Source of the DNA: an uncultured Methanosarcinales archaeon
Lineage (GTDB): Archaea; Nanobdellota; Nanobdellia; Woesearchaeales; DATDXC01
Length of the DNA: 62,688 bases
NCBI GenBank assembly: GCA_964510025.1
Contig: CAZDZV010000002.1
Location: forward strand, 124,001 to 186,688
Reading direction: 5' to 3'
The number at the start of each line of letters is the position of its first letter. The first letter of the stretch is position 1. A model generated the notes under the pieces. The model saw nothing but the letters and a program-made list of their open reading frames with translations, did no database searches and was not told where the DNA came from. Below, piece after piece: positions 1 to 62,688 of the stretch. A program made the position numbers and the translations under genes.

Positions 1-3000
1 TTTTCTGTTGATTCACTTATGTAGACGCCATGCTTGGAGGCGTTCACCAGTATCAGGGAAGTGAAGTTGTTCCCAGATGAGGCAGCTACGTATACCAGAT
101 GTTCGCTTGCATTATGTAATGTGATGCTTTCAAAGGCGTTGTTGTCGCTGCTTTCCAGATATATTATGCTGCTCGAGCTGTCCTCCATAGAGCCGCCTAT
201 GAAGGAGTTGTTGTCTGCATCATGTACAAAAATGCAGCCAAAAGAGGCGCCACAGGAATACAGGTCATTGTTCTGCAGCTGGTTGTGAGAAGACTGGACT
301 TCCAGCAGATAGTTTGAGCTGAACATTGTGTTATTGATTACATGATTATAGCTACCATGGAGACCCACAGCTGCGCTAGTCGCATATGAGATTGTATTGT
401 TTATTATCCAGTTGTCTGTCCCATCAACATATACGCTCGTATGCGATCCCAAACCGTCCTGGACGGTTATATTGCTGTCTCTCAATATATTATTGTCTGA
501 ACTGTCGAGATATATCTGATACCATTCAGTGAATGCATCGTCTATATCCTTAATATGGATCCGGGTTAAGTTATTATAGTGGCAGTCTTTAAGATAGACG
601 GCCATTGCACCCCCATAGTCATTATCCCCTCCCCAGTCATTTATTGTTATGTCCTCCAAGATGGATGAGTTTGTGCTGCTCAGCTTGACAGCAGCCCTGT
701 ATGAACCTACGCCGTTAGTGCTGTCCTCAAATGTGATGTTGTCTATGAGGCTGCTGTTGCAGTTGATCAGATATATTCCAGACTCAAACTGATAAATATC
801 GCCGTCCTTTACTGTTATGTTTGTGTGGCTGTCGGAATATACACCATAGTCTCCTGTCCCGGTGTTTCCTGTTATCCGGAAGCCGTTCATATCTAAGGTG
901 ATATTATCAGCAGCTATTGTGAAACATGTATCTGTGGTTTCGATATTATTTTGAAGGGTGTACACCGTATTCGGCTGGTCCAATGCGCCGCACACTGTAA
1001 GGTCTGGCGAAAGCGACAATGTAAAGACATGCTCAAGGTTGTTTCCAGATGCATTGTAGCTTACAGCAGCTGTCATATAGGTCTCATTTTCAGCATATAT
1101 CGTATGGTTGTTGTAGTAGTATTTTGTTCCTCCAAGGTTTATGTAGTCTGTTATCTCTGCCTGCTGGGTATAGCCTGTTGCATTTGTGGTCAGGTTAAAC
1201 TGGTAGATATCTGTAATGTTGTATGCTGTAACGTTTGCATTTATCACTATATTTCCGCCTGTATCATTTACATATGCCCTGTAGTACCACTTTCTGATGT
1301 AGTAGCTGTCTGCTGCAACATAGTCATCTGATGTAGAGAAGCTGCAGTTCAGGAATGTGTTGTTTGTTGTAGAGGTAAGATAGATGTCGTTTGAGGCTGC
1401 ATAGAACCAGCTGTCTATGAAGGTGTTGTTCCCTTTTCCGTCAATATATACTGCATAGTCCGGATCATCATCGTATGTGTTGGTGTTGGTATCCCTTATC
1501 CTGTTTCCGGTGCCTGAGCTTATGTAGATGCCATAGTCATATCCGTTATCCATTCCCTGGATCTCCAATTTTTCAGCATAGTTGCTGTCTCCGCTGATGT
1601 ATACCGCATATGCATCGTTGCTTGCGGACGGCGATCCCAGCAGCTGGCCAGTTGCATTGTTGAAGTTGCCGCTGATATAGATGCTGTAAGCATCATCATT
1701 TGAGGAGGTTATAGAGCCTGCTCCATTGACTCCGCCCTCATCGAAGAGGGTGTTGTTGGAGCCGGAGATGTAATACCCATATGATGCAAGAGTAGCACCT
1801 ACTACGCTCACATCATTGTCATTTGCCAGAACATTAAGATTTCCGCTAACAGAGACACCATAGGCAGTATCGCCCGATATTGTATCAAAGGTGCTTCCTA
1901 CCAGAGTATTATTGTTTCCTGAAAGTTCAATACCATAGGCTGCATCTGTTAAGCAAAAGACATCCAATACATCGCTCCTGTTTATTATGTTGTTATAGCC
2001 ACTGACATAGATTCCACCGGCATATTGGTTGCCGTCTACACCATAGCTATCTGCATCATATATGCTGTTATTATCACCATATATAAAGAAGCCATATGAG
2101 TTATCATTTGTAGAGCTTATGTATCCTGCATCACAGTCATCCACTATGCTGTTGTCGATATCCAGACTGAATCCTTTGACATCATCCGCGCCTGTGCCTT
2201 CAGCATAGATATAGGATACAGAGGCCCTTCTTATTGTGTTGTTGCTGCCCATAACAAAAATGCCTTCTGCAGCTGCAGAGCTCCTGCTCTTTGAATCCAT
2301 GCTTCCGGCCATATCCAGCATTGTATTGTTGCTGCCGTCTATCCAGTACAGATAGGTATTTACTGCGCCATTGCATTCATAGACATCTGTGTTGTTGATC
2401 AGGTTATAATTACCACCTATGTAGATGCCATAAAGGTCACCGTTGCTTGAATATGCAGATTCAATGGATCCGCTTCGCTCATGCTCACCAGGATTGGAGA
2501 TAATGTTATTGTTGCCGTTCACTTCGATTAAATAGACATTGTCAAAATCATCTGATCCGGAAGAGCCTAGATTGTCCATTTCATTGTCGATTAGCGTATT
2601 GTTGTTTCCCTCGATGTCCATGCCGTAAATGTAATCATCGCTTGATGTCAGGTAAGAAAAGTCGTTTGCAATTATCACATTGTCGTTGCCCGAGATGTAT
2701 ATGCCATAGATATAGCCTTCACAGCCGTTATTTGTGATATCGTTGTTGCGGATGGTCAGATAACTGCCATCAAGATTCATCACATAGCATTCTTCTCCGG
2801 AGCCGCCTGTGTAGGTTATGATATTGTCGGATATGTTTGCGTAGTCAACATCCAGGTCAAGCATATCATACCCAGTCATGGTATTGCTGTCAAAGTAGTT
2901 GCCGGTTATTGTGGTGTTATACAGCATCCTTCCTTCATCATATAGCTGGATGGCGATAAACTCGTCCCCAAACTGGTTGCTGTAGATGAGGTTGTTCCTT

Positions 3001-6000
3001 ATTGCTGAATGGTTGCCTTCTATGTAGATGGCAATAGCGCCTTCAGACTGGGTTATGGTGTTGCCATCCACATTGGCGTATAGGCCCCCGATCTCTATCA
3101 GCACCTGAGGATTAGAGTTTGTCTGGTTGTTCCTCACTATCGTGTTGTTGGAGACGTTTGAGTTGTCTCCATAGATTTCGATAATTCTTTCGCTGCCTTC
3201 ATATGAGTCTATAGTATTGTTGAATATTATGCTATTGTCTGTATAAATACGCATAACACTATATGAAGCAGATAGATTATCAAATAGGTTATCCCTTACG
3301 ACAAAGTTGCTACGAGAATCATCTGATGTTATGGCTCCAGACAGCAATGAGCTGAAACTGTTGCCTGCTATAGTGACATTTTCTGCAAATGTTTCAAAAT
3401 CAATGACATAGTCGTTGTTGTTCCCCAGATGGCTAAATGTGTTATGCTCTATAGTAACATTATACCCGTATACTAGCTGGATCTTCTGGTCCTCGCTGTA
3501 ATCATCATAAAACCTGCTGGATGAGATGTTGATGTTTCTGCATTCGGCAAGGTAGATGGCCTTTTCATTGTTCCTGCTGAAATTATTGTTGAAGATCATG
3601 TTGTCAGTGGTGTTGTCTGTAAAGGCTATGCCTTCTGCATCTCCGTAAACAACCCCGTTGCGGCCGTTGCGGCTTATATTATTGTAGGAGATTGTGAAAT
3701 TATTTCCATGGTTTACATATATCCCTGTATATGATGCATTGTAGATTATGTTGTTGTATATCTCCACCCCTGTCACATTCAGGTTATATTCCTCTGCAAA
3801 CTCCAGGCCATAATCACTATATGTATGCCTCATGACATTGTTCCTTATCCTGATGTTGGTGCCTGAGTCTATCCTGATGAAATTGTTGTAGTTGTAGTCA
3901 AGGATATTGCCCTCTATCAGCGCATCATCGCTGTTGTTCAGGTGGACAGCTATGGTCCTGTCATCCTGACTGAGCATTGTGATATTGCAGTTCCTGATCG
4001 TTATGTTCCTTGTGTCCTCGGAATATATGCCTGTGTCGACATCATCAATCCTCATATAGTAGTCCTGGCAGTCCAGCTCTACATCATCTGCTGTTATGTT
4101 CATGCAGACAATATAGTCAGGAGAGCCTGAAAGGATGACAGTATCCAGCATGTACAACGTGTTTTCTTCATCAAGGACAGAGCAGTTGGAGATATATTGC
4201 ACAGACTTTATCGAATATGATGTGAAGTGTGTGACATTGAAGCGGTATTTGCCAGTGTCATAGCTGATCTCCTCGCATACAGAAGCAGGGCATGCCTCAT
4301 AGCTGCCATCGTCATCCCAGTCCACGACTACAGATGGGCCTGACATCAATGTCGCAAAGGATATGTTTGCAGATGTGTTGAGGCCCTTGTCTGCTGATGT
4401 GTTTACAAAGGCGACAGTTGAGGCTATAGAGACTATATCGCTAAGGTTGGAGCCTGATGCGTAAAGTGATGAGTTGATGAACCTTATAGAGCCGTAGTCT
4501 GTATCATCTATATGCAGGGAATCGTTCTGCAGGCTGTACTCACCTACTGTTCCGTCCACAATATGATAGTTCAGCGGGACGTTATAGAATGTGTTGTTAA
4601 TTATCTTGGTTGCTGTGCCGTTTGAAATGTTGAATGCAGCAAGAGCCGTATCTGATACAGTTAGGTTGAAGAACCTATTGTTTCCAGCTGTATTTTCAGA
4701 ATAAACTCCATGTTTGGTTGCATTAGATAAGACCAAAGAACTCAAGTTATTGCCAGTTGAGCTTCCATCCATCCAGATCAGATGAGTTGCAGAAGTATTT
4801 ATTGTTCCTGATGTGAAAACGTTGTTATTTGAAGTATCGACTTCAATACAAGAATAGCTTCCTCCTGTTGAGCAGTTCCAGATGTTTAGATTTGTTAATG
4901 TGTTGTTGTTTGAGCTTGAGTCAAGATAGATTCCGTCCCAACTATTTGAATTTGCTGTTATATTTGTAAAAGTGTTGTTTGAGCTTGAGTCCAGATAGAT
5001 TCCCTGTGAATTTTCATTTGCTGTTATGTCTGTTAATTGGTTGTTGTTTGAACTTGAGTAAAGAAGGATTCCATAATCATAATTTGAATTTGCTGTTATT
5101 CCAGTTAGGTTGTTGTTTGAGCTTGAGTCAAATTCGATTCCATAATGACCATTTGAATTTGCTGTTATGTTTGTTAATTGATTGTTGTTTGAGCTTGAGC
5201 CAAGACGGATTCCATACTCATTTAAATTTGATGTTATGTCTATAAGATTGTTGTTTGAGCTTGAGACAAGATAGATTCCACGAACATTTGATTTTGATGT
5301 TATGTTGATTATATCATTCTCTTGATTATTCTTAAGGTAAATTCCACGATCAAAATCATAAATCTCTCCGTTTTTTATAGTAGATTCATTATATCCATCA
5401 GAATAAACACCATATCCATCATCGTCATCATCTCCAGTAATATTAAACCCATTCATATCCAAAGTCACATTATCAGCAGTGATCGTGAAGCATGTGCCCT
5501 CTATGCCTGTTATGTCAGACTGCAGTGTATAGTAGGTATTCGGCTGGTCCAATGCGCCGCACACTGTAAGGTCTGGCGAAAGCGACAATGTAAAGACATG
5601 CTCAAGGTTGTTCTCCTCTATTGTCAGATTGTAGCTTCTTGTGGACGCTGCATAGGTAGAGTTCACTGCATATACCGTATAGTTGTTGTAATAGGATCTT
5701 GTGCTGCCGTCACTTACGTACTCTGTAAGCTCTGCCCGCGGGGTATAGCCTGTTGAATCTGTCGTCAGGTTCAACACATAGTCATCTGTGACATTATAGG
5801 CAGTAACGTTTGCGTTTATCACTATATTTCCTGCTGTGTCATTTACATATGCCCTGTAGTACCACTTTCTTGTAAGGGTTGAGCAAGGAGACGGCGGACT
5901 ATCTGAGCAGCCCACTGTCTCTGAACCGTATGTCATATTTATGAATGTGGTGTTCCTGGCATCATAGTCTACTAGCACGTCGCTGGCTGCGCCGCATTCT

Positions 6001-9000
6001 GAGATATTGCCATCTGAGAAAATATTATTATAGTTGCCCACTGTCTGGCCTATGGATATTCCCTGCCAGTTGTCCTCTGCTATTATGGAGCTTATGTTGT
6101 TGTTGTCGCTGCCGTCTATCCAGATGCCCAAGCCGTTCTCGCCTGTATTGCTGTTCGTTGTTATCCCCTGGATGACATTGCTGTCAGAGTCCAATAGGTG
6201 GATACCTAGACCATCCTGGGGGCCCTGGTTAAAGCTGGAGGAGATATTTATAAGCGAGTTATTGTCGGAGCTGGACAGCTCTATGCCGTCAGCATTGGAA
6301 TAGGCTATGATATTTGTAAGGGTGTTGTTATGGCTGGAAGACAGATAGATGCCGGGGCTGCTCACATCCTCGGTATTGTTGTTGGCTGTTACATATTCCA
6401 GAAGATTATCATGGCTTTCTGAAAGGTATATGCCGAAATAGCTTGATTCTGATATTATGCTGCTGAGGTTGTTCTTCCTGTTGTTGTTCAGGCTGATGCC
6501 GTATTGGAAGCTGTAGATCTTGCCGTTTATCACCTTTGTTTCATTATAGCCATCTGCATGGATGCCGGAACCTGAATTGTCGCCTGTTATGTTGTAGCTG
6601 TTCATGTCCAGGGTTATGTTGTCGGCTGCTATCGTGAAGCATGTCCCTGAGATGCCTGTTATGTCCTGCTGGAGGGTATAGACGGTGTTCAGGCCCTCAA
6701 GCTCAACGCAGCTGTATAATGAGCTGTTCTCTACAGCCTTGTAGGTGGTGAAATGCGTCACATTGAATATGAACACCTGATCTGAGTAGTAAAGGTTGCT
6801 GCAGTAGCTGCATTCTTCAAATTTTGAATCATCGTCGTAATCTACGATCGCTTTTGGCTGGCTGAGACTTATTCCAGTGATGGTTATGTTGGCTGTTGTG
6901 TTGAATCCCTGCTCCTTGCTTGAATTCACAAAGACATTATTTTCTGTGATGGAGATGACCTCACTTAAATCAGTGCCCGATGCATATATCGACCTGTTCA
7001 AGAAAACGACCTTTCCGAAGCTGCTTTCCCAGTAAAAGACAGAAGCATTGTTCATATCATAACCCAGCACATCTGAATCATAGACATACCAGTCATAATC
7101 ATTTCCTTGTGTGCTAATCTGTGAAAAATTATTGCTGTCAGCACTAGAAACATTAATGCCGTATCTGTTGAAATCAGCAGTTATATTTGTGAAATTATTA
7201 TTCACACTTGAAGCTAACGCAACACCATCTAAAGTGTTGTAATTTGAGATCACGTCCCTAAAGACATTTCCATCGCTTCCGCTTATCAAATCAATTCCAT
7301 GCTGGCTGTTATTATTGGCAACAATGCCGATAAAGACATTACTATCTGAATCCTCGTCAAGCAAAATGCCCATGGAATTATTGTCTGCAGTTATAGCTGT
7401 AAGATTATTATTACCTGCAGAATCAAAATACATACCATATTGTGTATTTAGGTTAGCGACTACTGAAGTAAAATTATTGTAATAAGAGGAGACTATCATT
7501 ACCCCATAACCGTTAGAGTTTGCTGTAATGTTTTCTAGAGCATTATAATCTGAGCCTGAAATATAAGCGCCGTAGCCAAAATCATAAATCTGCCCATCTT
7601 TGACAGTCAGATTTTCATGTCCATCTACATAAACCCCATAACCTCCCTCATCGCCGGTTATATTAAAACCATTCATGTCCAGGGTTATGTTGTCTGCTGT
7701 TATGTTGAAGCATGTCCCTGAGATGCCTGTGATATCGTTCTGCAGGATGTAGACGGTGTTCGGCTGGGACAGCTCCTGGCATTCTATTGGCCTGGTGTTG
7801 TGCGCAATGAAGCTGCCGGTGCTGCTTGCTTTAAGTCCGGTGGCATCTGATACATTTATGGTCCAGGTCCACAGGCCATCGCTGCTGACATTGGTAGCGG
7901 TTGAGTTCCACCAGTCGCCGCTGCTGGTTCCGTTGGCCTGGTCCAGCAGGCTTTCTGATGAGTTAGCCAATGTGAAGTTCACCCAGATGATGTCGCTGTC
8001 CTCATCTGTGACATTTGCTGTAATGGTGACATTATAGAAAAATAAGGGGGTCTCTGGATATGTATAGTTGGAGTTTATCACAGGATAGCTGCAACGGAAT
8101 TTAGTGTAAGCAGGATCAAAGGTGCCTGTTATCGCAGATCCTGTACAGTTTGTGAAATCCAGGGTGATTATGCCTTGTTGGTCTACATTTGAGGAGGCAT
8201 TATAGGTTCCTGTCAGGCTCAATAGCTGAGATGTGAAGTTTATCCTTGCTGTAGAGCCGTTGTATCCTGTTGCCGTTACATTGCCGGTGGAATTGATGAT
8301 TATTGTGGCATTCATGTATATTGTGCCGGCGGTGCCGTAGGCTGCATCAGGCGTGGCATCATCGCTCTCTACACCGCCATTATTGACTATCAAGCCCGGG
8401 AAACTGAGGGTATTTGAATGCAGGGCGATCCTGCCTCCTCCACCGCCGTAATATGTTCCGTCTCCTCCGTTAGCTATGATGGACCCATTCCCTGAAATAA
8501 CATCCGCCCTTATGTAGACACTACCGCCACTGCCTGCATAGTTATACCCCCCATTTGGCTTGCCGGAAACATCTATTGTCCCATTGATAGAGCAGTTGCC
8601 GCTCAGATTCAGGAAGATTGCGCCGCCGCCCCTTCCTGACTGTGTGGTACCACAGACCCCTTTTGCGCCTCCAAGGCTCAACGGCTGTTTTTCAGAGCCG
8701 TACAGCAAATCAGGCTCTTTTGTGCCATAGCCATTGAAGCCTCCATGATGTGCGTTGGGGCCTTGTCCTATGGTTGCGTTGCATCCGTCAAATCCCAGCC
8801 CTTTTCCGCTTATAGACGCACCTTCTTCGATATAGACATGGACAGCGTTTATGACAACACCTGCACCGTTTCCTTCGATTTGGTTGCTGCCATTGAATAA
8901 GGGCTGCACCTCCAGCGTAGCCCCGTTTGTCACAGCTAAAGTATGCAGAGTATAGTTGCCTCCAGCTAAGGCCATATCAGCCTTAACAGTAAGGTTCACA

Positions 9001-12000
9001 TTGGGCCCGTCTGAGAAGGAATATGTCCCTGCATGTTCGCTGGCATATCCTGCTACAGAGATAATGCCCAGAAATCTATCCGTGATAAACGTGTTTCTTA
9101 CCCTTCCTCCGCCTGCCCCGCCGTACTTAGAATAAGTAGGGGCCTTTGCGCTTATGGTCCCATTGCCTGAGATTTCCTGGGATATCAACCAGACGCTGCC
9201 TCCAGAACCGGAGCTGTAGCCTCCTGAATGCCTTCCGTCTGCAGACACTGAGCCGTTGATTTCAAGGTTTCCGGAAGCGTTGACAAAGACCACCCCTCCG
9301 CCCCTTGCGTCTGCAGTATACTGGCAGGTGGCCCCTGTTCCGAAATCCCTAGGGGCGGTTGCATTGCCATACATCTTGTTGTAAGTCTGCCCGCTGTAGG
9401 GTCCGCCGTGGTGGGCGCCCCACCACCATTGTCCAGGTCCATATTGGCACATCCAACCCAGCCCATCGCCGGTTATCTCGCCCCCAGCATTTACGTGGAT
9501 ATTTTCAGCATCTATGCTTATGTTGCCCGCTTTTAGCTGGCCCCCGTTCTGGACAGTAATGTTGCCTGTGGCAGCTATCGCAAACCCGCATCCATGGTTG
9601 CTTCCAGAGCAGTTGGCAGTATCATTATATACAGATCCGCCGCTCTTTATGATAAGGTTGTTAAGATTGATATTGGTGCCGTCAGGGATATTATGGGCGG
9701 TGGTCACGTTGCATGTTGTCTGATAGTCTCCCTGATCGCATATTCTGACGGCAGAGACAGTGAAGTTCCTTGTCAGGGATGTGTTTATGTTGGTGGCATT
9801 GTCCCAGCATGTCACATTCCACAGGTAGAGGCCATTGCCAAAACCGGCAACAGTAGAGGAAGTATAGCTTCCGTTAGCAGAGGATATGTAGCTCTGGTTC
9901 ACTGTTCCGTTTATCGTCAGGTTGCACAGCAATGAACTGTCCAGGTTATCTGTAGCTGTCCAGTTGAACATTACATCCTCATCTGCCAAGGTCTCTCCTG
10001 CGCCCGGGTTATGCAGGCTGATAGAGGGCCTGACAGAATCAATATGGAAAGTGATATTGGTCTCATTAAACCCAAAATTTCCGGCTGTGTCGTTGCACCA
10101 TACATTCCAGGTATAGCTTCCGTTGGTCAGATTAAGGTAGAATGTGTCAGCAACACCTGAAGCAGGTGTGGTGTTTGTCAGGTTGGCAAGCCAGGTGCCG
10201 TTGAAATTCCCGTACAGGATGCAGGTATCCAGCGCAGTGTCATCAGTGGCATTATAGGTGAAAGACATATTCCCGTTGATATGCCAGCTGTTGTTCAGAG
10301 GGAATATAAGGCTTATTGACGGGGCAGCGGCGTCCAAAGAACTTCCCATGGTTATCACATGCTCAAGGTTGTTTCCAGATGCATTGTAGCTTCTGTTCGC
10401 TGCTTCATAGGATGGGTGTTGGGCAAATATGGTGTAGTTGCTAGGATAGGTGGTTGTTCCTGACTGGTTGAGATATTCTGTTATGGGAGTGAGCTGGGTG
10501 TAGCCGGATGAGTTCGTAGTCAGGTTGAAATGGTAGTCATCTGACCTGTTATAGGCAGTCACATTGATGCTGTCCAGCGGGTTTCCGGATGAGTCGTTGA
10601 TGTATGCCCTGTAATGCCACTTCCTGTAAACGCTTGTTGCAGATCCTGTATATTCATCGTCATAGGTAGCGTTCAGCATGGTAAGGTTGTCCGCATATTC
10701 TAGGACGTAGAGGTCGTATTCGTCTACATTCTCCATCAGGATGTTCTGGAATAGGTTATGGTCAGCAGTCCAGGAAACAATGCCCAGCACCTTGATGCCG
10801 TAGCCTGAGCTCTTGTTTATATAGACATCCCTGAATACAGTGTTCTCGCAGTCCCTGGCAAGATGGATGCATGAAAAGCTTGCTGAGACATTGCTGCAGT
10901 TCCACAGGTTGATGTTCTCGAACTCGTTGCCTATGATATAATTGTCATAAAGGTATATCTCCTCATAGCTGCTTGAATATGAGGTTACGTCCTTAAAGGT
11001 GTTATTGTAGCAGTAATCATAGAAATAGATGCCACGATAATTTTCATAGGTTGTCACATTTTCAAACCTGTTCCTGTCTGAGTGATATAACTGGATACCT
11101 GAATTTGAGCTGTTGTAGGCTATAATATTTGCTATTGAACTATCATCAGCATAGTAAAGGTACAGTCCAGTCATGCTGTTGGAAACATAGATATTGCTGA
11201 GATTATTTCCCTTGCCCTGGATATATAGCCCATTAACCCTATTTGAGCTGGATGTTATATTTGTGATAGTGGTGTTATCTGAATAATATAGCTGGATACC
11301 ATAGTTCCAATTTTCCTTGGTTGAAATGTTCCAGAGCTGATTATTATCTGAATAACGGAGGTATAACCCATTGTCTGTGGCGCTGAAATCAAAACTGGAG
11401 AAGCTTACATTGTTGTAGCTGCTGTAGTCCATATATAAGTTATAGTCATCATTGTAGCTGGCAGTGACATTTCTGAAGATATTATTATCGCTGTAGTACA
11501 GATAGACCCCATGATCCTGATTGGAGCTGGCAATGGTGTCCTCAACCAGCGCTTTGGAGGTCCTGTCAAGCATCAGTCCGCGGTATTGTGAATCAAGGTT
11601 GCATCCTGCCACTTGGGTATCATTTGCCATCACAAGCTCTATGCCGTATCCTGGCGAGGATGAAGACATCGTTATGTTGCAGTACCTGACTGTTGTGTTG
11701 GCTGCATGGGAGACGATTCCGGAAACTGCCTTTGTAGGAGCGAAAATTAGCAGGCTGTCAAAGGTGTTGTTCTTTGCTGTTCTGCTTATGTTTACAGCAT
11801 CTGAGACAGGATCATAGAGCTGCATACCATAGAAGCTGTTGTTGATAGCTGCGTCAAGATAGATGAGGTTTTTTGCTGAAACATTCAGGATGCCTGCCTT
11901 GAAGCTGTTGTTGGATGCAGAGCTTAGATGGATGCAGCTGTCAGCGCAGCTGTGCATATTGCTGTTCTCGACAAAGTTGCCATGGCTGCTGTTGATGTCA

Positions 12001-15000
12001 AGGCCGTATCTGGTGTTCTCGTATATTGTGTTGTTGGTAAGGTTGTTGCCGTCGCTCAGGTACAGGCGGATGCCATAATAGTTGAGCGTTGAAGTGATAT
12101 TTTGCAGTGTTGAGTTTGTCGTATTGTAGAAGTTCACTCCGCAGAGGGAGCGGCTCACATTGGCGTCCTGGTAGCTCACATTCAGGCAGTGCGAGCAGTA
12201 TATAACTCCGGCGTCAGGTATGCTGCCGAAATCATGGTTGAGAACGCTGGTGTTGAAATATATCTTGTAGCCGTCAACAAGGTTTGTGGTGGGGATGGTA
12301 TTGTTGAAATCAGCAGCCGAGCCGGCAACATACAAGTTATATGTGTTGAAGCTCATGCTGTTGTTCTCAAAGAAGTTTCCGCTGGAAGAGCCTATGTAGA
12401 GCCCGTATTCCTGGGAGTTGAGGGTGTTATTGAAGATGTAGGAGCTGGTTGCAGACTCAAGCTTTATGCCGTAGCCGCCCGAGCTGGACATGGTGATGTT
12501 GCAGTTCCTTATTGTCGTATTTGAGGCATTTGAGATGATGCCTGCAGCTGCCAGGTCTGGATTGGAGATGTAGTAGTTCATGCAGTCATAGGTCACGTTT
12601 TCTGCTGTAATCCGTATGCAGTCGCCGCTGTCCGGGACTATGTGGCCTGTCTGGTTAAAGACAATATTTGGCTCGCTGAGGACAGTGCAGTTAGAGGCTG
12701 CGCCTGTATAGTTCAGCGTGAAGACATGCAGCAGGTTGTTCTGGTAGTAGGTTATGTTGTAGCTTTGGTTAATCTGAGTGTAGCCGGGCTTAGATGCATT
12801 TATCTCATAGAAGTAGAAAGAAGTATCTGATGAGTTTGTATATTCGGTAAGGGTTCCTATGTTGGTGTAGCCGTCTTCACCTGTTGTCATGGATTCCGCA
12901 AGCTTGGAGCTGTTGTAGGCTTTGATATCTGCAAATCCCACAGGCGTTCCTGTGCTGTCATTGACATATGCCCTGTAGTGCCATTTTCTGACCAGGCTTG
13001 AGTCGCTGCCTATGCTTTCATTGTCATAGGTAACGTTCAGGAATGTGTTGTTCAGCGCGTAGGTCTCAAGATAGATGCTGTAGCTGTTGGTGTTCTCTAT
13101 CAGGATATCCTGGAAAAGGTTGTTGTCAGCTCTTGTAGTTGAATATTGGCCATTAATCCAGATGCCATAGGAGCTGCTGCCATTTATATGGATATCACGG
13201 AAGATGCTGTCCTGGATCTCATTCTCTATATAGATGCATGCATATTCTCCAGCTGAAGAGCAGTTCCAGATGCGGATGTCTGAGAAAATACTGTCAACTG
13301 GCGTACTTGATTCAATGAACATGGAATATCGGGCATTTGAGCCTGCTGTTATGTTGCTGATCTCATTCCCATCAGAATAGCCAGACCATAGCCCGTCGGT
13401 ATTGTTGAACAAGGAGATATTGTCAAGGGTATTGCCATCACAATATGACATATATATGCCCGTGTTACTGTAGTGGGCTGTGATATTTGTAAGATTGTTG
13501 CCGTCTGCATATTGCATATAGAGCCCGTAGGTATTGTTAGAGGTGTAGATCTCGCTGAAATTGCTGTAGGAAGACCAATCAATATATAAGCCATAGGTGC
13601 TGGATTTCACTGAGATATCCTTATAGCTGTTCATGTTGGAATAGTCATTTATTTTCAGGCCCATGTAAGAATTAGAGCTGCTTATGTTTGTAAATTTAGA
13701 ATTGTCTGTGTCTGTGATGATCAGGCCGTTATTCTGGAATCCTGAGTCTATGGTTATGTTGGTAAGATTTGAGCTATCTGCATTGCATAGGATAAGCAAT
13801 GAATATTTTTCATTGGATAGATTGACAGAGCTGTTGTGGTAGGCAAATCCGTTGGTGCCTGTCACTGTTATGTTCTCGAAAATCTGGCTGCAGTCAGCTG
13901 CTGAACCATCATCATTGGAAATATCCATCTGCTCATTTTCAATGCAGGTCAGGTTGTAGAACTCATTGTAATATGCACTTACATAGTCTATACCATAGTT
14001 TGAATTGCGGCTTGCTGTTGAGTTCTTGATTATGGTGCGATAGACAGATGAGGTAAGATAGAATCCCCTTGTATTGCCATCTGAGGTCACATTCTGAAAG
14101 ATATTATCGTTTGAGCCAGAGACATAGATCCCGGTTCCGGTGTTGTTTATGGCAGATATACCCCTTATGGTATTGCTGTTGGACTCATCGTACAGCCTAA
14201 CCCCGTTATTGTTATATGTGAAACTGGATGACGCAACTGTATTCTGGGTGCATTCATCATATATATAGGTGCCATAAACATTTCCTCCGGCATTTATGTC
14301 TGTAAAAACATTATAATCACATCTAAATCTGAGCTCAATGCCGTACTCTTCATTGTCATTGGCGTGTACCTGGTTGAAGTGGTTGCTGTCACTATAATAC
14401 AGCTCTATGCCGTTTTCCATGTTGTAGTTCGTGGTTATGTTTGTGAAGTTGTTGGTTCCTGCAATATAGAGGTATATGCCGCTCTTGCTGTTGTTGCTTG
14501 CTGTAATATTTGTAAAATTATTATAATGTCCACTTATGTACAAGCCGTAATCTGTGCTGTTGATAACTGCTATATTCCTGAAATCATTATAGTATCCGTA
14601 CGAAGACATGTAGATTCCTGCCTGCGTATTGTTTATACAGGTTATATTATCAAAATCATTCAAACTCACGGGTGAAGCTAAATATATTCCAAGATTGCCA
14701 TTGTTTATTATAATACCTGTTATATTGTTGTAATAGCTGTATGTCATGTATATGCCTGCATAAGTCGTATTCTCTATGGTCATGGAAGATATTGTTGAGT
14801 AGTTGCCATCCAGATAGACACCTGCCCAGCTTGTATTAACCCTTATATTGGATATTGTGTAGTTTGAGACATCCTGAAGCCTGATGGAATTGCCCAAGTG
14901 GGTCAGATTGCAGTCTTTTATTGTTGATGAGTTTGTGTATTCTGAGAAGACCGCATATTGGCCGTCATTATAGGACAGCCCGTCAATGGTATGGTTCATG

Positions 15001-18000
15001 CAGTCCAATGTTACGTTCCAGGCTGTTATGTTCATGCATACAGATCCTGTAAAGTCGATGATGTTGGATGACAGATTATAGGTGGTATGGTCCTGGTTAA
15101 GGGTCCAGCACCTGTCCATCTTTGCGATGCCAATAGTTGAGTTCCCAGGTGCATGGGAAGATGTTCCGTGGGTAGTCTCTACCCTGCAGTTCCACTCATA
15201 TATCCCGGAAGATGGAAGGCTTTGGCTGAAATTGGCTGCAACATGGCTGCCTGTAAGGTCCGAGGTGTTCTGGATTATTACGCTGCCAGAGCTGTTCCAG
15301 ACAAACAAGGTAAGGTTGGTTATGTAATAGTCTGGGAAAGAGTTTATCGTAGCGTTGCAGGAGAAGTTATAGTCAAGCTCCACATCATGTGTGAAGTAAT
15401 AGTCAACAGGGCTTATCAGGGTGATATTGTAGTCTGTCGTGTTTATTATTGTGATATCTATCGTGGTTGTCTGGTCATTGATCGACATGTCAGAGGTAGC
15501 ATTAACATAGCCGAAGAATGTGCTTGTGCCCCATGAAGCAGAGGCATTTACCCAGAATGTGACATGCTGGCTCTCTCCTGGATTCATAGATATTGTATAA
15601 GGGTTGGATGACTTGTTTGTCCAGAAAGGCGTAGAGGGGGTCGTGTTTACAAGGCCGTATTTCTGCTCCCCTATAGCCTGGTATGTAAGGATATAGTCAT
15701 TCTGAACATAGTCGTTTGAGCCGTCAACTTCTGTGTATAGGCCCCCCTCATAGGATACGCCCTTTGGCGCTTGCTGTTCTCCATCCCATTGATCGCTTGA
15801 CTCATCATATGTAAAGATAATATCTCCATTCCTGTATAGTATCGCTTCTACCTCATAGATATCGCTGCTTGCATCATCATATACCATGTCCCAGTGGAAT
15901 ACGACATAATCGCTGTCTGTGCAGTAGTAAAATGTCGTTGCCTCATAGGAATTTTCCTGTGGATAGGAATCAGCTGAGTAAGGTGTTATTATTACATCTG
16001 AACTATCCGACATCTCTGATCCGTAATTGCTGCAATCCTCGTCATTGTCAAAGTTCAGCAAGCCGTTGTCGCAGACATCGATATCATCAAACTCCTCTCC
16101 GTAGAATTCAAAGCCAGATTCCCAGCCTGCATCGCCTGTAAATGAGAAATCCATGAAATAGTCATCTGAGATGAAGAACTCATTGTCAGAGCAGCCATAC
16201 CAGTTATTGCCCAGATCATCCAGCTCAAACGAATAGTATGCAGCGGGATCCAGGCTGACGTTTATGCCTGTACAGGCCCCCTGAATGCAGTCGACGGTGA
16301 ATGTTATGTTGAACCATCCGTTATACAGCACATCTGTATCAGCTGTCGGCGTTATCCAGTCGATGCTCAGCTGGATAGGATCTGTTGTGTATGTATATTG
16401 CCTTTGTGACTGGTTCAGGTTTCCGGCTGTATCTACTGAATAGGCTGTGAAGACATTATCCCCAGCCGGCAGAGATGTGAAGTTATGCTCATACCTGTAT
16501 GCTGAGGCATTGTAAAGAGCTTTGACTTCAGAAGCATTCAACGTCCTGTTGAAAACAACTATCTCATCTATAGAGCCGTTAAGGTCCCATGTTGTGCCGT
16601 TATAGGGTGCCCTTCCTATCCTGAACTCTTCTCGGGTTGGATTGGGGCAGTAGGGCCAGTCGCCAACATCCTTGAGATCACCGTTGATATAAAGGCTGGA
16701 GTTTGTGGAGTTCCACGCTACAGCTATGTGGTTCCAGCTGTTTTCAAGGCTGTTGACATAATATCCTCCCTTGCCTATACCTGCATTGTTCCATGCATAG
16801 TAGACTACATCTGTGCTTCGCCTATACAAGGTTGCATAGCAGTAGTTTGAACCTGTCTGCTCCTGGGCTAAAAGTATCTGGTAATCATCTCCAGCATCCT
16901 CCACATATGCCCAGAATGAATAAGAGGCATTGGACTCATTTGCGAACAATGCAACTGCCCCGTCTATCGAATCATCATCTCCGTCAAACTTCCATGCCTT
17001 TCCAAACCTGCCGTCTGCCTGGCCGTTGTCAAGGTCAGGGCCATCTCCTCTTGTTGTGTTGCTTGACCATGAGGCGTTTCTCTGGTAGGACGAGCTGTCG
17101 ACAGGGTCTCCTGTAGAGTTGAGAGAATCCATCGTCATCCATAGCAGGACATCGTTGCCATGCTCAACAAATGCATAGTGATGATGGACGTCAGATGTGG
17201 AGATGTTAACCTTTGCATGATCGACAGCTCCTGAATTGTTGGAATCACTGAATGCCACATACGGCGGCGTAAGGTCTATCTTGATTATCCTCTCTTCTGT
17301 CTCGTTCTTGTGGCCGGCCCTATCAACAGCAGCAGCCTTGTAGCTGAGGTTGCCCTCCCTCAAGCCAGTGACATTTGCATAATAGCCAGCTGTTGAGTTG
17401 TAGAGCATTGAGATTTCAGAAGCAGATAAGCTGCGGTTGAAGATAATTGCTTCGTCGATGGAGCCGTTGAAGGGATTTACACCTTCACTGCCTATATACC
17501 AGTCATTTGACCCGATTGTCAAAGAGCCTGATGGATTTGCGGATGCCTTTTCAACCGCGTTATGATAGATTTTTATGTTGCTTCCATTAGAAGTACATAC
17601 AACAAAATTCCACTTATTATACTCAACCACATCTGTATTGGTAGTCGCTCTATCATTGCTGTAATCATTCAAGATGCACTCTAGTTCTTTGTAGTCTCCA
17701 TCATCAATTCTAAACACTATCTCATATCCGCCCAAATTATAGATAAACTGATTGGTGGTCTCTTCAATTGGATATATCCATGCTGCCATAGTGATACTTG
17801 GTACACCATTAAAATCCATATTCGGTTCAGACACCAATAAATAATCCCCATCACCATCAAACTCAAACCCTTTCCCGAACCTTCCTGCTGTTACCTGATG
17901 GGCATTGCCTACTACAGAGCCGTTGTTGCTATATCCTGATTCGTCCAGCACACCGCCAGATGCATTCAGGCTGTCAAATCGCCACCAGCCGACAAGCGAG

Positions 18001-21000
18001 CTATCGATGTCAACAAACGCATATGTGTCTGTGCCTGCGGCTATTGAAGCGTTTACGAGATAGGTTGAGTTGCCCAAGACAAAATCTGTGGCTTTTGTCG
18101 GCTCTGAGAAGTTGATGTTTATGCCGACCGTATCCACTGTAAAGGTAAGAGTTGAATAGTTCTTGTTGCCATCTGCATCAACAGAATAGGCAGTGTATGA
18201 ATAGGAGTCATCAGCCAATGTCAGGTTTCTCTCCAGATGGTATTGTGACGAGTTGTATAGGGCTTGTATCTCAGAATTTGATAGGGTCCTGTTGAATATT
18301 ATGATATCATCAAGGGTCCCATTGAAGTCATTGTTGGCATTTTCACCGTACCTTCCTATGACCAGACCGCTTGTTCCGCTGATCATCGTACCTCCTTTTT
18401 TAGAGGATATATCTCCAGACTGCCCTTCAACGCTGTTGATATATAATATTGCATTTCCGCTGCGATTTACATTGACAAAAACGTGTGTCCACTCTCCTGA
18501 TATATCTCCAACATCATTCTCCACCTCAAGCCTATCTCCGGTATCATTATTGATATGGAATTCTATCGGATCGCCTGCTTCATCAGCCCTGTAGATAAGG
18601 CCAAATCCTTCTCCATCTGAATTGTACCAATTGCCTGTCGCTACAATGGCCAGAATACCCTCTTCATCGGTAGGTTTTATCCATGCTGAGACAGAAAAAT
18701 CAGTGGCATTGTCTAGGGTTGCAACGATAGCATTACCTGCATCAACATAGTCCCCATCACCGTCAAACTCAAATGCCTTTCCGAAATACCCTGAATCTGT
18801 CTGTGCTGCATTGCCTTCAGCAGAGCCGTTGTTCTCCCTGTGGGACTCATCCACTACATCACCTGAGGTATTCAACACGTCAAATCTCCACCAGCCGACA
18901 AGCGAATCGTTGAAGAATGAATAGGTATTATGTATATCAGTAACTGTTGCGTTGAGCTGGACAAAGCTGTCATTTACAGCGCCGTTATCTGATGGAGATG
19001 GATGGACAAACCTTATCTCTGCCACTATCCTGTCCTGAGCCTCTACTGTGACCAGGTTCTTGGCGCCTGCAGACTGAGATATCATCGGGGAATAAAAGCC
19101 GTAGTTATCGCTGAACAGCATATATTCTGGCATCACATTTGCAGTAAGAGTGGATATGCTGAATTCGTTTAGGGAATGGTTATCAGCTGAATCCACGGCG
19201 CTAAGCTGCTCGTAATCAGTGTAATCCCACAGGGCTTTTCCCTGTATATACAGCTGCCTGATCTCGTCTGATGACAGGCTTCTGTTGAATGCCAAAACCT
19301 CGTCTATGGTGCCGTTGAAGAAGTTGTTCGCTCCGTTGTAAGAGCCGATATATATGTCCTCCCTCTTATTTCCGACGTAGCATGCTTCTGAATCCTTAAA
19401 TTCCCCGTTGTAGTAGGCTAAAGAGTGATTGCTGGAGTTAAGGACGATACAGTAATGGCCAAGTTCCTGCCAGTACCCTGAGCCCAGGCTAACTCCATTC
19501 AGGCAGTAGGAATCAGATGTAGTGTCATTTCCGATACCGTATCTTACAACTGCATCTGTATCAAACATGATATGCGTATAGGTTGAGCCAGAGCCATAGC
19601 TTCCAACAACAACCATATTGCCGTTGTCTGGATTCTCATCTGACCTTGCCCAGGCGCAGATCGTAAGTTCGGTGTCTACAAGATTGTCATCAAAGGACGT
19701 GACCCCAACATAGTCGCTGTCGCCTTCAAAGTAGAATGCCTGGCCAAACACGCCGGGAGCAGTGGCTATCGCGCCCTCCAGCGAGCCGTCATAGCCTCCG
19801 CAGCTGTCTGCTGCATCCCCATCCCCTCTCCAGCAGCTTATAAGACTAGAATATCCTGTAAAGTCAGAGCTGTTATAGCCCAGGCTTTGGTCCCAGTAGC
19901 CAAGCCTCAGTGAAATGTCCGTATCCAGGCTTCTCTGGTAATCCAGCGTGGTTATATTGAAGGTATCATAGCCAGAGCTTATGTTGAACTGCTTTATCGT
20001 CTGCGTTGCTTGTTTCTTGAACCTGGCAGAGGTGTTCTTAAAGATGCCCCGGACCTGGGCATGGCTAAGCGAAATGTTGAAGATCATCACTTCATCTATA
20101 GAGCCGTTGAATGACCTGCCATTTTGGCCAGACCTGAAGCCGATAGCTGAGATTTCAGGTGCTCCGCTTCCGTAGGTCTCATTCATGGCGATGCCATCTA
20201 CCTCGCCATCTACATAGAGCGTCCTGTTGGTTCCGTTCATCGTGACAGCGACATGATACCAGACACCATATTCAAGGGTTGTTGAGCCTTCTGTAGAGCC
20301 GCCGCTCGGAGGGTATTGGTCAAACATCAGATTCTGTGTACCAATAATGAAATAATTCTTTGTTGCTGTGGTCACATACTCACCATAGATAGAATGTAGG
20401 TCTGTAGTCTTTTTATAGTGCTTCACCCATGCCATGATGGTGAAATTGGTGTCTTGTATGATGCCCCCATCAGAGAGGTTGACATAATCCTCCTGGCCAT
20501 TTAGCTGAACGCACCTTCCGTATCTGCAATCGCTTTGATTTATCACTGTCTTGTTCCTGGTGTTGGCATCATTATTTCCTGACCAGTCATGCACAGTCAC
20601 GTTTTCTTCATTTTCAACAGAAGTGTCAAAGTTCCAGTAGCCGATAAGGTATCTGCCAAGACCCCAGCTGCTCCATCTTGCATCCCCATTCAGCGTCCCG
20701 TCATTGCTGAACCCAGAGCTGTCTGTAGCATTTATCCCGGCTCCCTCGTCAAGCTTCCACCATCCCACTAAACCTTCTGACACCAAAGAACTGTTGGCAG
20801 TCCTGCCTGAATTATATAGCTCTGTAATATTTGCCTGGTTCAGGGATATGTTGTAGATCCTTACTTCGTCTATTGAGCCGTTGTAATTAAATACCCCGTT
20901 AAGCGCTCCAATGTTGACTGTAAAACCATCTGATAAATTGCTTATGGCCCTAGTCAGCTGGACAGTGGATCCTATATCTCCATCCCAGTAGACAGTTGTA

Positions 21001-23723
21001 TGGTTAGATGCATTGAATATAATAACAAGGTTATGCCACTCCTGAAGAGGAAAATCATCTTTCAAAACATGATATCCATCATCCTCATTGTTAATATCAT
21101 TGTAGACCCAGATATCATCTAGTAAGACCGTCCACCAAATTCGGTCGGTTCCAGAATTATAGAAGCTCAATAGAACATTCTGCTCTGCAACAGTGTCACC
21201 TGAGGATTCTACATTTATCCACATAGAAGCTGTAAATTCTTCCATATTGTCAAAATCACTCTTTGTGCTCAATTCAACATAATCCCCATCTCCATCAAAC
21301 TCCAGATAGACATCATCAGACTCATCTATTGCAAGAGCTGTGAAGTTGCCCACTGCGGCTATGTTTTTGTCTGTTGCGTTGCCGCTGAAATAGCTCTCGT
21401 TTTCTGAGATCACTACCTCATAGGTCTGGGCGCTCAGGTGGGGGACAATCCACTCGATGTAATTGATATATGTGTCTGAATCTGTGTCATATGAGTCAAA
21501 GTTAATCTCAACAGTCGTGGAATTTGTGTCATTCAAAGAGCCGTTGACAAGACCTGCCATCACAAGGTCTGAAACATTCGCATGCCAGTAAAGCCTTATG
21601 GCATGTTCCTTTACCCTGCCGTCGATGTTTGTATAAGCGAGTATGTTCTCATAGTGGACATCAGACACGACCTTTACCTGCTTCCTGTCAGAAGAGAGAT
21701 TTTCCTCCACTGAATAGGGGCCCTCGGTATAATATTCCACCTCGACTTCCTCGACCTCTTCTTCGATTATTATCTCTGTGGTGTTTGACTCAGACTCATT
21801 CATATCAGCTGCGAACCTCCCTGTAATAGAGGAAAGGCCTGAGCCAGAGGAAGTCTGGACAGGAGCCAGCTTTCCTGGCTCAATGTCTATGCCGAACAGC
21901 CATTCCACAAGCGAAGCAAGATAGCCTTTTCTTATGTCCCTGACCAGATACCCGGTCAGCTGGTTTCTCTCATTTTTTATGGCAATGATCTGCTGGTTAA
22001 GCTCGAGCACCTGCTCCTTCTCCAGGGGTGCCTCTGTCTTCCTCTGCTCCAGCTCAGATATTGTCTTCTCTATGGCATCTACCTTTTTCTCTGTAACGTA
22101 TTCATCAACTGTCTTTTCCTCCCCCTTATCGATGACTTTTATCTTCTCTTTGCTTATCTCCTGCTCCACGCCGAACCTCAGCTTTTTCACAGTGAAGTTA
22201 AGGGCTTCTGGGGTAAGGTTAATGCTTAGGTTGGACATGGTCGAGTTCAGGTTCACTTTCTTTACCCACTTAACTGGCCGGCCTATCACTGCGATGCCCT
22301 GCTTCAAGGACTCGGATTTGTTGACAACTGTTTTTTTCGCCACCTCCACCTGCATGGTGTTTGAAACAGAGAAGGTCTCTGTGTCATTTGCTATGAAGAA
22401 GATATGCTGGGTGCCTGTCCAGCCAAGGTCTGGTATTATGGTGGCAATATCCCCGTCTACCAGGACAGTGACGTTGTCTGAGCCATATGCTGTAAAGTAT
22501 AAAGTATCATTTTCAGGATCAGAGACATAGCTGCTCAGGTTGATATCTGTAAGGTTGCCGGGATCTATGATCTGCTTCGGAAGAGTCCCCCATACAGGCG
22601 CCCTGTTGGGCATCTCTTCCAGCGTTGTATATGTAACAGAATCCAAGCTGAGAGATGCATTGTCTATCTCTACGATAAGCCAGTAAAAGCTCCTGTTGAA
22701 TCCGGAAATAGCGCATGTCTCTACACAGATGTTGCTGAAGCTGATAACATCCGGAACAAATGTTGCAGACAAGTTCAAGGAAGCAGAATAGTTGATGTCT
22801 GTGTATGGATAGTCAAGGCTGAGGTTGTAGTCTACATAGATGACCTGGGCCTCTACGATGTTGTTGTATGTTGCTCCGTATGCCCCGTAATTAAGGTAGA
22901 AAGGCTCATCCCAGGAGCTTTGCGCAGGCTGGAGCCCGATGAAGTTGCAGCATTGCTGGTTTCCATAGCAGGATGTAGTTGATGTAGCATTATCCTGGCT
23001 TATCACCGACCATTTTGTGCAGAGCTTCTGCTCATTAAGCGAGGTTTCAGTGCCGGCGACTGACAGGTCTATTATGCCATCAGTTGCCTCAACACCGTTA
23101 TCATCTGGATCATAGGATGTGCCTGGATTATAGTCCAGGTCTATGCTGATTTCGCTGTCCCCTTCATAGAGCGGCTCGACAACCATCGCTGTAAGGTGGA
23201 GTATGGACGATATGCTGGGATCCTGCTTCAGCTCTGAGCTGTCGAATATAAGCAGCTGCTCGTCATCGTTCTCTATGTACACTTTTGCTGATCCATACAA
23301 GGATACGCTGCCTGATAGCTTCACTGAGTTAAGCTCAGCTGGGTTGGAGACAGACCAGACATAGTCATAGCTGTCATTGGCTGCCAGGTTAATATTGTCT
23401 GTATAGCTGAACTCCTTTGTCACAGTCACATAACCGATAAAGGCAGGCCTCAGTGTCAATGAAAAGACAACAAACATTATAAGCAGTATAGGCACAAGCC
23501 TCAAGGTGAGCTTCAGGTGCTCCTTATACTGCTCATTTGCCTGCTCCAGCTCTTTCTTATATTTGGAGTAAAGGTCAAACCATTCCTCTCTTGTCCTGCC
23601 TGATATCTTTTCGTTCAGGAGCTCAGCCAGCTCTGCCCTTGTAAGGACTCCATGCCTGTGCAGCTCCAGAATCTTCTTCAGCTGCTCCTCGCTTCTCTTT
23701 CCAAACTCCCTTATCTCATCCAT
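1..23723 (-). CDS. Giant membrane-anchored multidomain surface protein/adhesin (>=7,907 aa, 3'-truncated by the window edge)
   Basis: ATG at 23723 reads MDEIREFGKRSEEQLKKILELHRHGVLTRAEL..., then a TM segment (LVPILLIMFVVFSLTL). The same frame reads as open protein at the window edge (..SLILVNASKHGVYISESTE). The track lists no stop-terminated ORF in this frame, which implies no internal stop. Contains LamG motifs (LVGWWRFD; FDGDGDY; NGSIDE..IFNRSL), PbH1-type repeats (GIYL..S.NN...NIT) and dense N-x-S/T sequons. Confidence 0.95.
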   Translation of the reverse strand, partial: MDEIREFGKRSEEQLKKILELHRHGVLTRAELAELLNEKISGRTREEWFDLYSKYKKELEQANEQYKEHLKLTLRLVPILLIMFVVFSLTLRPAFIGYVTVTKEFSYTDNINLAANDSYDYVWSVSNPAELNSVKLSGSVSLYGSAKVYIENDDEQLLIFDSSELKQDPSISSILHLTAMVVEPLYEGDSEISIDLDYNPGTSYDPDDNGVEATDGIIDLSVAGTETSLNEQKLCTKWSVISQDNATSTTSCYGNQQCCNFIGLQPAQSSWDEPFYLNYGAYGATYNNIVEAQVIYVDYNLSLDYPYTDINYSASLNLSATFVPDVISFSNICVETCAISGFNRSFYWLIVEIDNASLSLDSVTYTTLEEMPNRAPVWGTLPKQIIDPGNLTDINLSSYVSDPENDTLYFTAYGSDNVTVLVDGDIATIIPDLGWTGTQHIFFIANDTETFSVSNTMQVEVAKKTVVNKSESLKQGIAVIGRPVKWVKKVNLNSTMSNLSINLTPEALNFTVKKLRFGVEQEISKEKIKVIDKGEEKTVDEYVTEKKVDAIEKTISELEQRKTEAPLEKEQVLELNQQIIAIKNERNQLTGYLVRDIRKGYLASLVEWLFGIDIEPGKLAPVQTSSGSGLSSITGRFAADMNESESNTTEIIIEEEVEEVEVEYYTEGPYSVEENLSSDRKQVKVVSDVHYENILAYTNIDGRVKEHAIRLYWHANVSDLVMAGLVNGSLNDTNSTTVEINFDSYDTDSDTYINYIEWIVPHLSAQTYEVVISENESYFSGNATDKNIAAVGNFTALAIDESDDVYLEFDGDGDYVELSTKSDFDNMEEFTASMWINVESSGDTVAEQNVLLSFYNSGTDRIWWTVLLDDIWVYNDINNEDDGYHVLKDDFPLQEWHNLVIIFNASNHTTVYWDGDIGSTVQLTRAISNLSDGFTVNIGALNGVFNYNGSIDEVRIYNISLNQANITELYNSGRTANSSLVSEGLVGWWKLDEGAGINATDSSGFSNDGTLNGDARWSSWGLGRYLIGYWNFDTSVENEENVTVHDWSGNNDANTRNKTVINQSDCRYGRCVQLNGQEDYVNLSDGGIIQDTNFTIMAWVKHYKKTTDLHSIYGEYVTTATKNYFIIGTQNLMFDQYPPSGGSTEGSTTLEYGVWYHVAVTMNGTNRTLYVDGEVDGIAMNETYGSGAPEISAIGFRSGQNGRSFNGSIDEVMIFNISLSHAQVRGIFKNTSARFKKQATQTIKQFNISSGYDTFNITTLDYQRSLDTDISLRLGYWDQSLGYNSSDFTGYSSLISCWRGDGDAADSCGGYDGSLEGAIATAPGVFGQAFYFEGDSDYVGVTSFDDNLVDTELTICAWARSDENPDNGNMVVVGSYGSGSTYTHIMFDTDAVVRYGIGNDTTSDSYCLNGVSLGSGYWQELGHYCIVLNSSNHSLAYYNGEFKDSEACYVGNKREDIYIGSYNGANNFFNGTIDEVLAFNRSLSSDEIRQLYIQGKALWDYTDYEQLSAVDSADNHSLNEFSISTLTANVMPEYMLFSDNYGFYSPMISQSAGAKNLVTVEAQDRIVAEIRFVHPSPSDNGAVNDSFVQLNATVTDIHNTYSFFNDSLVGWWRFDVLNTSGDVVDESHRENNGSAEGNAAQTDSGYFGKAFEFDGDGDYVDAGNAIVATLDNATDFSVSAWIKPTDEEGILAIVATGNWYNSDGEGFGLIYRADEAGDPIEFHINNDTGDRLEVENDVGDISGEWTHVFVNVNRSGNAILYINSVEGQSGDISSKKGGTMISGTSGLVIGRYGENANNDFNGTLDDIIIFNRTLSNSEIQALYNSSQYHLERNLTLADDSYSYTAYSVDADGNKNYSTLTFTVDTVGININFSEPTKATDFVLGNSTYLVNASIAAGTDTYAFVDIDSSLVGWWRFDSLNASGGVLDESGYSNNGSVVGNAHQVTAGRFGKGFEFDGDGDYLLVSEPNMDFNGVPSITMAAWIYPIEETTNQFIYNLGGYEIVFRIDDGDYKELECILNDYSNDRATTNTDVVEYNKWNFVVCTSNGSNIKIYHNAVEKASANPSGSLTIGSNDWYIGSEGVNPFNGSIDEAIIFNRSLSASEISMLYNSTAGYYANVTGLREGNLSYKAAAVDRAGHKNETEERIIKIDLTPPYVAFSDSNNSGAVDHAKVNISTSDVHHHYAFVEHGNDVLLWMTMDSLNSTGDPVDSSSYQRNASWSSNTTRGDGPDLDNGQADGRFGKAWKFDGDDDSIDGAVALFANESNASYSFWAYVEDAGDDYQILLAQEQTGSNYCYATLYRRSTDVVYYAWNNAGIGKGGYYVNSLENSWNHIAVAWNSTNSSLYINGDLKDVGDWPYCPNPTREEFRIGRAPYNGTTWDLNGSIDEIVVFNRTLNASEVKALYNASAYRYEHNFTSLPAGDNVFTAYSVDTAGNLNQSQRQYTYTTDPIQLSIDWITPTADTDVLYNGWFNITFTVDCIQGACTGINVSLDPAAYYSFELDDLGNNWYGCSDNEFFISDDYFMDFSFTGDAGWESGFEFYGEEFDDIDVCDNGLLNFDNDEDCSNYGSEMSDSSDVIITPYSADSYPQENSYEATTFYYCTDSDYVVFHWDMVYDDASSDIYEVEAILYRNGDIIFTYDESSDQWDGEQQAPKGVSYEGGLYTEVDGSNDYVQNDYILTYQAIGEQKYGLVNTTPSTPFWTNKSSNPYTISMNPGESQHVTFWVNASASWGTSTFFGYVNATSDMSINDQTTTIDITIINTTDYNITLISPVDYYFTHDVELDYNFSCNATINSFPDYYITNLTLFVWNSSGSVIIQNTSDLTGSHVAANFSQSLPSSGIYEWNCRVETTHGTSSHAPGNSTIGIAKMDRCWTLNQDHTTYNLSSNIIDFTGSVCMNITAWNVTLDCMNHTIDGLSYNDGQYAVFSEYTNSSTIKDCNLTHLGNSIRLQDVSNYTISNIRVNTSWAGVYLDGNYSTISSMTIENTTYAGIYMTYSYYNNITGIIINNGNLGIYLASPVSLNDFDNITCINNTQAGIYMSSYGYYNDFRNIAVINSTDYGLYISGHYNNFTNITASNNSKSGIYLYIAGTNNFTNITTNYNMENGIELYYSDSNHFNQVHANDNEEYGIELRFRCDYNVFTDINAGGNVYGTYIYDECTQNTVASSSFTYNNNGVRLYDESNSNTIRGISAINNTGTGIYVSGSNDNIFQNVTSDGNTRGFYLTSSVYRTIIKNSTASRNSNYGIDYVSAYYNEFYNLTCIENEQMDISNDDGSAADCSQIFENITVTGTNGFAYHNSSVNLSNEKYSLLILCNADSSNLTNITIDSGFQNNGLIITDTDNSKFTNISSSNSYMGLKINDYSNMNSYKDISVKSSTYGLYIDWSSYSNFSEIYTSNNTYGLYMQYADGNNLTNITAHYSNTGIYMSYCDGNTLDNISLFNNTDGLWSGYSDGNEISNITAGSNARYSMFIESSTPVDSIFSDIRIWNCSSAGEYACIYIENEIQDSIFRDIHINGSSSYGIWINGQYSTTRADNNLFQDILIENTNSYSIYLETYALNNTFLNVTYDNESIGSDSSLVRKWHYRAYVNDSTGTPVGFADIKAYNSSKLAESMTTGEDGYTNIGTLTEYTNSSDTSFYFYEINASKPGYTQINQSYNITYYQNNLLHVFTLNYTGAASNCTVLSEPNIVFNQTGHIVPDSGDCIRITAENVTYDCMNYYISNPDLAAAGIISNASNTTIRNCNITMSSSGGYGIKLESATSSYIFNNTLNSQEYGLYIGSSSGNFFENNSMSFNTYNLYVAGSAADFNNTIPTTNLVDGYKIYFNTSVLNHDFGSIPDAGVIYCSHCLNVSYQDANVSRSLCGVNFYNTTNSTLQNITSTLNYYGIRLYLSDGNNLTNNTIYENTRYGLDINSSHGNFVENSNMHSCADSCIHLSSASNNSFKAGILNVSAKNLIYLDAAINNSFYGMQLYDPVSDAVNISRTAKNNTFDSLLIFAPTKAVSGIVSHAANTTVRYCNITMSSSSPGYGIELVMANDTQVAGCNLDSQYRGLMLDRTSKALVEDTIASSNQDHGVYLYYSDNNIFRNVTASYNDDYNLYMDYSSYNNVSFSSFDFSATDNGLYLRYSDNNQLWNISTKENWNYGIQLYYSDNTTITNITSSSNRVNGLYIQGKGNNLSNIYVSNSMTGLYLYYADDSSIANIIAYNSSNSGIQLYHSDRNRFENVTTYENYRGIYFYDYCYNNTFKDVTSYSSSYEEIYLYDNYIIGNEFENINLWNCSNVSASFSCIHLARDCENTVFRDVYINKSSGYGIKVLGIVSWTADHNLFQNILMENVDEYDLYVLEYADNLTMLNATYDDEYTGSATSVYRKWHYRAYINDSSGNPLDSINVTAYNRSDDYHFNLTTNSSGYTQLTPITEYLNQSGTTTYPSNYTIFAQHPSYEAANRSYNASGNNLEHVITMGSSLDAAAPSISLIFPLNNSWHINGNMSFTYNATDDTALDTCILYGNFNGTWLANLTNTTPASGVADTFYLNLTNGSYTWNVWCNDTAGNFGFNETNITFHIDSVRPSISLHNPGAGETLADEDVMFNWTATDNLDSSLLCNLTINGTVNQSYISSANGSYTSSTVAGFGNGLYLWNVTCWDNATNINTSLTRNFTVSAVRICDQGDYQTTCNVTTAHNIPDGTNINLNNLIIKSGGSVYNDTANCSGSNHGCGFAIAATGNITVQNGGQLKAGNISIDAENIHVNAGGEITGDGLGWMCQYGPGQWWWGAHHGGPYSGQTYNKMYGNATAPRDFGTGATCQYTADARGGGVVFVNASGNLEINGSVSADGRHSGGYSSGSGGSVWLISQEISGNGTISAKAPTYSKYGGAGGGRVRNTFITDRFLGIISVAGYASEHAGTYSFSDGPNVNLTVKADMALAGGNYTLHTLAVTNGATLEVQPLFNGSNQIEGNGAGVVINAVHVYIEEGASISGKGLGFDGCNATIGQGPNAHHGGFNGYGTKEPDLLYGSEKQPLSLGGAKGVCGTTQSGRGGGAIFLNLSGNCSINGTIDVSGKPNGGYNYAGSGGSVYIRADVISGNGSIIANGGDGTYYGGGGGRIALHSNTLSFPGLIVNNGGVESDDATPDAAYGTAGTIYMNATIIINSTGNVTATGYNGSTARINFTSQLLSLTGTYNASSNVDQQGIITLDFTNCTGSAITGTFDPAYTKFRCSYPVINSNYTYPETPLFFYNVTITANVTDEDSDIIWVNFTLANSSESLLDQANGTSSGDWWNSTATNVSSDGLWTWTINVSDATGLKASSTGSFIAHNTRPIECQELSQPNTVYILQNDITGISGTCFNITADNITLDMNGFNITGDEGGYGVYVDGHENLTVKDGQIYDFGYGAYISGSDYNALENITANSNGYGVMIVSSYYNNFTSVVANLNTQYGMYFDSAGNNNLTAITADNNSMGILLDEDSDSNVFIGIVANNNSQHGIDLISGSDGNVFRDVISNYNTLDGVALASSVNNNFTNITADFNRYGINVSSADSNNFSQISTQGNDYDWYVYDSDVLGYDMNNASVFYWESSFGKVVFLNRSIYASGTDLSEVISITENNVFVNSSKEQGFNTTANITITGISLSQPKAIVDYDDDSKFEECSYCSNLYYSDQVFIFNVTHFTTYKAVENSSLYSCVELEGLNTVYTLQQDITGISGTCFTIAADNITLDMNSYNITGDNSGSGIHADGYNETKVINGKIYSFQYGISLNNNRKNNLSSIISESSYFGIYLSESHDNLLEYVTANNNTEDVSSPGIYLSSSHNNTLTNIIAYSNADGIELSSSDNNSLINISSSFNQGPQDGLGIHLLDSDSNVIQGITTNSNTGENGLGIWIDGSDNNNISSIIAEDNWQGISIGQTVGNYNNIFSDGNISECGAASDVLVDYDARNTTFINMTYGSETVGCSDSPPSPCSTLTRKWYYRAYVNDTAGNIVINANVTAYNVTDDYVLNLTTDSTGYTPRAELTEYVSDGSTRSYYNNYTVYAVNSTYAASTRSYNLTIEENNLEHVFTLSLSPDLTVCGALDQPNTYYTLQSDITGIEGTCFTITADNVTLDMNGFNITGDDDDDGYGVYSDGYNESTIKNGEIYDFDRGIYLKNNQENDIINITSKSNVRGIYLVSSSNNNLIDITSNLNEYGIRLGSSSNNNQLTNITANSNGHYGIEFDSSSNNNLTGITANSNYDYGILLYSSSNNNQLTDITANENSQGIYLDSSSNNTFTNITANSNSWDGIYLDSSSNNNTLTNLNIWNCSTGGSYSCIEVDTSNNNVFTSGTINTSATHLIWMDGSSTGNNLSSLVLSNATKHGVYSENTAGNNRFFNLTVSDTALAAFNISNGTATKIINNTFYNVPLNYHIVDGTVGEYSLQNDSLHIDDTDYGSIRFINSSLYASGSNLSDIVSIASTVAFVNTSADKGLNTSANISFATLMSGPSVVVDWDDDGSYEACPASVCEEISYDTGKYRFNVTHFTSYSIKSVQYISNCSVLDEENTLYMLDTVILSGSPDYIVCMNITADDVELDCQDYYMRIDDVDTGIYSEDTRNITIRNCNITMLSQDDRTIAVHLNNSDDALIEGNILDYNYNNFIRIDSGTNIRIRNNVMRHTYSDYGLEFAEEYNLNVTGVEIYNNIIYNASYTGIYVNHGNNFTISYNNISRNGRNGVVYGDAEGIAFTDNTTDNMIFNNNFSRNNEKAIYLAECRNINISSSRFYDDYSEDQKIQLVYGYNVTIEHNTFSHLGNNNDYVIDFETFAENVTIAGNSFSSLLSGAITSDDSRSNFVVRDNLFDNLSASYSVMRIYTDNSIIFNNTIDSYEGSERIIEIYGDNSNVSNNTIVRNNQTNSNPQVLIEIGGLYANVDGNTITQSEGAIAIYIEGNHSAIRNNLIYSNQFGDEFIAIQLYDEGRMLYNTTITGNYFDSNTMTGYDMLDLDVDYANISDNIITYTGGSGEECYVMNLDGSYLTIRNNDITNNGCEGYIYGIYISGNDNVIIANDFSYLTSSDDYIYGMDIEGNNNTLIDNEMDNLGSSGSDDFDNVYLIEVNGNNNIISNPGEHERSGSIESAYSSNGDLYGIYIGGNYNLINNTDVYECNGAVNTYLYWIDGSNNTMLDMAGSMDSKSRSSAAAEGIFVMGSNNTIRRASVSYIYAEGTGADDVKGFSLDIDNSIVDDCDAGYISSTNDNSYGFFIYGDNNSIYDADSYGVDGNQYAGGIYVSGYNNIINRSDVLDVFCLTDAAYGIELSGNNNTLVGSTFDTISGDTAYGVSVSGNLNVLANDNDVSVVGATLASYGYYISGSNNTLFDEGGVNGAGSITSSNDDAYSIYISGNFNNATGQLLGSPSASNDAYAVYISGDSNYAEKLEIQGMDNGYDYGIYISSGTGNRIRDTNTNTYDDDPDYAVYIDGKGNNTFIDSWFYAASNDIYLTSTTNNTFLNCSFSTSDDYVAADSYYIRKWYYRAYVNDTGGNIVINANVTAYNITDIYQFNLTTNATGYTQQAEITDYINLGGTKYYYNNHTIYAENETYMTAAVSYNASGNNLEHVFTLSLSPDLTVCGALDQPNTVYTLQNNIETTDTCFTIAADNITLDMNGFRITGNTGTGDYGVYSDSHTNITVKDGDIYQFESGIYLINCNSSLIDNITFEDSTNGVGSYRAAVKLSSTNSSILEDITINDWGGDNDYGGAMAVYLKDCHYNNLTRIHIKDIDDAFTEWYQIYLDSSDNNILRDSNITVQDGLGSHTSVYVDGTDNWIINNTISYATSAAVGLHGSYNHVINNTMFSSNYLLEVQSSHNQLQNNDLYSCGASFGCIFVHDADNNSFIGGSMEDSSSSIIYLESSDNNAFESITLHNASEHLVYVAASSGNNFTSLILVNASKHGVYISESTE
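967..1043. repeat. 77-bp exact direct repeat, copy 1 (module junction)
   Basis: Identical to 5536-5612; the 4569-bp offset is in frame. Confidence 0.95.
4900..5285. repeat. Six ~66-72-bp tandem coding repeats (GIxLxSSSNN.. beta-helix coils) in an AT-rich segment
   Basis: The ga(g/a)cttgag part of the gttgtttga(g/a)cttgag core begins at 4912, 4981, 5050, 5119, 5191 and 5257. Confidence 0.85.
5536..5612. repeat. 77-bp exact direct repeat, copy 2 (module junction)
   Basis: Identical to 967-1043. Confidence 0.95.
16510..21310 (-). other. Array of six LamG/concanavalin-A-like domains within the giant protein
   Basis: Six NG(S/T)(I/L)D(E/D)xxx(F/Y)NxxL motifs at about 20880, 20105, 19315, 18320, 17465 and 16580, each preceded by an FDGDGDY-like motif. 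Boundaries are approximate. Confidence 0.85.
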
Positions 23724-23944
23724 TTTTTAGCTTTTTTTCTGGCTCTTGCATAGACTGTCCAGATATTCCTTTCATCCCTGTTCAGCAGTTCTGCGATCTT
23801 CCTGAACGATAGGCCTTTCTCTTCCTTGAGGTAGAATACAATGGCCTCAAAAACAGTGTGTTTTGTCTTGAAAATAGATTTAGGAAAATAGATAAGGTCC
23901 TTAAAATAGCTCAAGCTGTCTTCTTCCCCACTGCTTTCAACCAT
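23711..23944 (-). CDS. Small helix-turn-helix DNA-binding protein (sigma-70 region 4/LuxR-like HTH)
   Basis: EAIVFYLKEEKGLSFRKIAELLNRDERNIWTVYARARKK fits an HTH pattern. Overlaps the giant gene start by 13 nt. Confidence 0.8.
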   Translation of the reverse strand: MVESSGEEDSLSYFKDLIYFPKSIFKTKHTVFEAIVFYLKEEKGLSFRKIAELLNRDERNIWTVYARARKKAKKWMR

Positions 23945-23950
23945 CTAGAA

Positions 23951-24135
23951 TACACACATTATATTAATCCTTTAAATAACTTTCGCTTTTGATACATATA
24001 TTGTGTGTTTTTTCTTAATACATACATTGTATGTATTTTAGATTTATAAATGGCCTGTTTTTATTTATGAGTTACACATTGTATGTATAATTTTTAATCT
24101 AAAGAAGAATTCTCTATTTACATACAATGTGTGTT
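23951..24135. promoter_or_regulatory. Array of five 17-bp palindromic sites TACAYACA-W-TGTRTGTW (candidate operators)
   Basis: Centres at 23959, 24001, 24027, 24079 and 24127. The copy at 24017-24037 is a perfect 10-bp inverted repeat, AATACATACA-T-TGTATGTATT. Confidence 0.75.
23970..23985 (-). promoter_or_regulatory. Archaeal BRE-TATA promoter for the HTH/giant-gene operon
   Basis: Minus-strand CGAAAGTTATTTAAAG about 25 bp upstream of the HTH ATG. The same architecture is seen at other promoters in the window. Confidence 0.7.
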
Positions 24136-24265
24136 AGATATGGACTGTATAGAATCCTCTAGCAGGAATCAAATCTAGACCTAACGAACATGCAATTTTA
24201 AACCATCCCCTCAAGAAATCTTATAACTGGAAGATATATAAAATTTAGTATTAACGAGATGGTAG

Positions 24266-24859
24266 TTATCTGCTTGCGTCTGCCTGCCGCTCCATCTCAA
24301 GCTTCTTAGAAATGGCATTTGAGCTCTGGCTCAGGTTATAAGCAGCTACAATCTCATCTGCCAAAAATTCCTCAATGGGCTTTTTTGACTTAAAGGACTT
24401 ATGGTATGCTCCCTGGGTCATATACCTCAAAGACAGGTCGATCCTTCTCTGGGGACTGCATTCCACTGCTTTAGGGTAGCGGGCTCCCCCGTATTCTATC
24501 GTGATTATCTCTTCACGCTGCGCGGAATTCTCAAGGGCTTTCACAAAAACCTCTATGGGATTCTTTTTTGTCTTTTTTTCTATGATAGAAAGCATATTCT
24601 CGACTATCTGAGAGGCATTCTGGGCTTTTCCAGTTATATGGCCGCTGGACTTGAAGTGCTTGCCGCTCTTGTGGCCAGGCACCATTATCTTATTTATAAG
24701 CCTCTCTATAATGAATATCTTCGACTTGTGGAAGCGATTGCCTGCATATCTTGCCCCTGTTTTCGGGACTATCTTCGGATCCAAAGAGATATAGCCAACC
24801 AATCCTGGATCATCTACCTTTATCCCTTCTGTTGACCATCTGTTAAATGCCTTAATCAT
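24266..24859 (-). CDS. rps7: 30S ribosomal protein S7
   Basis: Archaeal uS7 motifs ([36 protein letters not shown]); follows rps12. Confidence 0.97.
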
Positions 24860-25293
24860 TTTCTAGCTTTCTCAATCTTTCCCCTAAGCAGCGCATTAAG
24901 GCTCTGATCATTCACCTTTATGACCTGCCACCTTACACCTGGAATGTCTCCCTTGGATTTTCCTTTTGCGCCGCCGATGCACTCAACAACAACCTCATCG
25001 TGCTCATCTATAAGCTTGGTCGCCCCGTCTCCTGGGCAGAAAGCTGTCACCTGCTTTCCGTTCTTCACAAGCTGGACCCTTACGCATTTCCTTAATGCAG
25101 AATTAGGCTGCTTTGCCTCAAACTGAACCTTTTCCAGGACAATTCCTTTTCCCTGGGACGAACCGCCCAACGGGTCTGACTTTGCCTTCAGGTTTTTGGC
25201 TCTCCTTACAAATTTCTGATCATGCCATCTACCCCTGTGCCTTCTAGACTTAAGCTTCTTGCCTGAATTCAGTCCTTTTGGCTTTTTTCCCAT
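24856..25293 (-). CDS. rps12: 30S ribosomal protein S12 (S23e type)
   Basis: [17 protein letters not shown] and GDIPGVRW motifs. Probable start is MGKKPKG at 25293. Confidence 0.97.
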
Positions 25294-25333
25294 TTTAATT
25301 CGGAATTTTATTTGATTTAAAAAGGTTTCGCAT

Positions 25334-25750
25334 TCAAACAACCTTAATGTCCTCTATTGGGAAATACCTCTTTACTATCTGCTTAAGGTTTTGAAGATTC
25401 TTTGATTCCCTGCCTATCAGCAAACCCTTGGCGGACTTATCCGCGCCCACGATGGTAATGATATTGCCCTCATTCCTCACTTCCCTTGGGCTTATCGGAT
25501 AGACAAAATTCCTGATAAACTGCGCTGCATCTGAGCTGAACTCAACTATCTTTATCTTCTTCTTCAAAAGATTCTTGATCTTTTTTGCATTAAAGCCGTT
25601 CCTCCCTATAGCCCTTCCTATCTCCCCTTCTTTCACTATGAAGACAATCTCATCGTTGTTGTTGATGCAGTCCTTGAGATGGGTATTTGTAAGGGTCTCA
25701 AACAGGGAGATATAATTCATGAGATTGGTATCGTATTTTATCCTGGTCAT
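25334..25750 (-). CDS. nusA: Archaeal NusA transcription factor
   Basis: KH-domain motifs GRAIGRNG and GLLIG; conserved operon position. Confidence 0.93.
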
Positions 25751-26010
25751 TTAACTATTCCTAAGACCGAAATTGAGAATTGCTTCTTGCAGAAGGTGCC
25801 CAGCTCATCATTGGGCAGGTTTATCTTGGAGGATTTGACTTTTGCTATCTTGGCATAATGGTTTATCTCCTTTTCCACATCCTCCGGGCAGTTCAGGCTC
25901 AGCACAACGCTGGCGAGCTTACCCTGCCGAAGCTGCTTGATCGTTGCCTTTGTCCCCAAAACAAGCTTATCTGTTTTCAGTAATTTTTTTATTTCGTCTT
26001 TGGTTGCCAT
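25747..26010 (-). CDS. rpl30e: 50S ribosomal protein L30e
   Basis: KLVLGTK..IK, NCP and ELG..C motifs; lies between rpoA'' and nusA. Confidence 0.92.
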   Translation of the reverse strand: MATKDEIKKLLKTDKLVLGTKATIKQLRQGKLASVVLSLNCPEDVEKEINHYAKIAKVKSSKINLPNDELGTFCKKQFSISVLGIVK

Positions 26011-26018
26011 AAGAACAC

Positions 26019-27158
26019 CTATTTCTTTATTTTTGTTATGAGAGAAGGAAGTCCGGTGCCTATAGGAATAGGCTGGTTCAGCATCACGTTCTCCACCACT
26101 GAATTCAGCTCGTCTTTTTCTCCGATCAGGGCTGCATTCACTATGTGCCTAACAGGGGTCTCAAAGGAGGCTCTTGCCAGTACAGATGATTTTTCACTGA
26201 CAACACCATATCTGGTAATGCCCTTGATGGAACCGCTGGCGCACATTGTATCAGCGACAAGCATTATGTGCCTGACATCAACGTTCAGGCCTTGGCTCTC
26301 TATCACCTTGTAAACCTCGTTTATTATAGACTGTCTAGCTGCCTCTATTCCGTGGATGCCTGCAATCTCAAATATATCGTTGCTGGTAACCCTTGTTGTG
26401 TCGGCCTCTTTAAGCTTAAGGACCTCTTTTAGATTAGAGCCTGCTGTAATAATAATGTATTCCTCGCCTCGTCTGACAGGAAGCACCTGGGAGATGCCCT
26501 TTATCCCCTTGATATGCAGGTTCTTCGCCTTTTCCTTCATCTTGTACAGCTCGTTAAGGCTTTCATCTTTCTTCCTCATCTTAAGTATCAGTGAATTTTC
26601 AGATTCCTTAACAGAAAAGCCTTTTATCGATGACTGGATTGACTTGATAACAGAGTTTGTCGTGATCCCTATCTCCTTCATCTTATCCTTGTTGAGCCTT
26701 GCTTCGATGGTAAAATCAGCGATATTGATAAGGAACTCATGGACCAGCTCCATCAATTTGGTCTCCTTTATAGACAGGGCCAGCTTTCTTATGTCTTTGC
26801 CCTGGGAGTAAGGCTTCTGAAGATATATCTCCATCATGGGCGTGCTCAGGTTTTTCCTGCCGTCCAGTATCTCAATTATCCTTGGAAGCCCCATAGTGAC
26901 GTTCATCTCAGCCACCCCGGCAAAATGGAAGGTGTTAAGCGTCATCTGGGTGCCTGGCTCGCCTATACTTTCGGCCGAGATAAGCCCGACAGATTCTCCT
27001 GGCTCCACAAGCGCATCTTCATATTCCTGTACAGCGTTGTCAAGGACCTTCTTAAGCTTTGCCTGCGAATAGTTGTCAGGCAGAAACTCCTTAATCTCAT
27101 CTACTATCCTTTTCGGCAGTTTTTTTTCATAATCAGTATAGATGCTCAAATAAATCAC
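26019..27158 (-). CDS. rpoA2: DNA-directed RNA polymerase subunit A'' (Rpo1C)
   Basis: [26 protein letters not shown] and LARASFET motifs. Confidence 0.98.
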
Positions 27159-29935
27159 CCTATAGACTTGATAATCCTCTTGACATTCAGCTTTCCATCC
27201 TCAGATTTAGAGACATCGATGCCGTCATCGCCATACTTAAACTGTATTATCTTTCCTGCAGCCTCCCTTATAGTAAGGTCATATTCAGCTCTAAGATCCT
27301 GGAGAGCATTTGCCAGCCTTCTGTAGAGATATCCTGACTTCGGGGTTCTTAAGGCTGTATCCATAAGGGAATCCCTGCCAGTGACGCTTCCGAAGAAAAA
27401 TTCATAAGGGCTTAATCCGTTCTTGAAGCCGCTTGAGATGAACCCATGAGCAGCTGGGCTAAGGTCCCCTTTCCTGAAGCATGATAATGTCCTTTGCACA
27501 TAGCCTTTCTCTATCCTTTTGCCCCTCATAGCCTGCTGGCCTACACATGCTGCCATCTGCGCAAGGTTAAGCAGGTTGCCTCTTGCTCCGCTGTCTGCCA
27601 TAACCATGGTATGGCTTCCTTTGTCTGCGCCCTCTGCCACTATGGAGCCGCACTTATTTCGCGCCTTGTTAAGCACTTCCAGTATCCGAAGCTCTAGGGT
27701 TTCCTTAAGGCTTTTTCCAGGAAAGCTCTCAAGCTTGTTGCTCTGGTAAAGGTCAATAAGATTATTTACCTCTTTTTCTGCATCTGCAAGAGCCTGGTCA
27801 ACCTTTGTCCTGGCTTCCTCTGGAAGATCTGTATCAGATATCGCTGTAGTAAGGCCTGTCTTGAAAAGCACCTGGATGCCAAGCCTGAAAAGCTTGCCAA
27901 GTATGTCTATGCTCGCTTCTTTTCCATATTTCTTATGGATATTCCGAAGCAGCAAGCCAGAGCCTTCTCCGAGATTATTACGATCCATCACACCGCTTAC
28001 AAGCTGTCCGTCCTTGATCACTACGTATGCATCCCTTTCCATATTGGTCTTCTTGTCAAGCTTTGGATCATAATGCCTGGCTTTTCCTGTAAAGTTAAAG
28101 TCTTCTGGAATAATCACTGAAAACAGCTCTTTGCCCGATATGGCCTTTTTCCGCGGCAATTTTGAGAAATCCTCTACACCGATAGCAGCCAGTATATCAA
28201 CTGCCTCATGCCTTGGAAGGACCATGTCCTTTGTCAGTATGTAGTTGCCTGATATTGCATCCTGAACACAGCCAATCACACTCAGGCCGTACCTTGGTGA
28301 GATAAGCTGGGTCTGCACCTCCATCAGTATCTCTGCCTCAGCTCTTGACTCTTCTGTCTGAGGTATATGCAGGTTCATCTCATCACCGTCAAAATCAGCA
28401 TTATAAGGGTGGCACACTGCAGGATTAAGCCTCAGCGTCTTGCCTGGCAGGACGATCACTCGGTGGCACATCATGCTCATCCTGTGCAGGCTTGGCTGCC
28501 TGTTAAAGATAGCTATATCCCCATCCACTAGGTGCCGTTCAACTATATAACCTGGCTGAAGCTCCTCTAAGCATGCCTCTTTTGTCTCTTCTGTTATCTT
28601 CTTTTTCTTACCATCCGGCCTCACGATGTAGTTGGCCCCTATATATTTTGTAGGCCCGTTCTCAACGAACTTCTTCAGGTAGCTGATATTCCACTCATTG
28701 ACCCTCTCAGGCACTGTAAGCTTGGTAGCTATGACCTTTGGGACACCTACCTCATTCAGGTTAAGCATAGGGTCAGGGCTTATTACTGTCCTGGCGCTGA
28801 AGTTTGTCCTCTTACCTGCCAGATTATGCCTGATCCTGCCTTCCTTGCTCTTTATCCTCTCTGTAAGTGTCTTTAGCGGCTGTCCAGACCTATGTCTTGC
28901 AGGAGGAAGCTGTGCAATGTTATTATCAAAAAATGTTGTGATATGATACTGAAGAAGATCCCATAGATCCTCGATTATTATCTCGGGCGCACCTGCATTG
29001 ATATTCTCAAAAAGCCTTTGGTTTATCCTGACGATGTCTCCCAGCTTGTGCGTAAGGTCGTCTTCGCTCCTCTCTCCTGATTCCAGCGTGATAGAGGGAC
29101 GCATGGTTACCGGCGGTATGGGGAGTATCGTCAGTATCATCCATTCTGGCCTGACAGCAGATGGGTTCAGCCCAAATACCTCACAATCCTCATCTGTGAT
29201 CTTCTCCAGCCTTGCCCGTATCTCAATAGGATTCAGCCTCTTCTCGTTCTCCATAAAGATTGTTGGTTTTTCCAGCCTGACCTTGTGCTGGCGCGCCTTG
29301 CAGTAAGGGCATTTGTTTATTGTCTTTAAATTGGAGATGACATCCTTAACATAATGTCTACGTTCTTCGGTCCCTTTTTCCTTTTCTATAGCCTTCAGCT
29401 CGTCCTTTATCTTTTCGATCTTATTCTTTGGTATAAGGACCCTGCTGCATTCCCTGCAGGTGCACTTCAAAAGGTTGAGAAGTATATTCACATACTTAAC
29501 ATGCACAACTGGTCTGGCCAGCTCGATGTATCCAAAATGACCTGAACACTCCTTCAGCTTTGAGCCGCAGGTCTTGCACTTGAGGCCTGGATCGATCACT
29601 CCCAACCGTATGTCCATCAGCCCCCCATCTACAGGATAGCCTTCTTTATCGTAAAGCTCAGGTGTGACGATCTTAGCAGATGCCATCTGCTTTATCATCT
29701 TGGGCGAGAATATGGAGAATATAATGTCGCTGACTTTCTTGCTGAGATAGGTCTCTTCCTCCATAATCCTATCTTCCTCCTTTGCCTCTTCCTTGGTTTC
29801 TTCTTTAGCTTCTTCTGTAGCTTCTTTCTTGGATTCCTTAGCTTCTTTCTTGGTTTCTTTCTTGGTTTCTTCTTTAGCTTCTTCTGTAGCTTCTTTCTTG
29901 GATTCCTTAGCTTCTTCCTTGGTTTCTTTTTCCAT
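27155..29935 (-). CDS. rpoA1: DNA-directed RNA polymerase subunit A' (Rpo1N) with a repetitive E/K-rich N-terminal extension
   Basis: Catalytic [11 protein letters not shown] motif and clamp Zn-binding Cys/His residues. The first ~57 aa are EEAK/KETK repeats. Confidence 0.98.
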
Positions 29936-29937
29936 TT

Positions 29938-31740
29938 TCAGTATTTGCTCTTAAGCTGCAGCCTTGGATATATGCCCAGGCTTTTTATCTCGTCAAGCAG
30001 TAGCTTGAACGCATAGCTGATCTCTATCATGCTTATCTCAACATTGTCGCCGCAGATAGGGCAGTAGCTCTTGTTCTTAAACTCGTCCCTCACTGCAATT
30101 ATCCCGCATCCTTCACAAACCGGGACGATAGTCCTGTCTGAGTCAAACCTTTCCTTCAGCAACAGGGAGGCGCCGTGCGCAACAAATGTGTCTTTTTCCA
30201 TCTCACCAAGCCTGAGGCCTCCTTCTTTTGCCCTTCCCTCGGTAGGCTGCCTTGTCAAAAGCTGTATAGGCCCTCTTGCCCTTGAATGAAGCTTGTTGGC
30301 TACCATATGCTTCAGTTTAAGGTAATACATATTTCCGATATAGATCTTAGCATGGTATTGCTCGCCGGTCTGGCCGTTGTAGAGGGTTTCTGTGCCATTT
30401 TCCTTGAACCCTAGCTTCAGCAGCTCTTTCCTCAACTTTGCCTCTGGCTCAGCGCCGAATGTTGTGCCGTCTATATAACGGCCGTTTAATGCCCCTGCTT
30501 TTCCGCCTATCATCTCTATCAGGTGGCTTATGGTCATCCTCGATGGTATGCCATGCGGAGAAAATATAAGATCCGGCCTTATTCCAGATGCGCTGAAAGG
30601 GATATCTGCTTCCGGGACTATCAGCCCGATCACTCCCTTCTGGCCGTGCCTGCTTGTAAACTTATCCCCGATTTCAGGGATTCTCTGGTCTCGAACCCTG
30701 ACCTGGACCATCTTGTTCCCCTCTTCGTTCTCTGTCACAAGCACAAAATCAACAGCTCCTTTTTCACCGTGACGCACAGATACGGAGGATTCCCTTCTTG
30801 TCGATGATGCCAGGCTGTATTCATCCAGGCTGCTGAGGAACCTTGGAGGGGATGTTTTTCCTATGATCACATCTCCTTCAGAGATTGTTGCCTCAGGATA
30901 GATTATGCCGTCATCTTCAAGATACCTGTAATCATGCTCAGACTTGTAGCCTTTAACGTCCTTGTCAGGAATGCTTACCTCGTCAACCAGTCCTCCTGCG
31001 TACCTCAGCTCCTCTGCTATGCTCGGCCTAAAATAGCTGCTTCTTGCAAATCCCCTGTCTATTGACCCCTGATTCAGGATAATGGCATCTTCCATATTAT
31101 AGCCCTTATAGCTCATGATAGCCACTACAATATTCTGGCCTGCAGGATGCCTTCCATAGTCTGAGATATTGTGCATCATGGTATTGACTATCGGGATCTG
31201 GGGCTCATGCAGCAGATTTACGTCCATATCCATCCTTACTGCAAAATTTGACGCATAGAAGCCCAAAGCCTGTTTCTGATTTTTTGAACCTGCATTAAGC
31301 CTGGTAGACTGGTTGAAATTTCCATAAGGTACGAGGCTTGTGGCAAGCCCCATCATGGCAACAGGTGATATCTCAAGGTGAGTATGCTCCAGCGTAAGAT
31401 CTTTTTCAAAAAAAGCTACAAGTGCGTTCTCCTCTTCTGCTGCATCAAGGTATTCTATTAGGCCCTGCTCTTCCAGATCAGACCATACCATCTCATTTTT
31501 TTCAAGCTTCTTGATATGCTCTTCAGTTAGAAGCGGCTGCCCGTCCCTTACAACGATAAGAGGCCTTCTTGCACGGCCTCTAAGGTTCTCGAGCTCGATG
31601 ATGTCTATCTTCTCGTCATAATGTATATTGATGTTCTGAGATATACTGTTCTTCCTTCTGTCCTGCCGGATCTGCTGGACAAAATCTATAGGTGATTCTA
31701 CATTGCCGATGAACTTGCTGTTAAGATATACTTCTGTCAT
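29938..31740 (-). CDS. rpoB1: DNA-directed RNA polymerase subunit B' (Rpo2C)
   Basis: GDKFTSRHGQKG, RQPTEGRAKEGGLRLGEME and a C-terminal Zn finger. Confidence 0.98.
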   Translation of the reverse strand: MTEVYLNSKFIGNVESPIDFVQQIRQDRRKNSISQNINIHYDEKIDIIELENLRGRARRPLIVVRDGQPLLTEEHIKKLEKNEMVWSDLEEQGLIEYLDAAEEENALVAFFEKDLTLEHTHLEISPVAMMGLATSLVPYGNFNQSTRLNAGSKNQKQALGFYASNFAVRMDMDVNLLHEPQIPIVNTMMHNISDYGRHPAGQNIVVAIMSYKGYNMEDAIILNQGSIDRGFARSSYFRPSIAEELRYAGGLVDEVSIPDKDVKGYKSEHDYRYLEDDGIIYPEATISEGDVIIGKTSPPRFLSSLDEYSLASSTRRESSVSVRHGEKGAVDFVLVTENEEGNKMVQVRVRDQRIPEIGDKFTSRHGQKGVIGLIVPEADIPFSASGIRPDLIFSPHGIPSRMTISHLIEMIGGKAGALNGRYIDGTTFGAEPEAKLRKELLKLGFKENGTETLYNGQTGEQYHAKIYIGNMYYLKLKHMVANKLHSRARGPIQLLTRQPTEGRAKEGGLRLGEMEKDTFVAHGASLLLKERFDSDRTIVPVCEGCGIIAVRDEFKNKSYCPICGDNVEISMIEISYAFKLLLDEIKSLGIYPRLQLKSKY

Positions 31741-31741
31741 T

Positions 31742-33229
31742 TTATACTATTGTATTCAGCCCGTAATTCTTAAGCTGTTTGATCAGCTCTGCTTCATCTG
31801 AGTCTGTAGATACAGAGCACAATAGGCTTAGGTTCTTCCTCAATCCTATATTTGTGCCCTCTGGGGTCTCGATTGGACATAACCTTCCCAGATGCGTGGC
31901 GTGCAGCTCTCTTGCTTCGAAATTCTCCTGAGAAGCTGAAAGCGGGCTAACCACTCTCTGGAGATGCGAAAGCGTCTCAAGGAAATTCAGCCTTTGGATC
32001 CTCTGTGAGATACCTTTCCTTCCGCCCACCCAAGAACCTGTAGCCATAGAGGAGTATATACGCTGGGTAAGCAGCTTATCCCTGATTATGACCTTTATGC
32101 TGGGGAACTTCCCTCTTTTCACAATCCTCTGGAAGTTGTAGAGCAGATCTCCGATCAGCACCTTAAGGTTCAGCCTGAAAAGATCAGCCAGAAGGTCTCC
32201 TGAAAGCTTGAGCCTTTTATTTATGTAATGGTCTTTGTCATCCAGCTCAATATTCCCGAGAGAAACCTCTATATATCTTTTCAGCACCTTGCACAGATTA
32301 TAGGCCTTGAATATTCTGTCCTCCTTATTGACGCCTATGTGGGGCATCAGGTATTTATCCAGGATTTCTTTCATGCGCTGTATCCTGATCTCCTTTGATT
32401 GGGTGATGCCTATCTTTTTAGCAACATAATCTATGGCCTCTTCCTCTGTCTTGATCTCAACAAATTCCAGGAGATTTATAAGGATCTCGTCATACTGCTT
32501 CTTAGGATTGATGAAATTTGTAATCTCCTCGTCCTTCAGAAGACCCAGAGCCTTTATGATCACAACGATGGGTATCCTCTTCACCCTTGTAAATGTCAGA
32601 TAGAATATACCGTCCTTAAGCTTCTCTAGAGTATGGGGTATCTTGAATGAGCCTCTTTCTGAGAATAATTTTCCGACAAACTGGCTTGGGCCTGTTGAAG
32701 GCTCTTCCACCAAAAGCCGGTTTGCAGCCAGGTCTTCAATGCTGATCAGCACCTTTTCCGTGCCGTTTATGATAAAATATCCGCCTGGGTCCTCAGGGTC
32801 CTCTCCATGCTTCAGCAGGTCTTCCCGAGAAAGCTTGTTAAGGTGGCAGAAATTGCTCCGTAGCATGATAGGAAGATTTCCTATCTGTGTGGTGAAGCTC
32901 TCCCTCTGCACCCCATTTATATGGGCGCTTACCTCTATATAAGTCGGTGCAGAATAGCTCAGCTTCCTCAGCCTTGCCTCTACAGGATAGATCGCCCTCT
33001 TGCTGCCGTCAGCTTCAGTGATCTCGGGTTTTGTAGCCCATATCTTATCAAACCTTATCTTAAAATCATCGATATTGCTGGGAATTATTGTGGGCACTAT
33101 CTCCTTGTTCTCCTCTATTATCTTCTGAAGCTCTTTTTCCATGAAATCATTGAAAGAGGCTATATTTGAATCTACAAATTTCTGCGTCTGGAAATATTTA
33201 GAGATAAGGGTCTTTCCGTAATTATCCAT
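31742..33229 (-). CDS. rpoB2: DNA-directed RNA polymerase subunit B'' (Rpo2N)
   Basis: DPGGYFIINGTEKV, DDKDHY and CPIETPEG motifs. Confidence 0.98.
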   Translation of the reverse strand: MDNYGKTLISKYFQTQKFVDSNIASFNDFMEKELQKIIEENKEIVPTIIPSNIDDFKIRFDKIWATKPEITEADGSKRAIYPVEARLRKLSYSAPTYIEVSAHINGVQRESFTTQIGNLPIMLRSNFCHLNKLSREDLLKHGEDPEDPGGYFIINGTEKVLISIEDLAANRLLVEEPSTGPSQFVGKLFSERGSFKIPHTLEKLKDGIFYLTFTRVKRIPIVVIIKALGLLKDEEITNFINPKKQYDEILINLLEFVEIKTEEEAIDYVAKKIGITQSKEIRIQRMKEILDKYLMPHIGVNKEDRIFKAYNLCKVLKRYIEVSLGNIELDDKDHYINKRLKLSGDLLADLFRLNLKVLIGDLLYNFQRIVKRGKFPSIKVIIRDKLLTQRIYSSMATGSWVGGRKGISQRIQRLNFLETLSHLQRVVSPLSASQENFEARELHATHLGRLCPIETPEGTNIGLRKNLSLLCSVSTDSDEAELIKQLKNYGLNTIV

Positions 33230-33461
33230 TCACTACCACCCTATAAAATAAGGATTCCCCTGCTGTAGGACTTTCTCTCACTATTTTGATGACATCTCCT
33301 GGCTTTGGCTTCAGATGCTTTATTGCTGCATCGTTTTTTAGAATTTTTGGGAGCTCTTCCTCAGTTATCTTATAGTCTTCAAAAAGGGCTTTCTTCTCTT
33401 TTTGGCTTAGGACTGTATGGTTGGGAACAAGTATGTGTTTTGTAATATCAACTTTCTTCAT
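33222..33461 (-). CDS. rpoH: DNA-directed RNA polymerase subunit H (Rpo5)
   Basis: HILVP.H, LPKI...D and GDVIKIVRES..AG...YR motifs. True start is MKKVDIT at 33461; the track's extension runs into the repeat. Confidence 0.96.
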   Translation of the reverse strand: MKKVDITKHILVPNHTVLSQKEKKALFEDYKITEEELPKILKNDAAIKHLKPKPGDVIKIVRESPTAGESLFYRVVVNG

Positions 33462-33476
33462 CTTTTCCTCTTCATT

Positions 33477-33756
33477 ATGGGCCGGACGAGATCCGACGAC
33501 TGAAAAGTCAGTCGACACCTTCGTGGGTTTCGCTTCGCTCAAGCCCACTTGTCCTTGGATGGGCCGGACGAGATCCGACGACTGAAAAGTCAGTCGACAC
33601 CTTCGTGGGTTTCNNNNNNNNNNNNNNNNNNNNNNNNNNNNNNNNNNNNNNNNNNNNNNNNNNNNNNNNNNNNNNNNNNNNNNNNNNNNNNNNNNNNNNN
33701 NNNNNNNNNNNNNGCTTCGCTCAAGCCCACTTGTCCTTGGATGGGCCGGACGAGAT
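33477..33756. repeat. 82-bp tandem repeat containing the 3' end of tRNA-Lys and two hairpins
   Basis: atgggccggacgagat occurs at 33477, 33559 and 33741 (the last is the tRNA itself). Each unit contains CGACTGA-aaag-TCAGTCG and GTGGG..CCCAC stems. The array spans an N gap. Confidence 0.9.
33614..33713. other. Assembly gap (100 N)
   Basis: Run of Ns whose two flanks join exactly within the repeat unit. Confidence 0.99.
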
Positions 33757-33851
33757 TCGAACTCGCGACCGCCTGATTGCTTTTCAGGCGAAGCATGCCA
33801 CTTCGCCTTGCAATAAAAGTCAGGCGCTCTACCAGGCTGAGCTACCGGCCC
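33742..33851 (-). tRNA. tRNA-Lys(UUU) with a 36-nt intron at canonical position 37/38 (33778-33813)
   Basis: GGGCCGGTAGCTCAGCCTGGTAGAGCGCCTGACTTTTA|intron|ATCAGGCGGTCGCGAGTTCGAATCTCGTCCGGCCCA. BHB helix CUUU/AAAG. Confidence 0.95.
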
Positions 33852-33894
33852 GCGACGTTAAATTCCAAAGGAATTCGGCGTCTTTGGAAAAAAA

Positions 33895-33999
33895 CGCCCT
33901 GGCCGGGAGTTTCACGATGCCTGTAAAGGCGAAATCAATTTGAACCCGGGTTATCGGAGTGACAATCCGATATGATAGGCCAGACTACACTACCAGGGC
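33895..33999 (-). tRNA. tRNA-Asp(GUC) with a 30-nt intron in the T-loop at position 59/60 (33909-33938)
   Basis: GCCCTGGTAGTGTAG...TCGGATTGTCACTCCGA...CCGGGTTCAAA|intron|TCCCGGCCAGGGCG. BHB helix UUCA/UGAA with two 3-nt bulges. Confidence 0.93.
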
Positions 34000-34139
34000 A
34001 TTTGTCTGACTCACAGCACATCATCTTTCTTTTGGCTAACTATTTATTTATAGTCCATCGACTAAAGAAAGATTAATGCACATTTTTTTAGTGGGTTTGG
34101 ATTTTGTATTTAAAGGTTTCGTTTTTTTACCCTGAATTG

Positions 34140-34634
34140 CTATAAAAATTTGACAATCTTGCAGGGGTCATCACTATATATAATATCTCTTCTTTGGCAG
34201 ATTTGAGCTATTTTTTGGAAAAGTTCTGTTAATGGGCCGGACTTGAGGACAGCTATCTTCTTTTTTTCGTGCAAGGCAAGAGTAAATTCATTTAAGGTGC
34301 CAACCTTTCCGTCAAAAAATATAACTGCATCTGCTGCATAAATTAGAGGGATGTTCCTTTCAGGGATGCCCAAACCGGTAAATTCATATTCTACATCCGG
34401 GTCAATGGAAAACCCGTATCTCCCTATATGCTCCTGCTCATCTTTTGCCGGAGAATATACAATAATCCTGCCCCCCTGGAGCAGAGCCCCCCTTAGGGCT
34501 GCATATGGGTAGCCGTGGCAGCCGCCTGTTAGCACGATATGTTGATCTTTAGCGATTTCCCTGCCTAGTTGCTTTGCCTTCTGAGAAATTTCCTGGACAG
34601 CTGCCCTTCCTGATCCTGATACTGCTATTTTCAT
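34140..34634 (-). CDS. LOG/SLOG-family Rossmann-fold protein (TIGR00725-like, putative nucleotide monophosphate nucleosidase)
   Basis: IAVSGS, VLTGG, RN and ADAVI...GKVGTLNE motifs. ATGA overlap with pyrF. Confidence 0.8.
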   Translation of the reverse strand: MKIAVSGSGRAAVQEISQKAKQLGREIAKDQHIVLTGGCHGYPYAALRGALLQGGRIIVYSPAKDEQEHIGRYGFSIDPDVEYEFTGLGIPERNIPLIYAADAVIFFDGKVGTLNEFTLALHEKKKIAVLKSGPLTELFQKIAQICQRRDIIYSDDPCKIVKFL

Positions 34635-35323
34635 CTCAAAGCCTGAACCAGCTCAGTAGCTTTTTCTTTGATTTTGTCTGCGTTGTAAATGGCTCTTCCG
34701 ACTATTGCATGCCAATTGCTGCCAGCTGCTTTGGCTCCTTCTGTAAGGGAGCCGCCCTGTGCTATAAGCCCGGGAGAATACAAGATTGGCCTAACGCCCT
34801 TTTTTTCCAGCAACGCCCTGTATTCTGCTATCTTTTTTGGCCTGTTTCCAGGAACAACATAGTCTGTTACGCCCTGATCAGCAGCTATGTTGTATATCCT
34901 TTCAGGTGCGTCTTTCCTGAGAAATCCTTCCTCATCCTCAAGATAGCCAGGGTGGGTCATCTCTCCGCCGACGATTATCCTGATGCCTGCTTTTTTGGCT
35001 GCTCTTATCCATTCAAGCTCTGTTACAGGTCCTGCCTGGGGGAAGATGATGACAGCATCTACGCCCTTGCATGCGTTCATGAACTTTTCTCCGGTTGCCG
35101 GGATATCTGTGCCTGCTTTTTGGTGGTCATATATTATTGGCAGCTCGGTGATGCTTCTTATGGTCTGGAGAACTTTTCTCAGTCCGAATGGGATGACCAG
35201 CTCAAATCCGATTTTGTATGCCCCTATGCCATTGATGTCGCATGTATTTTTTACTATCTCTTCTGCCCTTCCCAGGCTAGGGACATCAAGGGCCGGTATG
35301 ACTGACTTTTTCAGTTTTATCAT
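34631..35323 (-). CDS. pyrF: Orotidine-5'-phosphate decarboxylase
   Basis: IPALD, YKIG, DHQKAGTDIP, SPG..QGG and IVGRAIY motifs; operon context. Confidence 0.88.
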   Translation of the reverse strand: MIKLKKSVIPALDVPSLGRAEEIVKNTCDINGIGAYKIGFELVIPFGLRKVLQTIRSITELPIIYDHQKAGTDIPATGEKFMNACKGVDAVIIFPQAGPVTELEWIRAAKKAGIRIIVGGEMTHPGYLEDEEGFLRKDAPERIYNIAADQGVTDYVVPGNRPKKIAEYRALLEKKGVRPILYSPGLIAQGGSLTEGAKAAGSNWHAIVGRAIYNADKIKEKATELVQALR

Positions 35324-35324
35324 T

Positions 35325-35939
35325 CTATCTCCAGCTGTATGGATCCTTTTTCCATTCAGCTATCCTCTTCTGGTCATCTGGAGCTATATAGCCTTCTTTT
35401 TCAGCAACCTCTACAAGTGCTGAAAAGGTTGTCAGTGTCAGAAGCTTCACATCTTCAAAGGCTTTTCGCGCTTCCTCCAGCTCATAGGTAAATATGGCCA
35501 TATTGGCTATCACCTCTGCGCCTGCTTGCTTGACAGCTGTGACCCCGTTCAAGGATGATTTGCCTGTCGATATCAGATCCTCGATGATTATGGTTTTCTG
35601 CCCCTTATCCAACTTACCTTCTATGAGATTCTCCTTGCCATGCTCCTTCTTCTTTTTTCTGATGTACACCAAAGGCAGCCCTAATGATTCAGCTATCCAT
35701 GATGCCCATGGTATCCCTGATGTTGCAATGCCTGCAACCGCCTCTGGCTTCAGCTTATAGTCTTGTATGAGCTTCAGAAAACTCTCCACGATGATCTTCC
35801 TCTTTTCCGGAAATGACATAAGAATCCTGTTGTCTGTGTAGACAGGGGAGAGTATACCTGATGTCCATCTGAAAGGGGGGTCTACCCGTAAGATAACAGC
35901 TTTTGCGTCAAGCAGTATTTTTGCAATCTCCCTATCCAT
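35325..35939 (-). CDS. pyrE: Orotate phosphoribosyltransferase
   Basis: F.WTSG..SPVY.DNR, RK..K.HG and the PRPP-binding motif IIEDLISTG. Confidence 0.96.
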   Translation of the reverse strand: MDREIAKILLDAKAVILRVDPPFRWTSGILSPVYTDNRILMSFPEKRKIIVESFLKLIQDYKLKPEAVAGIATSGIPWASWIAESLGLPLVYIRKKKKEHGKENLIEGKLDKGQKTIIIEDLISTGKSSLNGVTAVKQAGAEVIANMAIFTYELEEARKAFEDVKLLTLTTFSALVEVAEKEGYIAPDDQKRIAEWKKDPYSWR

Positions 35940-37116
35940 ATGAGACCTCCTTCCCCCTTATCTCGAACACATTTCCATTGTCAAATACAATATTTCCGTT
36001 GACAATTGTCATTGACGGCCATCCTTTTAAAGTTTTTCCTTCAAAAGGGCTCCAGCCGCATTTAGCCAGAAGATTATCAGCCCTTACTTTTTGGCTATGC
36101 TGCAAGTCTACTGCAGTAAGGTCTGCATCATAGCCAGGTTTGATAGCCCCTTTGCTTTTGATCCTGAATATGCGGGCTGGATTTCTGGAGGTCAACTCTG
36201 TCACCCTTTCAAGGGTGATCCTCTTTTTGTTAACAGCATCCAATAGTAGCGGAAGCATGGTTTCCACTCCGGGAACACCATAGGGCTCAGCCTCTTTTTT
36301 TTCATCCAATGTGTGAGGGGCATGGTCTGTTCCGACTGTATCAATCAGGCCTGTCTTGATTCCGTCCCAGAGGGCAGCCTGGTCTGACCTGCTCTTGAGC
36401 ATGGGCTTCATCTTGGCCAGGGCACCCAGCTTGTCAACTTCCTTGAAGCTAAGAAACAGATGATGCGGAGTTGCCTCTGCAAAGATGTTTTTCGTCTTGT
36501 TTTTCCTGATGATCCCCAGTTCATCTTTTGTCGTGATGTGGCACAGATAAAGCTTATTCTTTGTCTGCTTGATCAAGCGAATGGCTTTCAGCACATTCCT
36601 GTTTTCAGCATGGACCGTGGTTATCAGTGAATTTTTGAAGATGCCGAGTATCGTCTCTTCATCGCTTATCCTCATATTTCCGGTAGACTCGTCCATGAAA
36701 ACCTTGACAGAAGCGACATTCCTGGCCTTTTTTATTTGACCCAGGTTATAGGTCGATGAACCGAAATGGAAGCCGTAGTTGACGATTGATTTTTTTGCCA
36801 GCTCCCTTTTCTCATCCAGCAGCTTCAGTGTCACTGTGGGGGGTATTGTGTTAGGCATGTCCAAAACAGTTGTTATGCCCCCCTTTGCAGCGGCTATGCT
36901 TCCAGAAAGAAAATCCTCCTTATGGGTCAGTCCTGGCTCTCGGAAATGGACATGCGGGTCTATGATCCCTGGCAGCACTATCTGGCCTTTCATATCTATG
37001 ATCTCATCAGCGCTTGGCTCTTTGCCCGTGATTTTTCGGATCCTGCTGTCTATCAGGATATTTTTTCTTACTAATCTGCCATCCTGGACTATTCTGCAGT
37101 TCTTGAGAAGCTTCAT
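35932..37116 (-). CDS. pyrC: Dihydroorotase
   Basis: PGIIDPHVHFREPG, DMPNT and TDHAPH motifs. Confidence 0.95.
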   Translation of the reverse strand: MKLLKNCRIVQDGRLVRKNILIDSRIRKITGKEPSADEIIDMKGQIVLPGIIDPHVHFREPGLTHKEDFLSGSIAAAKGGITTVLDMPNTIPPTVTLKLLDEKRELAKKSIVNYGFHFGSSTYNLGQIKKARNVASVKVFMDESTGNMRISDEETILGIFKNSLITTVHAENRNVLKAIRLIKQTKNKLYLCHITTKDELGIIRKNKTKNIFAEATPHHLFLSFKEVDKLGALAKMKPMLKSRSDQAALWDGIKTGLIDTVGTDHAPHTLDEKKEAEPYGVPGVETMLPLLLDAVNKKRITLERVTELTSRNPARIFRIKSKGAIKPGYDADLTAVDLQHSQKVRADNLLAKCGWSPFEGKTLKGWPSMTIVNGNIVFDNGNVFEIRGKEVSYG

Positions 37117-37907
37117 TTTTGGTAATATTGCCTGATAGGCACCCTTTTTCCTGACTTAAGCCTGGCAAACTTGCCGAGCTCTGTCAGCTTCCTTATCTGG
37201 GCTGACGCAAATACAGGCCCGTCTTTGCATACAAGCTGGTCATCTATGCAGCAGCTGCCGCATATGCCTATGCCGCATTTCATAAATCTCTCCAAAGATG
37301 CCTGGCATTCTATGCTGTTCTTTTCGCAGATATCGAACACCTGCTTGATCATGATTTCAGGACCGCATGCATACACTGTTCTTGTGTTTCTGGTTATCAT
37401 CTCTTCAAGTATATCTGTCGTAAATCCATGGATGCCGAAACTTCCATCATCAGTGCAATAGATTATCCTGTTCCTGTTCTTTTCAATCATGGCCAAAAGG
37501 CCCTTATCCTCAAGATACAGCAGCAGGTCTTTTGATTTTGCCCCCTGGATGATTGTTGAATCCTTTATATGCTTGATCAGCTGCAAAGCAGGGGCCATGC
37601 CCAGGCCGCCGGCCACTATTATTGAATTGCCTTTTGGTGAAAAGCCATTACCGAACGGACCTCTAATTCCGACTTTGCTTCCTGGCTTGATCCTGGAGAT
37701 GGTTGTTGTAAAACTCCCTTTTTTTTCGATTGTAATACCAAAATAATCATTTTCTAGGTATGAGACTGCAAACGGCTTCTCATCTACACCTGGAAGCCAC
37801 AGCATTATGAACTGTCCTGGCTCGTACTTAATCTTGCCATCCAGGATGAGTGTTACTGCCTTAGATGTCTCCCTTACTATCTTTTTTATTTTATGGACTT
37901 TATGCAT
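37113..37907 (-). CDS. pyrK: Dihydroorotate dehydrogenase electron transfer subunit
   Basis: PGQF, GPFGNGF, GGLG and the [2Fe-2S] motif CGIGICGSC..VCKDGPVF; adjacent to pyrD. Confidence 0.94.
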   Translation of the reverse strand: MHKVHKIKKIVRETSKAVTLILDGKIKYEPGQFIMLWLPGVDEKPFAVSYLENDYFGITIEKKGSFTTTISRIKPGSKVGIRGPFGNGFSPKGNSIIVAGGLGMAPALQLIKHIKDSTIIQGAKSKDLLLYLEDKGLLAMIEKNRNRIIYCTDDGSFGIHGFTTDILEEMITRNTRTVYACGPEIMIKQVFDICEKNSIECQASLERFMKCGIGICGSCCIDDQLVCKDGPVFASAQIRKLTELGKFARLKSGKRVPIRQYYQK

Positions 37908-37916
37908 TCTCTCAGT

Positions 37917-38798
37917 TCATTTTCCCAACTCTTCAATTGAGCTATATTTCTCCTTCTTCATCTTCTGTATCATCTCATCACAGACTTTCTTAAAAACATC
38001 CATCCCCCTGAAGTATATTCCTGAGCCGATGCCAACTGCTGTTGCTCCTGCTTTGAGCATATCCAATGCGTCCTTCCCGTATGCTACGCCGCCGTAAGCG
38101 ACAATCGGAAGATCGACAGCAGCCCTTATCTCCTTCACTTTTTCCAGCGCGACCTTCTTTATGGCAGGGCCGCTTATGCCCCCTTTACCGTAGGCTAGGA
38201 TGGGCTGTTTCAGCTGAGGGTGCACGATTTTTTTTTGCACTGTATTTATGGCTGAAATAGCATCGGCCCCTGCATTTTCGCAGACAGCCGCAATCTCCCC
38301 TATGTCTCTGCAGTTTGGGGTCAGCTTGGGCATTATAGGTATACTCACAGCATCTTTTAGCTTCTTCACCAATACTCTCATCGCTGACCTGTTTATGCCA
38401 AAAGCCATGCCATCATCCTTGTTCGGGCAGGATACGTTCAGCTCAATGATAGATGGCTTATACGGCTCTATGTGCTTGGCAATCTTCACATAATCATCAA
38501 CTGTAGAGCCGTAGACTGACGCTATCAGGGGGACTGAAAGCTCTTTCCATCTGCTATAGTCTATGTTCCTGTATCCTGGGGTTGAGAGCCCTACGGCGTT
38601 ATATATCCCGTTTTCGACCTCGACAACAGTAGGATTATTATGGCCGGGGTGTTCAACAGGGCCGATTGATTTTGTGGTTACAGCTCCTGCGCCGTTAGCT
38701 GCCACCCTCTTCAGCAGATCTGCAGAAGTGCCGAGAAAGCCAGAAGCAAGCACTGTAGGGTTCCTTAGCTTAACCCCACAAAGCTCAACATCTAGCAT
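37917..38798 (-). CDS. pyrD: Dihydroorotate dehydrogenase, class 1B catalytic subunit
   Basis: NP.VLASG, ELNVSCPN, KLTPN, AINT and GGISGPAIK motifs. Confidence 0.96.
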   Translation of the reverse strand: MLDVELCGVKLRNPTVLASGFLGTSADLLKRVAANGAGAVTTKSIGPVEHPGHNNPTVVEVENGIYNAVGLSTPGYRNIDYSRWKELSVPLIASVYGSTVDDYVKIAKHIEPYKPSIIELNVSCPNKDDGMAFGINRSAMRVLVKKLKDAVSIPIMPKLTPNCRDIGEIAAVCENAGADAISAINTVQKKIVHPQLKQPILAYGKGGISGPAIKKVALEKVKEIRAAVDLPIVAYGGVAYGKDALDMLKAGATAVGIGSGIYFRGMDVFKKVCDEMIQKMKKEKYSSIEELGK

Positions 38799-38799
38799 T

Positions 38800-43419
<4,620 letters not shown>

Positions 43420-43423
<4 letters not shown>

Positions 43424-44493
43424 TTTAATAATTTAATCCAGTCATCAAATATGTGGTTAGAGTCAAGAGGTCCAGGCGCAGCTTCTGGATGGAACTGAAC
43501 CGAATGGATATTGTTTTTATTGTCGCATACTCCCTCAACGGACTTATCATTAAGGTTTATCATAGTAACCTGGAGATCTGTGCTATCCACAGAAGATTCC
43601 TCTATGGCAAATCCATGGTTCTGTGCTGTTATATATACCTTATTTTCCTGTATATTTTTCACAGGCTGGTTTGAGCCGCGATGGCCGAACTTCAGCTTAT
43701 AAGTCTTGGCGCCCAGACCAAGGCCAACAACCTGATGCCCAAGGCAGACCCCGAATAATGGGATTTGACCGGCGATATTCTTCACGAGTGATATAGCCTC
43801 TTTTGCCTTCTCAGGATTGCCGGGTCCGTTGCTTATCAGGACTCCGTTGACTTTTGAATCTATGATCTCCTGCGCAGTTGTATTGTAAGGAAACAGCTTT
43901 ACATTCACCTTCTTGTTCATCAACCAGCCGATGATAGAATGCTTCACCCCAAGATCTATCATGCCAATGGTCTTTTTCCCCTTACAGTCAAAGTCCTTGA
44001 CAGTCTTAACAGACACCTTTCTTAGAAGGTCCACCTCAGATATATCCGGCAGAGATCTGGCCTGAACAACAGCTTCCTCTTCACCTATATCATCCGAAGA
44101 AACCAGAATAGCATTCATTGCGCCCTTAATCCTCAGCTTCCTGGTGATCTCCCTTGTGTCTACATCGCTTATGGCGGGTATGTTGTATTCCTTGAGAAAC
44201 TGGCTTATGCTTTTGGATGCTATCCTATGATCATAGAACTCGCTTTCCTGCCTAACGACAAACCCTTCTGGCTGGATCTTGTCTGATTCAAAGAACCCTT
44301 TTCTCACGCCATAGTTGCCGATCAGGGGGTAGGTCATGGTAAGGATTTGTCCTTTGTAAGAAGGATCAGTCAAAGCCTCTTCATAGCCTACCATGGATGT
44401 ATTGAAGCAGAGTTCCCCTCTTGCAGTACCTTCAGCCCCTATTGATTTCCCTTTGAAGACTGTACCGTCTTTCAATGCTATCAAAGCCCTCAT
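43420..44493 (-). CDS. carA: Carbamoyl-phosphate synthase small subunit
   Basis: LTDPSY.GQ, SNGPG, GVCLGHQ and QFHPEA motifs. GGTGAT SD upstream. Confidence 0.98.
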
Positions 44494-44561
44494 GCAGGAT
44501 CACCATGAAACAAGAGCGCCTGAGAAAGCAAGAATTTTATGCTCCTGATGTTTATTCTCAT
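44490..44561 (-). other. Putative 23-aa leader ORF upstream of carA (MRINIRSIKFLLSQALLFHGDPA)
   Basis: ATG lies about 25 nt downstream of a BRE-TATA (cgaaaactatattaataa, 44587-44604). Its TGA overlaps the carA ATG (ATGA). Confidence 0.45.
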
Positions 44562-44631
44562 ATCAAGAATAAAGAGAGATACCGGCTTATTAATATAGTT
44601 TTCGTTTTTATAATAACTACTTACCGTCGAC

Positions 44632-44670
44632 AAAAAAAGGGTTTCCCCTAAGAACACTCACTCTGGGAAA
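44632..44670 (-). terminator. Putative terminator after the wHTH gene
   Basis: TTTCCC...GGGAAA stem followed on the minus strand by CCCTTTTTTT. Confidence 0.45.
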
Positions 44671-44683
44671 TGAAAAGCATGGA

Positions 44684-45157
44684 TTATTTATAAATTTTTT
44701 GGTAGTCTTTGTCCACCTTATCTGCGTATTCTTTCAGGCGGTGTATTGTGGAGTCCAGCAGAAACTTCTGTATCTTTTCGTCGAAGATTTCCTTGATAGA
44801 AAGGTTCTCGGTTATCCTGTAGTTGCCCTTCATGTTCTCTATAAGGAACATCTCTTTCAGCCTGCGGAGCTGCCTCCTTATGTTCGGTGGGGTGACGCCA
44901 AGCTTAGAGAGCTTGTGTTTTTTTCTTTCTTCTATGACTAAATCCTCTACGTCATCTGCGGAAAGCTCATGCTTTGCCTTGAGCATTACATTAAATATAT
45001 CTACTATGACATCCCTGGAATCGCCTGGCTGCAGCAGGCCCAAGCTCAGGCACAGCTTTCTTACAAGGTCCCTTCCTTCAGAGTTGCCGGGCTTTTCGTA
45101 TCTTCTTAACGTGATCTCATCAAGCGGGATGTCCTTGCTGATTGTTTTTTTCTGCAT
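44684..45157 (-). CDS. Winged helix-turn-helix protein (putative transcription regulator)
   Basis: LSADDV...GVTPPNIRRQLRRLKEMFLIE...NYRI fits a wHTH pattern. Confidence 0.7.
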   Translation of the reverse strand: MQKKTISKDIPLDEITLRRYEKPGNSEGRDLVRKLCLSLGLLQPGDSRDVIVDIFNVMLKAKHELSADDVEDLVIEERKKHKLSKLGVTPPNIRRQLRRLKEMFLIENMKGNYRITENLSIKEIFDEKIQKFLLDSTIHRLKEYADKVDKDYQKIYK

Positions 45158-45335
45158 ACCAGCTAATATAAGATAGGTTGTATTTATTAGTTGCTGCTAA
45201 ACCCACTTGATAGTAAATTTTGACCACTTAATTCATATGAATAGGACCTAGCGGAGGGGGTGTCCAGCTTGCAGAAATAGCGTTGACTTCTTCAAGGGTA
45301 TGCAAGCCAGTCGAGCATCTGCCGATATACCATGC

Positions 45336-48300
45336 TTAGACCTTGTCAAAATATATCTCAAAAGTCTTTCCCTTTATCTTCTCTTCTGAAGAATTGCCCA
45401 TCTTCTTGGCCGGAGCTATCTCAGATATCTTTATCTGTGCAGCCCCTACTTTCTCCTTGATCATGTTTTCATGCTTTGAGAGCATACTGACCTCTTCTTC
45501 ACCTGCCTTTATGGCCAGGGCAATTGGGTCATTCTTGCTAAGGCCTGCCTTCTTCCTCAGGTTCTGGACGCGCCTCATCACTTCCCTTGCATAGCCTTCT
45601 GATTCAAGCTCATCGTCCAGGCGCTTGTTAAGATACAGGTAACCATTCTTGAAAGACGCTTCCTGGTAAGGCTCTGGCACTATCCTTTCCACCATGATGT
45701 GCTCTTTGGTTATCTTGAACTCCTTTCCATCTGCCTTGATGATGTGCCTCCCGTCTCTTTCCATGTAGTCCATCACGGTCTCAGGCGTCTCAGAACTGAG
45801 CTTTGCGATAATCTTCGGCGAGTCTGCTCCGAAATCAGGACCTAGCTTCTTGAAGTCTGCCTTAAGCTTCACCTTCAGTCCTTGCAGCCTGTCTGTTATC
45901 TTAACCTGCCTTAGATTAACCTGTCTCTTGATTATCTCAGAAAGCTGATTCACGGCCTTTTTTGTCTTTTCATCCTTGGTCAGTATCATCATCTCTTTCA
46001 ACGGCCATCTGATCCCCAAGCCTATCTTCTCCCGGGCAGCAAGTCCTGCCTGGATGACATTGCCCACCAGATCCATGTTCTTCTCCAGCTCCAGGTCGAT
46101 GTCTTTCTCTTTCGGCTTAGGCCATTTCAAGAGGTGGACGCTCGCTTCCTCCAGCCTAAACTCCTTTTTCAGGTTCTGGTATATAGCTTCTGTGGCGAAG
46201 GGAGCTATAGTCGAGAACATGGCAATGGTATCCATCATCACATCATATACTGTATACAAGACTGTCTGCTTCTCCTTATCAGAACCCATCGCTGATTTTT
46301 CCCTTACCAGCTGGATGTAGGTCCTGGAAAGCTCGAGGAAAAGCTCCTCGATCACCAGCGGGACCTCGTTTATCCTGTACTGGTCATATAGCTTGGTTGC
46401 TTTCTTGATTGCAGAATTTTTCTTGGATATTATGTATTTTTCCTCTGTCGCAAATTCTCTTGCCTTTGTGCCTACATTGTGAGCCAGGTCTGTCAGAAAT
46501 CTGTGCAGATTCCAGAGTACAGTCAAATTCTTATGCTTCAGCTTTGTGTCTTCGCTGTTATAGTTGAGATCAAGGCCGGGGCTTGCTCCCCCTATCATGT
46601 AATACCGCAAGGTATCGGCGCCGTATTTGTCAATAACCTCATAAGGGGATATTATGTTGCCTAGGCTCTTGGACATCTTCCTTCCCTTGGCATCCTGCAC
46701 AAACCCGTGCATGTAGCATGCCTTATAGCTGTGCTTATCCATGCTTACCATAGACGCTACAAGAAGAAGATTGAACCATCCCCTTATCTGGTCCTTCCCT
46801 TCAAGTATGAAATCAGCAGGCCAGAGTCTGCCAAACAGATCCTTTCTTTGAGGATAATCCAAACAGGTCCATGATGTTGTTCCGGCATCTATCCATACAT
46901 CTAGAATATCAGGTATCCTTTGTTTGTTTTTTCCGCATTTGCATGGTATGGTAATCTTGTCTATCCATGGCCTATGCAAGTCATCCGGAACCTTTCCAGC
47001 CAATTTCTTCAGCTCATCTATGGAACCCACCACATCATACTCTCCGCATTCGCATCTCCATATAGGCAGCGGGGTTCCCCAGTACCTCTGCCTTGTTATC
47101 CCGTTGTCTCTAAGATTATCAAGCCATGAATCAAACCAGTTCTTGCCTGCCCAGTCTGGCTGCCAGAATACCTTCTTATTAAGCTTCTTCATATTTTCGA
47201 CGAGATCCTCTACCTTAAAAAACCATTGTTTCGTTGTCTTGAAGACAACAGGCGCATGGCATCTCCAGCAGTGGGCGTACTCGTGGTCGACAGGTGTTGA
47301 GGCTATCAGTGAGTCGCCTAAAGCCTCTATGAACTTTTCATCATCTTTTTTTGCCCTGAGGCCTGAGAATTTCCCCATGGTATCAGGAAATTTCCCTGAT
47401 TCGTCTATATTGTTAAAAGGGGGAAGCCCATTCTTATGCCCGACCTCATAATCCTCTGGTCCACACCCAGGAGCGCAATGCACAAGTCCGGTGCCGGCTG
47501 AAAGGTCCACATATTCCGATGACAGGAGGACCGTATGAAGGTTGTCAGCCTTGATATCCTTAAATGGCTTGATCTCGTCCTTCCATGGGTGCTCATATCC
47601 TACGCCTTCCAGCTCCCCGCCTTTGAGCTCTTGGACTACCTTGTAGTTCTTGCCGACAACCGACCCCATAAATGCGCCGACAAGGCCTTTTGCGATTGTC
47701 CATATCTCTTCATCAACCTTGATGCGGACATAATCCAGCTCTGGATGCACCATTACAGCCAGATTGAAGGCAAGTGTCCAGGGCGTCGTGGTCCAGATAA
47801 CCAGGTATTCATCCTGCTTCCCTGTAAGCTTCAGTTTTACAAATATGGACTTGTCTGTTATATTATCATATTCAAGCTCATGCTTTGCCAAAGCAGTGCC
47901 GCAGTGGGCGCACCAATGCATAGTCTTCTCACCCTCATACAGCCTGTTGTTCTCATGGGCTTTCTTGATAAGCCACCATTCCCCTTCCATAAAGCTGTTC
48001 TTTATGCTCTGGTAGGCGTTTTCAAAGTCCATCCATATCCCTAAGCGGACGAAATCCTTGTTCATTTGCTCCAGGTTCTCTTTAGAGAGCTTCTTGCATT
48101 GATCTATGAACTTATCAACGCCGAATTTAGGTATATCATCCTTGCTTTTCATCCTCAGTCTTGCCATGACCTTATGGGCTGTCGGCAGCCCATGCATATC
48201 ATAGCCTGCACGGTCCCATACGTTTAAGCCCTGCATCCGCTTATATCTGAGCAGGCAGTCCTTCATCGCCTTGTTCCATGCCTGGCCAAGATGTATCCTT

Positions 48301-48422
48301 CCTGATGTGTACGGCGGGCCATCAAGAAAATAGAAGTCTTTGCCGCCCTTGTTCCTTTGCTTTATTTTCTGATATATGCTGTTCTGCTCCCAAAATCGCA
48401 GCATTGATTCTTCCTTTATCAT
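45336..48422 (-). CDS. ileS: Isoleucyl-tRNA synthetase (archaeal/eukaryote type)
   Basis: DGPPY, HIGH-like HLGQ, WTTTPWT, GTGLVHCAP, RQRYWG, EGKDQ.RGWF and KMSKS motifs. Confidence 0.97.
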   Translation of the reverse strand: MIKEESMLRFWEQNSIYQKIKQRNKGGKDFYFLDGPPYTSGRIHLGQAWNKAMKDCLLRYKRMQGLNVWDRAGYDMHGLPTAHKVMARLRMKSKDDIPKFGVDKFIDQCKKLSKENLEQMNKDFVRLGIWMDFENAYQSIKNSFMEGEWWLIKKAHENNRLYEGEKTMHWCAHCGTALAKHELEYDNITDKSIFVKLKLTGKQDEYLVIWTTTPWTLAFNLAVMVHPELDYVRIKVDEEIWTIAKGLVGAFMGSVVGKNYKVVQELKGGELEGVGYEHPWKDEIKPFKDIKADNLHTVLLSSEYVDLSAGTGLVHCAPGCGPEDYEVGHKNGLPPFNNIDESGKFPDTMGKFSGLRAKKDDEKFIEALGDSLIASTPVDHEYAHCWRCHAPVVFKTTKQWFFKVEDLVENMKKLNKKVFWQPDWAGKNWFDSWLDNLRDNGITRQRYWGTPLPIWRCECGEYDVVGSIDELKKLAGKVPDDLHRPWIDKITIPCKCGKNKQRIPDILDVWIDAGTTSWTCLDYPQRKDLFGRLWPADFILEGKDQIRGWFNLLLVASMVSMDKHSYKACYMHGFVQDAKGRKMSKSLGNIISPYEVIDKYGADTLRYYMIGGASPGLDLNYNSEDTKLKHKNLTVLWNLHRFLTDLAHNVGTKAREFATEEKYIISKKNSAIKKATKLYDQYRINEVPLVIEELFLELSRTYIQLVREKSAMGSDKEKQTVLYTVYDVMMDTIAMFSTIAPFATEAIYQNLKKEFRLEEASVHLLKWPKPKEKDIDLELEKNMDLVGNVIQAGLAAREKIGLGIRWPLKEMMILTKDEKTKKAVNQLSEIIKRQVNLRQVKITDRLQGLKVKLKADFKKLGPDFGADSPKIIAKLSSETPETVMDYMERDGRHIIKADGKEFKITKEHIMVERIVPEPYQEASFKNGYLYLNKRLDDELESEGYAREVMRRVQNLRKKAGLSKNDPIALAIKAGEEEVSMLSKHENMIKEKVGAAQIKISEIAPAKKMGNSSEEKIKGKTFEIYFDKV

Positions 48423-48464
48423 AAGTTTCTAGAAAATAATGCAGCATTTATAAAGTTTATGCGG

Positions 48465-48614
48465 CTATTTAAGGACACAGCTGCACTTAATGCAGACATG
48501 CGCTTTCTTTTCAGCGTCGAATCTTGTGTTGACACCCAGCTTGATAATGCTCTCGCATCTAGGGCATTTAGGCTCAAGGACAGCTATATCTTCAAATATG
48601 TTCACAGTATTCAT
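48465..48614 (-). CDS. Small Zn-ribbon protein, 49 aa (not in track)
   Basis: MNTVNIFEDIAVLEPKCPRCESIIKLGVNTRFDAEKKAHVCIKCSCVLK, with two CxxC motifs and a GGGTG SD-like sequence. Confidence 0.75.
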   Translation of the reverse strand: MNTVNIFEDIAVLEPKCPRCESIIKLGVNTRFDAEKKAHVCIKCSCVLK

Positions 48615-48706
48615 TTCCAACACCCTTTACCTTATAATAAATCAGGATTTATAATATTTTTGTTATAATTTTAAAATTTATAATCTGTCTTATATAATTT
48701 ATATAA

Positions 48707-51157
48707 TTAGCCCTTAAAGAATTTTTGCAGCTTTTTCTGGCCTTTCCCTTCTGCCAGCTCCTCTTTGCTGTAGCCTATGACGCTGAAGATGCTTTCCACA
48801 GCTGGAATTATCTGATTCTTTATGTAGTAATCAGCATCATAATCTCCCTGCCTTACCTCTGAAGGAGGCTTTGCCCTGTCCCTTATCATCTCGCTTCCGC
48901 TGGTAACAAGATAGCTGATGATGGAGCCTGCGCCGATGTCGCGGCCTTTCCTCTTCAGTCTGGCTGCAACAGCGACGTGCGGATGCACAGAATCATATTT
49001 GCTGACATCCTTCTGCAGCTGGGTCCTGATTATCAGCCTGCTGTTCTCTATGCTCTTGCCCCTGATTAGCGAGATTACCTCTTTTATATATAAGAACGCC
49101 TTTTGATCATCCCTTGCCTGCAGAATAAGCCTAAGGACATTCTCCTGAACCTCCCGGGCAATCGGGCTCCAGTTCCTCCGAACAGTCTCAAATCCCCGTA
49201 TCTTAAGGCTGCCTTTCTCAGATAGAAGGGCATATTTCTTCTTAGCCCCTGATTCGCCTGACCTGGATGCTACAAAGATGCCTGTGGGATAGAAATCCTC
49301 GTAGCTCAGCTCCATAACTCCCGGAAGCTCAATATTTATCTCCTCCAAGAGCTTTTCTGCGTCAGATTTTCTCTTGCCCGACAGGGTAAGAAAAACTGAA
49401 TCTGTATCTGAATAGACCACTGTAAATCCTGATTCCTGAGCCTTGTCGATAACCTTATGGACATAATATCTGCCATAGGCTGTTATTGCTTTGACGCATT
49501 CCAGGCTGTACCACCTTGCTGCAAAGAAGCCAAGATACCCATAGAAGGAGTTGGCCAGGAGCTTCAGGGCATTAAGCCTTGCCTCAAGCAGGGGATTTGT
49601 AGAAGTGTCCTTTATAATTTCAAGTATTCGCATCCGCCTCTTAATAAGGTCCTCCATCATGGTTGGGATAAATCCCTTTTTTTTGCTGCAGAACCATCTG
49701 TCATTTTCATCGGGAGGCATATTTCCGTCGTCCTGGCAGCACTCACAGCAATATGTCCCTGGCGAGATGTTATGAGAACTTATTATGCTGGGATACAGGC
49801 TCCTGAAATCAAAGACGACTATATTCTTATAGACTCCAGGCTTAGGCTCGAAGACAAAGCCGCCCTTAAAGGTATTTGACCGCCGCCTCTTTATATCATC
49901 ATATGAGGGAGTATCAGGAGATACAACATCAAAGGACGATTCATTCTTGAGAAGATAAGACTCTACAAGCTGAGAGAATGCCATCCTGCTTACGTCAAAC
50001 AAAGGCAATCCCACTATCTTCACCATCTCCAACAGGTTAGGCAGCATTTTTTCAGCAAGCCTGAAAGCGAGATATGCGTCATGAAGATTGTAAGCCAGGA
50101 AATCTGCAAGCTCGTCGCTGTTTGCGTCCCAGAGCGCTCCAAGCCGGGTTATGTCCACCTCAAGCTTTTTCTCTCCCAGCAGCTCCTTAGCCACATCCCC
50201 AAGCCCATAGATATCTGTATCCAGCTGGCCGGCTAGTATCCTTGAGATAAACCTGTATAGGTCAAAGTGGGCCCTGCCAAAAATCTTTGATACTGACTGC
50301 CGGGGGCGCCTGATTACAGAAAGCTCTGAGTAGTCTGCTCCGATGTCAAGGCGAATCTTGTATCTCTTAGCTCTTGCTGCGATGTATGGAAGATCGAAAT
50401 TGTCTGAATTATAGCCGACAAGAAGATCCGGCTTGTGCTGCTCGACTAGCTCCTTGAACCTTGTTATCAGGGATGCCTCGCTGTCTACAAACTCAACATC
50501 CTTGCCAGCAGCGACCTTTTTCCAGGTCACAGACCTCTTAAGTCCGTGCCCGTAAAAGGAAAGCATTATTATCGGATTCTTTTCCGGGTCGATATTCCCA
50601 TCAGGGCTGTAGGTCTCTATATCAAAGGACAGCAGCCTTAAATCAGCTATCGTGTCATCGCTGAACTGGGCGATATCTTCTGCCTTGAACACAGGAACCT
50701 TGGACCTGGCGGCGATAAAATCACCCTCTGCCTGGATCAAGGTCATGGGCACTATGTTCTTGTCTATCAGGTACCTCTTCACGAAAGGGATGTCGTATTC
50801 TGTTATAGTATCGATGATCTCCCATTCCTTTACAACCCCCATTATGACCGGGATGTCGCGGGGAAGCGTTGTGTACACCTTCAGGGCTTCGATATCGCTG
50901 CCCAAAAGCTTCTTGCTTACTGCCACTACTTTGGTTATCTCTGAGATTTCACCGTCCCTTTCCACCCTTATCTTCTCCAGCTTTTCACTGACCTTCTTGC
51001 CTTTTTTAGGTATCACATAGAAATACGGCCTGAAACTGTCATCCTGCACCATTATCTGCTCTCCATCCGGAGTTTTGCCAAACAGTTGCACAACTGGGAC
51101 ATTATTGACTGCCTTGTATTTAGCATCTATCATGTAGAATTGTATCTTTTTTGCCAT
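48707..51157 (-). CDS. polB: Family B DNA polymerase
   Basis: Exonuclease motifs FDIET, GYNSDNFD and YNLHD; polymerase motifs DFRSLYPS, KLLANSFYG and YSDTDS. Confidence 0.97.
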   Translation of the reverse strand: MAKKIQFYMIDAKYKAVNNVPVVQLFGKTPDGEQIMVQDDSFRPYFYVIPKKGKKVSEKLEKIRVERDGEISEITKVVAVSKKLLGSDIEALKVYTTLPRDIPVIMGVVKEWEIIDTITEYDIPFVKRYLIDKNIVPMTLIQAEGDFIAARSKVPVFKAEDIAQFSDDTIADLRLLSFDIETYSPDGNIDPEKNPIIMLSFYGHGLKRSVTWKKVAAGKDVEFVDSEASLITRFKELVEQHKPDLLVGYNSDNFDLPYIAARAKRYKIRLDIGADYSELSVIRRPRQSVSKIFGRAHFDLYRFISRILAGQLDTDIYGLGDVAKELLGEKKLEVDITRLGALWDANSDELADFLAYNLHDAYLAFRLAEKMLPNLLEMVKIVGLPLFDVSRMAFSQLVESYLLKNESSFDVVSPDTPSYDDIKRRRSNTFKGGFVFEPKPGVYKNIVVFDFRSLYPSIISSHNISPGTYCCECCQDDGNMPPDENDRWFCSKKKGFIPTMMEDLIKRRMRILEIIKDTSTNPLLEARLNALKLLANSFYGYLGFFAARWYSLECVKAITAYGRYYVHKVIDKAQESGFTVVYSDTDSVFLTLSGKRKSDAEKLLEEINIELPGVMELSYEDFYPTGIFVASRSGESGAKKKYALLSEKGSLKIRGFETVRRNWSPIAREVQENVLRLILQARDDQKAFLYIKEVISLIRGKSIENSRLIIRTQLQKDVSKYDSVHPHVAVAARLKRKGRDIGAGSIISYLVTSGSEMIRDRAKPPSEVRQGDYDADYYIKNQIIPAVESIFSVIGYSKEELAEGKGQKKLQKFFKG

Positions 51158-51263
51158 GCTATAGGGTTATTGACGAGACTATTTAAAAGTTATGTAGGTT
51201 TATGCGCAGTTAAAACAAAAATATTTATAAACAAACCAATTTTGCTTAAATCCAGGGGATGCA

Positions 51264-51386
51264 ATGAACCGTGAAGAACTTTCTATTGTGAAAAAATGTC
51301 CAAAATGCGGCTCCCTAAGCCTGGTGTTCAGGCAGGGAGAGATAAGATGCATGGAATGCGGCTTCAAGCAGAGCTTTAGAAAATGA
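51264..51386 (+). CDS. Small TFIIB-type Zn-ribbon protein, 40 aa (not in track)
   Basis: MNREELSIVKKCPKCGSLSLVFRQGEIRCMECGFKQSFRK. Stop overlaps the mdh ATG; follows a TATA element. Confidence 0.75.
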   Translation: MNREELSIVKKCPKCGSLSLVFRQGEIRCMECGFKQSFRK

Positions 51387-52306
51387 AAAGGGTTGCGATA
51401 ATCGGAGCAGGAAATGTTGGGGCTACTGCAGCGATGGAGATTGCTAAAAAAGAGATAGCTGATGTGCAGCTGGTAGACGTAGCTGAAGGTATTCCGCAGG
51501 GGAAAAGCCTTGACCTGATGGAATCAGGCCCATTACAGCAACATGACTGCAGGATATGCGGGTCAAACAGCTGCGCTGACATAGCTGATTCTGATGTTGT
51601 TGTGATAACAGCCGGGCTGGCCAGGAAGCCGGGGATGTCAAGAGACGACCTTCTGATGAAAAATTCTGAGATAGTGAAGGGTATCTGCTCTGAGATAAAG
51701 AGATGCGCCCCTGATTCTGTAGTGATCATGGTCACAAACCCTCTGGATACGATGAGCTATCTTGCTTTGAAGACCACAGGCTTTAAGCCGGAAAGGATTA
51801 TAGGCATGGCAGGCGTTCTTGATTCAGCCAGATTCAAATCATTCATAGCTGATGAGATCAAGGTATCGAGAAAAGACATACACGCCATGGTTCTGGGCAG
51901 CCACGGGGATTCCATGGTGCCCCTGCCACAATACACTACAGTAAGCGGCATACCTATAACCCAGCTGATGCCAAAGCAGGATATAGACAAGATAATTGAA
52001 AGGACAAGAAAGGCAGGAGCAGAGATCGTATCACACCTGAAGACGGGATCTGCCTATTATGCTCCGGGCTTTTCTGCTGCAGAGATGGTGGAAGCTGTCA
52101 TCAAAGACAGCAAGAGGATAATGCCTGCCTCAGCTTATCTCCAGGGACAATATGGTTTCAGGGATATCTTCCTGGGAGTGCCTATCAAGCTGGGAAAAGA
52201 TGGGGTAGAGCAGATAATCGAGATTGAGCTGAATGATGAAGATAAAAATGCACTGCAGAAATCAGCTGAAGCTGCCAAAAAAAATATAAAAAAGGTGAAA
52301 ATATGA
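51383..52306 (+). CDS. mdh: Malate dehydrogenase (LDH-like MDH)
   Basis: GAGNVG, TAGLARKPGMSRDDL, NPLD, LDSAR and GSHGD motifs. Confidence 0.95.
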   Translation: MKRVAIIGAGNVGATAAMEIAKKEIADVQLVDVAEGIPQGKSLDLMESGPLQQHDCRICGSNSCADIADSDVVVITAGLARKPGMSRDDLLMKNSEIVKGICSEIKRCAPDSVVIMVTNPLDTMSYLALKTTGFKPERIIGMAGVLDSARFKSFIADEIKVSRKDIHAMVLGSHGDSMVPLPQYTTVSGIPITQLMPKQDIDKIIERTRKAGAEIVSHLKTGSAYYAPGFSAAEMVEAVIKDSKRIMPASAYLQGQYGFRDIFLGVPIKLGKDGVEQIIEIELNDEDKNALQKSAEAAKKNIKKVKI

Positions 52307-52812
52307 AATTCAAGGACCAGCGCGTCGGTGTTTTTGTGGACGTGCAGAACATGTACTATTCGGCTAAACATCTGTATAAGTCGAAGGTTGACTTTGCCAG
52401 CCTGTTGAAGAAATCAGTGAATGGGCGCAAGCTCATCAGGGCAATAGCCTATGTTATAAAGGCTGATGTGAAGGATGAGAATAACTTCTTCGAGGCTTTG
52501 GAGAATATAGGATTCGAGGTCAGGTCCAAGGACCTGCAGATTTTTTATGGCGGCCACAAAAAAGGGGATTGGGATGTGGGGATCGCCATGGACATAATGA
52601 AGCTTGTTGCCAAGCTGGATGTAGTAGTCCTTATAAGCGGCGACGGTGATTTCAAGGAGCTTCTGGAGCATGCAAACGCCCTCGGATGCAGGACAGAGGT
52701 ACTGGCTTTTGGCAAGTCTGCATCATCACGCATAAAAGAATCAGCCAATATGTTCACTGACCTTGACAGCGACAGCAGGAGGTACCTTATCAGGAAGAGA
52801 CAAAATGTCTGA
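52303..52812 (+). CDS. NYN domain protein (LabA/DUF88, PIN-like fold)
   Basis: VFVDVQN, KGDWDV and LISGDGDF acidic motifs. Confidence 0.9.
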   Translation: MKFKDQRVGVFVDVQNMYYSAKHLYKSKVDFASLLKKSVNGRKLIRAIAYVIKADVKDENNFFEALENIGFEVRSKDLQIFYGGHKKGDWDVGIAMDIMKLVAKLDVVVLISGDGDFKELLEHANALGCRTEVLAFGKSASSRIKESANMFTDLDSDSRRYLIRKRQNV

Positions 52813-53605
52813 TATACTGAAGAAAAAGAAGCTTGGCGAGAACATCTATCTGATGGATGTTGAGGCTCCGGACATTGCAAAGAAAGCAAGGCCAGGACAG
52901 TTTGTCATACTGAGGATTGATGAAAAAGGGGAGAGGATTCCCCTAACAATCGCAGACTATGACAAGAAAAAGATCACGCTTGTCTTTTTGGTTGTGGGGC
53001 ATACGACAGAGAGGCTCTCGCAGCTCAAGAAAGGAGACAAGCTGCTCGATTTTGTAGGGCCGCTGGGCAAACCCAGCCTTATAAAAGACTATGGCACAGT
53101 CTGTATGGTTGGGGGGGGATTAGGCATAGCTCCCATCTACCCGATCGCAAAGGCCCTCAAGAAGAACAACAAGATAATTACAATAATCGGTGCCAAGACA
53201 AAAAAGCATCTTTTTTGGGAGGATAAGTTTAAGGATATCTCGGACAAGCTGCTTGTTGCCACAGACGACGGCAGCAAAGGGCACAAGGGCTTTGTCACAG
53301 AGCTGCTGAAAAATGTACTTGAAAAAAACAAGGCCAACCTGGTCATAGCGATAGGCCCCCCTATAATGATGAAGGTTATCTCAAAACAGACCAGGGGCAG
53401 GGTCAAGACAATAGTGAGCCTTAATCCGATAATGGTTGACGGCATGGGCATGTGCGGGGGATGCCGGGTAGTTGTTGACGGACAGACAAAATTCGCATGC
53501 GTCGATGGGCCTGAGTTCGACGGCCATAAGGTAAACTGGGATGAGCTTATAAACAGGAACCAGATGTATGGCGCTGAGGAGCATAAATGCAGGCTTGAAA
53601 AATGA
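52805..53605 (+). CDS. nfnA: NfnA/SudB-type FAD/NAD, [2Fe-2S] subunit of NADH-dependent ferredoxin:NADP+ oxidoreductase
   Basis: PGQFVI, GERIPLTIAD and MVDGMGMCGGCRV..FACVDGPEF motifs. Start is MSDILK at 52805. Confidence 0.88.
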   Translation: MSDILKKKKLGENIYLMDVEAPDIAKKARPGQFVILRIDEKGERIPLTIADYDKKKITLVFLVVGHTTERLSQLKKGDKLLDFVGPLGKPSLIKDYGTVCMVGGGLGIAPIYPIAKALKKNNKIITIIGAKTKKHLFWEDKFKDISDKLLVATDDGSKGHKGFVTELLKNVLEKNKANLVIAIGPPIMMKVISKQTRGRVKTIVSLNPIMVDGMGMCGGCRVVVDGQTKFACVDGPEFDGHKVNWDELINRNQMYGAEEHKCRLEK

Positions 53606-53853
53606 ACTTTTGCCCATATTGCAGCGCATCACACTTTAAGCTTGTGATGTGCGGAGAAGACATATTTTTTTGTAGGGAATGCAACAGATTTTTTATGTTC
53701 CAAGAGCTTAGCTTGAAATGCCCTAGATGCGAGAGCGTTAGGGTCAGAAAAAGCGACTTTCCCAGCCCGAGCGGAGAGCTTGTGTTCCAGTGCCTCAGCT
53801 GCAAGAAAAACACATCTGCTTCGGAATTTCTGATGTACAACAAGATAAAATGA
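53602..53853 (+). CDS. Double Zn-ribbon protein (four CxxC)
   Basis: CPYC, CREC, CPRC and CLSC motifs. ATGA overlaps on both sides. Confidence 0.8.
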   Translation: MNFCPYCSASHFKLVMCGEDIFFCRECNRFFMFQELSLKCPRCESVRVRKSDFPSPSGELVFQCLSCKKNTSASEFLMYNKIK

Positions 53854-55232
53854 AAGATCCTATAGAAGTGCCTGAACAGGATGCCGGCAGAAGGATAAAG
53901 AACTTTGATGAGGTATGCCTGGGATACTCTGAAGAGCTGGCAAAGCAAGAGGCAGAACGATGCCTCCAGTGCGAGAAGCCTTTGTGTGTCCAGGGCTGCC
54001 CTGTTAACGTTAACATACCAAAATTCATCAAATACATCAAGGAGGGCAAGCCGGACAAGGCGCTTAAGGTTATCTTAAAGACCAACAATCTCCCCGGGGT
54101 CTGCGGAAGGGTCTGTCCGCAGGAAAACCAGTGCGAAAAGGCATGCGTATTGAACAGGGCCGAGAAAGCCATCAACATAGGCAAACTGGAAAGATACGCC
54201 TCAGACACAGGCAGCAAGCCTGAGGCTGAGATAAAGAAGAAAAAGAAGAAGATTGCTATCGTTGGTTCTGGCCCGGCTGGCCTCACCTGCGCAGCTGACC
54301 TGGCACTTATGGGCTATAAAGTGACAGTCTATGAGGCACTGCACAAAACAGGAGGGGTGCTGTCTTACGGTATACCTGAATTCAGGCTGCCAAAGAGGAT
54401 CGTGGAAGAAGAGGTGCGCCATATAGAGGCGCTGGGGGTCAAGATAAAGAAAAATTATGTTATCGGCAGGATATTAAGTGTGGATGAGCTTATCGGAAAG
54501 TATGATGCGGTATTCATAGCCTGCGGCGCAGGACTGCCCTATTTCCTCAAGATAGAGGGGGAGAACCTTGCAAATGTCTACTCTGCAAACGAGTTCCTTA
54601 CGAGGGTTAACCTGATGAAGTCTTACAGCTTTCCGGAGTATAAGACCCCGCTGAAGGTCGGGAAAAAAACCGTTGTAATAGGCGGGGGCAACGTGGCTAT
54701 GGATGCAGCCAGGTGCGCACGACGTCTTGGATCAGACGTAACAGTCATATACAGAAGAAGCTTAGAGGAGATGCCCGCAAGAAAAGAAGAAGTGAAGCAC
54801 GCGAATGATGAAGGGATAGAATTTTTGATGCTAACCAGCCCTGTAAGGATACTGGGAGAGAAAAAGGTAGAGGGCATTGAATGCATCCAGATGATGCTCG
54901 GGAATCCGGATGATTCAGGCAGAAGAAGGCCTGTACCGATAGAGGGATCTGAATTCAGGATCCAATGCGACCAGGTTATAGTGGCAATAGGCCAGGGTCC
55001 GAATCCTCTGCTTCTGGACCAGCTCAACGTGATGAAGGGCCCCAGGGGGAATATTGTCGTTGATGCAAATTGCCGGACTTCCAGGCCAGGAATATTTGCT
55101 GGCGGCGATATCGCATCAGATGATGCAACTGTGATAAGAGCCATGGGCATGGGCAAGACAGCAGCTAGGGCAATCATGGAATATGTGGAACAGACTAAAC
55201 TAGGGGAATTTAAAGATACTACTAATAAGTAG
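53850..55232 (+). CDS. nfnB: NfnB/SudA (GltD-like) flavoprotein with two [4Fe-4S] clusters
   Basis: EAERCLQC...CVQGCP, CGRVCPQE.QCE, GSGPAG, YGIPEFRLP, GGGNVAMD and FAGGD motifs. Start is MKDP at 53850. Confidence 0.88.
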   Translation: MKDPIEVPEQDAGRRIKNFDEVCLGYSEELAKQEAERCLQCEKPLCVQGCPVNVNIPKFIKYIKEGKPDKALKVILKTNNLPGVCGRVCPQENQCEKACVLNRAEKAINIGKLERYASDTGSKPEAEIKKKKKKIAIVGSGPAGLTCAADLALMGYKVTVYEALHKTGGVLSYGIPEFRLPKRIVEEEVRHIEALGVKIKKNYVIGRILSVDELIGKYDAVFIACGAGLPYFLKIEGENLANVYSANEFLTRVNLMKSYSFPEYKTPLKVGKKTVVIGGGNVAMDAARCARRLGSDVTVIYRRSLEEMPARKEEVKHANDEGIEFLMLTSPVRILGEKKVEGIECIQMMLGNPDDSGRRRPVPIEGSEFRIQCDQVIVAIGQGPNPLLLDQLNVMKGPRGNIVVDANCRTSRPGIFAGGDIASDDATVIRAMGMGKTAARAIMEYVEQTKLGEFKDTTNK

Positions 55233-55292
55233 TTATAAATAGAAAGATTTATATAGTAGTTCTTATGTATAGTCTATGTATAGGTGAATACC

Positions 55293-55943
55293 ATGTACAG
55301 TATGGATAAGGCTCAGTTTGACACCAGGGTATCAAGGAGAACTAAGGAGATTAAATCAGGCAATAGCTCCCTAGGCTCGCTTATGGCAGAAGGCATGTAT
55401 AGAGAGGAAGCCTATGATAAATTGATTGATGCCAGGAGAACAGCGTATGACTCTCTTGGACGGGCAATAAGAAATATGTGTTTAGAAAGCGGATATCTGG
55501 AGCCTGGTGTGCTGCTGGCCAGCCAGGAGATTGGCAGCCAGATGGTAGAGCTGCAAGCTCTTGAACGCATGGTTGATGAATATAATGAAGAAAGGTCTCC
55601 GGACTGCACCGGATGGTCCGCAAAAGCAGATAGGCTTGTGCAGGGTGTCAATGATGCTTATGTCCTAACAAGAGAACTCCTGGGAACCGATTCAGATACA
55701 AACTCGGTAATCCTGTCTTATTTATACGCGGTTGCTGCCTCGCACTGGTCCGTGCCCATAAGAGATAAGGAGGACATGATGGCTAACAGAGACTACAGGG
55801 AAAGGATAACGCAGCTGCTAGCGACCACAATAGTCATCAAGGGCAGAGAAAACCAGGCGCAGAACCTGAAGCCGCAGCAGCCAAGTGAGGTGCTGATAGA
55901 TATTATTAGGAATAACAGCAGGCTGAGAGGACTGCTACGATGA
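55293..55943 (+). CDS. Hypothetical alpha-helical protein
   Basis: Long ORF after a BRE-TATA at 55241-55255. An AGGTGA SD favours the ATG at 55293. Confidence 0.7.
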   Translation: MYSMDKAQFDTRVSRRTKEIKSGNSSLGSLMAEGMYREEAYDKLIDARRTAYDSLGRAIRNMCLESGYLEPGVLLASQEIGSQMVELQALERMVDEYNEERSPDCTGWSAKADRLVQGVNDAYVLTRELLGTDSDTNSVILSYLYAVAASHWSVPIRDKEDMMANRDYRERITQLLATTIVIKGRENQAQNLKPQQPSEVLIDIIRNNSRLRGLLR

Positions 55944-56086
55944 AGCATTTTACCATAACTAAACGCATCGCCAAGCACGGCAGCCAGTCAATAATAGTCA
56001 TACCAAGGCTTTTAGAAAAAGATTTAAAGCCGGGCACTGTTGCGGAAGTGAACATAAGCGTGATCAAGGGGCCAGAAGATGTATAA
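55940..56086 (+). CDS. AbrB/MazE/SpoVT-like DNA-binding protein, 48 aa (not in track)
   Basis: MKHFTITKRIAKHGSQSIIVIPRLLEKDLKPGTVAEVNISVIKGPEDV matches the K.G.S..I.IP....L..G swapped-hairpin pattern. Confidence 0.75.
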   Translation: MKHFTITKRIAKHGSQSIIVIPRLLEKDLKPGTVAEVNISVIKGPEDV

Positions 56087-56453
56087 GAGCAACTCGCTTT
56101 GGGACCAGGAACAGGAAAGATACGAAGCTACAGGCAGCCCTGGACAAGGATATCATGGGGCTGACTATCATTCAGGTGAAAAATATCAGGAGAATCCGGG
56201 AGAGGAATATCAAAAGGATGAAGCTGCTGAAGTAAGAACTGAGAAAAGCGATTTTGAAAAGACGGTCGATGATAATATACCGAAATATGAGAAAAAGGAG
56301 CAAGGTATCGTAATCGAGAAGGCTGCTGCCGAGATACGGCAGGAGATGGAGCAGGAAACCGAAAAAGTGAACAAGAACAGCAGTAGCATAAGGTCGATTG
56401 AAGAGGCCATCAACAAAGCAATGAAAGAGCAAAAAGAGGTAGTCAGGCTATGA
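56079..56453 (+). CDS. Hypothetical acidic, partly disordered protein
   Basis: ORF overlaps both neighbours; E/K/Q-rich. Confidence 0.7.
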   Translation: MYKSNSLWDQEQERYEATGSPGQGYHGADYHSGEKYQENPGEEYQKDEAAEVRTEKSDFEKTVDDNIPKYEKKEQGIVIEKAAAEIRQEMEQETEKVNKNSSSIRSIEEAINKAMKEQKEVVRL

Positions 56454-56932
56454 GCTACGAGAACCCGTTTGGGATAGGTACCCAGGTGCTGAATGACCTA
56501 AATTACAATGTTCTAAGTCATGGCGATTTGGGTGCACACTATGACAGCCTGGTTAATGCTGATTTGCCGCAGTATACAGCGAAGTTCTATAGCCCCAGCG
56601 AGACTGAGCAGATTGCTGATCTGAGATATAAAAAGATAGAGATCGGCTATGACAAGGGAATGAAAGATCTCACAGAGGCTTTTCAGGGTATCCCTATGGA
56701 AGCCTATATCCCTGCAGCAGCTGAGACATCTGATACAGGCTCTTCGAGCCCATCTATAAGGCCCCAGGCAGAGATTGTAATAAAGAACCCCCGTAAAGAG
56801 ATAGTGGAGGAGATCATCAGGGCGCAGAGGGAGGTCGCTGGCAGAGAGCTTGTCCTCGAGCAGCTCGATGTGGAAGAGATCATAATCAGGAGAAGATTCA
56901 GGAGAATAAAGGTAAAAGATTTAAAGAAATAG
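56450..56932 (+). CDS. Hypothetical protein
   Basis: ATGA-coupled ORF with a GAGGT SD. Confidence 0.7.
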   Translation: MSYENPFGIGTQVLNDLNYNVLSHGDLGAHYDSLVNADLPQYTAKFYSPSETEQIADLRYKKIEIGYDKGMKDLTEAFQGIPMEAYIPAAAETSDTGSSSPSIRPQAEIVIKNPRKEIVEEIIRAQREVAGRELVLEQLDVEEIIIRRRFRRIKVKDLKK

Positions 56933-56947
56933 TATTCTTTCTGCCAT

Positions 56948-57592
56948 ATGAAAAAAATTCTGGCTATAGCTGTGCTACTTATACCTCTTATCATTTACCT
57001 GGCGAGTTTCAAGATAGCTGCATTTGATGAAAGATTTTATAAAGGGGAGTTTTCCAGATATGGGGTCTATGAGAACTTTCCTGAGGCTGATTCTATCAAT
57101 TCAGGGCTTCTGCATTACCTGCAATATGAAAAAGAAAGGACTCTGGTCGATATTGATGTCTTCAATGCCAAAGAAAAGCAGCATCTGCTAGATGTCAAGA
57201 TAGCCGTACAGATGCTGCTCAGATTGCTTAGCGTATCTGTTTTCATTTTCATAATCTTGATATTTGCTGCATATTTTTCAGATAAAAAAAGTTTCCTGGA
57301 CCTGCTTTCCAGGATATTCATTCTTGGGGGCACAGTCACACTGATATATGCCTTCTTATTTTATCTTCTTGCTGTCTTGAATTTTGGATTTTTGTTTGAT
57401 GGCATGCACAGGCTTTTTTTCAAGGAAGGGACATGGCTGTTTGATGCCTCAAACGCAGTTGTCAGGATATACCAGGAACAGATTTTCTACGATATAGTTG
57501 TCAGGATAGCAGCTTTAGCTTCAATTATTTCATTGACCCTCATACTGGCAGGTATAGTATACAAAAGACACTACCGCCATCTCCTGAGATAG
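56948..57592 (+). CDS. Integral membrane protein, DUF1461/TIGR01906-like
   Basis: Four TM segments; E..HL.DVK and F..MH..FF...W.FD motifs. Confidence 0.8.
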   Translation: MKKILAIAVLLIPLIIYLASFKIAAFDERFYKGEFSRYGVYENFPEADSINSGLLHYLQYEKERTLVDIDVFNAKEKQHLLDVKIAVQMLLRLLSVSVFIFIILIFAAYFSDKKSFLDLLSRIFILGGTVTLIYAFLFYLLAVLNFGFLFDGMHRLFFKEGTWLFDASNAVVRIYQEQIFYDIVVRIAALASIISLTLILAGIVYKRHYRHLLR

Positions 57593-57937
57593 TATCTTTT
57601 TGAGCTGTTATACCCAACTTCTACCCACCCATAATGTGGGTGGGAGCTCGGATGCGCCAATCTTAGTATTCTGCTCAGCAGCAGCCAGTGATCCGATATA
57701 ACCAAGATCAACAAGATCCTGTGCCACCTCTGCGCATAAAGCCTGGAACATCTACCCGGTTGCCTCAGAACCCTCACCCCAATGAATCTCCACAATAAGC
57801 CATGTATCTCTGTGCATCTCTCCTGTCTGAGATTAAGGCTGTGGGCATTGCGGACAAGGTATGTTCCTGATGTTTTTGGCATATAAATGTTTTCGCAGAG
57901 AAAAATATATAAACCAGCTGACGAATGAGGATACAAC

Positions 57938-58678
57938 ATGAGAAAAAAATTTATCGCTGGAAACTGGAAGATGAACAAGACAATAAAGGAATCTATAGCA
58001 CTAGTCAGGGATCTGAAGGTGCTGGTCAGGAGTACAGACAAGGATGTCCTTGTGTGCCCCCCTTTTGTCGCGCTGGCAGATGTCAGGGAAATACTGAAAA
58101 ACAGCAACATCAAGCTGGGGGCCCAGAACATGCATCATGAGGACTCGGGCGCTTATACAGGGGAGATATCCCCCTTGATGCTGAAAGACCTATGCGAATA
58201 TGTGATAGTAGGGCATTCTGAAAGAAGAGCATATTTCGATGAGGACAATTCTACAGTCAACAGGAAGATAAAGAAAGCCCTGGAGCATGGCTTGAAGCCT
58301 ATAGTCTGTGTTGGCGAGAAATTAGAGGAAAGAGAGGCTGGAAAGACCAAAGAAATCGTAGGGAATCATGTAAAGGGCGCTTTCGAAGGATTGTCAAATA
58401 AGGATGCCCTAAATGTCACTGTGGCCTACGAGCCGGTGTGGGCTATAGGGACCGGCAAGACAGCAACAGCAGAACAGGCAGAAGAGGTGCATCGCTTCAT
58501 CCGGGACCTTATCAAGGAGAGCTACGATAGGCAGACTGCAGAAAAGATAAGGATATTGTACGGCGGCTCAGTAAAGCCTGAGAATGCTTCTGAGCTGCTC
58601 TCAAAAAAGGACATAGATGGCGCGCTGGTCGGCGGGGCTTCCCTGGATGCTGAAAAGTTTTCAAAGATAGCAAAATGA
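57938..58678 (+). CDS. tpiA: Triosephosphate isomerase (bacterial type)
   Basis: AGNWKMN, GHSERR, AYEPVWAIGTG, YGGSV and GALVGGASL motifs. Confidence 0.98.
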   Translation: MRKKFIAGNWKMNKTIKESIALVRDLKVLVRSTDKDVLVCPPFVALADVREILKNSNIKLGAQNMHHEDSGAYTGEISPLMLKDLCEYVIVGHSERRAYFDEDNSTVNRKIKKALEHGLKPIVCVGEKLEEREAGKTKEIVGNHVKGAFEGLSNKDALNVTVAYEPVWAIGTGKTATAEQAEEVHRFIRDLIKESYDRQTAEKIRILYGGSVKPENASELLSKKDIDGALVGGASLDAEKFSKIAK

Positions 58679-58821
58679 ACAGCATCAAGCATAAGATAAT
58701 AATCACCCTCATCAAGCTTGTGCTGATAATAGGTTTCTTTATAGGAGCTTATTTCCTTCTTGAAGCGCTGGGCATCATAGAAAAGATTAGACAGGGATTT
58801 TTCCTGCTTCTCAACATCTAA
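58675..58821 (+). CDS. Small membrane protein, 48 aa (not in track)
   Basis: MNSIKHKIIITLIKLVLIIGFFIGAYFLLEALGIIEKIRQGFFLLLNI. ATGA overlap with the tpiA stop. Confidence 0.65.
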   Translation: MNSIKHKIIITLIKLVLIIGFFIGAYFLLEALGIIEKIRQGFFLLLNI

Positions 58822-59396
58822 GGCACATTCACTATTAATTTATGGGGAGTGCCGTACATTTCCCAGTCGGTGTCAAAATATTTCACCCTCAGGTCGAAGG
58901 TATAGATCCCTGGAACCGCGTCCCCTATCCTCATCCCGACAAGGAACTTCTCCTGGTCGTACCTTTTTATTGTCTTGGTTATGTTGAGGGGGCCGCCCAT
59001 CTGGGTGGAGCTTCTCAGCCAGGTGTCGGGATCAACACCGCAGCCAGAAGTGTCATCATGATCGCACAAGACATTTGGGCCGTCATATGCCTTGCTGAAG
59101 ATCACATCAATGCGGAAATCAACTGGCGACTCATCCAGAATGTTCATTATGCCAACACCGAAACTATCTGACTTCTTCTGCTGTATTGTCTTGCTGTCGA
59201 AGGGTATGGCCACCACCTTTCCCTGAGAAAGCAGGTCTTCAATCTCCTTCTTTTGCCTTTCTTCCCACTGGAACACAGTATCATCTGCATGGCCCAAAAA
59301 CTTGTTCATAAGGTAGATGCCCATCCCAAATATGACTATCGATATTATGGTGATGACCAGGAAATTCAGGGACAGCTGTATTGCTTTTTTGCTCAT
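58818..59396 (-). CDS. Archaeal type IV pilin-like protein (class III signal peptide)
   Basis: MSKKA/IQLSLNFLVITIISIVIFGMG N-terminus followed by a beta-rich C-terminal domain. Confidence 0.75.
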   Translation of the reverse strand: MSKKAIQLSLNFLVITIISIVIFGMGIYLMNKFLGHADDTVFQWEERQKKEIEDLLSQGKVVAIPFDSKTIQQKKSDSFGVGIMNILDESPVDFRIDVIFSKAYDGPNVLCDHDDTSGCGVDPDTWLRSSTQMGGPLNITKTIKRYDQEKFLVGMRIGDAVPGIYTFDLRVKYFDTDWEMYGTPHKLIVNVP

Positions 59397-59397
59397 C

Positions 59398-59973
59398 TTA
59401 GAATGGTTCCCTGTCAAGGATCTTGTTGTATTTATATTCTTCGGTTTTCTTTGCATAATAGGTTGAGCGGTACTGGTTGATTAGCTTCAGTATATCAGAA
59501 GAAACCTGCTCAGCATTGTCAATGAACTTGAGCTCGATGCTTCTGGGCTCCATAGCTGTAAGCTCCACGATAATGTTGCCTGTGTTGAGCCAGGATATCT
59601 TCTCAAAGGTAACCTTGACGATATTCTTGTATGGGATGAAAAGCTCACTAAGCTGCATTATCAGGAAATTCTGATAATAGTTGAATCCGTCCTGCCTGAA
59701 GACATACCTGATCTTGCTAAGCGCGTAGTACTCAAGAAGAAGGATGACAGCTATGATAGCCAAGGCGACAGCCAGGGCAGGGACAATCAGCCCTAAGAAA
59801 CCTAGCTGGAGGCCGAACTCTGAAGCTACTGTCTCAAATATGCTGAAATCAACAAATGAATTCAGGACAAAAGCAATCAGCAGCACCAGTGCGAGGATCC
59901 CGACTATCTTTATAAAAGTCTGAAAGAGAATTTTTTGGGAGTTTGGCTTCAGCTCTGCTACTGCATCTTCCAT
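59398..59973 (-). CDS. Two-TM membrane protein with a C-terminal bacterial PH-like domain
   Basis: Two hydrophobic helices, then a Y.F...G...IPYKNI..V...L..G.I.VE pattern. Confidence 0.65.
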   Translation of the reverse strand: MEDAVAELKPNSQKILFQTFIKIVGILALVLLIAFVLNSFVDFSIFETVASEFGLQLGFLGLIVPALAVALAIIAVILLLEYYALSKIRYVFRQDGFNYYQNFLIMQLSELFIPYKNIVKVTFEKISWLNTGNIIVELTAMEPRSIELKFIDNAEQVSSDILKLINQYRSTYYAKKTEEYKYNKILDREPF

Positions 59974-59974
59974 T

Positions 59975-60187
59975 CTAAGAGACTATTTCATACTCCTTGA
60001 CTATGAGTATAAGGAACAGCACAAGTATGATAGCTCCGACTATTATCAAGGTAAGCCCTGAAGCAATGCTCTCATACAGGATCTTGAAAAGGCCCCATCC
60101 CATTATCGCTATTCCCAGCCATAGGAACTTGTCAAGGACTAGCTTCATTATCTCAAACTCTTCAGATTGCGTAAGCCTTTTTTTCAT
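59975..60187 (-). CDS. Small two-TM membrane protein
   Basis: MKKRLTQSEEFEIMKLVLDKFLWLG... after a GGGGG SD; two hydrophobic helices. Confidence 0.75.
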   Translation of the reverse strand: MKKRLTQSEEFEIMKLVLDKFLWLGIAIMGWGLFKILYESIASGLTLIIVGAIILVLFLILIVKEYEIVS

Positions 60188-60200
60188 AAAAATCCCCCCT

Positions 60201-60719
60201 TTATTCAACCTCAATTATGAAATCTCGGGCTGTTAATGATTGGTTGGTCGGTGGAGTAGTGCTAAACATGCTGTACAATTCCAACTGGCAAAGATAGGTA
60301 TCCTGATCAACTGATTTCTCTGCTTTTACCAATACAATAGATGTTACAATATCTCCGGCCTGGACCACCTTTTGCGCTGGCGGCTGTATATCGACACCTG
60401 TTGTAGATGTGATGCCATTGCAGTTTATGGATGTATGCAGATTTATTTGATCCGTGGTGTTGGTATTATAATAAGAATATTTGAAAACCGCTGATTTGCC
60501 CGGAGCTAACTGTATCCTGTCCCGTGAAAATTCTAGGGGATTATTTGATGTAGGCTGGACCGGGTCTATTTCCTGATCAATAAGGTCGCCAATCTTTTCT
60601 GTTGCTCCTCCAAACAAGGTCCTGACAAAACCAAGGCCAAGAGCCAGCATGACAATTGCGATGATCAAGATTACAATTGCGTTGACAGAAAGTTCCAAAG
60701 CAGCTTTTTTGTTCTTCAT
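60201..60719 (-). CDS. Archaeal type IV pilin-like protein (class III signal peptide)
   Basis: MKNKKA/ALELSVNAIVILIIAIVMLALGLGF. Confidence 0.8.
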   Translation of the reverse strand: MKNKKAALELSVNAIVILIIAIVMLALGLGFVRTLFGGATEKIGDLIDQEIDPVQPTSNNPLEFSRDRIQLAPGKSAVFKYSYYNTNTTDQINLHTSINCNGITSTTGVDIQPPAQKVVQAGDIVTSIVLVKAEKSVDQDTYLCQLELYSMFSTTPPTNQSLTARDFIIEVE

Positions 60720-61219
60720 TTGTATCTCACCTGTATAGTGAAGTCAGTTGAATAGCCGATCTGCTCAGCTGCATCATCTATAAAGTTCAGCTGGCAGAGG
60801 TACGTGTCTTCAACTGCATTTTTCGGTATCTTGAGCAAAACCCCAAAAACAGCAGATTCTCGTGTTGCAATATTTTTAGAGTTTGATTGGGAACTGAAGG
60901 CAGTCAAACCTGGACAATCCACATCAGCTGATACCGAGCTCCAGTCAGCAGAAGTCGGATTATATAATGCTGCCTTGATGGCCTCATCATCCCCAGGATT
61001 GGCTATCACCACCTCTCTGGACAGGGTTATTGTATTGGATGAGCTTGGAGATGGAGGATCCTGCTCATTTTCCAGAATGGTCTCAAACTTATCCATCGCT
61101 CCTCCAAAAAGCATGCGCACAAAACCCAGCCCTAATCCAAGCATGGTTATAGCGATTATTAATATGACGATTGCATTGACTGACAAGCTCAGAGAGCCCT
61201 TTTTTGACATTATGAACAT
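60716..61219 (-). CDS. Archaeal type IV pilin-like protein (class III signal peptide), paralog of 60201-60719
   Basis: MSKKG/SLSLSVNAIVILIIAITMLGLGLGF. Shares the DTYLCQL motif with its neighbour. Confidence 0.8.
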   Translation of the reverse strand: MFIMSKKGSLSLSVNAIVILIIAITMLGLGLGFVRMLFGGAMDKFETILENEQDPPSPSSSNTITLSREVVIANPGDDEAIKAALYNPTSADWSSVSADVDCPGLTAFSSQSNSKNIATRESAVFGVLLKIPKNAVEDTYLCQLNFIDDAAEQIGYSTDFTIQVRYK

Positions 61220-61415
61220 TCACCTCTCTTTTGGAACAACTAGTGGTTAATTGAGATAACTCATTTATAAACTTTTCTATGAATATAGATAGGAAGCGCT
61301 GGCGTTTTCTTAGGTGGAAAATCAGGCATCTATGATATATTGTAATCACTATAAAGTAGATAAAAATAGAAAGATTTATATAATAAATGATTTTCACTTT
61401 TTTTAAGTAGTTAAA

Positions 61416-61577
61416 ATGATTGGAATAAAAAACGATAATCTGAAGTTTGAGAGGCTAAAAAGAGCGGTGTCCGAATGGGTAATCGCCCTGGATACAAAAC
61501 AGTATGCCTTGAAAGACAAGCTGAACGAGATAGAGCTAAGGCTGAAGGAGCTGGAGGACCTACATAAAAATGTTTAG
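61416..61577 (+). CDS. Small coiled-coil protein, 53 aa (not in track)
   Basis: MIGIKNDNLKFERLKRAVSEWVIALDTKQYALKDKLNEIELRLKELEDLHKNV. Follows a BRE-TATA and resembles the next ORF. Confidence 0.7.
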   Translation: MIGIKNDNLKFERLKRAVSEWVIALDTKQYALKDKLNEIELRLKELEDLHKNV

Positions 61578-61752
61578 AATAATCAGAAGATCATTCCAAA
61601 AAGTAAGGAAGGATGTCACGGGCCTGAAAGAGAATCTATCAGAATGGATAATGTTCTACAACAAAAAGCACAAGGAGCATGACCGGAAGCTTGAGATCCT
61701 AGAACAAAGGATAGTATTCCTTGAAAAGAGGGAGCTTGAGAAAAGGTGGTAG
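61570..61752 (+). CDS. Small coiled-coil protein, 60 aa
   Basis: LKENLSEWI...KLEILEQRI..LE. GGAGG SD upstream. Confidence 0.72.
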   Translation: MFRIIRRSFQKVRKDVTGLKENLSEWIMFYNKKHKEHDRKLEILEQRIVFLEKRELEKRW

Positions 61753-61753
61753 T

Positions 61754-61879
61754 ATGGAAGATGACGAATTTGTGCTGGATGAAGTGAGAGGAGCTCATGG
61801 AAAAAAGCCAAAGATGGCTATATTGAACAAGAAAAAGATTAGCTCATATGAGATGGATGAGCTATTTTTGGACCTATAG
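61754..61879 (+). CDS. Small hypothetical protein, 41 aa (not in track)
   Basis: MEDDEFVLDEVRGAHGKKPKMAILNKKKISSYEMDELFLDL, after an AAGGTGGT SD. Confidence 0.55.
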   Translation: MEDDEFVLDEVRGAHGKKPKMAILNKKKISSYEMDELFLDL

Positions 61880-61911
61880 TTTTATAAAAAAAAGCAGAAC
61901 ACGAAATCAAG

Positions 61912-62658
61912 ATGGTAAATAGCTTAGCAAAAATGGCAATGCTTGGGACCCTGGCAGCTGGAGCCGCAGCAGCTTTGTACTGCAGCAGCCCAGATGCGAC
62001 AGAGCCAAAACCTGAAGGCCAGGCAGCAGCTGTGGAAGAGCGCCCCTTTGAAAATAGATTCCAGGAGATAGAAGCTCTAGAATCAGGGATGCCAACCGGT
62101 GTCAGAGCTGAATTACTTCCGAAATACGAAAGGCTGTTTGAGCTTACAAGAGAAAGGGACTTGCACAGGGCTGTACAATATGGATACAAAGCAATGCAAG
62201 CTCATCGGCAAATAGGGAACCATGCTGAAGCAGTTGCCTATGGTGCAGAGCTGGCAGATCTCCTGACAAAGCATGGTGGAAAGGTCACCGAGTTTCCTGC
62301 GGCAGATGTTAGGGATGACATATTCTATCAAAGAGGCTGCGACCTTGAAAAGCAAGGAGCCTTAGAATCAGCAGCCAGCTCTTATGCTGCAACATTCTTA
62401 TATCCTCATGATAAGCATGATGAAGCCCTCGACAGGCTAAGAGCCCTGCCCAGAGACAGAGCATACAGGGGGCTGGAAGATAACAAAGGGATTACAGACC
62501 AGGCTATTGGAGCTTGCCTGCAAGACCTGCTGAGGCATTATCTCGGAAGCATATTTGATGTTGAAATTTTTGAAGCCGGAAAGGATCATCCGCTTGGCGA
62601 TTCCCTGTCTTATATACCCAAAGTACACAGAAGCGAAGGATATACATCAGCAAGGTGA
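61912..62658 (+). CDS. Secreted or lipoprotein-like helical (TPR-like) hypothetical protein
   Basis: Hydrophobic N-terminal signal ending in ALYC, followed by helical repeats with TPR-like G...A...Y patterns. Confidence 0.65.
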   Translation: MVNSLAKMAMLGTLAAGAAAALYCSSPDATEPKPEGQAAAVEERPFENRFQEIEALESGMPTGVRAELLPKYERLFELTRERDLHRAVQYGYKAMQAHRQIGNHAEAVAYGAELADLLTKHGGKVTEFPAADVRDDIFYQRGCDLEKQGALESAASSYAATFLYPHDKHDEALDRLRALPRDRAYRGLEDNKGITDQAIGACLQDLLRHYLGSIFDVEIFEAGKDHPLGDSLSYIPKVHRSEGYTSAR

Positions 62659-62688
62659 TCACCCGTAAGCTGCTTCTCCCCAAGCAGC

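Follow-up and report, generated by a model that had tools for sequence, protein, structure and literature searches.

LrpA and MDR1 repress from a position just downstream of the TATA box (PMC2995911). EnfR is a dimeric repressor that binds over its own TATA region, and its fold, as well as that of sigma4, is matched by the predicted fold of a 77-aa HTH protein encoded in the 62.7-kb stretch of DNA analyzed here (the window). Five copies of a 17-base palindrome precede the gene for this protein and that for a 10,021-aa surface-type protein, and the coding features are as follows.

3..23723, minus strand: giant protein of surface type, with 7,907 of its codons inside the window; the whole is 10,021 aa (G000 C2:117658-147723)
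23463..23519, minus strand: aa 69-87 of the giant protein, its sole predicted membrane helix (hydropathy scan)
23520..23723, minus strand: first 68 aa of the giant protein, ahead of the membrane helix; three predicted helices
23711..23944, minus strand: 77-aa HTH protein, sigma-region-4 type, Asn60 subtype, predicted autorepressor (Pfam and predicted structure)
23765..23767, minus strand: Asn60 codon; residue 60 is the third of the predicted recognition helix and varies with operator base 4
24266..24859, minus strand: ribosomal protein S7, which closes the upstream cluster of RNA polymerase and ribosomal protein genes

The 77-aa ORF matches Pfam Sigma70_r4_2 (PF08281; E 9e-7, above the Pfam cut-off), and its predicted structure (pLDDT 85.7) contains helices at 31-41, 47-53 and 58-76. 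Comparison with the syntenic orthologue (G002), where ribosomal protein S7 is also the upstream neighbor, reveals, over 60 codons, 24 synonymous changes and 10 that are non-synonymous. The giant protein carries 490 N-glycosylation sequons, and it is the domain content of its in-window part (LamG, beta-helix/NosD and Ig-like; Pfam) that suggests it may be an adhesin. Its N-terminal 68 aa would be cytoplasmic; they match no known family (16 distinct segments, this one included).

The original prediction placed five palindromes, one with perfect 10-bp arms, upstream of an HTH gene that shares 13 nt with the start of the giant ORF, and each of these elements is borne out. The window contains the palindrome pattern five times and no more, always within the spacer, with centers at 23959, 24001, 24027 (the copy with perfect arms), 24079 and 24127 and with 3, 1, 0, 3 and 0 mismatches, respectively. 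Strand-matches in the window number 10, as compared with a shuffle mean of 1.23 and a largest value of 4, and the 321-bp spacer (27% GC) alone holds 5 sites, as compared with at most 2 in any of 1,000 dinucleotide shuffles. Site scores derive from a matrix built without this locus, in which the perfect copy reaches 27.7 bits; against this value, two copies score only 8.6 and 4.6 bits and are weak, including that between TATA and ATG. All five sites are retained in the G002 orthologue, with identity at 66/85 site positions versus 88/236 positions outside the sites, and the degenerate upstream half of copy E is identical there.

23951..23967, unstranded: predicted operator copy E, flanked by TATA and ATG; weak at 8.6 bits
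23971-23979, minus strand: proximal TATA-like box, with its end 26 nt upstream of the ATG; alignable and mostly conserved in G002
23980-23986, minus strand: BRE-like purine run
23993..24009, unstranded: predicted operator copy D, 18.8 bits
24019..24035, unstranded: predicted operator copy C, fully palindromic, 27.7 bits; its 10-bp arms cover 24017-24037
24043-24050, minus strand: second TATA-like box, candidate upstream promoter
24071..24087, unstranded: predicted operator copy B, 4.6 bits, single good half
24119..24135, unstranded: predicted operator copy A, 22.5 bits

The module is not unique: it is a single member of a family found across the order. The HTH family, for which we found no published description, is present in 132 of the 301 genomes of the order, and its genes usually head membrane or secreted genes, with the 17-bp site just downstream of the TATA box. 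Of the 189 HTH genes identified protein-first, 99 have a family site upstream, as compared with 9/1,429 ORFs of this genome (G000). The gene after the HTH overlaps its ORF in 90/102 loci and has a hydrophobic segment in 93/102 (versus 344/1,453 G000 ORFs). Under the search rule used, 119 of the 242 distinct HTH ORFs have no site, and orphan sites in relatives often lack the TATA-site geometry, some lying within ORFs or at gene ends.

The new element of this analysis is that recognition-helix residue 60 tracks base 4 of each half-site, which ties the protein to the DNA. The residue-60 column is the best of 52, with a leave-one-out accuracy of 0.97 (next best 0.86; 64 single-domain ORFs). Among those of the 242 distinct HTH ORFs that have sites, 26/29 Asn-only loci have A-majority sites and 64/65 Thr-only loci have pyrimidine-majority (T/C) sites; one Thr-only locus, L233, has an A-type site adjoining a T-type one. 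Tandem Asn+Thr proteins have hybrid sites, asymmetric in 24/24 cases versus 9/246 for the pure types (4/75 and 5/171). A motif-first search recovered A-type sites in 9/301 genomes and T-type sites in 67/301, with 0 in reversed controls; the HTH adjoining 7/14 A-type loci is always Asn and that adjoining 17/34 T-type loci always Thr. After 70% dereplication and removal of unpublished genomes, residue and base match in 12/12 Asn, 34/34 Thr and 15/15 mixed tandem cases. Kinship accounts in part for the pure-type counts because repeated origins of the subtypes do not emerge from the tree: a single Asn clade is not rejected (p-AU 0.7), and the starred branches of the tree hold only 2 independent pairs. 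That HTH and palindrome belong together is supported.

Within the 1.7-Mb genome, a motif scan returns four sites of at least 18 bits, three in this spacer and one at C1:172798, and 0/10 housekeeping genes that adjoin a site in relatives do so here. The module is thus close to the dedicated one originally proposed, but it is not a one-off, since four HTH paralogues lie elsewhere in the genome, all of which have one or more Thr domains and lack Asn.

Across the family, 56/123 loci have a TATA-like box whose start is 8-18 nt upstream of the last site, versus 19.1 in shuffles, with a peak at 12-14 nt, and 67/123 proximal sites lack the pattern at 8-18 nt. The two boxes here, at distances of 9 and 15 nt from their sites, fall at the edges of this peak. 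Helical phasing of sites across the family, which bears on the possible switch-like behavior originally suggested, gives a Rayleigh p of 0.05-0.07. The second, 15 nt before perfect copy C, had been overlooked. A transcript from the proximal box would be leaderless. Site 23959 does lie between that box and the ATG at 23944, as predicted, though it is weak, and site 24001, predicted just upstream of the BRE, ends 6 nt upstream of the purine run. Site 24001 may act from an activator position; the position conserved family-wide is the repressor one, just downstream of the TATA box.

On these sequence patterns, we consider it quite likely that the palindromes are operators of the 77-aa HTH protein, acting as a dimeric autorepressor that would block RNA polymerase and whose Asn-type operator would keep the circuit apart from the four paralogues. 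Autoregulation is suggested by position. A dimer would occupy each palindrome, one HTH per 6-bp half-site, and likely repress a transcript predicted to be common to both genes. On copies E and C, just downstream of the two TATA-like boxes, it would leave TBP/TFB in place while blocking RNA polymerase, and copies A, B and D may add cooperative occupancy. The 13-nt overlap would couple translation, such that repressor levels would increase along with those of the giant protein and negative feedback would cap the output of the latter. Repression would likely be lifted by dilution, proteolysis or a partner protein because a protein of 77 aa is too small to include a sensor domain. The Asn/Thr-base code is testable and would describe surface-protein control in these uncultured Woesearchaeota-type (DPANN) cells. 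The polymerase block proposed for the 77-aa HTH protein would resemble repression by LrpA, MDR1 and EnfR.

The window covers C2:124001-186688 of a 1.70 Mb genome (G000, 97.7% complete), which encodes RNA polymerase subunits, an L7Ae/L30e protein, a NusA-like KH protein, S12 and S7 on the minus strand upstream of the spacer that leads into the 77-aa HTH gene. The five-copy palindrome array of the original prediction was recovered by a search allowing up to three mismatches, which finds the pattern at five places in the window, all inside the 321-bp S7-HTH spacer, and the predicted 13-nt overlap between the 77-aa ORF and the 10,021-aa ORF of the giant surface-type protein was confirmed. Scored with a matrix built from 70 sites at other loci, the copies are, from the gene outwards:

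23711..23944, minus strand: gene of the 77-aa HTH protein
23951..23967: operator copy E, 8.6 bits
23993..24009: operator copy D, 18.8 bits
24019..24035: operator copy C, 27.7 bits
24071..24087: operator copy B, 4.6 bits
24119..24135: operator copy A, 22.5 bits

Neighbouring copies are spaced by 42, 26, 52 and 48 bp, and the symmetry of the site is odd. Copy E lies downstream of the proximal TATA-like box, the perfect copy C lies downstream of a second one, and copy D ends 6 nt upstream of a BRE-like run. In 1,000 dinucleotide shuffles of the spacer, none reaches more than 2 sites. A genome of the same family and another genus (G002) has the same gene order, 77-aa orthologue and 13-nt overlap, and the two spacers are identical at 66/85 aligned site positions versus 88/236 elsewhere, with the weak half of copy E identical; over 60 codons of the HTH core, 24 of the codon changes are synonymous and 10 non-synonymous. 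Could the repeats instead act through secondary structure, in RNA or in DNA, or be mere leftovers of duplication where the spacer is AT-rich? The G000 spacer does fold well as RNA relative to shuffles (z −5.49), and the arrays of some relatives are plain tandem duplications of promoter units. However, the G002 spacer keeps the sites and folds no better than shuffles (z −1.67), which indicates that the conserved thing is the DNA site; the DNA between the sites is not conserved, the hybrid sites described below break pairing in a fixed way, and no Rfam family covers the spacer, its single match (E 0.86) having been rejected. This explanation is largely refuted, and we give it almost no weight. 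Separately, the G000 fold contains a long stem-loop at 24202-24263, right after the S7 stop codon, which is not seen as such in the G002 fold and is a candidate terminator of the RNA polymerase/ribosomal cluster. A sigma-70 promoter and terminator scan, which does not cover archaeal promoters, returned 0 sites. None of the sequencing runs listed is of RNA, which carries no information about expression.

The HTH protein matches the region 4.2 model PF08281 at 28.9 bits (cut-off 25.7), as do 23 of 33 family members. Sigma region 2 is absent: the only similarity to sigma models is that of residues 32-76 to their C-terminal part, and every such score falls far short of the cut-off. The predicted structure is confident, all-helical and without a further domain, and its closest structural matches are sigma region 4 and EnfR, with middling and tied Z-scores of 7-8; the comparison with EnfR (8HNO) gives Z 7.6, an rmsd of 1.4 Å and 31% identity over 51 aligned residues, which ties with several sigma region 4 entries. 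There is no room for an EnfR-type C-terminal domain (residues 63-146), as the HTH protein stops at EnfR residue 54. TIGR00721 does not match the protein at E 0.1 and matches 2 of 33 relatives (best E 0.001), and no Lrp-type Pfam domain occurs among the 33 family members, the RAM domain being absent from the 77-aa model. The family itself is widespread: at E 0.001 a match occurs in 30 of 41 relatives, and at E 1e-11 in 132 of 301 genomes from the order. Its members have one domain or a tandem pair, in ORFs of about 45-240 aa. Named records with relatives belong to Nanoarchaeia or Woesearchaeota, and in the Atlas the top six rows are clusters of archaea in which Nanobdellota or Woesearchaeota are commonest; the order is called Woesearchaeales here for that reason. 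A viral contig search gave one weak match (E 3e-4) among 11 candidate stretches. G000 has four tandem paralogues (contigs C3, C6, C10 and C14), each ahead of a gene with a hydrophobic N-terminal segment, and the repeat at these paralogues consists of a T-type half plus spacer.

If protein and site form a system, the site should recur upstream of homologues, as had been predicted. A set of 242 distinct HTH ORFs was assembled from loci found by protein and motif searches, including 94 regions chosen among the listed protein matches and, for metagenomes, the best 80 of 197 matches; a few of its rows rest on the unpublished genomes G275, G210 and G135. Under a rule that fixes the outer bases and frees positions 4-5, a site precedes 123 of the 242. 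For ORFs found by protein search first (<400 aa, with 250 bp of upstream DNA) the count is 99/189, against 9/1,429 ORFs of G000 and 3/67 of its AT-rich ORFs as a control. Within the order, 33 of 188 genomes contain the exact motif, compared with 2 of 63 genomes that belong to other orders of the same class; one genome had a reversed-control match. As for linkage to surface genes, 110 loci with sites had downstream room, and the next gene has a hydrophobic segment in 93 of 102 loci versus 344 of 1,453 G000 ORFs. One locus, L103, carries three Asn-type HTH genes in a row.

What determines the site that a given family member would recognize? Two site types exist that differ at base 4 of each 6-bp half, the A-type seen in the window and a T/C-type. 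A motif-first search found the A-type in 9/301 genomes, a count that rests partly on the unpublished G275, G210 and G135, and the T-type in 67/301, with 0 for reversed patterns. Among the 48 resulting loci, an HTH gene adjoins 7 of 14 A-type sites, always with Asn at position 60, and 17 of 34 T-type sites, always with Thr. Asn-only proteins with sites have an A majority in 26/29 cases (two are pyrimidine, both one weak match at locus L219, and one is a tie), and Thr-only proteins a pyrimidine majority in 64/65, with one tie. The metagenome set was fetched after the idea of a code had arisen; an Asn-type alignment was used to draw it, and near-copies of genomes seen before are among its members. 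It gave 16/18 versus 0/13. Of 52 alignment columns, that of residue 60 performs best, with a leave-one-out value of 0.97 against 0.86 for the runner-up, and T/C sites are kept by six Thr proteins in which the neighbouring residue is Glu58, as in the Asn type. Tandem proteins that combine an Asn and a Thr domain (20 loci) have asymmetric, hybrid sites in 24/24 cases versus 4/75 and 5/171 in the pure types; 27 of 47 mixed ORFs have no site under the rule, many for want of upstream DNA. After dereplication at 70% and removal of the three unpublished genomes, the agreement is 12/12, 34/34 and 15/15 for Asn, Thr and mixed proteins. Proteins with Asn60 and His63 tend to G at base 4 (4/7 strict sites versus 4/279).

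In a structural register that aligns the ends (offset 109) and assumes no gap in the helix, Asn60, Thr63 and Arg67 correspond to three residues of sigmaE that touch the -35 element, T169, S172 and R176 (PMC1540707). Because T169 does not figure among the principal base-reading residues given for sigmaE4 in the part of that paper available, we only infer that Asn60 would read base 4 directly. How far kinship could account for the counts was examined with quick trees on 51 columns, which are too few to establish repeated origins of the Asn/A pairing. The Asn label needs 7 changes on a 94-row tree with only 2 independent pairs on starred branches, a single Asn clade is not rejected there (p-AU 0.7), and a 184-domain tree needs 10 changes, of which 2 are forced. 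The pure-type counts are therefore not independent events, and the evidence least exposed to kinship is that of the hybrid sites and of the genomes that hold both protein types with matching sites (G022, G149, G017 and G217). These observations also bear on whether another protein encoded in trans, for example NrdR, binds the sites and leaves the HTH gene a bystander. Orphan sites far from any HTH gene would fit such a protein, as would a weak match (11.4 bits) upstream of a gene on contig C15 that we take to be NrdR-like. However, site type follows the residue of the neighbouring HTH even within those single genomes, mixed proteins carry mixed sites, and the odd symmetry of the operator differs from the NrdR box, an even 16-bp palindrome. 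A binder encoded elsewhere is very improbable, and the HTH protein and the site very probably belong together.

How would such a protein control the promoter? A TATA-like hexamer starts 8-18 nt before the gene-proximal site at 56 of 123 loci versus 19.1 in shuffles (34 in the highest of 500), the distance peaks at 12-14 nt, and 69 of 115 gene-proximal sites end within 26 nt of the start codon. A dimer bound just downstream of TATA would cover DNA that RNA polymerase must open. At LrpA and MDR1 operators, which border TATA downstream, the polymerase is blocked (PMC2995911), and the proposal is in line with EnfR, which is described in the available part of its report as a dimeric repressor without an effector domain, seated on a pseudo-palindrome that overlies the TATA region (PMC10570040). 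Repression is probably the main mode of the predicted control, which looks autoregulatory.

An alternative, which takes up the switch-like module of the original prediction, is a dual, concentration-dependent switch like that of Ss-LrpB, in which a low protein level would fill the strong upstream copies, with a dimer on copy D aiding TFB/TBP, and a high level would fill the weak copy E and shut the promoter. The position of copy D is that described for archaeal activators (PMC2995911), the strong copies lie farther from the gene than the weak proximal one, whose weak half is preserved in G002, and the half assigned to the C-terminal domain lies upstream in 15 of 20 mixed tandem loci. However, the position enriched across the family is downstream of TATA and proximal sites there are often perfect, the 77-aa protein has no separate activation domain, and the conserved weak half may come from promoter constraints. 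Helical phasing does not decide the matter and is not significant after dereplication (112 spacings at 61 loci; Rayleigh p 0.05-0.07 at 10-10.5 bp, with many spacings of 41-48 bp). We consider a dual switch unlikely and retain repression as the main mode. Some arrays (loci L052, L053, L049 and L301) repeat an entire unit of TATA box and site in tandem, at periods of 42-48 bp.

The gene downstream raises the question of how a repressor would be released. The giant protein has one predicted membrane helix (aa 69-87) and 490 sequons, and its in-window part contains LamG, beta-helix/NosD and Ig-like domains. Its N-terminal 68 aa, inferred to be cytoplasmic (the inside domain), were found in 16 distinct segments; when they were compared with known structures, with an anti-sigma fold in mind, the best match had Z 6.3, to unrelated helical proteins, and nothing rose above common helical matches, and no Pfam match better than E 0.02 was found among 14 members. 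Two homologues of the inside domain lie elsewhere in G000:

C10:10713, minus strand: starts a large gene directly after an HTH paralogue
C2:77330, minus strand: starts a 2,266-aa gene; no HTH found beside the gene

It can be imagined that the site-bound HTH protein is held or released by this inside domain, as in sigma/anti-sigma pairs, or tethers DNA to surface proteins. At 90 of 102 loci the HTH gene overlaps the gene that follows it, and 42 of 102 such following genes have a hydrophobic segment that begins only beyond residue 40; the inside domain recurs as noted, and an antirepressor was proposed for EnfR (PMC10570040). In addition, nine sequon-rich ORFs of 538-1,812 aa (L048, L222, L228, L247, L252, L253, L270, L277 and L288) fuse a surface-type region to C-terminal HTHs by way of a short hydrophobic stretch and a basic cluster, with two or four HTH domains that are all Thr+Asn pairs; five of the nine are similar to the last 260 aa of the giant protein (E ≤ 0.004), and the L048 fusion has hybrid sites in its own promoter. 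Against this coupling, the hydrophobic segment falls within the first 40 residues in 51 of 102 next genes, so the inside domain is not an obligatory partner; a hydropathy scan called no full membrane helix at the fusion junctions; and the inside domain that heads the 2,266-aa gene has no second HTH found on its contig. Coupling to the membrane is unlikely, somewhat more so than the dual switch. Behind the membrane helix (window 21700-23500) come short (I/L)TG(Y/F/M)(V/A) motifs, which appear repeatedly in the giant protein and also in many of the surface genes that follow such HTHs in relatives; they are possibly a processing or sorting signal.

In keeping with the dedicated module first proposed, a genome scan found one strong site outside the spacer in G000, an A-type site of 24.0 bits at C1:172798-172814. 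It follows a 785-aa gene at a distance of 32 bp and precedes, by about 230 bp, a small ORF, which we take to resemble a ribbon-helix-helix protein; this ORF overlaps a 1,920-aa secreted-type gene that is followed by a 2,786-aa one, and these genes are a possible second target. Below 14 bits, real and reversed G000 behave alike (10 versus 8 matches at ≥9 bits). In relatives, orphan sites also occur before surface genes without an HTH, and orphan T-type sites recur across families at the same housekeeping loci, whose gene labels we presume:

TBP: loci L080, L306, L307
gyrase A: loci L079, L309
S2/DUF192: loci L096, L312
RIO kinase/KH: loci L297, L311

This pattern suggests a potentially wider regulon in some lineages. 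A housekeeping regulon in G000 itself was rejected, 0 of 10 tested genes having a site. Genomes of genus g136 (loci L058-L060, L064-L066, L299 and L300) hold several Asn-type HTH genes each and, scattered in the vicinity of housekeeping and tRNA-like sequences, eight A-type sites per genome, an observation that rests partly on the unpublished G210 and G135 and is also seen in G266, which is not among the unpublished genomes. Three other stretches of G000 (C8:17860-40254, C8:2358-18029 and C4:84435-99983) carry giant ORFs of 7,464, 5,223 and 5,182 aa without an upstream family HTH or strong site. The window also holds, at 34631-44493 on the minus strand, a complete-looking pyrimidine biosynthesis cluster, notable in a DPANN archaeon, with carbamoyl-phosphate synthase, aspartate carbamoyltransferase and its regulator, dihydroorotate dehydrogenase, an amidohydrolase, a phosphoribosyltransferase and OMP decarboxylase.

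Woesearchaeota are without cultured isolates (PMC8421398), host attachment is a candidate role of their large surface proteins (PMC8204110), and the literature searched holds no transcription factor-operator pair for them. The HTH family provides a protein, a site, a likely mechanism and the prediction that N60T swaps specificity, which can be addressed without any culture, using short oligonucleotides and the 77-aa protein. With the motif, regulons can be read off genomes, and small orthogonal repressor-operator pairs could serve as parts. At its broadest, and as a speculation that is more probably wrong than right by a wide measure, Woesearchaeales would control large surface proteins through an expanded family of regulators that are built of sigma4-type domains alone and follow a modular code of one residue (Asn for A, Thr for T/C, Asn with His63 for G), in which tandem fusions build new operators and paralogues are insulated, and in which a repressor released through, or fused to, the cytoplasmic domain of its own surface protein would signal host contact much as bacterial sigma/anti-sigma pairs do, reaching TBP, gyrase and ribosomal genes in some lineages.

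How does this compare with systems already known? The regulatory logic is the familiar one of an autorepressor at the core promoter; no description of the family, of its code or of its targets turned up in the literature searched, most subscription journals lying outside its reach. No description was found in the main text of a 2026 Nanobdellota preprint (10.64898/2026.05.13.725050) or in PMC5413776, as far as these were available. Sigma70-related proteins have been reported as prevalent in Woesearchaeota with their control unexplained (PMC8204110). The fam00359 'Sigma-70' family of that study was rejected as the same family, on a comparison of length and label (280 with a primary-sigma KEGG label, versus about 45-240 aa); the terms Sigma70_r4_2 and HTH_23 are absent from its supplementary file 1, and its text, in the part available, links fam00359 to neither operators nor surface genes. 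The nearest likeness is to Tfx/EnfR of Thermococcus onnurineus (TON_1525, PDB 8HNO; PMC10570040), also an archaeal sigma70-region-4-like HTH. EnfR, however, has 146 aa with an acidic C-terminal alpha+beta domain and a single 36-bp site at a metabolic cluster, whereas here a bare HTH, or tandem HTHs in paralogues, faces arrays of 17-bp sites at surface genes. An operator bordering TATA downstream is shared with LrpA of Pyrococcus furiosus and MDR1 of Archaeoglobus fulgidus (PMC2995911), which belong to other protein families; MDR1 is metal-dependent and Lrp proteins have a RAM domain, unlike the 77-aa HTH, which lacks a second domain. Ss-LrpB likewise has several sites in its own control region, one of them just upstream of BRE (PMC2995911), but it has an Lrp fold and wraps DNA over regularly phased sites; the spacings here are 42, 26, 52 and 48 bp. 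Finally, the HTH fold is that of bacterial ECF sigma region 4 (PMC1540707), and, as in sigma/anti-sigma operons, a single-pass membrane protein with an N-terminal inside domain comes next; unlike ECF sigma factors, these proteins have no region 2, occur in hosts with an archaeal RNA polymerase and are paired with palindromic rather than directional sites.
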